This document shows positions 1-64,000 of a stretch of DNA of 64,000 nucleotides, piece after piece. Position numbers and translations under genes: made by a program. How positions within the stretch are numbered: position 1 is the stretch's first letter; every line of letters starts with the position of its first letter. The DNA is from Candidatus Poribacteria bacterium (GTDB taxonomy: Bacteria > Poribacteria > WGA-4E > PCPOR2b): contig OZ244042.1 in the NCBI GenBank assembly GCA_965215015.1, positions 5,664,001-5,728,000 on the forward strand, in the 5' to 3' direction. The notes below the pieces were generated by a model. It saw only the letters and a program-made list of their open reading frames with translations. It was not told where the DNA came from and searched no databases.

Positions 1-470
1 GCTGCCCTTTCTATCCTGTTTATCCTTCCAGCCTCGAAATCCTGATTCAGCACACCGATTCAAAGACTGTCAGAATCCGGATTCACCAGATTCTATGATT
101 CCCAGGAGTTTTTGATGCTGCCCTTTCTATCCTGTTTATCCTTCCAGCCTCGAAATCCTGATTCAGCACACCGATTCAAAGACTGTCAGAATCCGGATTC
201 ACCAGATTCTATGATTCCCAGGAAATTTTGATGCTGCCCTTTCTATCCTGTTTATCCTTCCAGCCTGAAAATCCTGATTCAGCACACCGATTCACATAGC
301 CTCCTTATCTAATTCAGGCATTTGCCGCCGCTGTCAGAATCCGGATTCACCAGATTCTATGATTCCCAGGAAATTTTGATGCTGCCCTTTCTATCCTGTT
401 TATCCTTCCAGCCTGAAAATCCTGATTCAGACATTTTCCGCCACTGTCAGAATCTGGATTTACCAGATTC
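1..470. repeat. Tandem array of a ~100-116-bp palindromic-ended REP/MITE-like unit (runs off the left edge)
   Basis: gctgccctttctatcctg recurs at 1, 117, 233 (116-bp period) and 381. Unit ends are imperfect inverted repeats (tgtcagaatccggatt ... aatcctgattcagaca). Confidence 0.9.
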
Positions 471-569
471 TAAATTCGCGCAGTTTGTCAACAAGAACAT
501 CTTGCGTTCATGTGATGTTCATTGATAAAGACTTCCACGAGCGGCCTGTCGATTAAATATCTCTACTGC

Positions 570-830
570 CACCATGAATTTGTCTCTGACTTGCCCCTAG
601 TTTGTGCTGAAAGGGTATCATCAGTAGTTTTGGTGAGAAAGTCCGGTCGGGGGGATACGCTGACACACTCCCCGTTTCATAGGAGTTTCTCACACCGTAC
701 TTTCGACCTGGTGTCGGACGAGAATCAAACCGAACCCAAAGAACGGCTCGGCAGGTCTTGGACTCTCGTGTAGCAGAGTGCCTTGCCATCCCGCACACTC
801 ACCCTCAATCAAACGCTCCTATGAAAGTGG
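570..830 (-). mobile_element. Putative orphan IS110-family non-coding left end (bridge-RNA-like), no transposase
   Basis: Three successive stem-loops on the minus strand. An 11-nt loop sequence (675-685) is the exact reverse complement of 816-826. Family assignment is from recall, not a search. Confidence 0.45.
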
Positions 831-895
831 TGCTGATAATAAAAAAGGAGAAACGAAAATCTGCTCCCCCTTTTTGAATCTTCGGTCCGCAGCTC

Positions 896-1741
896 TTAAC
901 GTACATACTCCGCTCCACGATGCGTCATGAGCCACTGTTTCAACGGGACATCCTCATCGGTTGGCTGCCACCAGCCTTTGATGTCTACCCCATCCCCAAG
1001 TAGTTGCCGGCGGATCGGATCACATTTGGCGAGGAGCTCAGGCGGCATCACATTGTAGTCAAGCCCACGCAACCAGCGATAACTGTAGCCGATGAACAAC
1101 ACCTTCCGCGTTACGTCCGAAAAATTCCAACCGCGGGAGTGCCATAACCGGCGGTCAAATAGTACCGCTGTTCCCGGTTTAATCTGCAACTCGATTGCAT
1201 CGTCCGGATCGCCTTCTAGATCGCTTTGAGGGGGGCGTTCGTCGAGTTTGTGGCTGCCGGGAACGATTCGCATCGCGCCCCGATCCGGGCCCCTTACATC
1301 ACTGAACCAATAACTCACTTTGAGAGAGAGTCGGGGGTGCGGCCGCTCCATTTCTTGCACAGGTCTGCCCCCGTCCTGATGCCACCCCGCCCCCTTTCGG
1401 GTTCGCTGTACGTCCGGTCCCTCCGGTGGATAAACGATGAGATGAGAGATGTAAAGTTGGATGTTCCAACCAAGGATATCCCACAGCAACGGGAATACCT
1501 TCGGGTTGTCAAGCAACTCAAGGAACAGATCATCTTCAGCGACAGTGCGAAATTTTTTCATTAGGTCGTGTGGGCCAAGTCCCTGCCTTTTTCGTTCCTC
1601 TGCATCAATTCGATTAATAACGAGGGTCAGTTTGTCAACCATCTCCGGCGATAGAGCCTCCTCGACGATTAAGTAGCCCTCGTCGTTAAACGTCCGGAGT
1701 TGTTCATCAGTAGCGCAGTATTTTAGCCATTCTTTGTCCAT
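896..1741 (-). CDS. Phytanoyl-CoA dioxygenase (PhyH) family Fe(II)/2-oxoglutarate dioxygenase
   Basis: FNDEGYLIVEEALS start, WHQD motif, IVPGSH, distal LWH. Confidence 0.9.
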   Translation of the reverse strand: MDKEWLKYCATDEQLRTFNDEGYLIVEEALSPEMVDKLTLVINRIDAEERKRQGLGPHDLMKKFRTVAEDDLFLELLDNPKVFPLLWDILGWNIQLYISHLIVYPPEGPDVQRTRKGAGWHQDGGRPVQEMERPHPRLSLKVSYWFSDVRGPDRGAMRIVPGSHKLDERPPQSDLEGDPDDAIELQIKPGTAVLFDRRLWHSRGWNFSDVTRKVLFIGYSYRWLRGLDYNVMPPELLAKCDPIRRQLLGDGVDIKGWWQPTDEDVPLKQWLMTHRGAEYVR

Positions 1742-1936
1742 GTCTCGCTCCTTTCAACTGAACTTTCTCAGAAGGTTAGTTATGTAAGCGCAGATCAAAG
1801 GTCTCACACTTTCGCAAAGTGCTTTTGGCAATAATATCAATAAGGGGACAAAAATTCAACCTTTTTCGTTTGATTGTATAATGCCATCTTGATAAAATGG
1901 GACATAGCACAATATACAGAGCATAGGAAGTTCCTG

Positions 1937-2821
1937 ATGAATACGAAAAAAATTCTGAAAAAAATCCGTCGAATCGAGATTACCACCAACCGACTCGTTA
2001 ACAACATCTTTGCGGGGGAATACGAGAGTGTATTCAAAGGGCGAGGTATGGAGTTTGAGGAGGTGCGTGAATACCAGCCCGGCGACGAGATTCGCACCAT
2101 TGATTGGAACGTGACCGCTCGGATGGGGCAGCCGTACATCAAAAAATATGTTGAGGAACGCGAACTGGTGATGATGCTGCTCGTCGATACCAGTGCCTCT
2201 GCGGACTTTGGGACACATCAACAGACGAAGGCGGAGATTGCGGCGGAAATCTCCGCGCTGCTCGCTTTTTCTGCTATCAAAAACAGCGACAAGGTCGGGT
2301 TGATCTGCTTCACAGACGATGTGGAGTTATTTGTTCCACCGCGTAAGGGAGTGAAGCACGTCCTGCGCGTGGTCCGGGAGATTCTATACTTTGCACCCCA
2401 GCAGCGGGGAACGAACATCAGTGCTGCCTTGGAGTACGTTGACCGCGTCATTCGACGAAAGAGCGTTGTATTCCTAATCTCCGACTTCAGGGATCAGGGG
2501 TACGAAAAACGATTGCAGGTAACGAGCAAACGCCATGACCTCATCGCGATTACGCTCCAAGATATGCGGGAGGAAACTTTGCCAAATATGGGGTTGATTG
2601 CACTTGAGGATGCAGAGACTGGTGAGGTGGTTGTCTTAGACACGCGGGAGGCGAAGGCGCGAGAGATGTATCGGCAACTCAATCTCAGTGTCGTTGAAGC
2701 GCGTCGAAAATTCTTCCAATCGAACAAAATCGACAACATTGAGATTCGGACGGAGCAATCTTACGTTGAGCCGTTGATTCGCTTCTTTCGACAACGTGCT
2801 GTGCGAGAGTCGTTTAATTAG
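1937..2821 (+). CDS. DUF58 (VWA-like, MoxR-associated) protein
   Basis: GRGMEFEEVREYQPGDEIRTIDWNVTAR, DTSAS and FLISDF motifs. ATG 1937 preferred. Confidence 0.92.
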   Translation: MNTKKILKKIRRIEITTNRLVNNIFAGEYESVFKGRGMEFEEVREYQPGDEIRTIDWNVTARMGQPYIKKYVEERELVMMLLVDTSASADFGTHQQTKAEIAAEISALLAFSAIKNSDKVGLICFTDDVELFVPPRKGVKHVLRVVREILYFAPQQRGTNISAALEYVDRVIRRKSVVFLISDFRDQGYEKRLQVTSKRHDLIAITLQDMREETLPNMGLIALEDAETGEVVVLDTREAKAREMYRQLNLSVVEARRKFFQSNKIDNIEIRTEQSYVEPLIRFFRQRAVRESFN

Positions 2822-2996
2822 TTCATTGGTTCATTGCACCATCACGAGACAAACAAGAAAACGAGAGAATGAGAAAACCAGACAGCTTCATATCCCGTTT
2901 TCCGGTTTTCTTTTTTTCTCTGTGTTTATGTACTATCTGCGATCGGCTTTCCAGTCTTCGCGTTTCACTTTATCAACAAATGGAGGAGCAACAACC

Positions 2997-4277
2997 ATGT
3001 CTAATAAACAACAATCTTCTGTCGGTAGTGAAAATAAAACAAGCACCGCAGTCAAACCGCCGGACTATGTTGCCCAAGCACAAGCTCGCGCAGCAGAATG
3101 GAAGGATCGAGCGAAAACCCGGCACAAAATTGTGGGGATTCGGACTTGGCACGTTAACCTAAATCCTGCCGCGATGTCATCAATGGCATATTCGCAAGTG
3201 GGTAGGCAAGTCCAGATGCCACCTGAGCCGAGGAACGTCCATGTTGATTGGCGCGGCCCCTTTGCCACACAAGCAGGTGCACTGATGGTGGAGATTACAA
3301 CCGACAAGGGGTTGAAAGGCTATGGACTTGGCGGTGGTGGGCTTGCCGGGGCAATTATCATTGATCGCCATATTAAATATTTCACGCTGGAGCGCGATCC
3401 GCTTGATGTGGAGGAGATTTGGGACACCCTCTATCACATCACGTCGATTTATGGACGACGAGGGGTTGTCATCTATGCCCTTAGTGGTATCGAACTGGCC
3501 CTGTGGGATCTTTGTGGCAAGATTCTGGACGCGCCGGTCTATCGCTTAATCACGGACAAGCCACAACTCGAGATACCGGCGTATGCCACTGGCGTGGATG
3601 TCGGTTACTACGCCGCGCAGGGGTTTACCGCCTGTAAGCCGGGGCTCCGAAATGGGCTTGCGGAAGGGGAGGAGGGCTTTGCGAAGAATCTTGAGATTAT
3701 CCGCGAGGCGCGTCAGGCGATTGGACCCGATATTGAACTCATGGCGGACATCTATCTCCGATGGGACGTGGATTATACGCTTCGTTTCGCTGAGGCTGCC
3801 GCTGATGTCAATCTTAAGTGGATTGAGGAAGCCATCCCATTGGACGATTATGCGGGCATGGCGCGGTTGGTTCAAGAAATTGATTCCACTTGGATCGTTT
3901 CCGGCGAACACGAGTTTACCCGATACGGGTTTCGCGAGCTGCTGCGCTGGAAAGCTGCTCACATGATTCAACCCGATATCAGTTGGGCGGGTGGGTTCGG
4001 CGAATGCCTCAAGATTGCCAATGAGGCAGCGGCGCAGGGGGTCCCGACTTGGCCCCATCAGGGGGGAACCCCTTGGGGGTTACACCTGATTGCCTGCTTA
4101 CCAATGCCGTGTCGAGCGGAAACCTTCGGTCCGTCACGCAAATCCACGGAGAATGCGCTCTACCACTGCTTGCGCCCTGCTCCCCGCAATGGCTCCTTCA
4201 TGTTGAATGACAACCCTGGATTTGGCGTGGAGATTGATGAAAAACTGTTGGACGCCTACACTATAGACGCTCTGTGA
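2997..4277 (+). CDS. Mandelate racemase/muconate-lactonizing enolase superfamily (rhamnonate dehydratase-like)
   Basis: ALSGIELALWDLCGK, ELMAD, WIEE, GEHEFT, IQPDISWAGG. RBS ggagga before ATG 2997. Confidence 0.88.
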   Translation: MSNKQQSSVGSENKTSTAVKPPDYVAQAQARAAEWKDRAKTRHKIVGIRTWHVNLNPAAMSSMAYSQVGRQVQMPPEPRNVHVDWRGPFATQAGALMVEITTDKGLKGYGLGGGGLAGAIIIDRHIKYFTLERDPLDVEEIWDTLYHITSIYGRRGVVIYALSGIELALWDLCGKILDAPVYRLITDKPQLEIPAYATGVDVGYYAAQGFTACKPGLRNGLAEGEEGFAKNLEIIREARQAIGPDIELMADIYLRWDVDYTLRFAEAAADVNLKWIEEAIPLDDYAGMARLVQEIDSTWIVSGEHEFTRYGFRELLRWKAAHMIQPDISWAGGFGECLKIANEAAAQGVPTWPHQGGTPWGLHLIACLPMPCRAETFGPSRKSTENALYHCLRPAPRNGSFMLNDNPGFGVEIDEKLLDAYTIDAL

Positions 4278-4361
4278 AAGCGGTTTCTAATTTAACTGAG
4301 GGGTGCACATAAAGTAGTAGACACACTTCGCGTGCCGTAAATCCTACAACCGTTATGGCAT

Positions 4362-4524
4362 ATGGCTTGACTAAGACGCAACTTCCATTAAACTCCCAAC
4401 CCGAATGGGAAAAACAAAATATCCCTAACCCCATAGGTGGGGCATCTTGCCCCATCTACCGTCTGAGCCCCTTATCTGTATCCGTGCCATCCGCTTCAAC
4501 CGTTGAATCCGTGATTCAGACAAT
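4362..4524 (+). repeat. 163-bp direct repeat, copy 1
   Basis: Highly similar to 7236-7398 (aactcccaacccgaatgggaaaaacaaaata...tgattcagacaat). Confidence 0.92.
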
Positions 4525-4768
4525 ACAGAACCGTGAATCCATGATGTTGTAGCGTTGCTCCAACGCAACACAAAATCGGGACTTTGAGCGTTCAACTGCG
4601 TAAGTCCTATAAGGTAAAAACCTCAGCACTTTTCGGTTGTTGTCTTTAAATGTCGTTTTATGTTCATCCCTTCGACTTCCATCACCACAAGCATATCAAC
4701 AGGCGATTGTTATCTGGGTTGACATCCAGATTAACACGACTGGAAAATTCGATACCGGGACCAGCGCA

Positions 4769-4927
4769 CTCTCCGGAGGGGTTGACGAATACAAGCGGAT
4801 TTTAATCATTGACGCGCTTGAAAGCACTGGAGACTAGAAGGCTGCGGCGGACCCCCTTGGTGTTCCTGAACCAATGTTGAGATATAAAATGGATAAATAC
4901 AGTATCAAAAGAAGCCAATCCATGTAA
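4769..4927 (+). pseudogene. Remnant C-terminal Fis-type HTH of a sigma54 enhancer-binding protein (NtrC family)
   Basis: Reads LSGGVDEYKRILIIDALESTGD*KAAADPLGVPEPMLRYKMDKYSI, matching the E..LI..AL..T.GN...AA..LG.....L.YKM.KY.I pattern with an in-frame stop. Confidence 0.7.
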
Positions 4928-4929
4928 GT

Positions 4930-5069
4930 TCGCAGAAAGCTGCGATATCGGGGGATTGACGTCGCAGAAAGCTGCGAACCTGCTGGAACGCAGTGGCCAC
5001 AAGGCTTCCGGCGATTATGTGTTGCCTTTAAGCCGATTTTGAGGCAAATCTGAACGCAGAAAGCTGCGA
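4930..5069. promoter_or_regulatory. Three palindromic sites TCGCAG-AAAG-CTGCGA (putative enhancer/UAS)
   Basis: Copies at 4930-4945, 4962-4977 and 5054-5069 (third starts ACGCAG). The first two are 32 bp apart. Confidence 0.7.
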
Positions 5070-5361
5070 AGTGCCAGGACGGGAAAAGTCAGAAATGAGA
5101 GAAATGGGGTTAGATTCCGCTTAAAATTAAGAATAAATGAGGAGTTATGCCCTTCCGTTTGTAGGCGGACAATTTATTGATCGATTCATCGGGCGGCGTG
5201 AGTTGTGTTATGCGGTAAGGATTTATAGCATTCATGTTTCCAACATGGATGTTAAGGGGTTCAAAGAACCCCTCAAATCCCAGATGAATCGCTGAACTCT
5301 GAGCTTTTGAGTATTTAACGAGGTAAGTTCTAGCCTGAAGAGTCGATTTCATTTACAATGT

Positions 5362-5377
5362 TGGCATGGGTCTTGCT
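5362..5377 (+). promoter_or_regulatory. Sigma54 (-24/-12) promoter
   Basis: TGGCAT-GGGTC-TTGCT, GG-N10-GC. Confidence 0.8.
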
Positions 5378-5723
5378 TTAAATCAAAATAGGGTAAAGCC
5401 AAGTTATCAACACTGTGAACACTTGGTGAAAAAGAGAACCACATACTCACTTCCAATCAAAATAATATAGGACTTGTGTACTTCAGGTTGTAGTTGCCCA
5501 ATTCATCGAGCGTTACAGAACGTGTTGTCTAGTTATGAACCACCGAACTACAATACTTTGAGCGTTCAACTGGGATTTGTCGGATTATTAGGGGAGGACC
5601 ATCAAGCCCCTAACAATCTTCCTTCAAAGCCTAACAGGCGGTTATAAACCTGAAGGTTAGAAATCATTTGCGTAAGTCCTATTTCTGTTTTTAGAAAAAC
5701 AATGGCTACAAGGAGAGAAAAAA

Positions 5724-6101
5724 ATGAAGCCGAGAATTTTGATAATCCTCTTATGTCTTGTGGCAACGTTATTTGTTGCGGGACTGTTACTGGCAGTGAC
5801 TCAAACAGATGGCCCTATTATTGGGACTGGAAGTATTTCAAGGTCGAGCGGGCAAGTGAGGGCACATGCATCAGCGAATGCTTCAAACGCAGCTCAAATG
5901 GGTTGGTTTTGGATACATGCACAAGTCCTTCCTTATAATTCGCAGTATCAGGATGTAGATTCTGGACCCATCTCAGGTTACCTATATCAGCGTGTTTACG
6001 TAAGTCGAGCAGGGCAGCCTGAGAGTAACGGGCGAGCATATTGTTCAATGTGGGCATCGTCTAGCGCAGGATACCATAGTGTCCTTATAGACTTGCCCTA
6101 A
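5724..6101 (+). CDS. Small secreted hypothetical protein (125 aa)
   Basis: RBS aggag; signal-peptide-like MKPRILIILLCLVATLFVAGLLLA; Ser/Ala/Gly/aromatic-rich mature part. Confidence 0.8.
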   Translation: MKPRILIILLCLVATLFVAGLLLAVTQTDGPIIGTGSISRSSGQVRAHASANASNAAQMGWFWIHAQVLPYNSQYQDVDSGPISGYLYQRVYVSRAGQPESNGRAYCSMWASSSAGYHSVLIDLP

Positions 6102-6265
6102 CCCTCTTCTATACAAGATTAGGCTTCTCAACGTGGGGCGAGGCAGGGGCAGCCGCGTTCCCCTGCTCCCCGCAAGCGAAGGAAATGCTACTTTTTCCAA
6201 TTAAGACTTTCAACCTGCTGGTCACAAACCAGAAGGTTAGAAATCATTTGTAAGGGAGTTCTGTC

Positions 6266-7039
6266 ATGAGAAATCTATGGGATTTAGCGAGACAACCGAT
6301 TGTTATTGGAACGTTTGTATTGGCTTTGCTTATCGTCGTTGGCTCCTACATTGGAGGTCATTGGTACTACGGGGATATTGAACCTATCGACACACCAGAG
6401 TACTCACCGACCTTCACGCCACAGCCATCTGAAGCGGAGCCGGTTCCTCAAATCAACTTAGAGGGGTTAACAGTTTTACCAGTTGAATCCGACCCGCCAC
6501 CCATTGAATTAGATACAACAGTAACGTCCCCGGGAGCGGAATCGGTCGAGGATTTCTTAGCCGGTTTGTCGCCCGAGGAGATACAACTTTTGACTGAGGA
6601 GGTAGCGGAGGCACTCCCGCCCCCCGAATCTATACATGGCCTAGGTCCCTATCCAGAGATACCCCCGGATTATCCATATCAAAATATATGGGAGACCCTT
6701 GAAAGATACTATGACGATGGTCATGCGACAATAGAGCATGAGCTAATCCACCGGGTCCTCATTAAGCTATGGAATCAGGGGAAGAAGACAGAAAGTGCAG
6801 TCCTGTGTAGTAAGAATGGGCGGGTCTATCCACTTTACAGGGATACGGTCTATTTTACGCACGTAGAATATAAAAATGCGGATGGAACTAGTGAGGGGTC
6901 TAAAGGTCACTATCGTAGTCATTATTGCCTTGCCTCTTACGAGGAGGCGGTTATGGAAGGCACTCAACCGAGTTGGTTAAAGGTTATCTCGATTGAAGAT
7001 GGGGGGCTTGAGCCCTACTCATTTCTCGGTTTGGATTGA
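6266..7039 (+). CDS. Membrane-anchored hypothetical protein (N-terminal TM, Pro/Glu linker, GLGPYPEIPPDYP domain)
   Basis: 257-aa ORF with RBS gggag and one N-terminal hydrophobic helix. Confidence 0.82.
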   Translation: MRNLWDLARQPIVIGTFVLALLIVVGSYIGGHWYYGDIEPIDTPEYSPTFTPQPSEAEPVPQINLEGLTVLPVESDPPPIELDTTVTSPGAESVEDFLAGLSPEEIQLLTEEVAEALPPPESIHGLGPYPEIPPDYPYQNIWETLERYYDDGHATIEHELIHRVLIKLWNQGKKTESAVLCSKNGRVYPLYRDTVYFTHVEYKNADGTSEGSKGHYRSHYCLASYEEAVMEGTQPSWLKVISIEDGGLEPYSFLGLD

Positions 7040-7235
7040 AAAGCAGGGGACACTTGAACGATCCATGCTGGTGGGAACTGATGGACTGTTAGGAGTCTCC
7101 TAACAGTCGGTCTAGTTTGCTCTTCGTTTGGTGAATAGTTTCCCTATACGCTCTGCTATCCTTTGGCGGGGCGGTGGGAACTGGCTATGAGTTGGTGATT
7201 CTGTTAGGGCTGCTGGCTTGTTAGGAAGATTGTTA

Positions 7236-7398
7236 ATGGCTTGGCTAACATCTAACTTCCATCAAACTCCCAACCCGAATGGGAAAAACAAAATACCCCC
7301 AACCTCGTAGGTGGGGCATCTTGCCCCATCTACCGTCTGAGCCCCTTATCTGTATCCGTGCCATCCGCTTCATCCGTTGAACCCATGATTCAGACAAT
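7236..7398 (+). repeat. 163-bp direct repeat, copy 2
   Basis: Matches 4362-4524. The 3' part is also seen degenerate at ~39420-39464. Confidence 0.92.
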
Positions 7399-7461
7399 TA
7401 TTATAGGGGGTGAGGTTACGGCATACGGAGTATGCCTACTACTAACAACTTGGGTTATATT

Positions 7462-8454
7462 ATGCTTTCCAATCTTGCCACTGCTATTCAGCTATCCATC
7501 CGCCAGAACTACAACCTCACGATCGAATCTGCAACACCCGTCGGCACCGGCGCAATGAGCACAACAATGCGGCTTGCGACCAACGGAGGAGCATTGTTCC
7601 TGAAAATCTATAAGTCGGCGCGAGATCAGAGAACTCCTGCCCAACCTGACCTTCAGCGAATCGCTTTTACGCACACGGTCCAGAACTTTTTGCATCAGAA
7701 CGGTTTTTCTGTCCCTCGATTGCTACTGAATAGCAGAGGCGAAACCTTCAGTGTGTGCGACAGTCCTGTAGAAGCGAGGGAGGTGTATGCGTTGTCTGAA
7801 TTTATTGAAGGATCTGACTACAATCTTGCGAATTTGGATCAGCTGCGTGCGTCGGGTGAAATGCTTGGATGTTTACACCAGCAACTCCGTCAATTTCAAC
7901 CCCAAATTCGACTTGCCGGGCTGCCCTTAGAAACTGAGATCTTTATACAACTGAAAGAGCGTTTATCCCGCCTCCAACCCGTTGTGAAGACAGATCCGGT
8001 GTCATCGATCCCAATTGGTTCATGGATTCATGAGGTCAAGGTTCTGAGAAGCTCGATCGGTGACGATACCCAATACGAACAGGACTGGCTCATACACGGC
8101 GATTACCGCGCCCAAAATCTCAAGTTCGATGGCAGTGGTATTCGCGCAATCCTCGATTTGGATACCGCTTGTCCTGCGTCCCGTCTGTATGATTTGGGAT
8201 ATGCCCTGATGTTTTTCCCCGCCGTTTATCAAGATATCCCTCTAACGATGAATCAGCAATCCATATTTCTGGGGGCTTACGAAAGCATCTGCCCACTATC
8301 TGAAGCCGAAAGGGAGATGCTTCCCGTCCACCTGCGAATCGCCTTTCTGCGCGGGATGACGCTCTGGTTGGATTTGTACTATTTTGCCGGAATGAGCGAG
8401 CGGACACACCCATGGATTCAAGGTTATCTGCAACATACACAATCTCTGTTTTAA
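7462..8454 (+). CDS. Aminoglycoside phosphotransferase / type II homoserine kinase-like protein
   Basis: LFLKIY, IHGDYRAQNL, ILDLD, LYDLG. The ATG at 7432 lies inside a repeat, so 7462 is preferred. Confidence 0.85.
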   Translation: MLSNLATAIQLSIRQNYNLTIESATPVGTGAMSTTMRLATNGGALFLKIYKSARDQRTPAQPDLQRIAFTHTVQNFLHQNGFSVPRLLLNSRGETFSVCDSPVEAREVYALSEFIEGSDYNLANLDQLRASGEMLGCLHQQLRQFQPQIRLAGLPLETEIFIQLKERLSRLQPVVKTDPVSSIPIGSWIHEVKVLRSSIGDDTQYEQDWLIHGDYRAQNLKFDGSGIRAILDLDTACPASRLYDLGYALMFFPAVYQDIPLTMNQQSIFLGAYESICPLSEAEREMLPVHLRIAFLRGMTLWLDLYYFAGMSERTHPWIQGYLQHTQSLF

Positions 8455-8617
8455 CCCCAACTTCATTGAATTCAGAAGCAGATCGAGAGAATTTCTGGGC
8501 GTCAACAGAGAATTTTATTTACATCCGCCCTGCTTTTGGTCTATAATAACCCCCGTGTGAGGTCGAGAGGCAATCCTTGACCGAAACAACATTTCATTCT
8601 TTAGGAGGAATACAATA

Positions 8618-8995
8618 ATGGCATACACTTTTCATCACGTTCATCTACGCTGTGAAGATGTTGAAGCCGCCGTTGCTTACTACGAAAAGATGCTTGATGG
8701 CAAAGTTACGGAGCGGGTAGAGGTACGCGGCTTGCCAATTGTTCGGATGGATATCGGTGGAGAGAAAATTTTCCTCTCGCCGAAATTTGGCGATATGGAA
8801 GTGGAACCGACCAGTGGAAATCCACGCTGGGGGGTTTATCAACTGGCGTTTGGGGTAGAAGACCTTGATGCTGCCCTTGCAGAGATGGAAGCAAAAGGGG
8901 CTGAAATTGAAGACGCTAAACCGTCTGGCTTGCCAATCGCTTTCGTCAAGGGACCGGATAACGTACAAATTGAACTCATTGAGGGGAGTGTCTAG
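8618..8995 (+). CDS. VOC/glyoxalase family protein
   Basis: FHHVHLRCEDVEAAVAYY, LAFGVEDLD, FVKGPDNVQIEL. Confidence 0.9.
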   Translation: MAYTFHHVHLRCEDVEAAVAYYEKMLDGKVTERVEVRGLPIVRMDIGGEKIFLSPKFGDMEVEPTSGNPRWGVYQLAFGVEDLDAALAEMEAKGAEIEDAKPSGLPIAFVKGPDNVQIELIEGSV

Positions 8996-9178
8996 CTTTT
9001 GCGGGTTGATGAACCGTAGGGGCGTCATCACGCAGAAGGCAAACTTTTTCACATGAAAGATTCCAAAAGGAGAAAAGTTTGCCTTCCCCCACCCCCTACT
9101 TGAGATATACCGATGAGTAAATTGCCTTGAGAGACCTGATGGGAAACAGCAAATTTCTTGAAAGAAGGAGAGTCGCAA

Positions 9179-9787
9179 ATGAGATTGGAGTTGTACATCG
9201 CCGGCGTTTCTCAAGCGAGTCTCTTGGATTGGAGGGCGCAACTCTCGGAATACGCACAAGCAGCAGGGTTGGAAGTAGCACACTTCCCAATCCATGAGAC
9301 ACCGGAAGCTCTTCGAGAAAAGCTGCCTGTCGTTTTGGATGAACTCTGTTCAATCCCTGAGCAGCGGATTGAATTTCATGCAGCAGATGTAGATCAGTTG
9401 TGCACCTTTGCTTATACAAATTACCGGTGCCGTATGGATAGAGACTGGAATGCCTCCCTCTATTTCCCTTCAAAGGGTGCAATTTTCCTTCCATTCGATG
9501 AAACCACCCTTTCCAGACGGGTTGCCCACCTCTACTATCAGGAGGGGACATCGGACAAGGTTTATCACCTTTATCTTGCCCAATCGTTGACAGACGATTT
9601 CTACTCTGTCATCAGCCGCTACGGTCGTCGTGACGGAGGGCTTCAACAAACGGAGAAGGGGTTTGATTCCCACCTTCAGGCAGCTGAGAAAGAGTGGAAC
9701 CGACTGCATCACGACAAGCTCCAGAAGGGATATCAGATCGGATACCCGACCCCGCCCCAACAACTCACATTGGCTTTGTCTTTCTGA
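9179..9787 (+). CDS. Hypothetical protein with C-terminal WGR domain
   Basis: LYYQEGTSDKVY...SRYGRR...KLQKGY. RBS aggag. Confidence 0.78.
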   Translation: MRLELYIAGVSQASLLDWRAQLSEYAQAAGLEVAHFPIHETPEALREKLPVVLDELCSIPEQRIEFHAADVDQLCTFAYTNYRCRMDRDWNASLYFPSKGAIFLPFDETTLSRRVAHLYYQEGTSDKVYHLYLAQSLTDDFYSVISRYGRRDGGLQQTEKGFDSHLQAAEKEWNRLHHDKLQKGYQIGYPTPPQQLTLALSF

Positions 9788-9789
9788 CT

Positions 9790-11466
9790 ATGAAATACAG
9801 CGAATTTTTCCATACAATTCAGGGCGAAGGCAAATTGATTGGCGTGCCCTCCGTTTTCTTTCGGACCAGTTACTGCAATCTGAGATGTGTGTGGTGTTCC
9901 GCGGTAGGAACGCGCGTTTTACGTTCAGATCTCAGATGGATGCCCATTGAAAACCTCAGTCCCGGCGATTGGGTGGTGGGTGCATTGCGCCAAGACAAAG
10001 GAGGACACCTGCAATTACAGCCAACTGAGGTTGTCGAAACCTTGGTCCGCCGAACCCCCACGGTTCGTTTCTTAACGGAAGATGGAATACAGCTCGCCTG
10101 TTCAGCAGATCACCTATTATATCAAGTAGCAACTCGAACTCAGGATAGTTCTAAAATTCACGTTGGCTGGAGAAAGGCGAGAAACCTCAGTGCAGGTGAA
10201 GCAGTTCGTTGTATACTCCCACCCGAAGAGCCACAATTGGACGTGGAGGCGTATGAAAGAGGTTGGCTATGTGGAGTGGTAGAGGGGACCGGCTGCTTTT
10301 GGAGTGTACAAAAAGGGAATAAAAGTTACCGCCGATTTCGACTCACTTTATCGAACCTTTCACTATTGGAACAATTCCATCTATTTGCCAAACGTGCGGG
10401 TTACCGTCTACATTTTGCCCCACATCAGTATTGTGGATTCAAAGGATATAGTGTGATGGAGGCGTTATACCTGACAGAATCCCAAAGTGCCGAATCCTTT
10501 GAGCGATGGTTGACAGCACACCCACAAGACCCAAGTTACTATCGTGGCTGGTTAGGAGGCTTTTTTGATGCGGGAGGTAGTTATACTGGTACAATTCACC
10601 TTGATCAGAAGGAGGGAATAGTTAAACAAAAGGCGATCGACTTTGCAACGAAACTAGGATTTCAGCCAACTAGCGAATCCCGTGGAATTAGATTGGGTGG
10701 AACGACCCCTGAGGTTCTAAGGTTTTATTCACTATGTCAACCCCAATCTCCCAACAAGTGGAATTTTTGGGGCATTTCTAGTCAGGCGCGTCAACATATT
10801 GTTGATGTAGAACACACTGCCGCCGAAGAGGTGATTTCCCTCAAGACCGCATCCGGCACTTATGTTAGCGAGGGGATACTTTCCCACAACTGCGATACCC
10901 CTTTCACCTCTTGGAATCCAGAGAATAAGGACATCACCCTCACGGAAGCGGTCGAAACTATCACAAAATACGATTGTAAGCATGTTGTCATCACAGGGGG
11001 TGAACCGTTTATCCAAGTCAAGGAATTGACCGAGCTCTGCCGAGAGCTTGATCAACGTGGTCATCACATTACGATCGAGACGAATGGGACCATTTTTGCA
11101 CCTGTGGCGGCACATCTCATCTCTATGAGTCCCAAGCTACGAAACTCCAATCCGCCCAGTGCCAATCGCTTTTTTCAAAGACATGAGCGCGGACGCATCT
11201 GCCCCGATGTCATCCGGCAATTCCTGGATCGGTACGAGTGTCAGGTCAAGTTTGTTGTTGACCAACCTGCAGATCTTGAAGAGGTTCAGACGCTACAGAC
11301 AGAAATTTCCATCCCCGCAGAAACAATTGTGCTGATGCCCCAAGGCATAACCCCCGAAGAATTGGCACCTAAACAGGAGTGGCTTGTGGACATCTGTAAG
11401 GAGCACGGATATCGCTATTCACCGCGGGTTCACGTTGATATTTGGGGAGATAAACGGGGGGTGTAA
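9790..11466 (+). CDS. queE: 7-carboxy-7-deazaguanine synthase (radical SAM), intein-containing
   Basis: EFFHTIQGEG...G.PSVFFR..CNLRCVW/CDTP, VITGGEP, IETNGT, SPKL, SPRVH. Spliced extein is 226 aa. Confidence 0.9.
   Translation: MKYSEFFHTIQGEGKLIGVPSVFFRTSYCNLRCVWCSAVGTRVLRSDLRWMPIENLSPGDWVVGALRQDKGGHLQLQPTEVVETLVRRTPTVRFLTEDGIQLACSADHLLYQVATRTQDSSKIHVGWRKARNLSAGEAVRCILPPEEPQLDVEAYERGWLCGVVEGTGCFWSVQKGNKSYRRFRLTLSNLSLLEQFHLFAKRAGYRLHFAPHQYCGFKGYSVMEALYLTESQSAESFERWLTAHPQDPSYYRGWLGGFFDAGGSYTGTIHLDQKEGIVKQKAIDFATKLGFQPTSESRGIRLGGTTPEVLRFYSLCQPQSPNKWNFWGISSQARQHIVDVEHTAAEEVISLKTASGTYVSEGILSHNCDTPFTSWNPENKDITLTEAVETITKYDCKHVVITGGEPFIQVKELTELCRELDQRGHHITIETNGTIFAPVAAHLISMSPKLRNSNPPSANRFFQRHERGRICPDVIRQFLDRYECQVKFVVDQPADLEEVQTLQTEISIPAETIVLMPQGITPEELAPKQEWLVDICKEHGYRYSPRVHVDIWGDKRGV
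9895..10890 (+). mobile_element. Intein (332 aa) with degenerate LAGLIDADG endonuclease
   Basis: Starts CSAVGTRV, block B CSADH, ends GILSHN followed by Cys. Motifs WLCGVVEGTG and WLGGFFDAGG. Confidence 0.92.
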
Positions 11467-11540
11467 TACTAGTCTACCGCCGATTTCAGAAACATGGCGA
11501 TGAAGCGAAAATACAAGAAGAATAATGGGGAACAATCTCA

Positions 11541-12656
11541 ATGAAATACGACATACTGCTCAAAGGTGGGACCGTTATTGACCCCGCACAGAAATTACAT
11601 GACCGGCGAGATATCGCAATTGCCGATGGAAAGATTGCGGCAATTGAGGATGATATTTCTGCAAGAGAGGCAACGCAAACCGTCTTCGTTGATGGAAAGT
11701 ATGTGACCCCTGGCTTAGTGGACATCCACGCTCATGTCTACGCAGGTGTTACGACATGGGGGGTTAAAGCGGATCCGGTCTGCACAACGACCGGTGTCAC
11801 AACAATCGTTGATGCCGGTAGCCCAAGTTGGGCGACATTCCCCGGCTTTCGGGAGTATATTGCACAGCCGGCGCAAACGCACATATTAACCTATATCCAT
11901 ATCTCTGGCATCGGTCTCGTCTATGGGCCCGTTGGCGAGATGCACGAGCTTGAATACGCCCATCCAGAGAAGGTCGCTGACACACTCATGCAGAATCGTG
12001 ACATCACCGTCGGCGTTAAAGTGCGTCAGGGCAAATCCCAAGTCGGTGATAATGGCGTTGAACCGTTGAAGTTGGCGATCAAAGCCGCTCAAATTGCCGA
12101 CACTTCTGTCATGGTGCATATCGGGACCGGTGTGCCGCTTCCCGATGTTCTAAAACTGATGCGCCCCGGCGATGTCGTCACTCACTGCTTTCAAGGAAAC
12201 GGTGACTGTATCGTTGATGATAACGGACGGGTTATCCCGGATGCGTGGGCAGCTCGCGAAGATGGAGTTATCTTCGATGTCGGTCATGGCGGCGGGAGTT
12301 TTAATTACGAGGTTGCCCAACGTGCAATGGAGCAGGGATTCATCTCTGACGTCATCAGTACAGACCTGCACTCCGGCAATATCAACGGTCCTGTCTACGA
12401 CCTCCCGACAACGTTATCAAAATTCTTAAATCTTGGGCTTTCGCTTGAGGAGGTCATTGAAAAATCGACGATTGCTGCGGCAAGGGCAGTTGGGCGTGAG
12501 GACGAACTCGGTCATCTCAAAATCGGGACGATTGCCGATATCGCTGCTTTTGATGTCATTGAAGGTGAATTTGAGCTTTTCGATACACACGGTACGATGG
12601 TTATCGCCAACCGGAAGCTGCAAACAGACTTAACGATCCGTGAGGGAAAGTTGTGA
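11541..12656 (+). CDS. Amidohydrolase/dihydroorotase-like metallohydrolase
   Basis: PGLVDIHAH, VDAGS, MVHI, VTHCF, DVGHG, ISTDLH. Confidence 0.9.
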   Translation: MKYDILLKGGTVIDPAQKLHDRRDIAIADGKIAAIEDDISAREATQTVFVDGKYVTPGLVDIHAHVYAGVTTWGVKADPVCTTTGVTTIVDAGSPSWATFPGFREYIAQPAQTHILTYIHISGIGLVYGPVGEMHELEYAHPEKVADTLMQNRDITVGVKVRQGKSQVGDNGVEPLKLAIKAAQIADTSVMVHIGTGVPLPDVLKLMRPGDVVTHCFQGNGDCIVDDNGRVIPDAWAAREDGVIFDVGHGGGSFNYEVAQRAMEQGFISDVISTDLHSGNINGPVYDLPTTLSKFLNLGLSLEEVIEKSTIAAARAVGREDELGHLKIGTIADIAAFDVIEGEFELFDTHGTMVIANRKLQTDLTIREGKL

Positions 12657-13072
12657 CAATGGTGCAGAGGAAAGGTTGTTATCGGCGCGTTGTGACGACC
12701 GGGCTAACTGTTGTAATCATCATTGCCGGGGTCGGGGTTTTACTTTATCAAAGGTTGGGCGGCCCGGAAGGGGCGCGATATTGGATCGCGGAACGGGCCT
12801 TAAACGCTGTCGAAGCGCACCTATTGACGAAAGCCCCGGATGGCAACTGGCTACGGAAACCGGATGGTGTCTCCGCCAAGGAAATCCGCTCTCAGTTTGA
12901 GCGCGTCCGAAAAGCGACCGTAGACCGTCAGACGGATTTGATACGACTGAATCAGATTCTTAGAGACTACCTATCCAAGTTTCAGCACACACAGCCAGCG
13001 ACAAGCGAAGTCATTGAATTTCTGAACGCTATTGAAGGGACAATTATATCCAAAGCAAGCGTGGGGGGCTAA
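12653..13072 (+). CDS. Hypothetical membrane-anchored protein
   Basis: Overlaps the upstream stop (GTGA); N-terminal TM helix. Confidence 0.7.
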   Translation: MTMVQRKGCYRRVVTTGLTVVIIIAGVGVLLYQRLGGPEGARYWIAERALNAVEAHLLTKAPDGNWLRKPDGVSAKEIRSQFERVRKATVDRQTDLIRLNQILRDYLSKFQHTQPATSEVIEFLNAIEGTIISKASVGG

Positions 13073-13114
13073 CCGGGGATAAAAACTCTGATGGATTATG
13101 TTTCGTAATCAACA

Positions 13115-14407
13115 TCAGGCTGCAGCACGAATATTCGCACGTGTGCCATCTACATCAAAGCAAGCAAACTGATTGTCTCGCATTAGGCGTGTAGCAATCT
13201 GCATCGCCTGTTTTTCGTTCATATATCCCTCCACAATCTCTCCTTCAAGGGTGCGGCGAATCTCGTTACGCGCTTGAATCGCGTAAGCCATTGAACTAGT
13301 GGGCCAACCCGTGTCTCCGCCAAAGGCAAATATCTTATTCAATGGAACCGCGTGGATGAACCGACGTAGGAAGTCCCGGGAGCTATACGGATCTATACTC
13401 CATGCCCAACAAAGATCGACCCAGATATTACGATAGTGCTTCGCTAGGGCGACCAGCTCATCGTTATAGGGATAGGCGATGTGCATCAGGACAAACTTGG
13501 CATCCAGGTAGCGGGCAAAGAGCGCACACATATTCCCAGCGGGGATTCGACGCACCGGCATTCGGTCATTTCCCGCGTAGTAGCCTGTGTGAATTTTGAA
13601 TGGAAGGTTATGTTTGATCGACAATTCGACCCCACGCGCCCAACACCAATCGCCTAAGCAGAGGTAGGTTTCAACGCTCAGCTCCGCTGCGGGTTGGGTT
13701 AGCACCCGGTTGAGTGCAGCTGACGCCTCGACATCGTTCCGTTCGATCCAGTTGAGGGTTCGGTTATAGGCGTGCTGCGCCTTCACCGCAATAGCGCATG
13801 GCGCATACTTCTCGAAAATTGCCTCCATCCCCTCTTTCAGCGTCCGGAGATCCTTCACCTCAATACCTGTCTCAGCGTGGATCTGTTCCGTGTTGATTTG
13901 TCCATTGCAAAAACCAGCCCACGAGAGGTCGTAGAGAAAGAAGTCCAGCCCGGAGTGATCGGGTAAGCAGGGCCAACTGAAATCGTCAGTCTGCACATGG
14001 TCTAGATTCGCTACGTCGTGCAGTAGGCGATAACGTTCACCGGGCTTGCGCAGCACTTTAATTTTTTCACTCGCCATTTCTAAGGCTTCTCCAGTGAGTT
14101 CGTCTATTCCGTAGACGTGCTCTGCAATGAGGCGCACCGCCTCGCCGTATCCAGTGAATTGCGTCGCTTCCCACGCCTCCTGAATTCCCTTGAAACGTCC
14201 GACAATATCCGGGTCTGAAGCGTCCATCAAGCGTTGCATTGCATCCGGCGATGCCCCTGCTGTGTTAAGGTCTGCGGGAACATAATTCCCAAATAGGTCC
14301 TGTAAGATGTCAGGACCGTTTTCCAACCAATCCGGTTCTTTTCGCAGATGTTCATGCGTGTCAACCAGAGGGGTCGCTTGGATGTGGTGTACAAGATCTG
14401 TCGGCAT
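13115..14407 (-). CDS. Amidohydrolase family (Amidohydro_2-like) protein
   Basis: DTHEH, KIHTG, LMHIAYP, FGGD. Confidence 0.88.
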   Translation of the reverse strand: MPTDLVHHIQATPLVDTHEHLRKEPDWLENGPDILQDLFGNYVPADLNTAGASPDAMQRLMDASDPDIVGRFKGIQEAWEATQFTGYGEAVRLIAEHVYGIDELTGEALEMASEKIKVLRKPGERYRLLHDVANLDHVQTDDFSWPCLPDHSGLDFFLYDLSWAGFCNGQINTEQIHAETGIEVKDLRTLKEGMEAIFEKYAPCAIAVKAQHAYNRTLNWIERNDVEASAALNRVLTQPAAELSVETYLCLGDWCWARGVELSIKHNLPFKIHTGYYAGNDRMPVRRIPAGNMCALFARYLDAKFVLMHIAYPYNDELVALAKHYRNIWVDLCWAWSIDPYSSRDFLRRFIHAVPLNKIFAFGGDTGWPTSSMAYAIQARNEIRRTLEGEIVEGYMNEKQAMQIATRLMRDNQFACFDVDGTRANIRAAA

Positions 14408-14582
14408 ATTTCTAGTCCTTTCTGACTTTGAATCGTGATATAATCATCGCGGAATTTGGTATTAATTGTTAGTTTAACGTAGGTTGCTAATAGTAAGTAT
14501 ACTCCGTATGCCGTAACCTCTTCGGTTAGTTTAACAGAGCTTCGGTTTTTACTCAAGAGATTTATAAAAGGAGGTGTGAGTT

Positions 14583-15401
14583 ATGGATTATGAAACAACG
14601 CAGACACAGGCTGCTACAATGGAGATTGGACTGCTTATCGGCAGCCTAGACCGACTGGAGGATGTCGCAGCGTGGGGCTATGACTACGCCGAAATCTCTC
14701 CCAGTCTCCTAGGAATTGACGAAGAAGCTGGGACTATCCAACAAAAAGTTCTCGAACGAATTGAGGCATCGCCGGTGCCTGTTGCGGCAATGTGCGGCTT
14801 TTTGGCTCGGTCAAAAGTGGTTGGCCCGGCGGTTGATAACACACAAGTGCGCGATTATGTCATACGCCTGTTCGACGCGATGCAGCAGACTGGGGTCTCA
14901 GTGATCGGCTACGGCAGCGGCGGATCTCGTTTCGTCCCTGACGGATTTTCTCGGGACCGGGCATGGGCACAGGTGAATGACTTCCTCCAGATGTGCGCTG
15001 ACTTGGGTGAACCACGCGGGGTACAGGTCGCCCTTGAGCCGTATAATTACGACGACGCGAACCTAATCAATACGGTTCCAGAGGGGGTTGAGATGGTTCG
15101 GAAAGTCAACCGCCCCGGTATCCAGTTGATGGCGGATTTCTTTCACATGCGGCTGAACAGTGAGTCATTCGATACGCTCGCAACCGCAGGCCCCCACCTG
15201 ATTCACGCACATATTGCCGAGCCGGGACGGGGGCACCCGCAAACAACCTCAGTGGAGCACGCAGCATATCTCCAAGCATTGTATGAGGTTGGGTACTATG
15301 GGCGCGTGACACAGACCGGTGAACTACCCGCTTACGATTCACCCGAGGAAGCTGCTGCAACACTCAAACGGTTCGCTTGTCAAGGAGGGGAGAAGAAATG
15401 A
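14583..15401 (+). CDS. Sugar-phosphate isomerase/epimerase (TIM barrel)
   Basis: ALEPYN, MADFFHM, HAHIAE. Confidence 0.88.
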   Translation: MDYETTQTQAATMEIGLLIGSLDRLEDVAAWGYDYAEISPSLLGIDEEAGTIQQKVLERIEASPVPVAAMCGFLARSKVVGPAVDNTQVRDYVIRLFDAMQQTGVSVIGYGSGGSRFVPDGFSRDRAWAQVNDFLQMCADLGEPRGVQVALEPYNYDDANLINTVPEGVEMVRKVNRPGIQLMADFFHMRLNSESFDTLATAGPHLIHAHIAEPGRGHPQTTSVEHAAYLQALYEVGYYGRVTQTGELPAYDSPEEAAATLKRFACQGGEKK

Positions 15402-16096
15402 CAGTACCGACTTTCCACTACAACCGCATCGTTGACCTTTCACGTCCATTGGTTCCGAGTGAGGGGCAGCATCCGTGGGTTCGGTTTGAGACACGGATTG
15501 ATAGCATCGTCAGCGATCCCGAAACCGCCCCAGCGTCAGGTCGTTGGTATGTGGTGACACAGATTGGGATGAGCGGTCATGCGGGCACCCATGTTGAAGC
15601 TCCCTTGCATGCAGTCCAGAACGGGGCCGCGGTTGGCGAGCTGCCGGTCGAGCAATTCTTTGGTGAGGCGGCTATCCTAGACCTCAGTGATGTACCTTGG
15701 TCAATGCCTATTGGGCGTCCACGCCTCGAGGAAGCGGCATCGCAAGCCGGGGGTATCCGGGCGGGTGATATTGTTTTTATCTATTTTGGTTGGGATCGTC
15801 GTACTGAAACTGAAAGCGGGGGACCGCCCTATCCCACGCCTGATGCACTCCAATGGTTAGTCAATTCGGGGATAAAATTAATCGGCATCGACAGCCCTGG
15901 ACTGGAGGTGCCGGGCAATCGCGAACTGATTAACCACCACATTTTGTTTGACCGGGGAATCCCGTTAATCGAGAGTCTCGCTCATTTAGAAGATCTCCGC
16001 GAAAGTCGTGTGTACGTTTTCGCGCAACCGCTGCCCGTCCTTGAAACGGACGCTATACCGCTGCGTGTACTGGCATTCGAGAGGACATCCGAATAA
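15398..16096 (+). CDS. Cyclase family (kynurenine formamidase-like) metal hydrolase
   Basis: HAGTHVEAPLH, IGIDSP, LIESL. Confidence 0.9.
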   Translation: MTVPTFHYNRIVDLSRPLVPSEGQHPWVRFETRIDSIVSDPETAPASGRWYVVTQIGMSGHAGTHVEAPLHAVQNGAAVGELPVEQFFGEAAILDLSDVPWSMPIGRPRLEEAASQAGGIRAGDIVFIYFGWDRRTETESGGPPYPTPDALQWLVNSGIKLIGIDSPGLEVPGNRELINHHILFDRGIPLIESLAHLEDLRESRVYVFAQPLPVLETDAIPLRVLAFERTSE

Positions 16097-16198
16097 TAGC
16101 CAGGCTCATAATAAAAAGAAAGTGCAAGGCGCAAAGAGCCCCCGCGTTTTTTTCGGCAAAGCTCGGGGTCTGTTGCACAATTTCGTAACATGAGCCAA

Positions 16199-16263
16199 AC
16201 AATTTTGCCCGGAAGGGGGCTCGTGACGAGCCAAAGACTTGTCACAAGCATAAACATCCGCAT
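16199..16263 (-). pseudogene. Truncated third copy of the PD40 gene (signal peptide only)
   Basis: MRMFMLVTSLWLVTSPLPGKIV plus the same upstream intergenic sequence; homology is then lost. Confidence 0.8.
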
Positions 16264-16291
16264 AGTAACACCTCAGTTAGGGGGCCCGTCC

Positions 16292-17278
16292 TCACGGGCG
16301 CGATACGGCGGATTTAATCCCCCCCCAGAACCGGGGGAACACCCCCTGGTGAGGGGGGACAGACAGGCGTGGATCCCATTCGTGGGGACCGAGATCGTCT
16401 TGGGGATGATTCGTCAACTGAGTCAGCTGCCCGTCCACAAGCCGAAAACGGTAAATCTCCCAGTTATTGCCCTCCGTTCTAAAGGTAACCCCCCGATTTC
16501 TCCCAGCAAACAGAATGGACTTCCCATCAACAGACCAAACTTCACTGGTCATATTCCAACGCGGCAAGCGCAACAACTCACGCTTGACTACCTGCTGCCT
16601 CCCCGCCGGATGGAGTGTAGCTATCACCGTAGACGACTGGTTTGCATCAAACCCAACCGTTTCTACATACACAACCCGCCTCCCATCCGGCGACCACCCG
16701 CCCAAAAGCATACCTGTATTCGGCTTCGGTTGAGACACCCGCCACAACCCCCTGCCATTCGGACGAATCGCATAAATCTGCCGCCCTTGGTCAATAACAC
16801 CCTCAAAGAGAATCTGTTTCCCATCCGGCGACCATTGTGGGCTCGTAGCAAACTCCAGGCGTGTAACCTGTTTCACATTGCTCCCATCGGCATCCATCAC
16901 GAAGATATTGAGATCCGGATCTTTACCACTGTTCTGAGTGCTATCAAAAGCAATCTGATTTCCGTCCGGCGACCAGTTGGGATAACCATCAGATGCAGGA
17001 TGCCGGGTCAGGTTCCGTTGATGGCTCCCATCGGCATCCATCACATATATCTCCAAATTTCCGTCGCGTTTACTATGGAACGCAATCTGACTTCCGTCCG
17101 GGGACCAGACGGGAGCGGAATCACTCACCTCATTGAACGTCAGGCGTGTTTGGTTGCTCCCATCGGAGTTCATGGTGTAGATTTCAGTATTGCCATCCCG
17201 ATTAGAATAGAATACAATTTTGCCCTGAAGGGGGCCCGTGACGAGCCAGAGACTCGCCACAAGCAAAATAATACGCAT
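16292..17278 (-). CDS. TolB-like PD40 beta-propeller protein, copy A
   Basis: Repeated WSPDG.QIAF motifs; signal peptide; tail [17 protein letters not shown]. Confidence 0.9.
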
Positions 17279-17306
17279 AACGACACCTCAGTTAGGGGGC
17301 CCGTCC

Positions 17307-18293
17307 TCACGGGCGCGATACGGCGGATTTAATCCCCCCCCAGAACCGGGGGAATACCCCCTGGTGAGGGGGGACAGACAGGCGTGGATCCCATTCGTGG
17401 GGACCGAGATCGTCTTGGGGATGATTCGTCAACTGAGTGAGATGCCCGTCCACAAGCCGAAAACGGTAAATCTCCCAGTTATTGCCCTCCGTTCTAAAGG
17501 TGACCCCCCGATTTCTCCCAGCAAACAGAATGGACTTCCCATCAACAGACCAAACTTCACTGGTCATATTCCAACGCGGCAAGCGCAACAACTCACGCTT
17601 GACTACCTGCTGCCTCCCCGCCGGATGGAGTGTAGCTATCACCGTAGACGACTGGTTTGCATCAAACCCAACCGTTTCTACATACACAACCCGTCTCCCG
17701 TCCGGCGACCACCCGCCCAAAAACATGCCGGTATTCGGCTTCGGTTGAGACACCCGCCACAACCCCCTGCCATTCGGACGAATCGCATAAATCTGCCGCC
17801 CTTGGTCAATAACACCCTCAAAGAGAATCTGTTTCCCATCCGGCGACCATTGGGGGTTCGTCGCAAACTCCAGGCGTGTAACCTGTTTCACATTGCTCCC
17901 ATCGGCATCCATCACAAAGATGTTGAGATCCGGATCTTTACCGCTGTTCTGAGTGCTACGAAACGCAATCTGATTTCCGTCCGGCGACCAGGAGGGAACC
18001 CCATCAAATGCAGGATGCCGGGTCAGGTTTCGTTGATGGCTCCCATCGGCATCCATCACATACACCTCCTGATTCCCGTCCCGTTTACTATTGAACGCAA
18101 TCTGACTTCCGTCCGGCGACCAGACGGGAGCAGAATCACTGGCCTCATTGAATGTCAGGCGTGTTTGGTTGGTTCCATCGGAGTTCATGGTGTAGATTTC
18201 AGTGTTTCCGTCCCGATGAGAATAGAATACAATTTTGCCCGGAAGGGGGCTCGTGACGAGCCAGAGACTCGCCACAAGCAAAATAATACGCAT
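17307..18293 (-). CDS. TolB-like PD40 beta-propeller protein, copy B
   Basis: 328 aa, about 15 substitutions versus copy A; 1015-bp tandem unit. Confidence 0.9.
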   Translation of the reverse strand: MRIILLVASLWLVTSPLPGKIVFYSHRDGNTEIYTMNSDGTNQTRLTFNEASDSAPVWSPDGSQIAFNSKRDGNQEVYVMDADGSHQRNLTRHPAFDGVPSWSPDGNQIAFRSTQNSGKDPDLNIFVMDADGSNVKQVTRLEFATNPQWSPDGKQILFEGVIDQGRQIYAIRPNGRGLWRVSQPKPNTGMFLGGWSPDGRRVVYVETVGFDANQSSTVIATLHPAGRQQVVKRELLRLPRWNMTSEVWSVDGKSILFAGRNRGVTFRTEGNNWEIYRFRLVDGHLTQLTNHPQDDLGPHEWDPRLSVPPHQGVFPRFWGGIKSAVSRP

Positions 18294-18304
18294 AACGACA
18301 CCTC

Positions 18305-18808
18305 CTATTCAACATCAATCATCTGAAACTCAGTGACTTTGAGCTCTGCTTCGCCCGGCACTCTGACAAGTTTACCACCTTTACGGATTTCAATCCGTGT
18401 ATACGCCTCGATTTCATAATCGCGGTCTGGGTTCAAACCCCCAACACTTGTACCGAGTCCTCGACTATCGCTGTCCCATTCGTACTGCCCTCTTATTATG
18501 GGTCCATCTTCGAGAACCTTAACCTCTCTTACAATTATCCCCAGAATAAGATCGTGGACAAAATGGGCAAACTCATATGTCACCTTGACGCCGGCGGGCA
18601 TATCACTGTAGAGCTCAATCTGGTAACTGTGAGAGCTGTATGTCTCATTATACTGATGGCTTAGACTACCAACATAGATGTCCCACATGATATCATCGGT
18701 GAAACCCGAGTCTGAACTGGAAGAAACCGTTTGAGTGAGAATCAATATACCAATCAGAAAAACAATCAGCAAAAACGCGATATTTCGGATAATCCTTGTG
18801 CGTAACAT
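18305..18808 (-). CDS. Small secreted acidic hypothetical protein (167 aa)
   Basis: RBS ggagg before ATG 18808; hydrophobic N-terminus; ends 11 bp upstream of the PD40 gene. Confidence 0.8.
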   Translation of the reverse strand: MLRTRIIRNIAFLLIVFLIGILILTQTVSSSSDSGFTDDIMWDIYVGSLSHQYNETYSSHSYQIELYSDMPAGVKVTYEFAHFVHDLILGIIVREVKVLEDGPIIRGQYEWDSDSRGLGTSVGGLNPDRDYEIEAYTRIEIRKGGKLVRVPGEAELKVTEFQMIDVE

Positions 18809-18927
18809 GATTAAACCCTCCATCTGTGTGGTTAGGAATGTTTTGACATTCCGTTAGGCGAAAGTTAATTCACATATCCGATTCGCTTTTTCACTAAGTA
18901 TTCACAGTGTTGACAACTTAAAGTTAT

Positions 18928-18943
18928 AGCAAAGCTCATGCCA
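18928..18943 (-). promoter_or_regulatory. Sigma54 (-24/-12) promoter
   Basis: Minus strand TGGCAT-GAGCT-TTGCT. Confidence 0.8.
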
Positions 18944-19190
18944 ACATTTTGAACGGGGGTTGAGGGAGGGCCGCGACCCGTTCTCGTAAACTAAATCGTC
19001 CCGAAATACGGACATCTATCAGACGTAAGATTGAGTTGAGCCCTAATACATAAAGGATAAAGGGGTGGCCGAACAGTGTTCGATCTGCTGCTATCCATCA
19101 AAGGTATAATGAAAACCATCCCATTTTCCGTTACCGGCTCGCCATATTTTTCCAACCGATTGTTTATGTCGTTAAATATCGAATGGATTT

Positions 19191-19247
19191 TTGACAGAAT
19201 GTCAGGCGAATACGCCGAAAATCATCAAATATTGACAAAATGTCAAT
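19191..19247. promoter_or_regulatory. Two palindromic sites TTGACA-N3-TGTCA(A/G) (putative enhancer/UAS)
   Basis: ttgacagaatgtcag at 19191 and attgacaaaatgtcaat at 19231, about 250-300 bp upstream of the sigma54 promoter. Confidence 0.55.
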
Positions 19248-19585
19248 ACGGTTTAAGAACCTGTTTGAAAAATCCCAATTAATCTCTGAAAATTATCATT
19301 CCACGGGTAAATACCCTTAAAAATTGCTATAATTATCAATTACGCCCCCATATCCAAGAACCTTTGGAGCCAGTCAGCTGTGGGAAATTTGAACGTGCAA
19401 TGAATTGCACTACTACGAACTCATGTCTAAGGGTTTCTGGAGCCGGTCGTCTGTGGGGCACCACTGCTCTATTTTTTTTGTTTGCTTTGTTTTTTCGATA
19501 TTTCAGATCAAAATTTTTCTCTGAGCCTCTTTGTTATCCCATTGATTGATGGTAAGGGCCTATCGCCACGGATTTGTATCCCTCA

Positions 19586-20395
19586 TCAAAAGATTTGCAT
19601 AATTGGTTGTCCTTCCCATTCCTCTGACATCGGTAAATCCAGAACGTGAGCAAGTGTCGGTGCGGTGTCAAAAATACGCACTGGCCCTTTGATTTCGCCG
19701 GCCCGCCTAATCTTCGCGCCGGCTGCAATCCATGGAATCGTCAAATCCTCCGGTAAATCTGTTCCGTGACTCTTTCCGTGTCCGCCATGATCGCTCTGGA
19801 CAAGGATAAAGTAGTGCTCTAAGAGGTTTGCCTTTTCGAGTTGTTCCAATAGGAGGCCGATCGCCCGGTCTGCGATATCAATCTGTTCAATATACTCCGC
19901 AGACATCCATCCGTACCGATGGCCTACAATGTCTACCACGCCTAGGTAGACGAAACAGAAATCCGGCTGCTCAGCAGTCAGGTATTCCGCTGCGATTTGT
20001 GCTATCGTTAGGTCACCCTCCGGGGCGTCAAGGTTCTCCCTGAAATAGGAGAAATCGAGCGAACCCGGTGCTGCCAAATCCCGAAGCTGCTCCCAATTAT
20101 AGATAAACGCTGTCTTCTTTTTCATCGCGTGAGCAGATTCAGCGATGCTCGGCACCGGACGTACCATCGGGACCCACGTGTTGGTTGTGATACCGTGCCG
20201 TGATGGTGTTACGCCGCGAAACATCGAGGTGTGGCACGGTAGCGTAGAGGATGGAACAACGCTCTGTGCATTGAAAGTGTAAGCCCCGCGTGCAATCAGG
20301 GTATCGATGTTTGGCGTGTTCGCCTGCTGGATACCGTCAGGACGGCACCCATCGATGACAATGAGAATTGTGCCACAGCTTGAAGAGTTCTGCAT
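19586..20395 (-). CDS. Alkaline phosphatase superfamily / type I phosphodiesterase
   Basis: VIDGCRPD, STLPCHTSM, DIVGH, SDHGG. Confidence 0.88.
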   Translation of the reverse strand: MQNSSSCGTILIVIDGCRPDGIQQANTPNIDTLIARGAYTFNAQSVVPSSTLPCHTSMFRGVTPSRHGITTNTWVPMVRPVPSIAESAHAMKKKTAFIYNWEQLRDLAAPGSLDFSYFRENLDAPEGDLTIAQIAAEYLTAEQPDFCFVYLGVVDIVGHRYGWMSAEYIEQIDIADRAIGLLLEQLEKANLLEHYFILVQSDHGGHGKSHGTDLPEDLTIPWIAAGAKIRRAGEIKGPVRIFDTAPTLAHVLDLPMSEEWEGQPIMQIF

Positions 20396-20541
20396 AAAAT
20401 TGCCTCTCAATCAGATAAAATAGGTTTAACCCGTACATGGCGGAATATAGATGAATCTTGATCAACACCGTCTATGATACCGTATCATGACACCGTGCAC
20501 AAGTGGGAATTCCTATCACTGACTCAATAGAATCAAAGCAC

Positions 20542-20570
20542 TTGACACTACGTAGATTTCCGAGTATAGT
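20542..20570 (+). promoter_or_regulatory. Sigma70-type promoter
   Basis: TTGACA-17-TATAGT upstream of 20654. Confidence 0.7.
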
Positions 20571-20653
20571 TAGAACGCATTAACCTTTTGGGTAAGTGGC
20601 TATAGATCCCGATCCAATCGGGGCGAACCCGTAACAAAAATTGGGGGAGAAAA

Positions 20654-21658
20654 ATGGCAAAAATACGAATGGCGCAGTATGGAACCAAACATGGACACGC
20701 CTCCGGCAAATTGCAGGCGATGCAGGTCAATGATGACGTTGAAATCGCAGGGATTTTTGAACCCGACACGCAACAACGCGCCGCACTGGAGGGGTCAGAC
20801 GGTGCTTTTGCAGGTGTTCACTGGTTCGACGACAAAAGCGAGATGTTGGAGGATGAGAGCATTGCGGCGATTGCTTCTGAGGGACTCAATGCGGAAAGTC
20901 TTGATCAGACAGAGGAGATTGTCGCCGCTGGCAAACACGTCTGGTACGACAAACCCGCCGGCGATAACTGGACGCAGTGGCAACGCGTCGTTGCGGATGC
21001 GGAGGAAAAGGGGCTGCTCATTCAGATGGGCTATATGCTGCGCTATCATTCCGCTTTCAAGCAGGTTGCCAATTGGGCAAAGTCGGGTTTTTTAGGCGAT
21101 GTATTCGCCGTGCGCGCCCACATGTCCACGCATATAACTGAAGATGCTCGCATTCGGATCAGTGACACGCATCACGGCGGCATCTTTTTTGATTTGGGCG
21201 GTCACATGCTTGACCAAATCGTCTGGATTTTGGGACGTCCGGTGAAAGTAACTTCATTTTTACGGAACGACACAGGTTCCGTATCGGCGTTTCAAGATAA
21301 TACCTTGGGAGTCTTCGAGTTTGAAAACGCCCTTGCCTTTATCGATATCGCCGCGATGGAGACCCAACCAACGGCGCGCCGCTTTGAAGTATATGGCAGT
21401 CGGGGGAGTGCCATCATCGTCGAACCCTTTGAACCCGGTCTGCAAATCCGTCTCTGTCTGACAGAAGCGAAAGAGGGTTACCAAGCAGGCGAGCAGTTTG
21501 TGAAGATAGACGGTGAAGGTCGTGGTAGAACCTATGAACTGGAATTGGAAGCCTTTATAGCAACCATCGAGGGGAAGCAGCCACCGAATCGACCGATGTC
21601 CCATGAGCTGCTTGTCCAGGAAACCCTACTGCGCGCAACAGGGGAGATTTCGAGCTAA
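20654..21658 (+). CDS. Gfo/Idh/MocA oxidoreductase
   Basis: GKHVWYDKP, GYMLRY, GGIFFDLGGHMLD. Confidence 0.9.
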   Translation: MAKIRMAQYGTKHGHASGKLQAMQVNDDVEIAGIFEPDTQQRAALEGSDGAFAGVHWFDDKSEMLEDESIAAIASEGLNAESLDQTEEIVAAGKHVWYDKPAGDNWTQWQRVVADAEEKGLLIQMGYMLRYHSAFKQVANWAKSGFLGDVFAVRAHMSTHITEDARIRISDTHHGGIFFDLGGHMLDQIVWILGRPVKVTSFLRNDTGSVSAFQDNTLGVFEFENALAFIDIAAMETQPTARRFEVYGSRGSAIIVEPFEPGLQIRLCLTEAKEGYQAGEQFVKIDGEGRGRTYELELEAFIATIEGKQPPNRPMSHELLVQETLLRATGEISS

Positions 21659-21696
21659 ATTGAAAGCCACTTCTCTGTCCAACGAGAGAGGATGTT

Positions 21697-23511
21697 ATGG
21701 GTGACAACACGACAAACTTAACTATCCGCGCCCTCACCGACGCCGATGTTCCGAAGATTTCTACCTTCTTCAAGGGACTTTCCGAGGCAAGTCGCTCTTT
21801 TTATCATCCATACTCCTTTGATCAAGAGGCGAACGCGAATATTGCGGGAGAACTCCACAACCCAACCTGTGTCCATATCGGTGCATTTAGCGGCGAAAAC
21901 CTAGTCGGGCATGTCTGGTATGCTGGTGGAGGCGGAGGCCGTTATCCGAGTTTGGGTATTGGAATCGTTGATGCCTTCCACAATAGAGGCATAGGTCAAA
22001 GACTGATGCAACGGATCGAAGGGGTTGCCCGTGAACGTGGGGAGCAGGGACTTGCCTTGACCTGCTATCGGGAGAATTATCGGGCAATCCGCGTTTATAC
22101 CAAGCAGGGCTATCGTCTCGTTGGACGGACCGGCGACGATGTCCAGTTTCGGATGGTTCACAATTTCGCTGACGATGACACACCCTACACAATACGGGGC
22201 GTGTACGCTTCAAGCATTCCGTGGAACCTCGCGCCGTTGACGACGGATACCTGGAGCCTCGACGATTGGAAATGGTACATTGAACTGCTCAATGCAGCGG
22301 GTTGCAATTTGTTGAAGCTCTATATTTGGCCCACGCAGTATTACCACCCGGAGATGCCGGAGTTAGCTGCCAATGCATGGCGTTATCAGGTCTGGCACGA
22401 TGCACTAGCGTATGCCCGCGTGATGGGGATGGAAACCCATGTCGGCTTTTCAACCGGAACTGTGCCGCCTTCGACATGGCTGCGCTGCCCTGAATTGCGA
22501 GCGGAAGATGTTAATTATACTGGCATTACCCTCTGCTGGCAACGTGGGAAAGAACGCATCCTACCTTATCAGGAATATCTGATCGACACCTTCGCGGACG
22601 TGACGGACAGTTATGTTTTTTGGTTCGCGGATCCGGGAGCCTGTATCTGTTCAGAGTGCAGGGACTACTTGCGGGTTATGTTAGATGCCCTACACACGCT
22701 GTCCAAGGTTATTGACGGCAGAGCAGCGGTTACGGCTTGCCCATGGTGGATCGAACGCATTGAAGCCGGGCAAAACGGCTTTGCGCCGCACCCCAACCTG
22801 CGCCGTCGAATCGCGGCAGAACTCCCTAAAGGGAGCGCGGTGATCATCAGAAGTGTTGAATATGAGACGATTGACATTATGCGAGAGGGCGGGTTAGTCC
22901 CTTTGCCGCTTGCATTTTTCCTTGACCCGGAAGGCGGATTTGAATCCAATAACATCTTGCCTGAACCCAAATTGCGGCAAATTGATGCGTGGCTTGAAAG
23001 GGGGCTTGAGGAGAAGCACACCGCCTCGCTCGCCTATCGATTGACACCTTATACCCAGTATCCGGGGGATTACTATTTTTTTCGCAGGCAATTGAATCCC
23101 ATGCAGTCGAGAGAATCTGTCCTGACGGGGCTTGGCGAGTATATTTGCAATCCGCACCGGCAAGAAGAATTCCGAGATGATGGGATCCACTTTGCATCAA
23201 CGATGGAGTCGCTTGACCGGTGGTGGGGAGATCGGGGGGAACAAGATTTGGATGACGCAGTGGCAGGCCTCAACACCCTTGCGGAAACACACGACTCCGT
23301 CAGAGACCTTGCCAATGCGACGGCCCTGCTGCGCCAACTGTCGTATGGAGTGGGCAATCAATCGCTTGAAGGGTTCACCGAAGATTTGCGCCTTCAGATG
23401 AGTCCCCTGCCAATTTTTCGGGGGTTGACGCTCGATTATCTCTGGTCTGGACGGGCGCAGGCATTTCTGCAACTCCGTGTCCAAAATTGGTTGAGACGGC
23501 TAGGGCATTAA
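21697..23511 (+). CDS. GNAT acetyltransferase fused to a glycoside-hydrolase-like TIM-barrel domain
   Basis: N-terminal FHNRGIGQRLM...NYRAIRVYTKQGY; then IRG...WSLDDWKWYIELL...GCNLL and ADPG motifs. Confidence 0.7.
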   Translation: MGDNTTNLTIRALTDADVPKISTFFKGLSEASRSFYHPYSFDQEANANIAGELHNPTCVHIGAFSGENLVGHVWYAGGGGGRYPSLGIGIVDAFHNRGIGQRLMQRIEGVARERGEQGLALTCYRENYRAIRVYTKQGYRLVGRTGDDVQFRMVHNFADDDTPYTIRGVYASSIPWNLAPLTTDTWSLDDWKWYIELLNAAGCNLLKLYIWPTQYYHPEMPELAANAWRYQVWHDALAYARVMGMETHVGFSTGTVPPSTWLRCPELRAEDVNYTGITLCWQRGKERILPYQEYLIDTFADVTDSYVFWFADPGACICSECRDYLRVMLDALHTLSKVIDGRAAVTACPWWIERIEAGQNGFAPHPNLRRRIAAELPKGSAVIIRSVEYETIDIMREGGLVPLPLAFFLDPEGGFESNNILPEPKLRQIDAWLERGLEEKHTASLAYRLTPYTQYPGDYYFFRRQLNPMQSRESVLTGLGEYICNPHRQEEFRDDGIHFASTMESLDRWWGDRGEQDLDDAVAGLNTLAETHDSVRDLANATALLRQLSYGVGNQSLEGFTEDLRLQMSPLPIFRGLTLDYLWSGRAQAFLQLRVQNWLRRLGH

Positions 23512-23566
23512 AAATCTATTGGAGGAGGACGAGCAGCTGGCTCGTTTAACTGACAAAGAGGGAGAT

Positions 23567-24547
23567 ATGGCATTACTACGATGGGGAATACTTGGTTGTG
23601 GGGATGTAGCGGAATATAAAGGCGGCCCGCCGCTCTATACAGTTGAAGATTCTGAACTAGTTGCGGTAATGCGCCGTGATAAAGAAAAGGCGGAAGATTT
23701 TGCAGCGAGACATGGCGCAAAACGCGCTTATTACACGGTTGAAGGGCTGCTAGCAGATGATGAGATCAACGCAGTCTATATCGCAACGCCGCCGTATCTG
23801 CATTGCAAGCAGACGATTCTCGCCGCGAGAGCAGGGAAGCATGTCCTCTGTGAGAAGCCGATGGGGCTGAACGTCGCCGAGTGCCAGCAAATGGTCGATG
23901 CCTGCCGTGAGAACAACGTTACGCTCACAATCGCTTACTACAGGCCGTTTTTCCCGAATATTATAAAAATGAAGGAATTGATGCAGGCGGGCGCAATTGG
24001 GAAGGTTGTGCTAGCGCGCGTCAATCACACCGCCTCTTACGACCCAACCAATCACGAATGGGGGGCGTGGCGCACCGACCCCAATATTAGTGGCGGGGGT
24101 GTCTTGATGGATCTAGGGAGTCACCGGATTGATCTGCTGATGTACCTGTTGGGGGAGGTGACATCTGCGTGTGGGTACGCAGAAAACGTTTACCTGCCCT
24201 ATCCAGTAGACGATTCTGCTGTTTTCACCTTACGCTTTGAAAACGGGACGCATGCCATCGCAAATATCAACTGGAACGTTGGTGTTCCTATTGACGAAGT
24301 TGAAGTCTACGGTACAGAAGGGAATTTATGCTGTAATCCACTCAACAGCGGTAACCTAACGCTTCACACGAAGAACAAAAGCGAGTCATTCGATCAACCA
24401 TCCCCCCCGTACATGCACACCGGATTAGTTGAAGCCTTCGTCGATCAGATGCGTACCGGTGTGCCGATTCGATGTACGGGGGAGGTGGGGTTAAAGACAA
24501 ATGCGATTATTGCTGACATCTACGGGAACAGTGCGAAACGTGACTAG
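23567..24547 (+). CDS. Gfo/Idh/MocA oxidoreductase
   Basis: WGILGCG, YIATPP, HVLCEKP, GGGVLMDLGSH. Confidence 0.92.
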   Translation: MALLRWGILGCGDVAEYKGGPPLYTVEDSELVAVMRRDKEKAEDFAARHGAKRAYYTVEGLLADDEINAVYIATPPYLHCKQTILAARAGKHVLCEKPMGLNVAECQQMVDACRENNVTLTIAYYRPFFPNIIKMKELMQAGAIGKVVLARVNHTASYDPTNHEWGAWRTDPNISGGGVLMDLGSHRIDLLMYLLGEVTSACGYAENVYLPYPVDDSAVFTLRFENGTHAIANINWNVGVPIDEVEVYGTEGNLCCNPLNSGNLTLHTKNKSESFDQPSPPYMHTGLVEAFVDQMRTGVPIRCTGEVGLKTNAIIADIYGNSAKRD

Positions 24548-24553
24548 ACCGCA

Positions 24554-25543
24554 TCACTCTGGAGCGCTCCACATATAAATAAGTTCCCCACTTTGGTTCT
24601 CTTCTATGGAAATCCAAGGGAAATTGCACTGCTCCATCTTTTCAATTAAACGATTCATCACGCGGCTCGGATTGGAGATTTGGCACACATCTCTCAGCTG
24701 CGATTCGGTGACCATCTGCTGGTCGATTATGTATTCAATCGCACACTGCTCGTCTAAATTGAGGGGTATTTCTTTTCTTTGGTTGTTTTCTGTCACCGGT
24801 AGATCTGAAGCAGGTTCCGCTACCTCCTCAACTGCTGTGTGTTCCATCGCAACTTGCTCTGAATCCATCTCTACCTGCTGCCCCAAACTTTGGCAAGCTG
24901 GAACCACCACTTCCGCAATCCTTTCTTTAATCCTATCCAAATCCCCTTGGAGCTCCTGAATCTCCTCGTGCAATTGAGTGATGAGTTCGAGTGGACTCGT
25001 GTTGTTGTTGATCGGCGAGTCTAATTGTTCATTGCTAGGGAGGTCCCCGGATTCCCCAAAATCCGATCCTATCTCATCCATAAAAGGAGGATAGAGGTTA
25101 TCTATGCTCGGTGCAGCAGAAGGCAGCACGGCATTCTCAGGCTCATCTGTACTTGAACTATTATGATGCGATCCGGGAGATGGAGTGTTAATAAGCTCGA
25201 TGTTGTACTTATAAGGACTGACACCCCCTCTGCTATCGAGGTATGAAACCTTGACATGGCAACAATCCCCGACTTCCAATTGATCCATTTTACCTTGAAT
25301 TTGTCTGAGGGTCAGGGCGTGATAGTCTCGAAGCATTTCCGGCATACCTTTGACTAGCTGCCGAAAATAGCCTATTGGATCGCAGTCGGACTGAAAATAT
25401 GGGGACCGGGTAAGCGGTTGTGTCAACTTTGAAAACCGTACAATTTTGGACGGCACCGGATCGTCTAATGCTTCTAGTTCAATTCCCCACTGGAGCGGTG
25501 CCTCTTTTATACAGGTTACGACGTAAGTATGATGTTTGGGCAT
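24554..25543 (-). CDS. Hypothetical protein (acidic linker, coiled coil, possible C-terminal winged HTH)
   Basis: 329-aa ORF with RBS aggag; no family recognised. Confidence 0.72.
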   Translation of the reverse strand: MPKHHTYVVTCIKEAPLQWGIELEALDDPVPSKIVRFSKLTQPLTRSPYFQSDCDPIGYFRQLVKGMPEMLRDYHALTLRQIQGKMDQLEVGDCCHVKVSYLDSRGGVSPYKYNIELINTPSPGSHHNSSSTDEPENAVLPSAAPSIDNLYPPFMDEIGSDFGESGDLPSNEQLDSPINNNTSPLELITQLHEEIQELQGDLDRIKERIAEVVVPACQSLGQQVEMDSEQVAMEHTAVEEVAEPASDLPVTENNQRKEIPLNLDEQCAIEYIIDQQMVTESQLRDVCQISNPSRVMNRLIEKMEQCNFPWISIEENQSGELIYMWSAPE

Positions 25544-25802
25544 CTAAAAGCTCTCCTTAGTAAAATACATCAGTACGATAAGATAGATGCATATTCATGT
25601 TTAGTGAGATCATCATACGAAACGTGAGCTGCCTCATAAAAGTTACAAAAAATTGAATTTTCCACAAGATATAGTGCTTTTTTAGTAATGACCAACTATA
25701 TGTGGCATACAAAACCTGTGTTAAGTAAATATTTATAACGCAAATTGCCGCCTAAAGTTGGGTGTAATCGGTCTATAGTGGTGTAGGTGGGGACTTACCA
25801 AC

Positions 25803-26687
25803 TCATGGGTACATTTCTGGCACAAAGGTTTGATCTGTGATGGGGGGCCGGACATATCCGGTATCTTTTTGGAGTGGTGGTAATTCTATTGTGGTATAGG
25901 GCAGGGCTTCGTAAGGAATCTGGGTCAACAGGTGATGAATGCAATTCAGGCGCGCACGTTTTTTATCGTGGGCATCAATCACATACCAGGGTGCTTGTTT
26001 AATATCCGTATACTTAAACATCTCATCTTTCGCGCGGGAGTAATCCTCCCATCTCCTGCGAGATTCCAAATCAATCTTGCTGAGTTTCCAACGTTTGGTC
26101 GGATTTTCAATCCGCTTCTGGAAGCGACTCGCCTGCTCTTCGGCATCTACGGACAACCAATATTTGATTAGAATAATCCCGGAACGTACTAGCATTCGCT
26201 CAAATTCCGGGCAGGAACGCAAAAACTCATAGTATTCTTCCTCAGTGCAAAAGCGCATTATCCGCTCGACCCCAGCCCGATTGTACCAGCTCCGGTCAAA
26301 AATCACCATCTCACCGGCGGCGGGCAGATGGGGGACATATCGTTGAAAATACCATTGGGTTGTCTCACGTTCGGTTGGGGTGCCTAGCGCAACGACTCGA
26401 CAGATACGAGGATTCAGTGGTTCCGTAATTCGCTGGATGGTTCCCCCTTTACCTGCGGTGTCCCGCCCTTCAAAAACCACGACGACCTTCAAGCCCTTGC
26501 TCTGGATATGTTCTTGAAATTTGATTAACTCTAGCTGAAGTCGGGCAAGCTCTTTTTTATAGAACTTTCCCTTCAATTTCTTTCGTTCTTCTACAGGATT
26601 ATCCGTCGGTTGACTATTGATGACACCGTTCTCAGTTTGTCGGTCTTTCTGCTTTTTGCTACCTTTATCTTTGTGCTTTTTTGACAC
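25803..26687 (-). CDS. ppk2: Polyphosphate kinase 2
   Basis: FEGRDTAGKGG, WYFQRY, FDRSWYNRAGVE, KRWKLS. Confidence 0.95.
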   Translation of the reverse strand: MSKKHKDKGSKKQKDRQTENGVINSQPTDNPVEERKKLKGKFYKKELARLQLELIKFQEHIQSKGLKVVVVFEGRDTAGKGGTIQRITEPLNPRICRVVALGTPTERETTQWYFQRYVPHLPAAGEMVIFDRSWYNRAGVERIMRFCTEEEYYEFLRSCPEFERMLVRSGIILIKYWLSVDAEEQASRFQKRIENPTKRWKLSKIDLESRRRWEDYSRAKDEMFKYTDIKQAPWYVIDAHDKKRARLNCIHHLLTQIPYEALPYTTIELPPLQKDTGYVRPPITDQTFVPEMYP

Positions 26688-26768
26688 AATTGCCTCCTCA
26701 TCTATGCCGGTTTGTAGATTTTCGCCGCCTCTTCTCTAGCAATCTCACTTTGCTTGATAATCTATTGA

Positions 26769-26797
26769 ATTATACTGACTACGGGATCTCATGTCAA
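26769..26797 (-). promoter_or_regulatory. Consensus sigma70 promoter of ppk2
   Basis: Minus strand TTGACA-17-TATAAT. Confidence 0.8.
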
Positions 26798-26821
26798 CAG
26801 GAATTCTAACTCATAAAATTT

Positions 26822-27402
26822 TCTCACTTACCCCCATTTTTTTGAGAGGTATAGATGTGAGCAAGGGTTGTCAGATATGGTAAAATACCTCCCTGTCTAA
26901 AAGTCTAAAATATCGATTGTTTTAAACAAGGAGGTATTATGAAAGGCACCCACCGCCATAAGCCGGTGAATCCCAGCTCTATGATAACCACTCTCACCGA
27001 GATTTTCAACCCCGTATTGAAAAGACCGGCGTTGAAAAACCGGATACTCACGACCTTAGCCATTGTGTTGGCCAAGACGTTTCGGATAAACGAAATTGCT
27101 TCACGCTTGCCAGTAGCAGTCAAACATCAAAAGACGAAACAGAAACGCCTGCTGCGATTCTTAGCTCGTCCCTTTCCCATTGACGCGGTGATGGGGGGGG
27201 TGGCGGGTCTTTGTGCTCAGCCGGGTCTGTGAACCTGACACGGCCCGTCGGTTGATTTTAGTGGATGAAACCCAGGTGTTTGGCCATTTCAAAGCGATTG
27301 TTGCCGCGGTGCCGTTCCGACGCCTAATGACAATTATTCTCACTATCCTAACTCATAAAAACACCTCAAATCTATACCCTAAAAAAAATGGAGGGAAATG
27401 AG
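26822..27402 (+). mobile_element. Internally deleted IS4-like element with transposase fragments
   Basis: ~38-bp imperfect TIRs; ataaaattt duplicated at 26813-26821 and 27403-27411; fragments INEIASRL...KRLLRFL and LILVDET. Confidence 0.8.
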
Positions 27403-27415
27403 ATAAAATTTGCTA

Positions 27416-27444
27416 TTGACAGATCGCGATAATTTAGTGATAAT
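27416..27444 (+). promoter_or_regulatory. Sigma70-type promoter
   Basis: TTGACA-17-GATAAT. Confidence 0.65.
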
Positions 27445-27498
27445 TATGGTGAGACTTTGCTTAAAGACAGCCCCATTTCTATAATTAAGGAGAGAAAA

Positions 27499-27831
27499 AT
27501 GAAGCACTTCGGTTTAGCAATCAACCTGAAGGATGATCCAGAGATTATCGAAAAATACAAAGTATATCACAGCAACGTTTGGCCCGAAGTCCTAGAGAGC
27601 CTGCACACGATTGGTATCAGGAAAATGAATATCTATCTGCTCGGTCGCCGGATGTTTATGGCAATGGAGACAGTCGATGAGTTCGACGTTGAAAAGGATT
27701 TCCCACGCTATCTGGAACAACATCCGCGCTGCCGTGAGTGGGATGAACTGATGCGGACCTATCAAGAACCAGTCCCTGAAAGAAAGCCAGAGGAATGGTG
27801 GGCGTTGATGGAGTGCGTTTTTGAGTTCTGA
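27499..27831 (+). CDS. L-rhamnose mutarotase family protein
   Basis: YKVYHSNVWPEV...GIRKMNIY...WDELM...MECVF. Confidence 0.9.
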   Translation: MKHFGLAINLKDDPEIIEKYKVYHSNVWPEVLESLHTIGIRKMNIYLLGRRMFMAMETVDEFDVEKDFPRYLEQHPRCREWDELMRTYQEPVPERKPEEWWALMECVFEF

Positions 27832-27857
27832 CCATAAAAGAAAAACGCGAAATAGCA

Positions 27858-28631
27858 ATGAAAAAAACAATCGATCTTATTCAATCAATGAAACAAAATG
27901 GACAAAAAATTGCGATGCTGACAGCGTATGATTACCCAACAGCGCGTATCCTTAATGATGCCGATATTGACATCATTCTTGTCGGTGATTCGCTCGGCAT
28001 GGTAGTTTTGGGCTACGAAGATACGCGGTCAGTTACGATGGTGGATATGCTCCATCACACCCGAATCGTGGCACGCGCCAATACAACATGTTTACTTGTC
28101 GCGGATCTTCCCCATCAGGCTTATGAAACGCCGGGGCAGGCGGTCAAAAACGCACGCGCCCTTTGTGAGGCCGGTGCCGATACGGTCAAACTTGAGGGTA
28201 ACAAACCGGAGGTTGTAAAAGCCATTGTCAGTGAGGGCATTCCGGTGATGGGGCATGTTGGGCTATTACCACAGACGAGTGAAAAATTTCGGGTGCATGG
28301 ACGCAAGCGATCCGAAGCTGTGCTGATTGCTGATGATGCAAAGGCCCTTGAAGCTACCGGATGCTTTGCAATCGTCCTTGAGTCTATCCCGGAGAAACTG
28401 GGTAGAAAAATCACGCAATCGTTGCAGATCCCGACAATCGGTATCGGAGCGGGAGCTGACTGTGATGGGCAGGTGCTGGTTCTCCATGATATACTTGGGC
28501 TCTTTGACCGCTCGCCGACATTCGTCAAGCAGTATGCAAACATGCGGAAAGAAATCCACCGGGCTGTAACGCACTATAAGCTAGAGGTTCAGCAAGGACT
28601 CTTCCCCGATAGAGGGCATTCATACCATTGA
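27858..28631 (+). CDS. panB: 3-methyl-2-oxobutanoate hydroxymethyltransferase
   Basis: MLTAYD, LVGDSLGM, VKLEG, GHVGLLPQ, TIGIGAG. Confidence 0.96.
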   Translation: MKKTIDLIQSMKQNGQKIAMLTAYDYPTARILNDADIDIILVGDSLGMVVLGYEDTRSVTMVDMLHHTRIVARANTTCLLVADLPHQAYETPGQAVKNARALCEAGADTVKLEGNKPEVVKAIVSEGIPVMGHVGLLPQTSEKFRVHGRKRSEAVLIADDAKALEATGCFAIVLESIPEKLGRKITQSLQIPTIGIGAGADCDGQVLVLHDILGLFDRSPTFVKQYANMRKEIHRAVTHYKLEVQQGLFPDRGHSYH

Positions 28632-28677
28632 AAGCATAAATGTAAAATCACCGCGTTTTGTAGGTAAGGAGAAGATA

Positions 28678-29550
28678 ATGTTCAAAATAGGTGTTATTGG
28701 CGATGAGATTTCACAAGATTTTCAAACGGTTGTCAACGTCGCAAAGGAGTTGGACCTTGACTCAATCGAGATCCGATCTGTGTGGGATAAACTGCCGCAG
28801 GAATTAACGGAGAGCGATATCGATGAGATAAAACAAATCCTTGATGGCACGGGGGTCCAAATCATTGGAATCGCCTCGCCGTTCTTCAAATGTGACATTG
28901 ACAATGCAGAGGAACGACAGGAACATCTTGGAATCCTTAAGCGGTGCATCGAGGTAGCGAAAGCGTTTGATATCAACCTTATCCGCACTTTCGTGTTTTG
29001 GAAAACAGACAACGTTGAGGAACGGTGGGACGAGATTCTCGCTGCTTATGACGAGCCGGTGCGGATGGCGAATGGAGAGGGAATAATCTTGGGGATGGAA
29101 AACGAAGCCTCGACATCCTTATCAACCGCTAAGCTGACAGAACGATTTATCCGAGAAATTGATTCTCCGAATATCCGCGCCATCTGGGACCCGGCGAACG
29201 AAGCCCATGCGGAGAGCGGTGAATCACCCTATCCCAACGCCTATAACAGACTCAAGCCACTGATGGTGCACGCCCACCTGAAGGATGCCGGTAAAAATCC
29301 TGAAACGGGCGAAATGGAATCGGTCCCGGTCGGTGAAGGTGTAATCGATTGGCAAGGACAGCTTCAAGCTTTCGTTGACGACAACTACGAGGGACACCTC
29401 TGCCTGGAAACGCATTGGCGTCCAACCTTAAAGATTAAGGACGAACTCCTCAACCGCCCAGGGGGGACTGCATTCTCCGAAGCAGGGGAGGAAGCATCTC
29501 GGATTTGTTTCCAAAATCTGTTTGGGATGATTGAGAAGCTGCACAAGTAA
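28678..29550 (+). CDS. Sugar-phosphate isomerase/epimerase (TIM barrel)
   Basis: GMENE, WDPAN, HAHLKD, VGEGVIDW, CLETH. Confidence 0.9.
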   Translation: MFKIGVIGDEISQDFQTVVNVAKELDLDSIEIRSVWDKLPQELTESDIDEIKQILDGTGVQIIGIASPFFKCDIDNAEERQEHLGILKRCIEVAKAFDINLIRTFVFWKTDNVEERWDEILAAYDEPVRMANGEGIILGMENEASTSLSTAKLTERFIREIDSPNIRAIWDPANEAHAESGESPYPNAYNRLKPLMVHAHLKDAGKNPETGEMESVPVGEGVIDWQGQLQAFVDDNYEGHLCLETHWRPTLKIKDELLNRPGGTAFSEAGEEASRICFQNLFGMIEKLHK

Positions 29551-29584
29551 AATGTGGTGCGTGAAACGTAAAAGGCAAATAATA

Positions 29585-30724
29585 ATGAAGATTGTAGACA
29601 TAAAAACTCAAACATTCAAATATAAGACGAATAAAGTGAGTGACTCCGAGGGCCACGCACATCCTGGACCTGAACACGACGCAACTCAAGCACTACTCAC
29701 GATTGTCACCGATGAAGGCCTGGAGGGTTACGCCTTTGGTGGCAGCCCCGACATCGCGGAGCAGATCTTCAAGCCCGCACTGGTTGGGGAAGACCCACTC
29801 TATCGTGAAAAACTATGGCAACGACTCAAGCAGTGGCAGCGAATCCATCGAAACCTCACAGACAATGTGATCGGTGTAGCGGACATGGCACTGTGGGATC
29901 TTGCGGGTCGATGCTTTGATCAGCCGGTCTATAAGCTGCTGGGAGGCTATCGAGACAAAATCCTCGCCTACGCTAGCACCATGTGCGGTGACGAAGAGCC
30001 AAGGGGGCTCAGCAGCCCAGATGACTACGCTCGGTTCGCTGAGTGGTGCATGCAGCGTGGTTACAAGGCAATCAAGCTGCACACTTGGATGCCACCCATT
30101 CCATGGGCACCCGACCCCAAGATGGATGTCAAAGCGTGCGCCGCCGTGCGAGAGGCGGTCGGTGACGATGTTCCTCTGATGCTGGACTGCTACCATTACT
30201 ACAGTCGGGAGCAGGCACTCTATATCGGCAAGGAACTTGAGAAGCTCAACTACTACTGGTTTGAGGAACCGATGGATGAACACAGTACCTCTTCTTATGT
30301 GTGGCTGGCGGAACAGCTGGATATCCCGGTTGTGGGACCCGAAACCGCTGAGGGAAAGATGTACACCAGAGCAGAGTGGATTCTGCGCGGTGCTGCGGAC
30401 ATCCTGCGAGGTGGTGTGGGAGATGTGGGAGGGATTACACCGTTGATGAAAATCGTGCACCTGGCAGAATCCTTTGGCATGGCGATGGAGGTACACGGCG
30501 GCGGAGCCGGAAATCTCCAGGTGTTAGGCGCGATGGGTATCCCCGGCGAATTCTACGAGCGGGGGCTCCTCCATCCGTTTATCGACTACGATGAAGTCGA
30601 ACCTTGGCTGAATTCGAGGATTGACTTTATGGACGACGAGGGATACGTCCACCTGCCGCAGGGGGCGGGGCTAGGCTACGACATCAATTTCGATTACATC
30701 GAAGAGAACGCTGTCGAGACTTAA
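29585..30724 (+). CDS. Mandelate racemase/enolase superfamily dehydratase
   Basis: DMALWDLAG, KLH, LMLD, WFEEP, GPE. Confidence 0.9.
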   Translation: MKIVDIKTQTFKYKTNKVSDSEGHAHPGPEHDATQALLTIVTDEGLEGYAFGGSPDIAEQIFKPALVGEDPLYREKLWQRLKQWQRIHRNLTDNVIGVADMALWDLAGRCFDQPVYKLLGGYRDKILAYASTMCGDEEPRGLSSPDDYARFAEWCMQRGYKAIKLHTWMPPIPWAPDPKMDVKACAAVREAVGDDVPLMLDCYHYYSREQALYIGKELEKLNYYWFEEPMDEHSTSSYVWLAEQLDIPVVGPETAEGKMYTRAEWILRGAADILRGGVGDVGGITPLMKIVHLAESFGMAMEVHGGGAGNLQVLGAMGIPGEFYERGLLHPFIDYDEVEPWLNSRIDFMDDEGYVHLPQGAGLGYDINFDYIEENAVET

Positions 30725-30780
30725 AAATAAATGAGCCAAGCCGAGGCATGTTGCCACCAATAGAAGGGACAATCGTACTA

Positions 30781-31491
30781 ATGAAACTCGAGAACCAAGT
30801 TGCAATTATTACCGGGGGCGGACGCGGAATTGGTAGATCAACTGCGCTCGCCTTTGCACAGGAAGGGGCAGATTTGGTGCTTGCGGCGCAAACACTCTCA
30901 GAGATTGAAGCCGTCGCAGGCGAGGTATGTGCACTCGGTCGCCAAGCCCTCGCAATACCAACCGATGTAACGCAAAAATCGCAGGTGGCCGCGATGGTCG
31001 AACGGACGCTCGACAGATTCGGCAGGGTCGATATTCTTGTCAGCAACGCGGGCGTTGCGATCCACAACCCGATTCCCAAGATTCGTGAGGAAGATTGGGA
31101 CCTCAATATCGCCGTTAACCTCAAAGGTGTCTTCCTCTGCACGCAGGCAGTGTTTAGTCACATGTGTGATCGGAACTCCGGACATATCGTCAACGTCTCG
31201 TCAGTCTCCGGCAAAGCTGGACACCCCAACGGCGGGGCGTACTGCGCCGCCAAATTTGGCGTTGTCGGTTTTACTGAGACCACGAATAACGAAGGCCGTC
31301 CGCACGGTGTCAGAGCAAGTGTGGTGTGTCCGGGGCCCGTCAACACCAGAATGCGCCGAGATAATCATCCGGACGATGTCATTGAGCATCTAACCTTGCC
31401 AGAAGAAGTCGCGGACTTAATCCTGTTTCTCGTCTCGCAATCCCCACGTGCTCACATTCTTGAAACAGTCATCCGGACGCCTCTGATGTGA
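30781..31491 (+). CDS. Short-chain dehydrogenase/reductase
   Basis: TGGGRGIG, NAG, YCAAK. Confidence 0.93.
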   Translation: MKLENQVAIITGGGRGIGRSTALAFAQEGADLVLAAQTLSEIEAVAGEVCALGRQALAIPTDVTQKSQVAAMVERTLDRFGRVDILVSNAGVAIHNPIPKIREEDWDLNIAVNLKGVFLCTQAVFSHMCDRNSGHIVNVSSVSGKAGHPNGGAYCAAKFGVVGFTETTNNEGRPHGVRASVVCPGPVNTRMRRDNHPDDVIEHLTLPEEVADLILFLVSQSPRAHILETVIRTPLM

Positions 31492-31608
31492 ATATCGTGA
31501 AACGTGACAGGGACGGAAAATTTGGGAGCCAGATAAGCAACGCCCATTAAACCCCAAACTGCCCGATCGAATTAAGATTCCCAAAGGTGTGAAAATCAAG
31601 GAGGTCAA

Positions 31609-32055
31609 ATGGTAATTCGTCTACTCAGTATCTGGATCACTCTGGTTCTGTGTGCCTCATCGTGGGGATGGGCTTCTATACCCGAGGAGGCCGCTGACCT
31701 CACCTTCATCTTGCGTGCAAATCCGATCCAAATCTCACATCAAAAGCAGGAAGCCATTTCGTTCAATCCAAGAGAATCGACGCCGATCCGCCTATTCTCG
31801 ACTGGGATTATTCGTCTTTACCAGAAATACATTTCAACGCAAGATCTACCTGCCTGTAACTTTTCTCCAAGTTGCTCCCGGTTCGGGATGGGTGCCATCC
31901 AGAGATACGGTTTCTTTCGGGGTATACTGTTGACAGCAGACCGCCTGCTGCGCGATAACGGAATCATGCTGCATACGCACTACCACTTTGATGAAGCGAG
32001 TGGCAAGTATATTGATCCGGTTGAGGTGTATTCACAGGAAGTGTTAACAAAATGA
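31609..32055 (+). CDS. YidD-like (haemolytic domain) protein with signal peptide
   Basis: YQKYIS...CNFSPSCSRFG..AI.RYG..RG.LL..DRLLR. Confidence 0.82.
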   Translation: MVIRLLSIWITLVLCASSWGWASIPEEAADLTFILRANPIQISHQKQEAISFNPRESTPIRLFSTGIIRLYQKYISTQDLPACNFSPSCSRFGMGAIQRYGFFRGILLTADRLLRDNGIMLHTHYHFDEASGKYIDPVEVYSQEVLTK

Positions 32056-32915
32056 TTCATCAGCACGCCATTTTTCTCATCGTACTCTGCTGCGTTTTTC
32101 CCGCATTGATGGCAATTGCAGACGGTCCGCCAATTGATTATTATCAGTCTGAAAACGTCCGCAAGTTTGCGGATTACCTCTACACTCAAGGCGACTATCT
32201 CCGCGCAGCGGGTGAATATCAGCGTTACCTCTTTTCTGAACCAACCCCTTTGGGGGACAACGTTTTACGCCGAATAGCTGATAGCTATCGTTTGGGTGGT
32301 CAACCTGACCGTGCCGTTCAATTTCTCGAAACGCAATCCGATTCCAATTTGGCACGATATGAGTTAGGCGCGACCTACTTTTTGATGAAACAGTACGACG
32401 AGTCCATCCGCTTTCTCAAAGAATCACAGGATCTGTTTCAGGGAGAAGAGTATCGCTGGAAGTCACAGATACTGATTGGCGTGAATAAGCTGATGCAGAA
32501 GCGGTGGGAAAATTCGGTTCAACACTTCGACCAGTTTAACTTGAGTGGGCTGCCGGAGGCTGCTGGTCAGCGTGTGTCAATGTACAAAAAGTACGCCGAA
32601 GATGGGAGAAACCTTCCGTCTAAAAGCCCACTGTTGGCAGGATTCTTCTCCACTGTGCTACCCGGTAGCGGCAGGGTCTATGTTGGACGTCCCAACGATG
32701 CACTGTTCACTCTGTTCCTTCTGGGGGTATTGGGGTGGGGGGCTTACGACGGGTTTTCCGAAAATGGCGTTTCATCACGCAAGGGATGGACATTAGGGAC
32801 GATTGGGGGTATTTTCTATCTCGGCAATATCTATGGCTCTGTCGTCGCAGCACAGGTGCATAATCGGCGAACGGAAGCAGCGTTTTTGGCGACAATCCCG
32901 CTTGAGATTCCGTAG
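32052..32915 (+). CDS. TPR protein with C-terminal membrane domain
   Basis: TPR-like helices, KSPLLAGFFSTVLPGSGRVY; start overlaps the upstream stop. Confidence 0.8.
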   Translation: MIHQHAIFLIVLCCVFPALMAIADGPPIDYYQSENVRKFADYLYTQGDYLRAAGEYQRYLFSEPTPLGDNVLRRIADSYRLGGQPDRAVQFLETQSDSNLARYELGATYFLMKQYDESIRFLKESQDLFQGEEYRWKSQILIGVNKLMQKRWENSVQHFDQFNLSGLPEAAGQRVSMYKKYAEDGRNLPSKSPLLAGFFSTVLPGSGRVYVGRPNDALFTLFLLGVLGWGAYDGFSENGVSSRKGWTLGTIGGIFYLGNIYGSVVAAQVHNRRTEAAFLATIPLEIP

Positions 32916-32929
32916 CCAAATCTCGGTTG

Positions 32930-34030
32930 TTACTGCTTGGATTCAAGCAGTGTAACCCCTGTGGTTCGGTCAAACAGATGTACCTTGGTTGGCTTAAAAC
33001 GGATTGGCACACAGTCGCCGCGGTCAATACGTGCCTCAGGGTGGGTTCGTGCCTTAAAAGTCACGCCCTCCAATTCCAATGTGAGAAACAGGTCGCTGCC
33101 CAACGGTTCTCGCACCACAACGGTGGCGTAGGCGGTGGGTGCCTCATGTGACAACACCTCAATATCTTCTGGCCGTACCCCGAGCTGTACCTCTGCCGAA
33201 GCGTTCTCAATCAGGCGTTGTGTCGGTGCAGGCGTAAATTCACAGGTATATCCTGCCCCCTTTACCAGCCACTGATCACTCCCGCCGTTTTGCAATTGAC
33301 CATCGAAGAAATTCATCGGTGGACTTCCCACAAAGCCAGCAATGAACGCATTAGCAGGTTGATTGTAAATTGCTTCAGGCGTTCCCAGCTGTTGAAGTTT
33401 ACCCTCATTGAGTACTACAATCCGATCCGACATGATGAGCGATTCCGCCTGGTCGTGTGTGACATAGACAAAGGTTTTTTTTAATTCAGCGTGCAGCCGC
33501 TTGAGCTCGGTGCGCATCGTCACACGCAATTTGGCGTCGAGATTGGACAGGGGTTCGTCGAGCAGAAACACATGGGCATTCCGGACGATGGCGCGCGCTA
33601 ATGCCACGCGTTGTCGCTGTCCCCCGCTGAGTTCACGCGGCTTCCTTTTAAGCAGATGATCAATCTCCATCGCCTTCGCCGCCTCCTGCACGAGCCGTTC
33701 AATCTCGTCCGTCGGTGTACGGCGCATCCGCAACCCAAAAGCGATGTTATCGTATACTCGCATGTGCGGGTATAGCGCGTAGGTTTGGAAAACCATTGCT
33801 ATATCGCGTCGTTCCGGTGGAACATCGGTTACATCGTCGTTGTCGAAAAACACCCGTCCGCTCGTCGGATCCTCTAGTCCTGCGATGATATTCAACGTTG
33901 TGGTCTTGCCACACCCCGACGGTCCCAGCAACGTCAAAAACTCGCGATCGACAATTTCTAGGGTCAGGTCGTCTACCGCAACGACCTCTCCAAAATGTTT
34001 CGTAAGATGCTCGATAACAACTTTTGCCAA
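32930..34030 (-). CDS. Sugar ABC transporter ATPase (MalK-like)
   Basis: GPSGCGKTT, LSGGQRQR, DEPLSNLD; TTG start with RBS. Confidence 0.95.
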   Translation of the reverse strand: MAKVVIEHLTKHFGEVVAVDDLTLEIVDREFLTLLGPSGCGKTTTLNIIAGLEDPTSGRVFFDNDDVTDVPPERRDIAMVFQTYALYPHMRVYDNIAFGLRMRRTPTDEIERLVQEAAKAMEIDHLLKRKPRELSGGQRQRVALARAIVRNAHVFLLDEPLSNLDAKLRVTMRTELKRLHAELKKTFVYVTHDQAESLIMSDRIVVLNEGKLQQLGTPEAIYNQPANAFIAGFVGSPPMNFFDGQLQNGGSDQWLVKGAGYTCEFTPAPTQRLIENASAEVQLGVRPEDIEVLSHEAPTAYATVVVREPLGSDLFLTLELEGVTFKARTHPEARIDRGDCVPIRFKPTKVHLFDRTTGVTLLESKQ

Positions 34031-34078
34031 AAAATCCCTCCTCTTCTTTTCTTTGCGTTTTAGCACCCTTTTGCAAGG

Positions 34079-34936
34079 CTATCCCGTCACCGCGCCGCCA
34101 ATGCCGTGAATGATGAATCGTTGGAAGATGAACGCAAGGATAATGGGGAGCAGCACCACCAAAACCCCACCGGCGGCAATAATTGTAAAGTCGATTTGCA
34201 GCTCCTGTGCAAAGTCCGAGGCCACTACAGTCACGGGCTTTGAAAATATGGTAGAGGTGAACAAGAGGGCAAAGAAAAATTCCCCCCACGACGAGATAAA
34301 GGAGAAAATGCCCACCGCAATCATGCCGGGCGTTGTCACTGGCAGGAACACGCGGAACAGTGCACCGAGACGAGAGCATCCATCAACCCGCGCCGCGCGC
34401 TCCAAATCGAGCGGCACTGTCTGGAAATAGCCCTTGAGAATCCAGATAGTGAACGGTAGCGTAAAGGTGACATGGGCGAGAATAACCGCAATGTGGGTAT
34501 CTAACAAGCCGTAACTGCGCATGACGAGATACATCGGTATCATAATCGCCACCCCCGGCACACTGCGTGAACCCAGATAGAACAGCAACAGTGCGAGGTT
34601 ACCACCAAAATTCATCCGTGCCAGCGCGTACGCTGCGAGCGATCCGAAGAACAGATTGATAAACATCACCGTGCCTCCGATGATGAAGCTGTTGACGATC
34701 GCGCGCGGAAACTGCCGTGCGGTCGCCGCCCCGATTTCCGCACTGTCCCCGTATATACGGAAATACATCAGATAGTTTTCCAGCGTCGGGTCACGTGGAA
34801 TCCAATGCAGCTGAGTCGCTTCGCGTTCTTGCATGAAGCTAACCAACACAACCCACAAGTACGGTATTACAATATACAACGCCGCGATCAGCACAAGGAC
34901 ATATAAAATAGTTCGTTTGACAACTGCTCTATTCAC
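34079..34936 (-). CDS. Carbohydrate ABC permease (MalG-like)
   Basis: LERAARVDG EAA loop; multiple TM helices. Confidence 0.93.
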   Translation of the reverse strand: MNRAVVKRTILYVLVLIAALYIVIPYLWVVLVSFMQEREATQLHWIPRDPTLENYLMYFRIYGDSAEIGAATARQFPRAIVNSFIIGGTVMFINLFFGSLAAYALARMNFGGNLALLLFYLGSRSVPGVAIMIPMYLVMRSYGLLDTHIAVILAHVTFTLPFTIWILKGYFQTVPLDLERAARVDGCSRLGALFRVFLPVTTPGMIAVGIFSFISSWGEFFFALLFTSTIFSKPVTVVASDFAQELQIDFTIIAAGGVLVVLLPIILAFIFQRFIIHGIGGAVTG

Positions 34937-34948
34937 GAGATTCCTTTC

Positions 34949-35920
34949 TTAGCCCTGAACGGTGCCTCGACGATACAGCACTCGAATGTAAATAATCGCC
35001 AGCCCCATCGTGATGAGCGTAATCAGGTAGGAGTAGGCATTTGACCCGCCGAAGTTGAGGCGTCCGAAGGCTTCCTTGTAAGTCTGCCATGCGATGACAT
35101 AGGTTGCATCGCCAGGACCGCCCGCTGTCAGTGCGTAGATGATATCGAAGCCGCCGCGGAAAGCGTTCATCGTTTCAATGATAGCAACAATCATAATCGG
35201 GTGCAGCAGCCACGGCAGCGTGATGTGTTGGAAGCGACGCCATGCGGTCGCGCCGTCCACTTGCGCCGCGCGGTATTGCTCGCCGGGAATTGCCTGTAAC
35301 GCGGCCAAAAAGATAATACATGCAAATGGCACACTCCGCCAGACATGTGCGGCGATGGCGGCGTTGAGCGCGACAAACGGCGAAGCCATGCCTAGATACT
35401 CAATCTCAGCACCTGTCAGGCTATTGAACACCCCGACGAAATCGCCGATCATCTGGTTGAATGCGCCGTGTTCACCGAATAGCCCCGCCCACATCAAGCC
35501 GTTGACGATACCCGGCACCGCCCACGGAATCAATAACAGTGCGCGCGCAAGACCCCGCCCTTTGAATTGCTCATTGAACAGTACGGCAATACCTATCGCG
35601 ACAACGATAACCAACGCTACGGACATTCCTCCAAAATAGAGGGTAACACGCAGCGAATGCCAAAAATCGTAACTGGTTAATACGTCAATATAATTGCCCA
35701 GGCCGACGAAGGCGTACTCTTCTGGACGCCGCAGGTTGTAACGGTGTAGACTGGTCCACAATGACACAACAACCGGATATGCAATCAGCGCAAGGATGAG
35801 AATGACGCTCGGTACGTTGAGTAGATAGGCGAAAATGCGGTCGCCACGTTCTTTCGTCGTCAAGCCCGAAACGGTTTTGGGCTCTGCAACGGTTTCATCT
35901 TCCAAAGTGTTTTCACTCAC
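34949..35920 (-). CDS. Carbohydrate ABC permease (MalF-like)
   Basis: FVGLGNY, YRAAQVDGA, TAGGPG. Confidence 0.93.
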   Translation of the reverse strand: MSENTLEDETVAEPKTVSGLTTKERGDRIFAYLLNVPSVILILALIAYPVVVSLWTSLHRYNLRRPEEYAFVGLGNYIDVLTSYDFWHSLRVTLYFGGMSVALVIVVAIGIAVLFNEQFKGRGLARALLLIPWAVPGIVNGLMWAGLFGEHGAFNQMIGDFVGVFNSLTGAEIEYLGMASPFVALNAAIAAHVWRSVPFACIIFLAALQAIPGEQYRAAQVDGATAWRRFQHITLPWLLHPIMIVAIIETMNAFRGGFDIIYALTAGGPGDATYVIAWQTYKEAFGRLNFGGSNAYSYLITLITMGLAIIYIRVLYRRGTVQG

Positions 35921-35941
35921 AGTTAAATTTCCTCATCAACT

Positions 35942-37315
35942 TTATGTCCACTCCTGCTTCAATTCCCGGCACCGCTTCGCAATCCGCGCTAGCCCATCGC
36001 GTGGAGACAATTGACGGATAAGAATCTTTTGGATTTCGGGCTGCGAATAGAAGTTGAAATCGGGATACCATGGGGCTCTGATATTTTCACGAATGCGTGC
36101 CACTGCCGACAATGCCCTTACCATCTCGATGTCGCCCCATAGTTCGGTTAGGTCAATAATTTCAGGGTCGTCAAGCAAGGACTTGAATGCGAAGCCCAAG
36201 CCCCGCACGCGATACCAATGCCGTGCTGTGTAATAGTCACCTGCCGCATCTTTGCCGCCCAGAAACTGCATTAACTGCCAAGCATCTAACAGGTACTCCT
36301 CACGGCAGTGGGTTGTTAAGCAGTACATCCGCGTCCAACCGAGCGTGCCATTTTGACCCGGTTCAAGGGAAGGAATGTAGGTCATTTTAAGGGGTTTCGC
36401 ATAGTGGGTCTCAGATTCTCGGATGCCCTGCGCCCGAAGATACGCTTCGGCGACAGCACTATTCTCGCGATTATTGACCCATTCCAAATTGTGCCGGGTA
36501 ATCATCGCAAACGCTTGACGCCCTGCTGCCAAATTTTCCAAAATCAGGGGCGAAGTCAGGGAGTTAATATCGATAATACGGTGCCTGTGGATACCGTCGA
36601 CAATCCACTGAAGGATTTTCTCCGCACATCGTCCTTCATCATCAGGAAAAATTGGGTTGAGCTCGTCATCAAACAAATCAATCTCAGAGGCGTAGTTCAA
36701 TGTCCACCAGTCCGTGAAACCGGTAACGGTCTGCCGAAAACCCAGCATAATCGGATACTCGACTAAATCGCCATCAGGACTGCGGACCCTCGCCTCTTTT
36801 ATTTTTCTCGCCTGTTCCGTCAATTCGTCCAGCGTCCGTGCTGCTTTCTCATACCCCGCTGCCTGCACCATCGACTCATTGTATGCCCATATCATAAAAT
36901 CCGCGTAATAGGGCAGCCCGTAGCGTTCCCCTTTGTAACTCATCGCCTCTAGGTTATAGTCAAAGATGTCGTCGCCGTATTCATCCGCTCCGGGCATACT
37001 TTCGTACGGACGGATCCACCCAGCCTCAATCCATTCAACAAAGTCATCATCGCGCACGTAGCAGCAGTCCATCGGTGTTTTGCCGACGAATAAAGCGACC
37101 ATTTTATCGTGGTAGTTGCCCGACACTGCCTCGTAGGCGACATCGATGTTTGACTGCTGCTCGAAATATTCAATGTTCTTACGCACCAGGTCCGGCTCAT
37201 AGGGCCAGCCTTTGAAAATGACGCCTTCGGGCGCATTCCGCCAGCAGCCTGCCATCAAGCCGGCACCTGCCAACGCCGATGTTTTGAGAAAATCACGCCG
37301 CGTTATACCTGCCAC
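35942..37315 (-). CDS. Sugar ABC substrate-binding lipoprotein (Tat), paralog 2
   Basis: TRRDFLK twin-arginine, LMAGC lipobox, YGLPYY. Confidence 0.88.
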   Translation of the reverse strand: MAGITRRDFLKTSALAGAGLMAGCWRNAPEGVIFKGWPYEPDLVRKNIEYFEQQSNIDVAYEAVSGNYHDKMVALFVGKTPMDCCYVRDDDFVEWIEAGWIRPYESMPGADEYGDDIFDYNLEAMSYKGERYGLPYYADFMIWAYNESMVQAAGYEKAARTLDELTEQARKIKEARVRSPDGDLVEYPIMLGFRQTVTGFTDWWTLNYASEIDLFDDELNPIFPDDEGRCAEKILQWIVDGIHRHRIIDINSLTSPLILENLAAGRQAFAMITRHNLEWVNNRENSAVAEAYLRAQGIRESETHYAKPLKMTYIPSLEPGQNGTLGWTRMYCLTTHCREEYLLDAWQLMQFLGGKDAAGDYYTARHWYRVRGLGFAFKSLLDDPEIIDLTELWGDIEMVRALSAVARIRENIRAPWYPDFNFYSQPEIQKILIRQLSPRDGLARIAKRCRELKQEWT

Positions 37316-37453
37316 TTCTCCCTTTCTCGCTCATAGTTTGTCAACCTTGTGGTCGAGATCTGAATCTCGACCTAACTAGGTTTTATAGTTTCTAGCAGGT
37401 CTCCTGACAGTTACTAAATTGACGCTAGCAACAGATCGATACGCTCTAGTGTA

Positions 37454-38827
37454 CTAGGTCCACTCCCGCTTGAATTCCTGACACCGTTTTGCCATCCGTC
37501 CGAGTCCATCGCGGGGAGATTGTTGACGCAGCAAAATTTTCTGGATCTCCGGCTGATAGTAAACATTGAAGTCAGGGAACCACGGGGCTTTAATGTTTTC
37601 CCGGATGCGAGCGACCTGCGATAGTTCTTTAACCAGCTTGATGTCCCCCCACTTCTCCGTCAACGCGACGATTTCAGGGTCATCCATCAGGGAGATGAAC
37701 GCGAATCCTAAGCCCCGGAGCTGGAACCAACGCCGCGCTGTGTAATAGTCACCAGTTGCATCCTTACCTCCGAGGAATTGCATCAACTTCCATCCTTCCA
37801 ACAGCTGATCTTCTTGACAGTGAGCCGTCAAGCTATACATCCGTGTCCATCCCAGCGTACCGTGCTGTCCGGGCTCAAGAGAAGGGAGACGCGCCATCTT
37901 GATCACCTTTGCATGAAGAGCTTCCGTTTCGGGGATGCCGCGTTGGTTCAGATATGTTTCAGAGACAGCGGAGTTTTCGCGATTGTTTATCCATTCTACG
38001 TCATATTTACTCATCAGGCAAAACGTCTGTCTACCCGCTGCAATGTTCTCCCGAATATCCGGCATTGTCAATGAATTGATGTCGATAATCCGGTGCTTGT
38101 GGATACCATCAACAATCCACTGAAGGATTTTCTCCGCCCGCCGCCCCTCATCGTCGGGAAAAATTGGGTTGAAATCATCGTCAAACAGATCGACCCCACT
38201 CGCGTAATTCAGTGCCCACCAGTCGCCGAAGCCGGTGACGTTCTGACGGAAGCCAAGCACAATTGGAGATTCGATAACATCCCCGTCGGGGGATTTCACC
38301 CGTGCCTCTTTGATTTTGATTGCTTGTTCGGTCAACTCTTCCAGTGTCTGCGCGGGTGCATCAAAGCCTGCTGCCTCAAGCATCTGCTCGTTATAGAGCC
38401 AGACAGTAAAGTCAGTATAATAGGGTAGGCCGTAGCGTCTACCCCCATAGGTCATGGCGTCGGAATTATAATCGAAGATATCTTCTAGATACTGGTCGGC
38501 ACCGGGCAGGTCGTCACAAGGACGCAGCCATCCCGCCTCGACCCACTCCGCCAAATCATCATCGCGCACGTAGCAGCAGTCCATCGGTGTTTTACCAACG
38601 AATAACGCAACCATCTTATCGTGGTAGTTACCCGATATGGCCTCGTAGGCAACTTCGACATTCGATTGCCGCTCGAAATATTCGATATTTTCGCGCACGA
38701 GGTCCGGCTCATAGGGCCAGCCTTTGAAAATGACGCCTTCGGGCTTTTTCCGCAGGCAGCCTGTCATCAAGCCAGCACCTGCCAACGCCGATGTTTTGAG
38801 AAAATCGCGCCGCGTGATTCCTTTCAC
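37454..38827 (-). CDS. Sugar ABC substrate-binding lipoprotein (Tat), paralog 1
   Basis: GTG start with RBS, TRRDFLK, LMTGC; clearly homologous to 35942-37315. Confidence 0.88.
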   Translation of the reverse strand: MKGITRRDFLKTSALAGAGLMTGCLRKKPEGVIFKGWPYEPDLVRENIEYFERQSNVEVAYEAISGNYHDKMVALFVGKTPMDCCYVRDDDLAEWVEAGWLRPCDDLPGADQYLEDIFDYNSDAMTYGGRRYGLPYYTDFTVWLYNEQMLEAAGFDAPAQTLEELTEQAIKIKEARVKSPDGDVIESPIVLGFRQNVTGFGDWWALNYASGVDLFDDDFNPIFPDDEGRRAEKILQWIVDGIHKHRIIDINSLTMPDIRENIAAGRQTFCLMSKYDVEWINNRENSAVSETYLNQRGIPETEALHAKVIKMARLPSLEPGQHGTLGWTRMYSLTAHCQEDQLLEGWKLMQFLGGKDATGDYYTARRWFQLRGLGFAFISLMDDPEIVALTEKWGDIKLVKELSQVARIRENIKAPWFPDFNVYYQPEIQKILLRQQSPRDGLGRMAKRCQEFKREWT

Positions 38828-39747
38828 CTCTGTCCTCCGGTTGTTGATTTGCTTTCCGAGTGCAATTTTAGCCGATTTCTCGTTTCTTGTCAAGGATTGT
38901 CTTCTAATTTATAAATTGGGATTCCGTGAGGCAATTTGCAAGGATTTTGGATCTGTCGATATTCCATTTGAGGGGTGCTCATTATTCAATGCGTGTACTC
39001 GCTCGATTTGGGCAAGGTCGCCTTGGCCAATTGTCGGGGCGAGGTCTCCTCGCTCAACGGGTAAGGGTTGGGAGAACCAACCCCTACCTACGAATTGTTA
39101 AGATTTAATAGATTTCTAATTAGCAGTAGCAAAATGTCAACACGCCCTGCCTATCGACACAATCGCATCGTTGACAAGCAGAACAAAGGGATTAGGTTTA
39201 ACCGTTCAACCCAACCTACGCCCACCCCTCAGGTCCCAATATGTCACACGGCAGGGTCCTAAAAAAGCGGAGAACGAGAAAGCGAGAATTGTATAATAAC
39301 TCCTTTCTCGGGTAGATGGGGTCAGGTGTTGATGGTTATCCTGTGAATCCGTAAATCCAAACCCCCAGACTATTGCACAACCGCGCGACGGTGCGGGTAT
39401 CTGCTCGATTCCGATAATAATTCGTGCAATTCGCTTCATCTGCTGAATCCGTGATTCAGGCAATAATTATGAGCACGCCTCATTTAATCGAATTATCCAA
39501 CCCAACATAATATTACATTTCTTTAATACTTTTAACAAATTTGTGTTTTTTTGATCGACAAGCACTTGCATTTTTGATAAATTAAATTATATAAGAGGTA
39601 TTGTAATCAACAATACTAACCAACTCAGGAAACTGAGAATGATTAACAAACCTATCCTGTAAGTCAAATGGGAAGCCCGGTGCAATCTCCAGGCTACTCC
39701 ATAGGGTTTTCCGGATAGACACCTTAATAATTATGGAGGATAAGACA

Positions 39748-40674
39748 ATGTTACGGATAAAAGTATCTTTAATCCTTATAACGCTCCTTGCTATTGGAGC
39801 CATTTGGAGCTTACCCTCAACCGTCGAGGCCCGTGATGTCACATTCCTAGTGTTTAACAACTCGCCCGACGCCTGGGGCGTTTGGGGACCGCCCGCCCGA
39901 GATCCTGCTACATTCGATGGCGGAAAAATTAAAACCGCACTTCAAGGTTTGTGGTACGAGGCAATCTTTAAGCAGTTTGGCTTTACAGAAGGTCAGGACT
40001 ATTTAGAAATCGTTGGTAACGATGTCCCAAAATTTGACAAGGAAATTTGGAGTGGCAAGTGGGATGTCATCGTATTCAGCTACCATATTTGGCGGGATAG
40101 CCCTGAGTTACAGGCATGGATTCAGGACAACGGCAAAAGACTCAAGGAGTTCATGGACGAAGGCCATGGCGTTATCAGCACCGGTGGCAGGGATCCCGAG
40201 GATCGACCGTTAGTAGCCCTGTGGGACGAAATGGACAAGGCACTGGCTGGATTCCCTGTGGCGGATAAATGCTGTCTTGCGTATGTCCCGGACACCCCAT
40301 TGACCAAAGACATGGTGGGCGGCATTATTGATACCTCGAAGTCTCCAGATCCGACCTTCGTGGGGGACGGGGATTTCCCCGGTTACGATAGAAGTAAACT
40401 GCCGGGGCACGCTAATGTGGCAGCCGAAGATATCGGCGATCCTAATATTGCCATTATTGTCTATGGAAGAGTTCAAAGAGGGGCTTATGTTCTGAGTGGT
40501 AGTGCCGAAATTACCAATATGAACATGGGCTTTGGCCAAAAGGAGCTTGGGGCAGGAAATTCATGGCTGCTCTGGCGGAACATGATCGATTGGTTTGAAG
40601 ATGCAAACCTTCGGGCAGTGAATCCGAAGGCAAAGCTCCCTATGACTTGGGCGCAGATCAAGGCCGGTCGATAG
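39748..40674 (+). CDS. Secreted hypothetical protein with V.P..KL...W..IK tail
   Basis: Signal peptide ending VEA; tail AVNPKAKLPMTWAQIK. Confidence 0.82.
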   Translation: MLRIKVSLILITLLAIGAIWSLPSTVEARDVTFLVFNNSPDAWGVWGPPARDPATFDGGKIKTALQGLWYEAIFKQFGFTEGQDYLEIVGNDVPKFDKEIWSGKWDVIVFSYHIWRDSPELQAWIQDNGKRLKEFMDEGHGVISTGGRDPEDRPLVALWDEMDKALAGFPVADKCCLAYVPDTPLTKDMVGGIIDTSKSPDPTFVGDGDFPGYDRSKLPGHANVAAEDIGDPNIAIIVYGRVQRGAYVLSGSAEITNMNMGFGQKELGAGNSWLLWRNMIDWFEDANLRAVNPKAKLPMTWAQIKAGR

Positions 40675-40779
40675 ACAATAATTGTCAACCTAATACTTGG
40701 GGCAAGTTAGACTTGCCCCCTTCCCACAACTTTTATAAGCATCAAAGGAGGATAGCTAAAAAACCAAGGAGGGATTATT

Positions 40780-41646
40780 ATGTCTCGCACTATTTTATTA
40801 TTCCTAGTTGGCATCTCATTAATTTATTTGTTCTCAATAGATGCGGATGCCAAAGTCCTCGGCTACTGGACGTTTGACGACCAAAAGAAGGTCGGGGAGG
40901 ATTTGTCAAACTTCGGTAACGATGGAGAGATAAAGGCAGGTGCTTGGACACGACAGGGAAAGGTCGGCGGTGCCTTGAACCTAACAGGTGGAGGAGACCA
41001 AGCACCGCACTATTTTGAGGTGCCCCATGACGATAGCCTGAATGTCAAGGACCAGGTGACCTTAATGTGTTGGATCAGTTTTAGTGGACCCGGGGAAGAA
41101 CAGAGTTTAATTTATAAAAATGGGCCCTTTATACTGGAAGGCGATAAGAAAGATCGAACGTTTTGGTCCTCTTACGCATTGGTCAAGTGGCGTGATAGAT
41201 GTGCCTGCGGCACTTTTGGGTTCGATGCGAACACAGAAGGTGGCCGATCGGCGGTGCTGCCTGGGGATCCACTAATTCCCGAAGCAAATGCTTGGCACCA
41301 CGTTGCCGCAGTGGCAGACGGCACCGAAATTAAAATCTACCGAGACGGTAAAGAGCGAGCAAAAGGGGCACAACGGGGTCCGTTTAAAAATTCCGAGCAG
41401 GTTTTGACAATTGGTTACGATCACCGCGTTCCGGTGGACCGTGTCGGTGGTGCGAGACGGCACCTGCGAGGCACCATAGATGAAGTGATGATTCTCGATG
41501 TGGCACTGACCCCGGACCAGGTTCAAGAGGCATTTAATCTCGGTGAAAAAGGGAAGTCCCTCACCGACATGGTAGAGATTTTTTCGGTCGAAGCCGAAGG
41601 TAAATTAGCCACGCAGTGGGGCGCGATTAAATCAAGAAGACAATAA
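40780..41646 (+). CDS. LamG/concanavalin-like secreted protein 1
   Basis: GYWTFD, EVPHDDSLN, WHHVAAV.DG, GTIDEV; tail motif. Confidence 0.9.
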   Translation: MSRTILLFLVGISLIYLFSIDADAKVLGYWTFDDQKKVGEDLSNFGNDGEIKAGAWTRQGKVGGALNLTGGGDQAPHYFEVPHDDSLNVKDQVTLMCWISFSGPGEEQSLIYKNGPFILEGDKKDRTFWSSYALVKWRDRCACGTFGFDANTEGGRSAVLPGDPLIPEANAWHHVAAVADGTEIKIYRDGKERAKGAQRGPFKNSEQVLTIGYDHRVPVDRVGGARRHLRGTIDEVMILDVALTPDQVQEAFNLGEKGKSLTDMVEIFSVEAEGKLATQWGAIKSRRQ

Positions 41647-41734
41647 ACGCCTTTCGCGCTGCACAAATATGATTCTATATCCACAATCTGTATTGTGATG
41701 GATAATGGATTTTTTGGCAAAAGGAGGGCTATTT

Positions 41735-42601
41735 ATGTCTCGCATCGTACTAATGTTTGTGGTTTTGTGCATCCATTTTCTCAGCGTGTTGCCTAGCGAC
41801 GTTGATGCTAAAGCTCTCGCTTACTGGACATTTGATGACAAAAATGAATTAGGAAAGGACTCCTCGGGCTTTGACAACCACGGCGAGCCGAAAAAGGCTG
41901 CTGTCCATAATCTGAAAGGGAAAGTCGGTGGTGCCTTGAGACTGGACGGCACCTCATGGCTTGAAGTTCCGCATGATGACAGCCTCAACGCCAAGGAGCA
42001 GATTACCCTAATGTGTTGGGTAAATTTTGATGCCGGTGCCTTAGGGGAATCGAGCGAGGTGTCCTTGATTTACAAGAATGGCCCCTTTATATTAGAAGGG
42101 GATCAGAAAGATCGGCGATTCTGGACCTCCTATTCATTGGCAAAGCTTCGTCCAAGAAAGAAATTGGGCAGCTTTATATTTGAAGCCCAAATGACCGAGG
42201 GGCGTGTGTTTACAGCCCCCGGGGATAAAGAGCACCCCGAAGCAAACGAGTGGTATCACATTGCGGCGACCGCTGATGGCACAAAGGTTCGACTGTATAC
42301 CAACGGAGTGGAAAAAACCGTTGCCGACCAGAGGGGGGAATTTAAGCCTTCGGAGCAAGTGTTAACACTTGGCTTTGATTTACGCATTCCGCCTGAACGC
42401 GATGGATCTAAGCCCTATCATTTTGGATTGCTCGATGAAGTGATTATTCTCGATAGGGCAATAACCCAAGCCCAAGTCAAAGAAGCGATAGAGTTAGGCG
42501 AAAAAGGGAAGTCGCTCGACAATTTTCAACTGCTCTTTGACGTTGCCCCCCAAGGCAAACTGGCTGTTAAATGGGGGGAACTTAAAGCAAGAAACAAGTG
42601 A
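41735..42601 (+). CDS. LamG-like secreted protein 2
   Basis: Same motifs; tail VAPQGKLAVKWGELK. Confidence 0.9.
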   Translation: MSRIVLMFVVLCIHFLSVLPSDVDAKALAYWTFDDKNELGKDSSGFDNHGEPKKAAVHNLKGKVGGALRLDGTSWLEVPHDDSLNAKEQITLMCWVNFDAGALGESSEVSLIYKNGPFILEGDQKDRRFWTSYSLAKLRPRKKLGSFIFEAQMTEGRVFTAPGDKEHPEANEWYHIAATADGTKVRLYTNGVEKTVADQRGEFKPSEQVLTLGFDLRIPPERDGSKPYHFGLLDEVIILDRAITQAQVKEAIELGEKGKSLDNFQLLFDVAPQGKLAVKWGELKARNK

Positions 42602-42688
42602 AACGGACCAATAACACAATTTGATACCATCTATCTCCCTCGAGCAAAGATGGGCAGATAGATTGTTTCGATGAAAGGAGTGTTATCA

Positions 42689-43549
42689 ATGTCTCGACGA
42701 TTAATCGTTTTGAGCTGTGCCATCATTTACTGTCTCTGCTTCCCCCTGATGGCTGTTGATGCCAAGGTACTCGGCTATTGGGCTTTCAATAGCAAAAATG
42801 AACTTGGCGAGGATTCGGGTCCATTCCGCAACGATGGAGAGGTGAAAGGAGAAGGAACTGCCGAATGGATTGCAAAAGGCAAGGTGGGGGGCGGATTGAA
42901 GCTAAGTAACGGGTGGCTTGAAGTCCCTCACGATGATAGTCTCAACGTGAAGGACCAGATTACGCTGATGTGTTGGGTTCAATTTAGTGGCGATGGCGAT
43001 CCATTTGGCGGCACAGGCCGGGATCAGTCCCTCGTTTGGAAGAATGGTCCATTTGCCACAAACAGGCGGTTTTGGACCTCTTATGCCTTGCGGGTATGGC
43101 GCAGGCATACCAACTTTGGTAGCTTCGGGTTTGATGCCAACTTGACAGAGGGTCGGAGTGCAACAGCAGATCCGGACTTTCCTGACCCAGGGGATGCGGA
43201 CAAAACGTGGTATCACATTGCGGGTGTCGCCGATGGGACAGACATCCGGATTTATACTAACGGAAAACTGAAGCAAGCTGTCATACAACGAGGGGAATTT
43301 CAAGCAACAGATCTTCCCTTAACGATTGGCTACGATTTACGCCACGGTTTGCTAGCCGGGCGTGAGTTTTTCTTGGGAATTATTGATGAAGTGGTGGTGG
43401 TTGATAAGGCACTGACCGAGGCGCAGATTAATGGAGCGATGGAGTTGGGTAAAAACGGGAAGTCGCTTGAAGGGTACAATCCTGTCTTCGCTGTTGAACT
43501 CGAAGGTAAATTAGCCACCCAATGGGGTGAGATTAAAGAGACGAAGTAA
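42689..43549 (+). CDS. LamG-like secreted protein 3
   Basis: Same motifs; tail VELEGKLATQWGEIK. Confidence 0.9.
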   Translation: MSRRLIVLSCAIIYCLCFPLMAVDAKVLGYWAFNSKNELGEDSGPFRNDGEVKGEGTAEWIAKGKVGGGLKLSNGWLEVPHDDSLNVKDQITLMCWVQFSGDGDPFGGTGRDQSLVWKNGPFATNRRFWTSYALRVWRRHTNFGSFGFDANLTEGRSATADPDFPDPGDADKTWYHIAGVADGTDIRIYTNGKLKQAVIQRGEFQATDLPLTIGYDLRHGLLAGREFFLGIIDEVVVVDKALTEAQINGAMELGKNGKSLEGYNPVFAVELEGKLATQWGEIKETK

Positions 43550-43623
43550 GGGTTGTCTGTGTCTAAAACCAAACACACGCGTTCGTTACCTAAATTGACT
43601 TTAAGATGAAAGGAGAATGTCCA

Positions 43624-44481
43624 ATGTTTCGTGTCGTTTTAAGTGCTGGGATTTTGCTAATCTGCCTTTTGTGTTGTTCGACGATGAGTGCTGACGCGAA
43701 AGTCCGCGGTTATTGGGCTTTCAACAGCAAAAACGAACTTGGCGAGGATTCCTCTCCAAACCGCAACGATGGAGAAATAAAGGGCGACGGTTCAGGGGAG
43801 TGGATTGCAAAAGGCAAGGTCGGGGGCGGGTTGAATCTAAATAATGCTTGGCTTGAAGTCCCTCATGATGACAGTCTTAACCTGAAGGATCAGGCAACCC
43901 TTATGTGTTGGGTCAAATTTGCCAACCCCGGCGATTTTGCTGCTGGCGGTGGTCGGGAGCAGTCCTTGATTTGGAAGTATGGACCTTTTGAAACCAACAA
44001 GCAATTTTGGGCATCTTATGCCTTGCGCGTGTGGCGTCCCAAATCGAACTTCGGTAGCTTTGGATTTGACGCTAATATGACGGAGGGACGCAGCGCGGCA
44101 GTCGATCCAAAATTTCCTGAACAAGGCGACATAGAGAAAACATGGTATCACATCGCAGCGGTCGCTGATGGTACGGAAATCCGAGTCTATACCAACGGTA
44201 AAGAGGTGGGAAAGGGAGCTCAAAGGGGTGAGTTTCAGGCTTCCGACCTCCCTCTAACGATTGGCCACGACTTACGTCCCATATTAGTACATCATGCTTT
44301 TGTGAACGGTATCATGGATGAGGTTGTGGTCGCTGACAAGGCACTGACCGCTGCCGAAATCAACACAGCAATGGAATTGGGCGAAAAGGGGAAGTCAATT
44401 GAGGGATTCAATCCCATCTTTGCTGTTGAACCCGAGGACAAATTAGCCACCCAATGGGGCGCGATTAAAGAGACAAGGTAA
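43624..44481 (+). CDS. LamG-like secreted protein 4
   Basis: Same motifs; tail VEPEDKLATQWGAIK. Confidence 0.9.
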   Translation: MFRVVLSAGILLICLLCCSTMSADAKVRGYWAFNSKNELGEDSSPNRNDGEIKGDGSGEWIAKGKVGGGLNLNNAWLEVPHDDSLNLKDQATLMCWVKFANPGDFAAGGGREQSLIWKYGPFETNKQFWASYALRVWRPKSNFGSFGFDANMTEGRSAAVDPKFPEQGDIEKTWYHIAAVADGTEIRVYTNGKEVGKGAQRGEFQASDLPLTIGHDLRPILVHHAFVNGIMDEVVVADKALTAAEINTAMELGEKGKSIEGFNPIFAVEPEDKLATQWGAIKETR

Positions 44482-44554
44482 CGGTTGTCTATGTCTACCC
44501 CCGTGAGGTACGCTCGTTGCCCAATCCGGCTTTGAGATGAAAGGAAAATTTTTA

Positions 44555-45409
44555 ATGTTTCGTGCCGTTTTAGGTATTTGGATTTTGTTAATCTGCCTTT
44601 TGTGGTGTTTGACGATGAGTGCTGACGCGAAAGTCCGCGGTTACTGGGCTTTCAATAGCAAAAAAGATATTGGCAAGGATTCGTCTCCAAATCGCAATCA
44701 TGGAGAACTAAAAGGTGAAGGTTCAGCGGAATGGATTGCAAGGGGCAAAGTTGGGGGCGGGATAAAATTTGATGGCAACTCTTGGCTTGAAGTGCCTCAC
44801 GATGATAGCCTCAACGTGAAGGATCAGATTACTCTGATGTGTTGGGCAAAATTTGGCAATCCCGGCGATTTTACAGGTGATGGTCGGGAGCAGTCCTTGA
44901 TTTGGAAGTATGGACCCTTTGAAACTAACAAGCGATTTTGGGCATCTTACGCTTTGCGCATATGGCGTCCCAAATCGAAATTCGGTAGTTTTGGATTTGA
45001 TGCCAATATGACGGAGGGACGCAGTGCAGTCGTTGATCCAAAATTTCCTGAAGTAGCTGACTTGGAAAAAAACTGGTATCACATTGCAGCGGTCGCTGAT
45101 GGTACGGAAATCCGAGTCTATACCAACGGTAAAGAAACAGCAAAAGGGCTCCAAAAGGGCGAGTTTCAGGCTTCCGACCTCCCTCTAACGATTGGCCATG
45201 ACTTGCGCCCCATATTAATACATTTTGCTTTTATGAACGGTATCATGGATGAGGTTGTGGTCGCTGACAAAGCACTGACCGCTGCCGAAATCAACACAGC
45301 AATGGAATTGGGCGAAGACGGCAAGTCAATTGAGGGATTCAATCCTATCTTTGCTGTTGAACCCGAGGACAAATTAGCCACCCAATGGGGCGCGATTAAA
45401 GCTTGGTAG
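44555..45409 (+). CDS. LamG-like secreted protein 5
   Basis: Closest to protein 4; 3' part nearly identical. Confidence 0.9.
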   Translation: MFRAVLGIWILLICLLWCLTMSADAKVRGYWAFNSKKDIGKDSSPNRNHGELKGEGSAEWIARGKVGGGIKFDGNSWLEVPHDDSLNVKDQITLMCWAKFGNPGDFTGDGREQSLIWKYGPFETNKRFWASYALRIWRPKSKFGSFGFDANMTEGRSAVVDPKFPEVADLEKNWYHIAAVADGTEIRVYTNGKETAKGLQKGEFQASDLPLTIGHDLRPILIHFAFMNGIMDEVVVADKALTAAEINTAMELGEDGKSIEGFNPIFAVEPEDKLATQWGAIKAW

Positions 45410-45527
45410 GGGTGGGGTCCCCCCTGCAGTGTTGTCCGGGGCGGTTGTTCCCTGATTCGCCGCGAGGTTCGGCAAACTCCCGGCATTCTCACGAACTCTA
45501 TCGCGACTACAGATAGGAGGGTAATCA

Positions 45528-46403
45528 ATGTTTCGTATTATGTTAGTTTTTGGCGTGCTGTTAATCTATCTTTTCTGCTGCTCCTTGACTAACACTGATG
45601 CCAAACTCCTCGGTTATTGGACTTTTGATGATAAAAATAAATTGGGCGAGGATTCCTCTCCAAACCGCAATCATGGAGAAACGAAAACGTTCGTCGGTGA
45701 AGTAAAATGGACGGACGAAGGCAAGGTGCGGGGAGGGATGCAACTACCGAATGGTCAAGAAACTTGGCTTGAGGTCCCTCATCATGAAAGCTTGAATGTG
45801 AAGACGGGGCAAATCACCATGATGTGTTGGGTCAAATTTACAGATCCCGGTGCTTTTACAGGTTTTGGTGAGGATGGCTCCTTGATTTGGAAAAATGCCC
45901 CTTTTGCGGAAAACAAGCGATTCTGGACCTCGTATGCCTTGCGGCTGTATCGCCCTGGGATTAATCGGGGGTCCTTCTCGTTTGATGCCAATATGACGGA
46001 AGCACGATCAGCGGCAATCGATCCAGATTTTCCGCTCGTTGTGGATGAATGGTATCACGTTGCAGGGACTGCTGATGGCACAATGGTTAGAATCTACACC
46101 AACGGAAAAGAGAAAGCCGTTGGTGATCAGCGGGGAGTATTCCAACCTTCTGATAATCCTTTGACAATCGGGTTCGATCTACGCGATCCGGACGAACCTG
46201 TTGCTCGCCACTTTCTGGGATTTGTTCGGGGTATCATGGATGAGGTGGTGATTTTAGACCAGGCGCTGACCGCAGGTCAAATCAAAGAAGCAATGGATTT
46301 GGGCGAAAACGGAAAGTCGCTTGAGGGCTTCCAGCCTGTCTTCGGAGTCGAACCTCAAGGCAAGTTAGCCATTAAATGGGGCGAGATTAAAAGGGTAAGG
46401 TAA
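45528..46403 (+). CDS. LamG-like secreted protein 6
   Basis: Same motifs; tail VEPQGKLAIKWGEIK. Confidence 0.9.
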   Translation: MFRIMLVFGVLLIYLFCCSLTNTDAKLLGYWTFDDKNKLGEDSSPNRNHGETKTFVGEVKWTDEGKVRGGMQLPNGQETWLEVPHHESLNVKTGQITMMCWVKFTDPGAFTGFGEDGSLIWKNAPFAENKRFWTSYALRLYRPGINRGSFSFDANMTEARSAAIDPDFPLVVDEWYHVAGTADGTMVRIYTNGKEKAVGDQRGVFQPSDNPLTIGFDLRDPDEPVARHFLGFVRGIMDEVVILDQALTAGQIKEAMDLGENGKSLEGFQPVFGVEPQGKLAIKWGEIKRVR

Positions 46404-46467
46404 TTTAATCTTTGTTAGGATTTCAACACCGTAATGCGGTTAATTCGACTAACAGGAGGTACGATCA

Positions 46468-47322
46468 ATGTCTCGACGATTTATCATTTTTGGGGGAGTG
46501 CTCATCTGTCTTCTCGGTTCTTTTCTAATGGAGATTGATGCCAAGCTCCTCGGTTATTGGACATTTGATGTCAAAGCAAATGCACAGAGAGATTCTTCTC
46601 CAAATAACAACCATGGTGAATTCAAAGGGGGTGCCGCATGGACACCAAAGGGACAGGTCGCCGGCGGCGTTGTGCTTGATGAGGGAGCAGATTCCTACTT
46701 TGAGGTGCCTCATGACAACAGTCTCAATGCAGATGATCAGATAACGTTGATGTGTTGGGTCAGATTTACGGCAAACCATTTTGGCAGAGATCAGTCCTTG
46801 GTTTGGAAAAATGCGCCTTTCGCTGAGACGAACAAGCGGTTTTGGGCTTCCTATTCACTGCGGACGTTTCGTGAAGGGTTCAAGCTGGGGGGGTTCGCAT
46901 TTGATGCCAATACGGCAGACGGACGAACGGCCGCGGTAGATCCAGATTTTCTCGAAGTGAATAAGTGGTATCATGTCGCTGCAGTCGCCGATGGCAAGGA
47001 GGTCAGAGTTTATACCGACGCGAAAGAAAAAGTCGTTCAGGCACAGAGAGGGGCGTTTCAACCAACTGAATTCCCGTTGACTATTGGCTTTGATTTGCGG
47101 GACCCGGGAGCCGGCAAAGTCCGCCGGGATCAGTTGGGATATGTTCAGGGCATCATGGATGAAGTGGTGGTTCTCAGCCACGCCCTGACCCCTGCTCAGG
47201 TCAGAGAAGCCAAAGAGCTAGGAGACAGGGGAAAATCACTCGACAAATATGCTCCAGTCGCTGCGGTCGAACCTGCCGGCAAGATAGCCGTTAAATGGGC
47301 AGAGATTAAAGCGCGAAGATGA
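46468..47322 (+). CDS. LamG-like secreted protein 7
   Basis: Same motifs; tail VEPAGKIAVKWAEIK. Confidence 0.9.
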   Translation: MSRRFIIFGGVLICLLGSFLMEIDAKLLGYWTFDVKANAQRDSSPNNNHGEFKGGAAWTPKGQVAGGVVLDEGADSYFEVPHDNSLNADDQITLMCWVRFTANHFGRDQSLVWKNAPFAETNKRFWASYSLRTFREGFKLGGFAFDANTADGRTAAVDPDFLEVNKWYHVAAVADGKEVRVYTDAKEKVVQAQRGAFQPTEFPLTIGFDLRDPGAGKVRRDQLGYVQGIMDEVVVLSHALTPAQVREAKELGDRGKSLDKYAPVAAVEPAGKIAVKWAEIKARR

Positions 47323-47476
47323 ACTTTGTCTGCTACTTTTTTGCCTTCTGACGTATGTCGCAAAACAAGTGAGCGTAATCGGGGCTAGATTGTTGTGACG
47401 TAGAAATTCCTTGACAAGCCAACCGCGTTCGATGTAGACTGTAGCAGTTGTTATTAATAGAGTGGCAAAAGAATTC

Positions 47477-47521
47477 GCCGGGATGTTGGAATTGGTAGAC
47501 AAACTAAATTCAGAATATAGT
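47477..47521 (+). pseudogene. Degenerate 5' half of tRNA-Leu (att-like duplicate)
   Basis: 41/45 identical to 49162-49206; no T-arm or 3' acceptor strand; preceded by TTGACA-18-TAGACT. Confidence 0.88.
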
Positions 47522-47701
47522 TTGACGCATACCTTTTTCAAAATGTGAGTGAATCCAGTCATTTGGAATAGTGGCTGTGATTTGCTAAAGATGAACGACT
47601 GGTGTCTCAGGTGAATCATCGCTATTTCAATTATAGTCTCGTCTCGATTTTGAATCGGGATCAGAGCGTCTAAAATCTGTTTTTTTCCGAAGAAGGAAAA
47701 C

Positions 47702-49080
47702 ATGAGACGCGAATTTTTCAACAGCCGCTTTTTAATTATCTTGGGAGGACTTCTGGTTATTGGCGGGTATTACCTGTTCCAGCGAGAAAGGAATCCAGAA
47801 GGTCCTCCTCCTAAACAGTTTCAGTCCCCGATTGAGGACAAGCACTCATCCAGTCAAAGCCTGTCCCAGATTGTGAATGGGACAGAGAAGCGAGAGCCCC
47901 CTGCTCGGATTAAATCTGTTCACTCCCATCAGCCATTTTCCGTAGATTCTTCAGATGTAGACACTTTACGTATTCCCCCTTCAAAGCTAGAACGGATAGA
48001 TGCGCTATATGCGAGTCTGCCCTATGCCCAGGCTAAAGAGAAAGCGGTTGAGGTTCTAACAGAGGGGATGGACACGCTCAGTGCGGCCAAGCATCTGAAA
48101 GACCTGAACAAGTATGGTCTCGTAGTCGGTTTGTCTGATTACGTCCGCGAACATGCAGACAGAGCCCTGGCCGAGAATCCTGGCTCCTTTGAGGCACTGC
48201 TCCTCTGGACTCAACTCCGCCCTCCCGAACAGGCTGCCGAAAGGGAAGCTGGTTTTCGGAAATTACTCCGGATGAATCCCAATTCGGTTGAGGCGTTAGT
48301 TGGATTAGGCACCCGGCTTGCTTTTGAGGGCAGACCTGAAGAAGCACTGGGACCCCTCGAAAAAGCAAGCCGGCTTGACCCAGGGAGGCCCCCATCCATA
48401 TTAGGATTAACTTATGAACTACTTGGCCAATATGATAAGGCATTAGTTGCCCTCAAACAATCGTATAAAATGACACGCTCACCGGTAGAACTAGCTCATA
48501 TTCGAGCTATCGAAGCCGGGGACCCTCTCTGGAAGCCGCAAAGGTGTGAGTCTTTTGGACAACCCCCGGAGTCATCTTCTCCTGAAACGTCCTCTGAATC
48601 TCCACCCCAAGAAGATGTCCTTCCCATTCCCGATACGCCTTCGGGTTTGATTTGAAAGGTGAAACAGGCTTTGATGACCAGCTAAGGGACATCACGCCGC
48701 CACGCGAAGACAGAGGCGTAACCGCAGCAGAACAACAAGCCATCGAGGAGCTAATTCAGATTATTGAAGAATACGAAGCGTCGTTAAGCAGCCCGTCAGT
48801 TCCATCCGCTGCCGTTGAGGGACGGATAACGGATTTGGAGCGTTCTATTGAATCCCGACCCAATCGGGCGGAGAGTTATCTAAAGTTGGAGCGGGCTTAC
48901 CAAGAAGCGGGCGAGGATAAGAAAGCCGCCGAAGTGTACCGCCGGGCAAGGGAGCGTTTCCCGGAATCGGAGCGGGTGCGGCGGAAATTGGAGGCATTCC
49001 GGAATGAGCGTGAGCGTCCAAGGGAACGCAATGATGAGGATGATTCATATTCTGATGAAGCCGAAGAGGCGGAGCAATAA
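47702..49080 (+). pseudogene. Membrane-anchored TPR protein split by a 5-bp duplication
   Basis: ORFs 47702-48655 and 48652-49080 together match paralog 62095-63402; tttgatttga at 48646-48655. Confidence 0.8.
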
Positions 49081-49161
49081 ACCTATCCCTCGACTATCCG
49101 GGAGTGGTAAAAGTTCATCGGTTTAACTGTAGCAGTTGTTAAACCGGCGGCAAAAGAATTC

Positions 49162-49247
49162 GCCGGGATGTTGGAATTGGTAGACAAGCTAGATTCAGGA
49201 TCTAGTGGGCTCTTTCGCCCGTAGGGGTTCAAATCCCCTTCCCGGCA
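49162..49247 (+). tRNA. tRNA-Leu(CAG)
   Basis: Acceptor gccggga/tcccggc-a, anticodon arm ctaga-ttCAGga-tctag, long variable arm, T-arm agggg-ttcaaat-cccct; CCA not encoded. Confidence 0.96.
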
Positions 49248-49256
49248 TTCATTACC

Positions 49257-49293
49257 AAAAGCGACGCCCATATTATGTGGCGTCGCTTTTTTT
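49257..49293. terminator. Bidirectional intrinsic terminator
   Basis: aaaagcgacgcc...ggcgtcgcttttttt between the tRNA and the convergent gene. Confidence 0.85.
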
Positions 49294-49310
49294 ATTTAAC
49301 CCCTTCTCTT

Positions 49311-51155
49311 TCATCGAATCACCGCGAACTTCCCGCTTACCGAATTTTTTCCCCTTTGATCCTTCCTCAAAGATTCAATATGATAAATGTAGATACCGGC
49401 GGAAATTTGGTTTCCTTCCCCATTCCGTCCATCCCAACGTTGGATGGAAGTGTTGTTGCGATGGTCAATCTGTTTGATGAGATCGCCGGTACTGTTATAG
49501 ATTCGGATTGTTGCGCGGTGGGGCAGATTGCGGAACTCCATTGGATGCGTACCCCCATTCAGGCGGTATGGATTCGGGACAAAGATCACTTTATCTAGGT
49601 TTGGTTCGGGAGAGGCGATGGGTTCTTCAGGAATGGTGATATCTACGATTTGGGAGAGTTGACTCTCGCCACCGGAGGAGTTTATCGCAGTGATTGCGTA
49701 GAAATACTGCCAACCCGGATAAACATCCTGATCAACAAAAGTGGAAGCCCCCGGTGGAACCGAGGCAATCTGTGTCCACGGATCGCGGCCGGTGTGATTA
49801 CGATAAATAAGATAGCGGTTGATATCGCGTGTAGATTTTGTCCAACCGAGGATAATCTGGTCTCCGTTGCGTGTCGCTGCTAAGCCTACTGGCGTATCTG
49901 GGGCACTACCTGGTGTAATACGGACTTCTGAGGAGTCAAATTCGAGTGGCTGTCCACTGGTATGGACTGGACGAATTTTGTAGGTGTACTCCACACCGGT
50001 TTGAATCTCTCCGTCGTCAAAGGTAGTTTCTTTGATAATTTGCCCAATCTGCCGAAACTGACTCTCATCACTTGCACGCCTCAAGATGGTATAGCCTTCC
50101 ACACTTGGATTGATTGGTTCCTTCCATTTCAACCGGACAGCTCCTCTCACAATTTCTGCGGTCAATCGTTGCGGGGCAAAGGTAACGGCTCTCGCTGCAT
50201 TGATATTCTTTTGAAGGTCTGCCAAGTCCTCGCCGGCGACAAGAGCAAAGGTAACAGCGATAAACTGTTTGGCTGATATGTCATAAGGCCCTGCTGAGAT
50301 AATGGACGCATAGTCCCACGGTAGGAGGTCAAGAACCTCTAAATCGTTCTGACTCGCAGCAAAAACATTTGGATTGGTCATGAAAACGGATCGGCTTTCA
50401 TCTAAAAAAAGGTTCGCGGTCGGTTGTCCTTCGGGTCCGTAAAACGGGAAGATTTGATGGGTGCTTAACTTTCCATCTAGTAGGGTGAGACCGGTATGCA
50501 CCGGATTGAGTCCATCGGTATCATCCCCATCGTAGGTAAATAACGTTTGATGTGCTTCATCCCAATCTACCCAATCACGGCTTAATTCTCCAGCTGCTAA
50601 ATCTGTTCCATCAACATCCCAATTTGTCATTGTTGCAACATAGATTCCCTCAAGTCTTTCATTGCTATCGTTTTTGATAACCAACTTCATCACAATGAAA
50701 TCGTCTGCATCGGGATGGTTGTTAGTACTCCAAGAAAAGCTCTGCTGGTCAACCGAAATATTGATCGGAAAATCGATGGTCCCGATGGAATCGTATCCTG
50801 TGGTAATCGTCTGTTGTTCATCAGGATCTATTCTTTCGGTGTGCATTGATGTGGCCCCCCACTCCCCATCTCCGAGTCTCGGTTCAGCGGGGTCTATATC
50901 CCACGTACTTGCCACATTTCCATTCGCATCACCGACCCAAATCTCCGACAACTGGTGTAGATAGTAGGTATCTCCAGATTTGGGAAATCTAAAGTTGGCA
51001 TGGAGCCCATCTTCTCCGACTGCGCTAAGTGAACCAGAGCCGATTATTTGGAACTCAACATTTCCTGATATATGTACTTGAGCAGAACCAATATTGGGGT
51101 TGATTAGGCTAATGAAAAGGCAAATCACACCTAAAAGGGCCTTCTGAATTTTCAT
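49311..51155 (-). CDS. Secreted protein with two FN3 domains and a T9SS type-A/FlgD-Ig-like C-terminal domain
   Basis: Signal peptide; LKW...GY.I.R FN3 pattern twice; VPNPY...IRIYN..G.LIK...WDGRN..G....GIYIY...GKFAVIR. Confidence 0.82.
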   Translation of the reverse strand: MKIQKALLGVICLFISLINPNIGSAQVHISGNVEFQIIGSGSLSAVGEDGLHANFRFPKSGDTYYLHQLSEIWVGDANGNVASTWDIDPAEPRLGDGEWGATSMHTERIDPDEQQTITTGYDSIGTIDFPINISVDQQSFSWSTNNHPDADDFIVMKLVIKNDSNERLEGIYVATMTNWDVDGTDLAAGELSRDWVDWDEAHQTLFTYDGDDTDGLNPVHTGLTLLDGKLSTHQIFPFYGPEGQPTANLFLDESRSVFMTNPNVFAASQNDLEVLDLLPWDYASIISAGPYDISAKQFIAVTFALVAGEDLADLQKNINAARAVTFAPQRLTAEIVRGAVRLKWKEPINPSVEGYTILRRASDESQFRQIGQIIKETTFDDGEIQTGVEYTYKIRPVHTSGQPLEFDSSEVRITPGSAPDTPVGLAATRNGDQIILGWTKSTRDINRYLIYRNHTGRDPWTQIASVPPGASTFVDQDVYPGWQYFYAITAINSSGGESQLSQIVDITIPEEPIASPEPNLDKVIFVPNPYRLNGGTHPMEFRNLPHRATIRIYNSTGDLIKQIDHRNNTSIQRWDGRNGEGNQISAGIYIYHIESLRKDQRGKNSVSGKFAVIR

Positions 51156-51469
51156 TTTTTTCCCTAACTTTGATGGCATTTTTAACAAATAGGACTGGCG
51201 CAGTTGAGTGTATCGTAACACCATTCAACCCGCGTCCCGATAGACCATAAATCGCCCCACCGGGTATTTAGCAGGAGGAGGGCACGCGAAGCGGGTCTAC
51301 TACTTTGGGATGTAGCCGCCCGATGAATCGCCGAGGATACCCGGACTGTAGCGCAATAGAATACCAGATACTATGGGGCGATAAAAGAGCAGACACTGTC
51401 GCGTCACACGATTGGCCCAATCGGCCCGGATTGAGGGTTTAACTGCGTAAGTCCTAAAATTATTGGAAT

Positions 51470-51540
51470 ATCATAGCAGCAGTGGAAAGAGGTGTCAAGT
51501 TCAGAAAATACTTGCGGAATATTTTAAAATAAACTACAAT
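51470..51540. promoter_or_regulatory. Divergent sigma70-type promoters
   Basis: Minus strand TTGACA-17-TATGAT (51498-51470); plus strand TTGCGG-17-TACAAT (51512-51540). Confidence 0.65.
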
Positions 51541-51584
51541 CTAAAATATTGAGGTGAATACCCACATTCAAATCGGAAAGAACT

Positions 51585-52535
51585 ATGACTTCTCAGAAAA
51601 AGACAGGTTTTGTATACCATGCTGATTATCTCAAGCACGATACCGGAGCGCAAAATCCCGAGCGTCCAGAACGTCTACAAGCGAGCATTAAGGTGCTGCA
51701 AGCCTCTGATTTTTGGGAAGAGTTGCATCAGATTGAGGCTACCCCTGCAACGCCTGAGCAGCTCTGTTACGCACATATCCAAGAGCATATAGATCGAGTC
51801 AGGTGGCACTGTGAAAATAGTCTTCCCCTCGATTACGATACGCCCACCTCGCTCGCCTCCTATGATATTGCGCGTCTTTCAACCGGAGGGGTATTGAGGA
51901 TAGCAGATGCTGTCATGGCAGGCACCGTAAGCAACGCCTTTGCCCTTGTCCGCCCACCCGGACATCATGCCACCCCGACTCGCTCAATGGGATTCTGCTT
52001 GTTTAACAACGTTGCGGTTGCCGCCCGATACCTCCAACGTGAACATGGGGTAGACCGCGTTGCAATTATCGATTGGGACGTCCATCACGGCAATGGGACG
52101 CAGGATATCTTTTATGATGACCCCTCCGTTTTCTTCTTCTCAGTGCATCAGGTGCCTCTCTACCCCGGCACAGGTATGGCAAATGAGATCGGTACAGGTG
52201 GTGCTGTTGGCACAACTTTGAACATACCGATGTGTCCGGGCAGCGAACCTAGCAACTACATCGAAGCCTTTCAAAAGACGCTCAAGCCAGCGTTAATCGA
52301 TTTTTCTCCCGATTTCCTAATAATCTCTGCGGGTTTTGACGCACACCGTTTAGACCCTCTGGCAGCAATCAATATGACCGCAGACGGTTTTGCTAGTCTG
52401 ACCGACATTCTTTGCGAAATTGCAGCGGAAACTTGTGAAGGGCGGCTGATCTCAGCGTTGGAGGGAGGATATGATCTTAAAGGGTTATCCGGATCGGTTG
52501 CCGCTCACGTCGGGCGGTTGATAGCAAACGCATGA
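51585..52535 (+). CDS. Histone deacetylase family (Zn-dependent) amidohydrolase
   Basis: RPPGHHA, GFC, DWDVHHGNGTQ, SAGFDAH, LEGGY. Confidence 0.95.
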   Translation: MTSQKKTGFVYHADYLKHDTGAQNPERPERLQASIKVLQASDFWEELHQIEATPATPEQLCYAHIQEHIDRVRWHCENSLPLDYDTPTSLASYDIARLSTGGVLRIADAVMAGTVSNAFALVRPPGHHATPTRSMGFCLFNNVAVAARYLQREHGVDRVAIIDWDVHHGNGTQDIFYDDPSVFFFSVHQVPLYPGTGMANEIGTGGAVGTTLNIPMCPGSEPSNYIEAFQKTLKPALIDFSPDFLIISAGFDAHRLDPLAAINMTADGFASLTDILCEIAAETCEGRLISALEGGYDLKGLSGSVAAHVGRLIANA

Positions 52536-52568
52536 ATCAGATTTTTGACGCTCCGATTGCATTAGGGC

Positions 52569-53243
52569 TCAAAGCAATTCACATGCTGCTACAAACTCTG
52601 ATGAGGTCGAAGTATACCCGATGATATGTTCAAAGTTGCGCAACATCACCTTTCGCAGCCATCCGCCCTCTGGTAAGCTTGGATCGACCGTATCGGGATA
52701 CTCGGCGGAATGCGTACAATCCCGCAGCATGATGACCCGATAATTGTGTTCGACTGCGCCGGCGAGGGTTTGGTATAGACAGGCACGTTGACTGAACCCA
52801 ACCGCGACCAGATTCTTGATGTCGTAGCACCGCAAATGGTAATCAACATGCGTTTCGTGGAACCCTGACCATTCCCGCTTGGGGAAGTCCGGTTCATGGG
52901 GCAACGGTTGAATCGACGGGGAATAATTCGGTTTATAGGGTATCCTTGATGCCGGCGATGGTCTCGTTTCAGCGAGGGCATCGCCCCAGCGGGTCCCGTG
53001 GATTTCTCGTTTGATGCTCCCCGGCTCATCAACAAGGGAGAAGTCGTTGTGAATGAAAACGACCCTCATGCCTGCTGTGCGTGCAGCAGCTAATGCCGGA
53101 GCAATCCCATCTTCCACATACCAATTTCCGGTGCCACAATCGCTATCCACAATCATGAAAGCGGTTCGCTCCAATTCGAGTTCCAATTCGCCGTACTGAG
53201 TTTCGTTGCTGTACCAACGCACAGGAAGTGTTAAGCCAGCCAT
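52569..53243 (-). CDS. Isochorismatase/cysteine hydrolase family protein
   Basis: TAFMIVD, K..WSGF, VGFSQRACL, RVIMLRDCT. Confidence 0.82.
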   Translation of the reverse strand: MAGLTLPVRWYSNETQYGELELELERTAFMIVDSDCGTGNWYVEDGIAPALAAARTAGMRVVFIHNDFSLVDEPGSIKREIHGTRWGDALAETRPSPASRIPYKPNYSPSIQPLPHEPDFPKREWSGFHETHVDYHLRCYDIKNLVAVGFSQRACLYQTLAGAVEHNYRVIMLRDCTHSAEYPDTVDPSLPEGGWLRKVMLRNFEHIIGYTSTSSEFVAACELL

Positions 53244-53265
53244 AGTAAACCTCCTCTCCAATCCA

Positions 53266-54609
53266 TTAGTAGCTCGATGGTTTCGGCGTTGCGGGGGGCC
53301 AATACCCGTCGGGATCTTCATCCCAAGCGTGTCCACATAGCCGAGAGATCACACACCACTCCGCAGATGTGAGATGGGTGTGATTATGAAAAAGGAAACG
53401 CTTCAGACCGGCTTCCTCCGAGGCTGTGAGAATGCGGTGAAGGTCTCCGGCGGTCATTGGATCCCCACCGTGCGGCATCCGTCCCGTATCCACCCAAGGG
53501 ACAATTTTCTCCGGCTGACTGACTGCTGCTAAGGCTCGTTCGGTTTCAGTTGTCACAACTTCGTCGAAAAAGGCTGGGGGAAATCCCAAATCCATATCCG
53601 ATAGAGAGTTTACCTCCGGTAAATCCACGCCTAACCACGCTTTCATCACCGTAAAGCAATCCTGTTCGGTCAGGCGCGGATTCCATTCTTGAATCTGTCC
53701 TATCCAACGGGCGACGGTGCCGTACATGCCATCGAAGCCGCGATGCCAGAAGTAGTGCTTGACAAGCAACACATCGACAATCTGATCCCAAGCGTGGAAA
53801 TCGAGCGCAGTCATGCCAGAGAATACTGCCGAACGGGGACCATTTCCCAATAACAACTGGCGCGGAGATTTGTCCAATTCACGGCGAAATGCCTCTCCCG
53901 TTTTAATCCCATCCTCCCGTCGCCAGCGCAGCCAGTAAACCGCATCCTCATTGATATCAAAGAGATTCATCTCTGACAACACACCGTAGGGGCCGTAGTA
54001 ATGGACTTCGGCAGGGGTTAAACTGCGAAAACGATTATGGAGATGGGACCTGCCGCGTTCAAGGCGGTCCGGATCGTATCCTCTGATGGCGGCTTGGGCT
54101 TTGATTGATTTGGGAATATCCGCAAACACGGCGTTGCCGTGATGCCACTCTAATTCATAAGCGGACTCGGTCCAACCATCCATGATACCGCCATCAACCT
54201 GTGGAAAGCTGCCGAATGTCTCATCCCAGACCGCTGCCATGACGCCTGCGCCGTAGGGATCCTCCTCCAACGGCAGTGGTTTCGCACCCGTTGCCCCGCT
54301 GCCGGGGGCAAAAATGAAAATCTCCCAGCCGCGCGCTTTGGCGTTATCGAGCATCGTATGGAGCAGTCTCTCTTTGGAGGAATCGGTCTCTGTGTTGCGG
54401 GCATTTGGCTCCAACCCGCGATTGCGATAGGCTTGAGGGTTGGACGGGAAAGCGGGAATGGTGAATTGACCCTGTGCATCCGCAAAGAGTGTGCGCCCGA
54501 AAACAAAGCCTTTGATTCCGCCAGCTTCCCAAGCATCAAAAATCCGTTCATAATCGTTCATCACCGGTTCGAGGGGTTGACCGATACGCATCCACGCTTG
54601 CAGTGCCAT
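53266..54609 (-). CDS. Hypothetical protein (possible TIM barrel)
   Basis: 447-aa ORF with RBS aggag, co-oriented with the downstream hydrolase. Confidence 0.75.
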   Translation of the reverse strand: MALQAWMRIGQPLEPVMNDYERIFDAWEAGGIKGFVFGRTLFADAQGQFTIPAFPSNPQAYRNRGLEPNARNTETDSSKERLLHTMLDNAKARGWEIFIFAPGSGATGAKPLPLEEDPYGAGVMAAVWDETFGSFPQVDGGIMDGWTESAYELEWHHGNAVFADIPKSIKAQAAIRGYDPDRLERGRSHLHNRFRSLTPAEVHYYGPYGVLSEMNLFDINEDAVYWLRWRREDGIKTGEAFRRELDKSPRQLLLGNGPRSAVFSGMTALDFHAWDQIVDVLLVKHYFWHRGFDGMYGTVARWIGQIQEWNPRLTEQDCFTVMKAWLGVDLPEVNSLSDMDLGFPPAFFDEVVTTETERALAAVSQPEKIVPWVDTGRMPHGGDPMTAGDLHRILTASEEAGLKRFLFHNHTHLTSAEWCVISRLCGHAWDEDPDGYWPPATPKPSSY

Positions 54610-54817
54610 GTTGTGAGCTCCTTTTGGGCAAGAACGAAACACCGGTCCCTAAAGAACTTAAAATGAACGGAGTTTCGTCTCGTTGGAAAAGTTACAGATA
54701 TAATCATCGCAAAGGAAGTGAACTCCTATGTACCCTCATGTCTCGGACGAGTACGGCGGAGGTTTGCCAAAATTGTTAATAAAAGAACGCTTTGACCTAT
54801 TCTGTTTCAACAGGGAG

Positions 54818-55770
54818 CTAGCAGCCTCCGTTCACCCCGCACAATACCAGAAATCCTATAGCGATATAGATACAGACTAATATCCTGTTAGTTTTGCGTT
54901 CTTCGGCTTCCCTAACTGCTTGTTGTCTCTCTTCCATCTTCCGCTTTGCTTCCACTTCCCGTCTTAGGTGTTCTTGTTGTTCCCCGCGTTGGTGTTCAAT
55001 TCGCTGTTCATACCTGTTGGTAGGTTGTTTTATCCTTGGAGTTTGTGTTCTTGGGTATTCAAAAATAGTTTTACATTTAGGGCAGGTAATTCTCAATCGT
55101 TTTTTTCTTACAGGAATTCGCAACTTTTGCGGGCAATTTGGACAACCTATATTCTTCTTGCTCTCTAACTCCTTTTCCTTGTCTCGTTCAATTCGGCGTT
55201 GTTCAGCTATCCGTTCATAGTAAGTTGTTAATGCCTGTGCTGCCCTTGGATACTGTTGTATTCCTTTCAGTAGTTCAATTGCGTTAAGTTTAGTAGAGCT
55301 ATTATAACTCCAGTTATCACTGTCTACAATATAGATAAGGGGTGAAAGCATTCTATGAATTGAATTTGGATTAACCTCAAGGTGAGAAAATAGTTTTGCA
55401 ACCGCATCATCTCTAATACGCTGATTCTCCGCCCTTAATTCCCTTTGAAGATTTTCAGTTCAGGGAGACTCCTATCTGTTGCTTTCAGGTGCTCGGAGTA
55501 GATTTCTCTAATCGCTTTTATTCCTATCCCTGCCGTGCACTTAAAAAATTCTCGATTATCACTCACACGGTATCGAGCAAGTTTGCTATGAACTTCCCTC
55601 TCAAGTATTTCATATCTATCAGAAGGAAAATTATGGACAACCCTGAATGGAGTGGGAACCCCAGTTGATACTGACAGCTCTCTCGCTCGTTCACAGCTAT
55701 TACGAGCAGTTTTGCCAATTTTTATTAAACCCGGCATTGAATCATTTTCCAAGATATAGACATATCCCAA
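54818..55770 (-). pseudogene. GIY-YIG (T5orf172) - zinc ribbon - coiled coil - TM protein split by a 5-bp duplication
   Basis: GYVYIL.N..MPGLIKIGKT...STGVPTPF...REFF; CPNC...CPKC. Removing one ttcag at 55454-55463 fuses both ORFs (315 aa). Confidence 0.78.
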
Positions 55771-55853
55771 GATCGCACCCCCTAAGAATGTTCTATGTGA
55801 GCTTGTGTACCCTCTTGGCTTCACGAACAAAGAATTTCATTTTCCTAACTCTC

Positions 55854-56612
55854 CTACGCATTAGGCATGATGTAGCGTCGTCGGTGATAGGTAATACGGA
55901 ACCCCTGTCGTTGGTATATTCGCTCGGCGTTGCTGCCCGTTGCCGTCTCCAGGGTTGTCCAGCGGTTGCCCATCGCCTGTGAATCCGCAACCGCTCGTGC
56001 GATCATGGCGGAGGCGACCCCTTTGCGGCGGTGTTCAGACAGTGTTGCGACATGGTCAACGTAGTCCATGCCAAATTGTGAGTAAACCAGCGTCGTGCCC
56101 GCCGGTGCACCGTCCACACGCGCTAGATAGCGGCGCACTTCGGGCACAATCAACACATCGCGTCCAATCTCTCCCATCGTCTGTGTATGACCGAACCCAC
56201 GACACATGACCTCCGCCCAAAGGTCATATTCACTATCGGGCGAGACATTGATTTCTGCAACAGTTTGGGGGGGCGGCGGTGCGGTGGAGGGGGCATAAAC
56301 CATCGCCGACGCCAACATACCTTCTGTGAAACCACGCCTCTCCAGCCGCTCGCCAAGATCCGTGGGACGGTCTAGCGGCGAAAGGGTGAACATGCAGTCG
56401 TATTTTTTCTGTTGAAACAGGCGAAGTGCGTCGTCAATCAGTGTGTCTACTTGGGTGTCGTCCACATTCACCTGTACGACGCGATGAAAAAAGTCCATCG
56501 CTGCGCGGTCGTGGCTGAAAGCCAGGGCGCCGTTAAGGTCCTGGTTGTCACACCACGAAGCGCGAAGGGCAACCCAGAGCTTTTCAAAGGTCGTCATCAG
56601 TTCGTCGGGCAT
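55854..56612 (-). CDS. GNAT family acetyltransferase
   Basis: VATLSEHRRKGVASAM, AERIYQRQGF. Confidence 0.88.
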   Translation of the reverse strand: MPDELMTTFEKLWVALRASWCDNQDLNGALAFSHDRAAMDFFHRVVQVNVDDTQVDTLIDDALRLFQQKKYDCMFTLSPLDRPTDLGERLERRGFTEGMLASAMVYAPSTAPPPPQTVAEINVSPDSEYDLWAEVMCRGFGHTQTMGEIGRDVLIVPEVRRYLARVDGAPAGTTLVYSQFGMDYVDHVATLSEHRRKGVASAMIARAVADSQAMGNRWTTLETATGSNAERIYQRQGFRITYHRRRYIMPNA

Positions 56613-56756
56613 AATTACCTCCTATTTCACACTATAGCCGTTCTACATCTTCATATTCCTACGTCAACCCACAAGGAACGCGCAGGGAAACTCAACTTTG
56701 CCGGATACAATAAGGGTCGTGTCCCTGTTAATGATGTACAATTGGTATTGATCACA

Positions 56757-58034
56757 TCAGGACGGTTCTGACGCCCTTGGTTGAACGACAGCAGCAAATC
56801 GAGGCTCAACCAATCGGAAGGTCAGCAAGGCACCGCAGAAGACCAAGATTGAGCACGCGATAAACACGGATTCAAAAGAGAATTGATCGATTAACAGACC
56901 AACCACCGGCGACCCCAGCAACGGCACCGTCTGAAGAACACTCAGCAGCCCCAAATATTGCGGGTGCTTTGCCTGTGGAGAAATCTCAAGGGTGTAGTTT
57001 GTAAGGATACGGCCCGATACCGGGGTAAATCCCAAGCAAGCATACACAAGCCAGTACCAATGTCCGCCCGTCGGGAGGCGGCTCAGACCAACGGCTAGCA
57101 GCGGCACACAGGCGGCGATAAAAATTAATACACGCAACACAATCCGATTGCCGTGTCGATCTGCGATATTTCCCATTACCAAGGCACCAAGTCCACTGAC
57201 CGTGTTCTGTGCAATTAACAGCGTCACAAAGTTTCTTGAGACCAATCCCAATGTCCGTTTTCCAAAAACAGTATAGTGCGGAAAAATGGGCCAACCTGTG
57301 TAGAACAACATCAGGACTATCGCGAGTATGCGAAAATTCCGATCATACCGCAGCAGCATCAGACCGGAACTGAGATACTTGAGAAACGGCACGGTTTGGG
57401 GGGAATAGTCATCAGGGGGTTCACGAAAAAACAGACTGGAGCACGCAGCAAAACCGAAGAACAGCCCCGTTGTCACAAATATCCAGGCATAGTTGGCACT
57501 GTTGCCACGAACCCAGTGCGGCATGACAAGCCAAACGATGATAATTGCAAGCGTACAACCGATGAGGCTGGCATAAGCCAATAGACGCCCCCGTCTCCTA
57601 GGACGGATCAATTTTCCCTGTAATGTGCCGTGAGCGAGGACATTACTGCCGTAAGTCAGCCAGTGCAAGCCATACAGCGTCAGAAAGATTGCTACGATTG
57701 TGTTGTTTGACCAACGCCCAAATTCAAGGGTCAATGCCAATACTAACCAAGGGAGGGTGATGCCAAAAGCAGAAAGTATAAACACAATCCGTTTTTTAGG
57801 CATTTTTGCCACGCGGTGTGCGATAAGAATCTGAGGTATACTTTGCCCAATTCGAGAGATGAGGGGCAGAAACCCCCGGATAACCCCCGATAAGGTGTAG
57901 ACATCCAGAAACCCCGGCATCACCACCGATTCGGTCTTGAAAATCCAACCGAGTCGCATGAAAATCTGGTTTGCCGCAAATACGATGAGATTGCGTTGTT
58001 CATGCTGCTCGACCCCTTTCTCAATTGTGCCCAT
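56757..58034 (-). CDS. MFS transporter
   Basis: About 12 hydrophobic segments; GNIADRHGNR motif. Confidence 0.88.
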   Translation of the reverse strand: MGTIEKGVEQHEQRNLIVFAANQIFMRLGWIFKTESVVMPGFLDVYTLSGVIRGFLPLISRIGQSIPQILIAHRVAKMPKKRIVFILSAFGITLPWLVLALTLEFGRWSNNTIVAIFLTLYGLHWLTYGSNVLAHGTLQGKLIRPRRRGRLLAYASLIGCTLAIIIVWLVMPHWVRGNSANYAWIFVTTGLFFGFAACSSLFFREPPDDYSPQTVPFLKYLSSGLMLLRYDRNFRILAIVLMLFYTGWPIFPHYTVFGKRTLGLVSRNFVTLLIAQNTVSGLGALVMGNIADRHGNRIVLRVLIFIAACVPLLAVGLSRLPTGGHWYWLVYACLGFTPVSGRILTNYTLEISPQAKHPQYLGLLSVLQTVPLLGSPVVGLLIDQFSFESVFIACSILVFCGALLTFRLVEPRFAAVVQPRASEPS

Positions 58035-58142
58035 AAAGAAAAATTACCCGTCCAAGACCAAAACAAAAAGTCGTCACCCCAACGGTATAATGCCAATCGG
58101 AGTGACGACTTTGATGAGAATATGCGATTCAAGGTACGATTC

Positions 58143-59135
58143 CTACCCCTCAAGCCAACTCATCATGCTCCGTAAATCCTTTCCTACCTTTTCAATCTGC
58201 AACTCCGACTCTCGGCGACGGAGGGCTTGTAACACCGGTTGATTCGCCTGATTTTCCAGTACCCATTCCCGTGCAAATTCTCCGTTCTGCACCTCTTTGA
58301 GAAGTTCCCGCATCCGTTCTCGGACATCCTCATCAATCACACGAGGACCGCGGGTCAGATCTCCAAATTCCGCGGTGTTACTGACATCATTGCGCATTTT
58401 GCTGAGTCCCCCTGTATAGATAAGATCTACAATCAGTTTCAGCTCATGCAGGCACTCAAAAAACGCCATTTCGGGCTGGTATCCCGCCTCAACGAGGGTG
58501 TCGAAGGCAGCTTTGATCAGGGCAGTAGTTCCACCACAAAGCACCGCTTGTTCGCCGAAGAGATCGGTTTCCGTCTCTTCACGGAAGGTGGTCTCGATGA
58601 CGCCAGCTCGCGTACCGCCAATCCCTCTGGCATAAGCGAGCGCAAGATCTCTAGCGTGTCCCGTTATGTCCTGTTGGATAGCAATGAGGCAGGGCACCCC
58701 GCCGCCTTCTTCAAAAACCTGTCGCACGAGCAGCCCCGGTCCTTTCGGTGCAATCATCGCCACGTCAATGTCGTTCGCCGGAACAATCTGACCGAAATGG
58801 ATGCTGAAACCGTGCGAAACCATCACCATATTACCTGCCTGTAGGTTCGGCTCGATCTGATTCTGATACACCGCCCCGTGTTGTTCATCCGGGATAAGAA
58901 TCTGAACGACATCCGCTTCAGCGGCGGCTTCGTCAATACTTTTTACCGTCAATCCTTCCGACTCTGCTGCCGGTTGAGAACGGCTGCCGGGGCGCAGGCC
59001 GAGGACAACGTTTGCACCGCTGTCCTTGAGATTCAATGCTTGTGCACGTCCTTGACTGCCGTAGCCGATGACAGCAACCGTTCGTTCCTTGAGTAAATCA
59101 AAATCTGCATCGCTATCGTAATAAATTGTTGCCAT
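58143..59135 (-). CDS. ilvC: Ketol-acid reductoisomerase
   Basis: [27 protein letters not shown]. Confidence 0.97.
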
Positions 59136-59178
59136 GAATCCTCCTTTATGTGAAACGTGAAAATGCAATATCAGTGCA

Positions 59179-59673
59179 TCACTTTGCGATGCCGCGCATG
59201 ATTGCAATTTTGCCGGTGCGGGCAAGTTCTTGAATGCCGTAGGGACGTAGCAGATCGATCGCCGCCTTCAGCTTCCCCTCGTCGCCGGTCACTTCGATGA
59301 TTAAGGAATCAGGACCGACGTCAACTGTGTGGGCGCGGAAGATCTCCACAATTTGAAGTATTTCTCCGCGCCGCTGCGGCTCGGCATGGACTTTAATCAG
59401 CACAATCTCTCGCTCGACGTGGTTTTCAACGGTGAGATCTGTCACCTTAATGACGTCAATCAGCTTGTTCAGATGCTTGTAAATCTGCTCAATAATCTGT
59501 GCATCTCCATGTGTAACAATTGTCATGTGTGAAACGCCTGGATCATCAGTCTCTGCGACGTTGAGGCTATCAATGTTGAATCCACGTCCACTGAACAACC
59601 CTGCAATTCGCGCGAGGACCCCGAATCGATTTTCAACAAGCACAGAAAAAATGTGTCGTTCTTCAGTCATCAT
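59179..59673 (-). CDS. ilvN: Acetolactate synthase small subunit
   Basis: [33 protein letters not shown]. Confidence 0.96.
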
Positions 59674-61346
59674 GCTAAACCTCGTATAACGTCGCCAAGG
59701 CCCGCACCCGCCGGAACCATTGGGAATACATTTTCCTCTTCATCAACGATAAAGTCGATGACAACAGGGCCATCGTCAATACCTTTTGCTTTCTCCAATG
59801 CCGGCCGGACATCCTCGATTCGCTCAACACGGATTCCTGTTGCCCCAAATGCCTCGGCAAGTTGTGCAAAATCGGGGTTGTCGTGATAATCAACCGCGGC
59901 GTAACGTTTCTGGTGGAAGAGCTCCTGCCACTGCCGAACCATGCCGAGATACATATTATTGATGATGAAGATTTTGAGCGGCAGTTTCATCGTGATGGCG
60001 GGGACAAGCTCTTGTATCGTCATGATGTATGAGCCATCGCCATTGATGTTGACAACCGTTTTGTCGGGACAGCCAAGCTGTGCGCCAATCGCTGCGGGCA
60101 AGCTGAATCCCATGGTGCCGAGACCACCGGAATTTAACCATTGACGCGGTTCGGTGAATTTGAAATATTGGGCCGCCCACATCTGATGCTGTCCGACATC
60201 TCCAACGACTATCGCATCGGAATAAAGGTCATAAATCTGCTCAATTACATACTGCGGCATAATGTTATCACCCTTTTGATCGTACTCAAAAGGATACTGC
60301 TCTTTCCACTCATTAATTTGGCGCATCCACGGTTCGATGTCCACGCGATGCACCCGTTTGTTCATTTCCGCCAATACGCGCTTGGCATCGCCCACAATCG
60401 GCACATCAACCGGGACGTTCTTGCCAATGCAAGAGGCATCAATGTCAATATGAATCTTCTTCGCGTGCGGCGCGAATTTCGTCAAGTCTCCCGTAACGCG
60501 GTCATCGAACCGGGCACCGACCGCAATCACCAGATCGGAATCGGTAAACGCATAGTTCGCACAGCAGGAGCCGTGCATACCGGGCATCTCCATTGCCAGC
60601 GGATGGGTTTCGGGAAATGCGCCCAGGCCCATCAGTGTTACAGTAATCGGAATGCCTGTTTTAATTGCCAGCTCCCGCAATTCTTCAGAAGCGTTAGCAA
60701 GCGTCACGCCCCCCCCTGCGTAGAGTATCGGACGGTCAGCGTTGTGAATCAACTCAACCGCTTTCGCTATCTGGCGCGGGTGCCCATCAACCTTCGGTTT
60801 GTAGCTGCGGATGTTCACCTTCTCTGGGTAACGGAATAACGATTCGTGGATCTGAGCATCTTTGGCAAAATCGACGACAACAGGCCCAGGTCTACCTGTG
60901 CTGGCAATATGGAACGCTTCCGCTATAACATCGGCGACTTCATCGCCACTTTTGATTAAGTAGCTGTGTTTGCAGACCGGGCGCGTCACGCCTATCACGT
61001 CACATTCCTGGAAGGCATCGTTCCCCATCAGGTGGGTAAAAACCTGCCCTGTGATCGCTACCATTGGAATAGAATCCATAAAGGCGGTCGCGATACCGGT
61101 CACTAGATTTGTGGCACCGGGCCCCGAAGTGGCAAGTGTAACGCCGACTTTACCTGTTGCCCGTGCATATCCATCGGCGGCATGGGACGCGCCTTGTTCG
61201 TGCCGCATCATGATTAGTTTAACATCGGGGTGCTCGTAGAGGGCGTCAAAGATTGGCATCGCTGCGCCGCCGTTCACACCGAAAATATACTCCACACCCT
61301 CTTGTTTGAGACTTTCAATCAGTATTTTTGCTCCTGATAGTTCCAT
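59670..61346 (-). CDS. ilvB: Acetolactate synthase large subunit
   Basis: RHEQGA, TSGPGATN, VGQHQMW, SGGLGTMG, GDGS...NNMYLGMVRQWQ. Confidence 0.97.
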   Translation of the reverse strand: MELSGAKILIESLKQEGVEYIFGVNGGAAMPIFDALYEHPDVKLIMMRHEQGASHAADGYARATGKVGVTLATSGPGATNLVTGIATAFMDSIPMVAITGQVFTHLMGNDAFQECDVIGVTRPVCKHSYLIKSGDEVADVIAEAFHIASTGRPGPVVVDFAKDAQIHESLFRYPEKVNIRSYKPKVDGHPRQIAKAVELIHNADRPILYAGGGVTLANASEELRELAIKTGIPITVTLMGLGAFPETHPLAMEMPGMHGSCCANYAFTDSDLVIAVGARFDDRVTGDLTKFAPHAKKIHIDIDASCIGKNVPVDVPIVGDAKRVLAEMNKRVHRVDIEPWMRQINEWKEQYPFEYDQKGDNIMPQYVIEQIYDLYSDAIVVGDVGQHQMWAAQYFKFTEPRQWLNSGGLGTMGFSLPAAIGAQLGCPDKTVVNINGDGSYIMTIQELVPAITMKLPLKIFIINNMYLGMVRQWQELFHQKRYAAVDYHDNPDFAQLAEAFGATGIRVERIEDVRPALEKAKGIDDGPVVIDFIVDEEENVFPMVPAGAGLGDVIRGLA

Positions 61347-61696
61347 AGTATTCTCCTTATTAAGTTTAATCAGGATTCAAAGATTGGTGATTTCTCAGGA
61401 TAAAGAAAAGGTTCATGTCAAGAGAAAGTACAAAGCAAAGATACCCGGAACATCGCGCAACAGTCCCTCCCCCGCTTGCGGGGGGATTAGAGGGGGTCGA
61501 AAAAACTCGATTTCTTTGCACTATTTCTTACATGATCGAAAAGCAAAAGAAGAAATCCTGTTTGAATCCACGAATTTAATTTGAACAACCACAAGCTCCT
61601 TTGAGCATACACAGGCGAATTTGAAACCCAGTCCTAATTAACCTTAAGGAAACTCCGCTGTAAATCCTAACGGTTTTTCTTACGAATACGTCCAAT

Positions 61697-62026
61697 AAAA
61701 AAGCCCTCCCGTTCCAATCCTCAGTAGAAGTTCCCCGATTGAAGATTTCAAGGAACAACTTTCGAGGATATACTTGGAGACGAGAAGGGCTTCCTCTAAA
61801 GTCCTTACCGCGGTACCACTCCAATTCCCTTTCGCTGATCAAATACCGTGTGTAAAAGGGCACTCATTGGTATGCGTAACGTGCATCAACCCGGCTAACC
61901 CTACGTGGGGTTTTCAGGCTAGCAGCTCCAGGGCGACCTTCAGTCGGGGTTACTTGGGGAAACCTCTCAGCCGGTGGATTTCCCGCTCTGTCAAGACCGC
62001 TCGACTTACTCCTCCCCTTCATCGCT
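61697..62026 (-). promoter_or_regulatory. T-box riboswitch leader of ilvBNC, specifier GUC (Val), with intrinsic terminator
   Basis: Stem I GA motif, AGUA, AG box, GCUGAGA loop, GAA-G-GUC-G; T-box AAUUGGAG-UGGUACC-GCG; terminator hairpin followed by U6. Confidence 0.88.
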
Positions 62027-62094
62027 TTTTTGCATTCAGTTTTGAACAAGATTACTTATCGGGAAGAAAATCCCTAAAAACCCTGTTAATTCAA

Positions 62095-63402
62095 TCAATT
62101 TCCCTCTTCATCGGAGCGTTCCGGGGGACGTTCACGCCCCTCCTCAAACCCCTCCGCCTCCCGTTGAACTCGCTCATCTTCAGGGAAACGCTCCCTTGCC
62201 CGATGGTACATTTCTGCGGCTTTCTCATCCTCGCCCACTTTTTGGTATGCCCGCGCCACCATTAGATAACTCTCCACCCGATTGGGTCGGGATTCAATAG
62301 AACGCTCCAAATCCGTTATCCGTCCCTCAACGGCAGCGGATGGGTCTGACGGGCTGCTTAGCGACGCTTCATATTCTTCAATGATCTGAAGCAGCTCCTC
62401 GATGGATCGTCGGTCCGCTGCGCTTGCTTCCCTGCTTTCGCTTGGCGGCGTGAAGTCTCCCGGCTCGTCATTAAATCCGGTTTCACGACCAGTGCCTTCC
62501 ATCGAATCCGGTGGGGGCTTTTCCTCCTGAAACGGTGATCCGGGAAACGTTTCTTCAGGAGCAGATTCTTCAGGCAATTGTCTCTGAGATTCACGTTGGA
62601 TCGGCTTAAAGATAGGGTTTCCTGCCTCAATCGCTTGAATATGCATAAGAGATACTGTAGGATGCCACCTACGAATGTCAAATCCAGGGGGAGGCAACTT
62701 ACAACTCTTCTTAAAAGCCACTAATGCTTCATCATACATGCCCAGTCTTTCGTAACTTTCACCTAAGGCAAGATACGCCGAACCGCGCGACGGGTCTGCC
62801 GCAATAGCCGCTTTGAGATAGGGAATAGACTCCGCTGGCTGGTCGGTGTTGATTGTTGTTCCGAGTCCATACAGGGCATCCACAGAAGTGGAATCCATCC
62901 CGACCAATCGTCGAAAGATGGCTTCTCTTCCATTTTCTTCATCAAGAGGGAGCAATTGACCCAATAAGAGAAGTTCCTCAAAAGCCCCTGGATTTTCAGC
63001 CACCGCCTTCCGGGCATATTGCCGGGCGTAATCCGGAAACCCCGTTCTTTTTAACCTTTTGGCTGCGGTGAAGGAATCAACGCCTTCGACTATAGGCGCA
63101 ATTATCTCTAACATCGGGTCTGTCCCCAACTCATCGGTAGGCGGAGAGGCGTCTAATGATGCTTCAGTAGTTCCGTGTACAGAAACACCAGATTTCTGAT
63201 TTGCACGAGCAGGCTGATCTGCTCCGGTTGAAAGTGAGGGTTCTGAAGGCGTTGTTTCCATTTCAGGCGGTGTTACTTCTCCTATCAGATTCTCATCTTT
63301 GTCCAAAGTCAATGGTTGTCTATACAAGATAAAGAAAATTACTCCGAATACCGATAGAATTATGAAGGGGAGCGTCCAAATCCGTTGTAATTTTTGCATC
63401 AT
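62095..63402 (-). CDS. Membrane-anchored TPR protein (intact paralog)
   Basis: N-terminal TM, TPRs (AYLALGESYERLGMYDEAL), acidic Pro-rich linker, conserved C-terminal module. Confidence 0.85.
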   Translation of the reverse strand: MMQKLQRIWTLPFIILSVFGVIFFILYRQPLTLDKDENLIGEVTPPEMETTPSEPSLSTGADQPARANQKSGVSVHGTTEASLDASPPTDELGTDPMLEIIAPIVEGVDSFTAAKRLKRTGFPDYARQYARKAVAENPGAFEELLLLGQLLPLDEENGREAIFRRLVGMDSTSVDALYGLGTTINTDQPAESIPYLKAAIAADPSRGSAYLALGESYERLGMYDEALVAFKKSCKLPPPGFDIRRWHPTVSLMHIQAIEAGNPIFKPIQRESQRQLPEESAPEETFPGSPFQEEKPPPDSMEGTGRETGFNDEPGDFTPPSESREASAADRRSIEELLQIIEEYEASLSSPSDPSAAVEGRITDLERSIESRPNRVESYLMVARAYQKVGEDEKAAEMYHRARERFPEDERVQREAEGFEEGRERPPERSDEEGN

Positions 63403-63457
63403 TCAATTTTGACTAAGATTGACTATCGGGAAAATTCCAAAAACCCTGTTAATTCAA

Positions 63458-64000
63458 TCAATTTTCTTCTTGATCGGAACGTTCTAGCGGACGTTCAGGC
63501 TCCGCCTCAAACGCCTCTGACTCTCGTTGAATTCGCTCATCTTCAGGGAAACGTTCCCTCGCCTGTCGGTAGACTGCTGCGGCTTTCTCATCTTCGCCCG
63601 TTTCTTGGTAAGCCCGCGCTAACCTTAAATACTCTCCGCCCGATTGGGTCGGGATTCAATAGAACGCTCCAAATCCGTTATCCGTCCCTCAACGGCAGCG
63701 GATGGGTCTGACGAGCTGCTTAGCGACGCTTCGTACTCTTCAATGATCTGAATCAGCTCCTGGATGGATCGTTGGTCCGCTGCGGTTGCCTCTCCATCTT
63801 TGGGAGAAAGGGGTTCTTCAAGAGGTAATTTATCGAAGCCGGTTTTACGTTCCAAACCCGAAGGCGCGTTGGGAATGGGAGGCGTATCTTCTTGCGGTGG
63901 TGCTTGAGGAGGTGTTTCTTTAAAAGGAAGCTCTTTGGACTCCCGGGCTTCAGACAGCAAGGGTTTTATGCGAGGATTCCCAGCTTCAATCGCTCGAATA
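63458..64000 (-). pseudogene. 3' part of a third TPR paralog with a 1-bp deletion near 63630 (5' end outside window)
   Basis: Same IIEEYEASLSS...RPNRAES module; gagagtattt versus gagagttatc in paralogs; homology resumes in another frame to the stop at 63458. Confidence 0.72.

Follow-up and report, generated by a model that had tools for sequence, protein, structure and literature searches.

We analysed a 64,000-nt stretch of a Candidatus Poribacteria genome (positions 5,664,001 to 5,728,000 of contig OZ244042.1), which we call the window. An earlier reading of this DNA from its letters alone (the sequence-only reading) had reported that two 40-nt segments, at 5401-5440 on the forward strand and at 18880-18919 on the reverse strand, are 35/40 identical; we recovered both segments, with the same positions, sequences, and identity. 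They belong to two loci, A and B. The reported layout of the genes holds too: locus A has ORFs of 125 and 257 amino acids (A1 and A2), and locus B has a 167-amino-acid ORF (B1), two PD40 genes of 328 amino acids each (B2 and B3), and a 93-amino-acid PD40 remnant.

Table 1. Features of loci A and B, in window coordinates
Feature	Position	Strand	Evidence
Fis-type HTH remnant (C-terminal, sigma-54 activator) with in-frame stop, locus A	4790..4925	+	sequence reading
Three palindromes TTCGCAG-N4-CTGCGAA, locus A	4929-4945, 4962-4979, 5055-5070	.	sequence
Sigma-54-type promoter, locus A, TGGCATGGGTCTTGCT	5362..5377	+	sequence match
H1 module, locus A: GCCAAGU-N16-ACUUGGU and A-rich tail, includes the 40-mer	5391..5440	+	covariance model, 79.5 bits
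Insertion-like long hairpin from dispersed-repeat copies, ends ATAGGACTT... and ...GCGTAAGTCCTAT	5465..5690	+	sequence, folding
A1, 125 aa, N-terminal hydrophobic signal-like segment, no known family	5724..6101	+	ORF, Pfam/NCBIfam
A2, 257 aa, membrane-anchored: TM helix, disordered linker, conserved alpha/beta C-terminal domain	6266..7039	+	homologues, AF2
Terminator-like 11-bp hairpin 3' of A2	7084..7108	+	sequence
Third PD40 copy, truncated, 93-aa ORF	15982..16263	-	weak PD40-profile match, 96-aa stop-to-stop frame, E 8e-7
B3, second PD40 propeller, 328 aa, 95% identity to B2	16292..17278	-	Pfam, alignment
B2, 328 aa, PD40 beta-propeller, signal-like N-terminus	17307..18293	-	PF07676, E 4e-34
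B1, 167 aa, exported beta-sandwich ("SB" family)	18305..18808	-	homology, AF2
Hairpin H5, GGAAUGU-CAAA-ACAUUCC, directly 5' of the ribosome-binding site	18835..18852	-	sequence, alignment folding
H1 module, locus B: UUAAGU-N16-ACUUAG, includes the 40-mer	18880..18929	-	covariance model, 47.6 bits
Sigma-54-type promoter, locus B, TGGCATGAGCTTTGCT	18928..18943	-	sequence match
Two activator-site palindromes TTGACA-N3-TGTCAA, 41 bp apart, locus B	19191..19246	.	sequence

Promoter, leader and the H1 hairpin

A sigma-54 promoter had been claimed ahead of each 40-mer, and TGGCAT-N5-TTGCT is indeed present at both. The window has just two matches to TGGCAY-N5-TTGCW, which lie at 5362-5377 (+) and 18928-18943 (-) (mean expected 0.22; 2 of 100 shuffles reached two). 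Similarly, a 34-nt degenerate core of the element has exactly two matches in the window, at 5401-5434 (+) and 18886-18919 (-) (none expected from 100 shuffles). The 5.9-Mb genome has six copies of the element, at loci that we call A to F. The sequence ATGTTGGCAT-RGGTY-TTGCT is directly 5' of the element in all six, and the GG at -24 and the GC at -12 are found at canonical spacing (TGGCAC-N5-TTGCW) at all six copies, A and B included. Genome-wide, TGGCAY-N5-TTGCN has 61 matches, and the leader is present only at these six.

What had been described as two cassettes is actually a genus-wide family. Of the 151 genomes of the order, 16 contain the 33 matches of a covariance model of the element, and these 16 belong to a single genus (this genome and 15 of its 19 relatives); the 131 genomes from 16 other genera of the order have no match. 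A promoter-blind 26-nt pattern has 26 matches in 14 of the 20 genomes of the genus, and the reversed control has none. All 26 of these are loci that carry a sigma-54-type promoter, and all 33 covariance-model matches lie downstream of one; four covariance-model matches from outside the training set are also preceded by a sigma-54-like promoter. These counts (6/6, 26/26, and 33/33) bear out the suggestion that the cassettes form a modular family whose conserved cis element goes with sigma-54 promoters. They also refute the possibility that the 40-mer is a generic repeat, as its six copies, like those across the genus, come right after such promoters.

Within this genus-specific regulatory cassette, no other piece is conserved as strongly as the 40-mers. 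A block of about 100 bp that spans the promoter (roughly -40 to +60) is conserved, and the leader, about 145 nt long in its full form, has the 40-mer as its 5' module. The whole appears to be a regulatory cassette particular to one lineage, a Candidatus Poribacteria genus whose members are sponge symbionts. The curated covariance models of Rfam 15 had no matches at E <= 1 in five of the loci (15,140 bases).

The sequence-only reading had folded the element as CACU-GU-GAAY-AC-UU-RGUG. That fold can be drawn, but 88.0% of its cells are paired over 31 homologues, which 252 of 500 shuffles equal. Pairing and covariation favour another hairpin, CCAAGU-N16-ACUUGG (H1; consensus G-CCAAGU, a conserved 16-nt loop, and ACUUGG-U). 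The stem of H1 is paired in 95.2% of 186 cells, and 0 of 500 column shuffles match this, although closely related sequences may outscore shuffles even without structure. The R change at locus B, which had been cited for the earlier fold, is balanced in H1, where the other arm changes from C to U. Compensatory change (C-G to U-A, in three sequences) affects one of the six pairs, and the measure of pairs changed on both sides is equalled in 201 of 500 shuffles; the covariation is thin because sequence conservation is so high. H1 has 9 G.U cells versus 6 A.C cells and four mismatches at one pair, so from H1 alone one cannot tell pairing in RNA from an inverted repeat in DNA. In four leaders, the H1 stem is retained around a different, longer loop (with the arms 29-30 nt apart), and four of nine variant leaders are without a stable 5' hairpin.

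The full leader has five helices (H1 and four more) and ends at a ribosome-binding site. The consensus leaves this site unpaired and thus gives no sign of a translational switch. Across the five helices, 94.2% of cells are paired, and compensatory changes occur at 5 of 33 pairs (13 of 500 shuffles reach this). The covariation score of the leader exceeds all 500 shuffles, for sequences that are closely related. RNAalifold yields H1, a long-range stem, and H5. The leader helices have 61 G.U cells versus 12 A.C cells, and this excess is expected if the sense RNA folds. The leader of locus C has a folding z-score of -5.9. At locus A, H1 is retained when the whole 5' untranslated region is folded. 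There, the insertion-like hairpin takes the place of the canonical leader's 3' portion; positions 5467-5685 pair as a single long hairpin, and the dispersed repeat family that it comes from has at least 176 copies in the genome. At locus B, helices 2-4 are deleted, and the leader is no more stable than shuffled sequences (z = -0.39). H1 of locus B sits 9 nt nearer to the promoter than usual, and at this spacing the predicted +1 falls within the 5' arm. Among the leaders, H1 lies anywhere from 6 to 25 nt from the promoter, and this spread speaks against the polymerase making a fixed contact with the DNA there.

Cargo and activator sites

Among 35 H1-bearing leaders, 23 are followed by a small exported beta-sandwich protein and then by tandem PD40 propellers (one to seven per array), three by a PD40 gene with no small gene before it, and four by the A1 and A2 families; the cargo of the other five is unclassified. 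The recurring layout of a small exported protein and a partner thus holds, with 23 of the 35 leaders having the beta-sandwich and PD40 form and with three A1/A2 pairs in this genome.

The first gene at each of C, E, and F is a homologue of B1, and a global profile search for the B1 family gave 140 cluster representatives. The AF2 model of B1 (pLDDT 86.5) has eight strands in a generic Ig-like two-sheet all-beta sandwich. The best Foldseek matches are non-specific (ApaG and arrestin, with TM 0.3-0.4), and VIA-align gave Z of 7-8.8 for many Ig-like or FnIII-like domains, including Z = 8.8 for the rim of MspA (rmsd of 3.6 over 117 residues). A1 is unrelated to the B1 family (hhalign probability of 0.4%), and paralogues and orthologues of A1 adjoin A2-like genes. 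The AF2 model of A2 (pLDDT 80.3) has a helix at residues 4-35, low confidence at 44-89, and a confident fold at 94-257; homologues of A2 form 95 clusters, with no Pfam match in any of them and "hypothetical protein" as the only name. We considered whether the PD40 proteins are TolB, but they score 162.6 bits against TIGR02800 (the cut-off is 343.15) and have PD40 repeats only.

The same core promoter has three classes of activator sites: one is common to A, C, D, and F, and B and E each have one of their own. The sequence-only reading was right that A and B each have palindromes of their own, and separate induction, which it had suggested, is plausible given the three classes. In the region about 100-450 bp upstream, locus A has a triplet of inverted repeats, locus B a pair, and locus E a palindrome (TGTGCGA-N5-TCGCACA). 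The pattern CGCAG-N4-CTGCG has 19 matches in the genome. Fourteen have the form TTCGCAG(A/C)... and lie upstream of A, C, D, F, and one further cassette at 912.9 kb; at A, C, D, and F, TTCGCAG-N4-CTGCGAA is arranged as triplets. The palindromes of locus B are TTGACAGAATGTCA at 19191-19204 and TGACAAAATGTCAA at 19233-19246, and their motif also forms a triplet with 41-bp spacing at 4,067,516-4,067,598 of the genome.

The genome has two rpoN-like genes (Sigma54_DBD matches) and 23 matches to the sigma-54 interaction domain (Sigma54_activat); none of the 23 is inside the window, so none is close to B. Locus C adjoins intact genes for a histidine kinase and an NtrC-type activator (484 amino acids), and locus E adjoins an intact sigma-54 activator that lacks a receiver domain. 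At locus A, only a remnant of an activator gene is left. It is similar to the C-terminus of the 484-amino-acid activator and to another HTH remnant, an 84-amino-acid ORF that lies between D and F. The two-component system that is encoded beside locus C is the probable regulator of A, C, D, and F.

Proposed role of the cassette and its alternatives

We propose that the cassette combines a near-consensus sigma-54 promoter in its conserved block of about 100 bp with a transcribed leader that begins with H1 and continues with an A-rich tract. We infer that these promoters depend on sigma-54 in vivo. Individual cassettes would be tied to different sigma-54 activators through their distinct upstream sites, so that their transcription would be turned on separately, and the shared leader would give one common 5' end to all of the mRNAs. 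H1, whose predicted position is about 5 nt in from the 5' terminus of the mRNA, may work at the RNA level, as a 5' stem-loop that protects the mRNA, as a common site for a trans-acting factor, or as both. A simple stabiliser hairpin does not account for the strong conservation of the H1 loop. Taken whole (a genus-specific promoter and leader before exported-protein operons, separate activators, and H1 acting as RNA), we give this explanation an even chance of being correct.

Alternatively, the 40-mer might have no function, and the copies might be alike through recent duplication of promoter, leader, and operon together and through gene conversion between paralogues. The restriction of the element to one genus means that part of its conservation could stem from recent common descent and gene conversion. 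Also, C and D are nearly identical (39/40 in the 40-mer and 97% over 176 nt), A, C, D, and F carry duplicates of whole upstream regions of about 650 nt, activator remnants included, the leader of B is eroding, and the covariation is thin. However, across the six paralogues, the 40-mers remain 30-39/40 identical while the proteins downstream are down to 21-33% identical. Furthermore, in three of four pairs of loci, the promoter and leader are more conserved than 4-fold degenerate sites (89 vs. 78%, 81 vs. 69%, and 77 vs. 43%); the exception is B compared to a B1-like locus (L038, 58% amino acid identity), with 60% for the promoter and leader and 73% for 4-fold sites. Descent without function also seems inconsistent with the block being kept before unrelated cargo and behind three unrelated classes of activator sites, and with the H1 stem being kept around unrelated loops. 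We consider it unlikely that the 40-mer is a functionless passenger.

We also considered that CCAAGT-N16-ACTTGG might be a DNA operator, at which a repressor or roadblock just 3' of the promoter silences all of the cassettes. This would explain why the 16-nt "loop" is conserved beyond what a plain hairpin needs and why A.C cells in H1 are nearly as common as G.U cells. Most copies have the same promoter spacing, and the overlap of the element with the predicted start site at B would suit an operator. But arms that are 29-30 nt apart, with unrelated spacers, fit an RNA stem better than a dimeric site. The range of promoter spacings and the strong, RNA-typical G.U excess of the downstream helices also argue against an operator, and no candidate repressor gene is linked to the cassettes. 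An operator seems quite improbable to us.

The sequence-only reading had proposed that each cassette encodes a secreted effector (similar to a bacteriocin, toxin, or pilin) and its immunity or chaperone partner. The order of the genes, with the small exported protein first, is conserved, and the families are lineage-specific, fast-evolving, multi-copy, and without assigned function, as might be expected of effectors. Nevertheless, nothing marks the cargo as a toxin-immunity system. B1, A1, and A2 had no matches in Pfam or NCBIfam, and hence none to toxin, bacteriocin, pilin, or immunity families, and the fold of B1 is generic. A single cognate immunity or chaperone gene downstream can be rejected: what follows is either one to seven tandem exported propellers, which are not immunity-like, or a membrane-anchored protein of 257 amino acids. 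And the PD40-first cassettes do without the small gene. We give the effector reading very little credence. It is equally doubtful that the block is the end of a MITE-like element with an outward-facing sigma-54 promoter: the same block does precede unrelated genes, and the abundant dispersed repeat lies beside or inside several cassettes (including in the leader of A and upstream of the promoters of A, C, D, and F), but that repeat differs in sequence from the block, which has just six genomic copies, in one orientation and always upstream of exported-protein operons, and which is bounded in the alignments by neither terminal inverted repeats nor target duplications.

Comparison with known systems

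One close parallel to our proposal is the PEP-CTERM/PrsK-PrsR system. There, the block that lies before many paralogous exported-protein genes combines a -24/-12 motif of the sigma-54 kind with a motif for an upstream activator, and its assigned partners are a histidine kinase and a response regulator of the NtrC type (Haft et al. 2006, PMC1569441). The arrangement of the cassettes is similar: a shared sigma-54 block and activator motif before exported-protein paralogues, with an NtrC-type pair. The top NCBIfam match of the activator at locus C is the PrsR model, but its score of 401.7 bits is under the cut-off of 502.6, and none of the 25 proteins scanned, cargo included, matches PF07589 (PEP-CTERM). 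Also unlike the PEP-CTERM block as described there, conservation of the cassette extends about 60-145 nt into the transcript and includes hairpins, one core promoter has at least three classes of activator sites, and the cassette is limited to one Poribacteria genus among those searched.

In Borrelia, divergent exported or surface paralogues (ospE, ospF, and erp) reportedly share a promoter and 5' region, the "upstream homology box". That family is borne on prophage plasmids. The cassette similarly has a conserved promoter and 5' region before divergent paralogues of exported proteins. To our knowledge, the Borrelia box is not sigma-54 dependent, and we know of no structured leader hairpin described for it; the cassette has both a sigma-54-type promoter and a leader hairpin. 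As for H1, the 5' untranslated region of E. coli ompA stabilises its mRNA through a stem-loop at the very 5' end, with a single-stranded tract after it. The predicted position of H1, a few nucleotides from the 5' end of the transcript and before a single-stranded tract, resembles this, but the loop sequence of H1 is strongly conserved and the element is common to a regulon.

Sponge symbiont communities are reported to be enriched for PD40 and TolB-like domains, which belong to "eukaryote-like" repeat proteins, in passages that do not mention their regulation (PMC9531527, PMC5735121). B2 and B3 are likewise PD40 beta-propellers. Unlike TolB, the cassette proteins are propeller-only, with no match to the TolB N-terminal domain in Pfam, and their propellers are in tandem arrays behind sigma-54 promoters and not in a tol-pal operon.

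Copies of the promoter and leader

The sequence-only reading had noticed a 40-nt element, shared by both loci in the window (A and B), and we confirmed it (35/40 identical), along with the dissimilar upstream palindromes and the described gene layout of the two loci. A degenerate 34-nt core of the element has two matches in the window and none in 100 shuffles. The sigma-54 promoter pattern TGGCAY-N5-TTGCW also has two matches in the 64 kb, each immediately 5' of one element; a mean of 0.22 matches is expected by chance, and 2/100 shuffles reached two matches. Instead of the two cassettes that were first proposed, we found a family, with six copies in this genome (5.94 Mb, in a single contig) and further ones in the genus. 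The six copies (loci A–F, identified by a 28-nt core with up to 6 substitutions) all have the promoter ATGTTGGCAT-RGGTY-TTGCT directly 5' of the leader, and these are the only 6 of 61 genome-wide matches to TGGCAY-N5-TTGCN at which the leader is present. Among loci B, C, D, and E, homology extends as far as the ribosome-binding site and the start codon.

Features discussed in the text, with positions in the window, in an extracted locus (L), or in the surrounding genome (G000, contig C1)
Feature	Position	Strand	Remarks
Loci A, B	window
Loci C, D, F	near 0.91 Mb		all inside 11 kb
Locus E	4.95 Mb
SB gene and PD40 array of locus E	L007:2619-10859	-	PD40 proteins of 316–326 aa
A2	window 6266-7039		HELIH at residues ~156–163
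Genes with the A2 C-terminal domain	L006:10678-12238 (G000 910.7–912.2 kb)	-	lipoprotein-like N-termini
SB paralogue	G000:C1:2056259	+
rpoN paralogues	G000:C1:2521280-2521753 and 872123-872527		open frames of 568 and 457 aa
Dispersed repeat	window 4570-4611 and 5465-5690		also genome-wide
Second leader type	G000:C1:765191	-	H1 absent
Triplet of the locus B palindrome	G000:C1:4067516-4067598		41-bp spacing
Divergent sigma-54-like promoters around that triplet	4,066,651 and 4,067,746	- and +

Using the promoter and leader of locus C (176 nt) as the query, BLAST found matches in 16 of the 19 other genomes of the genus, in 0/9 same-family genomes outside the genus, and, among 32 genomes from the other three families, a single weak match (E = 0.005). 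A 26-nt pattern that is blind to the promoter had 26 matches, in 14 of the 20 genomes of the genus, while the reversed control had 0; all 26 are loci already known to carry the promoter. We also searched 151 genomes of the order with a covariance model of the 50-nt module around H1, the first hairpin of the leader, which contains the 40-mer. The 33 matches are in 16 genomes, exclusively within the genus. Of these, 29 are training sequences; the other four also lie 3' of a sigma-54-like promoter (with TTGA as the -12 element in one). Because the matches to the pattern and to the model all follow sigma-54-like promoters, the element is not a generic dispersed repeat unlinked to such promoters.

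Exported proteins behind the leader

We listed 40 promoter instances from 17 genomes and classified the downstream frames using profiles from our own alignments. One instance is an unrelated promoter and four have a diverged or partly matching leader; cargo was counted over the 35 H1-bearing leaders (31 aligned and 4 long-loop variants). In 23/35, the leader is followed by a protein of the SB family (the family of B1, the 167-aa first protein of locus B) and then by PD40 propellers. PD40 is the first gene in 3/35, and 4/35 have the A1 and A2 families, named for the 125-aa and 257-aa proteins of locus A. The 5/35 unclassified cases are two loci that are too short, one 362-aa protein, and two copies of a 196-aa protein without a family. 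Pfam had no match above the cut-off for the odd cargo (362 aa from L010, 196 aa from L041, 125 aa from L024, and 224 aa from L039). The longest PD40 array that we saw is at locus E, with seven tandem genes after one small SB gene. The PD40 coding motif W-S-P-D-G-(T/K)-(R/K)-I-A spells TGGCAC-N5-TTGC (for instance, in the relatives' loci L071, L073, and L084), so scans for sigma-54 promoters give false matches inside propeller genes.

The first genes of loci E, C, and F encode homologues of B1 (BLASTP E values of 2e-10, 1e-6, and 2e-5, respectively). A profile search of a global library found 140 cluster representatives of the SB family (E <= 0.001); a search for related loci with B1 as the sole query found none. 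The model of B1 is an eight-stranded beta-sandwich after a signal-like helix (pLDDT 86.5). Foldseek matched it to ApaG and arrestin-like folds (TM 0.3–0.4); the VIA-align matches are the rim of MspA (Z = 8.8, rmsd 3.6 over 117 residues) and, below it, many Ig and FnIII domains (Z = 7–8). These structural matches are generic. The predicted complex of B1 with the propeller B2 scored 0.00, in a run without controls, and speaks neither for nor against binding. The rival explanation that these are secreted effectors with immunity or chaperone partners drew on the layout of a small secreted protein beside a partner gene; it is not supported, as the SB family has no match in Pfam or NCBIfam and its structural matches are generic.

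An SB paralogue elsewhere in the genome is directly 3' of a gene that ends in sigma-70 region-4-like sequence, and the sigma-54 consensus (TGGCAY-N5-TTGC) is absent from the 420 nt upstream. In a relative's locus, L148, H1 is fused to a fragment that resembles the end of that gene, which suggests recombination between regulatory regions.

A1 has no detectable relation to the SB family (hhalign probability 0.4%). A1 and A2 are a conserved pair: this genome has three pairs, one of them directly 3' of a PD40 gene, and in relatives A2 precedes A1 behind the same leader. A2 has 95 homologous clusters, with no Pfam matches and with "hypothetical protein" as the sole name given. In the model of A2, a disordered linker joins a transmembrane helix to an alpha/beta domain that is predicted with confidence. 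Foldseek found nothing for A2 at E <= 0.001; the VIA-align list was taken up by matches to the N-terminal transmembrane helix, with the C-terminal domain barely probed; and the Protein Atlas had no usable match. We considered that the HELIH string of A2 might be the HExxH motif of a zinc protease, but its histidines vary within the family. Across 25 homologues, only the Glu and the Arg after it are invariant; because the Glu is the only such residue of the string, we reject a metalloprotease motif here. Three tandem genes between loci C and D, encoding proteins of 168–178 aa, share the C-terminal domain of A2 (27–30% identity). The cassette before them has kept its activator sites, and its -12 element is degenerate.

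The leader as a candidate RNA element

We infer a role at the RNA level as the likeliest one for the leader. The H1 stem (CCAAGU/ACUUGG, around a 16-nt loop) is 95.2% paired across 31 homologues, and 0/500 shuffles reach the observed values of pairing and covariation score. (A cruder count, of H1 pairs with a double change, was matched by 201/500 shuffles.) One pair switches from C-G to U-A in three sequences, including locus B, which accounts for the variable purine noted there in the sequence-only reading. The fold drawn in that reading is 88.0% paired, is indistinguishable from shuffles, and has a 3' GUG that varies freely. In four leaders, the H1 stem is kept around a different, longer insert that lengthens the helix. 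The roughly 35 H1 sequences, with a mean column identity of 88%, are too few for R-scape.

From 16 full leaders, RNAalifold recovered H1, a long-range GAACC/GGUUC stem, and H5, the last hairpin before the ribosome-binding site, which is itself unpaired in the consensus. With two inner hairpins, this structure has 33 pairs and is 94.2% paired; 5 of the 33 pairs have a compensatory change, and 13/500 shuffles do as well. The leader of locus C folds as drawn (z = -5.9). Transcription from sigma-54 promoters starts ~12 nt 3' of the GC. With such a start here, and with the usual 15 nt from TTGCN to the stem, about 5 nt would separate the predicted 5' end of the transcript from H1.

Two less likely alternatives bear on this proposal. 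First, the leader might be shared because of hitch-hiking or gene conversion. In three pairs of loci, the promoter and leader are more conserved than 4-fold sites (89% vs. 78%, 81% vs. 69%, and 77% vs. 43%). In a fourth pair the direction is opposite (60% vs. 73%): this pair is locus B and L038, whose first gene is B1-like (58% amino-acid identity). Second, H1 might be a DNA operator. The counts for H1 alone (9 G.U vs. 6 A.C cells, with one pair accounting for four mismatches) are also compatible with a DNA inverted repeat. In the full leaders, the non-Watson-Crick cells are 61 G.U vs. 12 A.C, which is the asymmetry expected if it is the sense transcript that folds.

Some leaders are reduced. 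Locus B is a degraded copy: its promoter is 6 nt from H1, instead of the usual 15, so the predicted start falls inside the H1 stem. Helices 2–4 are deleted, and the stability of this leader is no better than that of shuffles. The leader of locus A has H1 only, followed by ~220 nt of a dispersed repeat, as one long hairpin, before A1; the same type of junction occurs in a second species. Furthermore, the stable 5' hairpin is missing from 4/9 variant leaders. The dispersed repeat (ending in ...CTTTGAGCGTTCAACTGCGTAAGTCCTAT) is abundant: its last 12-mer has 129 exact matches, and its 29-mer has 176 sites when up to 5 substitutions are allowed. It looks REP- or MITE-like.

A scan of five loci against Rfam gave no match at E <= 1, and we consider the leader to be a candidate RNA motif. 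It might act by protecting the 5' end, as a site for a common regulator, or both. We think it unlikely, if conceivable, that a dedicated post-transcriptional regulator acts in trans on H1, with its invariant loop, as its operator. An RNA-binding protein, an sRNA, or a product of the exported families in a feedback loop could fill this role, and the PD40, beta-sandwich, and A1/A2 cassettes would all be gated jointly, regardless of which sigma-54 activator had fired. The result would be a two-layer regulon, with separate transcriptional inputs and one RNA checkpoint, in control of an uncultivated sponge symbiont's "eukaryote-like" surface repertoire. We found no CsrA in the genome and a single borderline match to Hfq (26.7 bits); that Hfq binds the A-rich tract of the leader is speculation. 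As for an antisense partner, there are no extra copies of the 12–14-nt loop core outside the six loci, and a looser 12-nt pattern gave 7 further matches, on either strand, none suggestive of a partner. We also considered a leader peptide (a 22-codon GTG frame across H1), but homologues break the frame with 1-nt and 2-nt indels.

We also noticed a second conserved type of leader (...CAATACTCGATTTTGGGCAATCCAATTCGAGATTACTTCGCACAGGCGAATC...), which lies 3' of H1 variants in relatives (L032, L033, L036, and L043). Its copy in this genome lies behind another sigma-54-like promoter, one without H1.

Activators and the proposed regulon

We found two rpoN-like genes in the genome, as well as 23 matches to the sigma-54 interaction domain. 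Directly 5' of locus C are genes for a histidine kinase and for an NtrC-type regulator of 484 aa, and locus E is 3' of a 316-aa activator without a receiver domain. Triplets of TTCGCAG-N4-CTGCGAA are common to A, C, D, F, and another cassette at 912.9 kb, and these sites are 14 of the 19 genome-wide matches to CGCAG-N4-CTGCG. Locus A, 4.75 Mb away, probably answers to the two-component system of locus C. The other palindromes are TTGACA-N3-TGTCAA at locus B (two copies, 41 bp apart) and TGTGCGA-N5-TCGCACA at locus E. Since the sites differ among these groups of loci, separate induction is well founded at the sequence level. Locus A and the stretch between D and F also have decayed copies of the activator's C-terminus, so whole upstream modules were duplicated. 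We think it unlikely that the cassettes spread as a mobile promoter; several of them have copies of the dispersed repeat beside or inside them.

In the best-supported interpretation, a sigma-54 promoter-leader cassette specific to the genus has propagated over a multigene family of operons for exported proteins. Inputs would be separate, through separate activators, and after the promoter would come a shared 5' leader, with H1 and the A-rich tract as its minimal common part. From the sequence-only reading, this retains the modular, separately wired design and the conserved cis element, without the proposed fold or the effector-immunity pairing.

In its logic, this arrangement most resembles the proteobacterial PEP-CTERM regulon, in which, according to excerpts of PMC1569441, a shared activator motif and a sigma-54 motif are found on 99/167 genes and matched to PrsK/PrsR. 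Here, by contrast, a PEP-CTERM tail and a PrsR equivalog are absent, and conservation extends into the transcript. The Borrelia upstream-homology-box family is a looser analogue. PD40 and other "eukaryote-like" repeat proteins are described as enriched in sponge symbionts in excerpts of PMC9531527, PMC5735121, and PMC3909097, which do not mention how these proteins are regulated. Other excerpts describe PD40 and TolB-like domains as enriched in sponge microbiomes and WD40 repeats as abundant on poribacterial single-cell genomes. In the Poribacteria literature on sigma-54 and PD40, we found nothing in print on sigma-54 control of PD40 or other repeat proteins.

For much of the PD40/repeat repertoire of one Poribacteria genus, our proposal offers a concrete regulatory logic that can be tested: one conserved sigma-54 promoter type, at least three activator inputs, and a structured leader in common, which Rfam lacks. 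Three unannotated families of exported proteins (SB, A1, and A2), found in company with the propellers, are also defined. Should the leader prove functional, sigma-54 promoters would be coupled to a new cis-regulatory RNA motif; if not, the locus is still a clear example of promoter propagation across a paralogous gene family.

The palindrome of locus B (TTGACAAAATGTCAA) also occurs elsewhere in the genome as a triplet, between divergent sigma-54-like promoters. This region may be a regulon partner of locus B.
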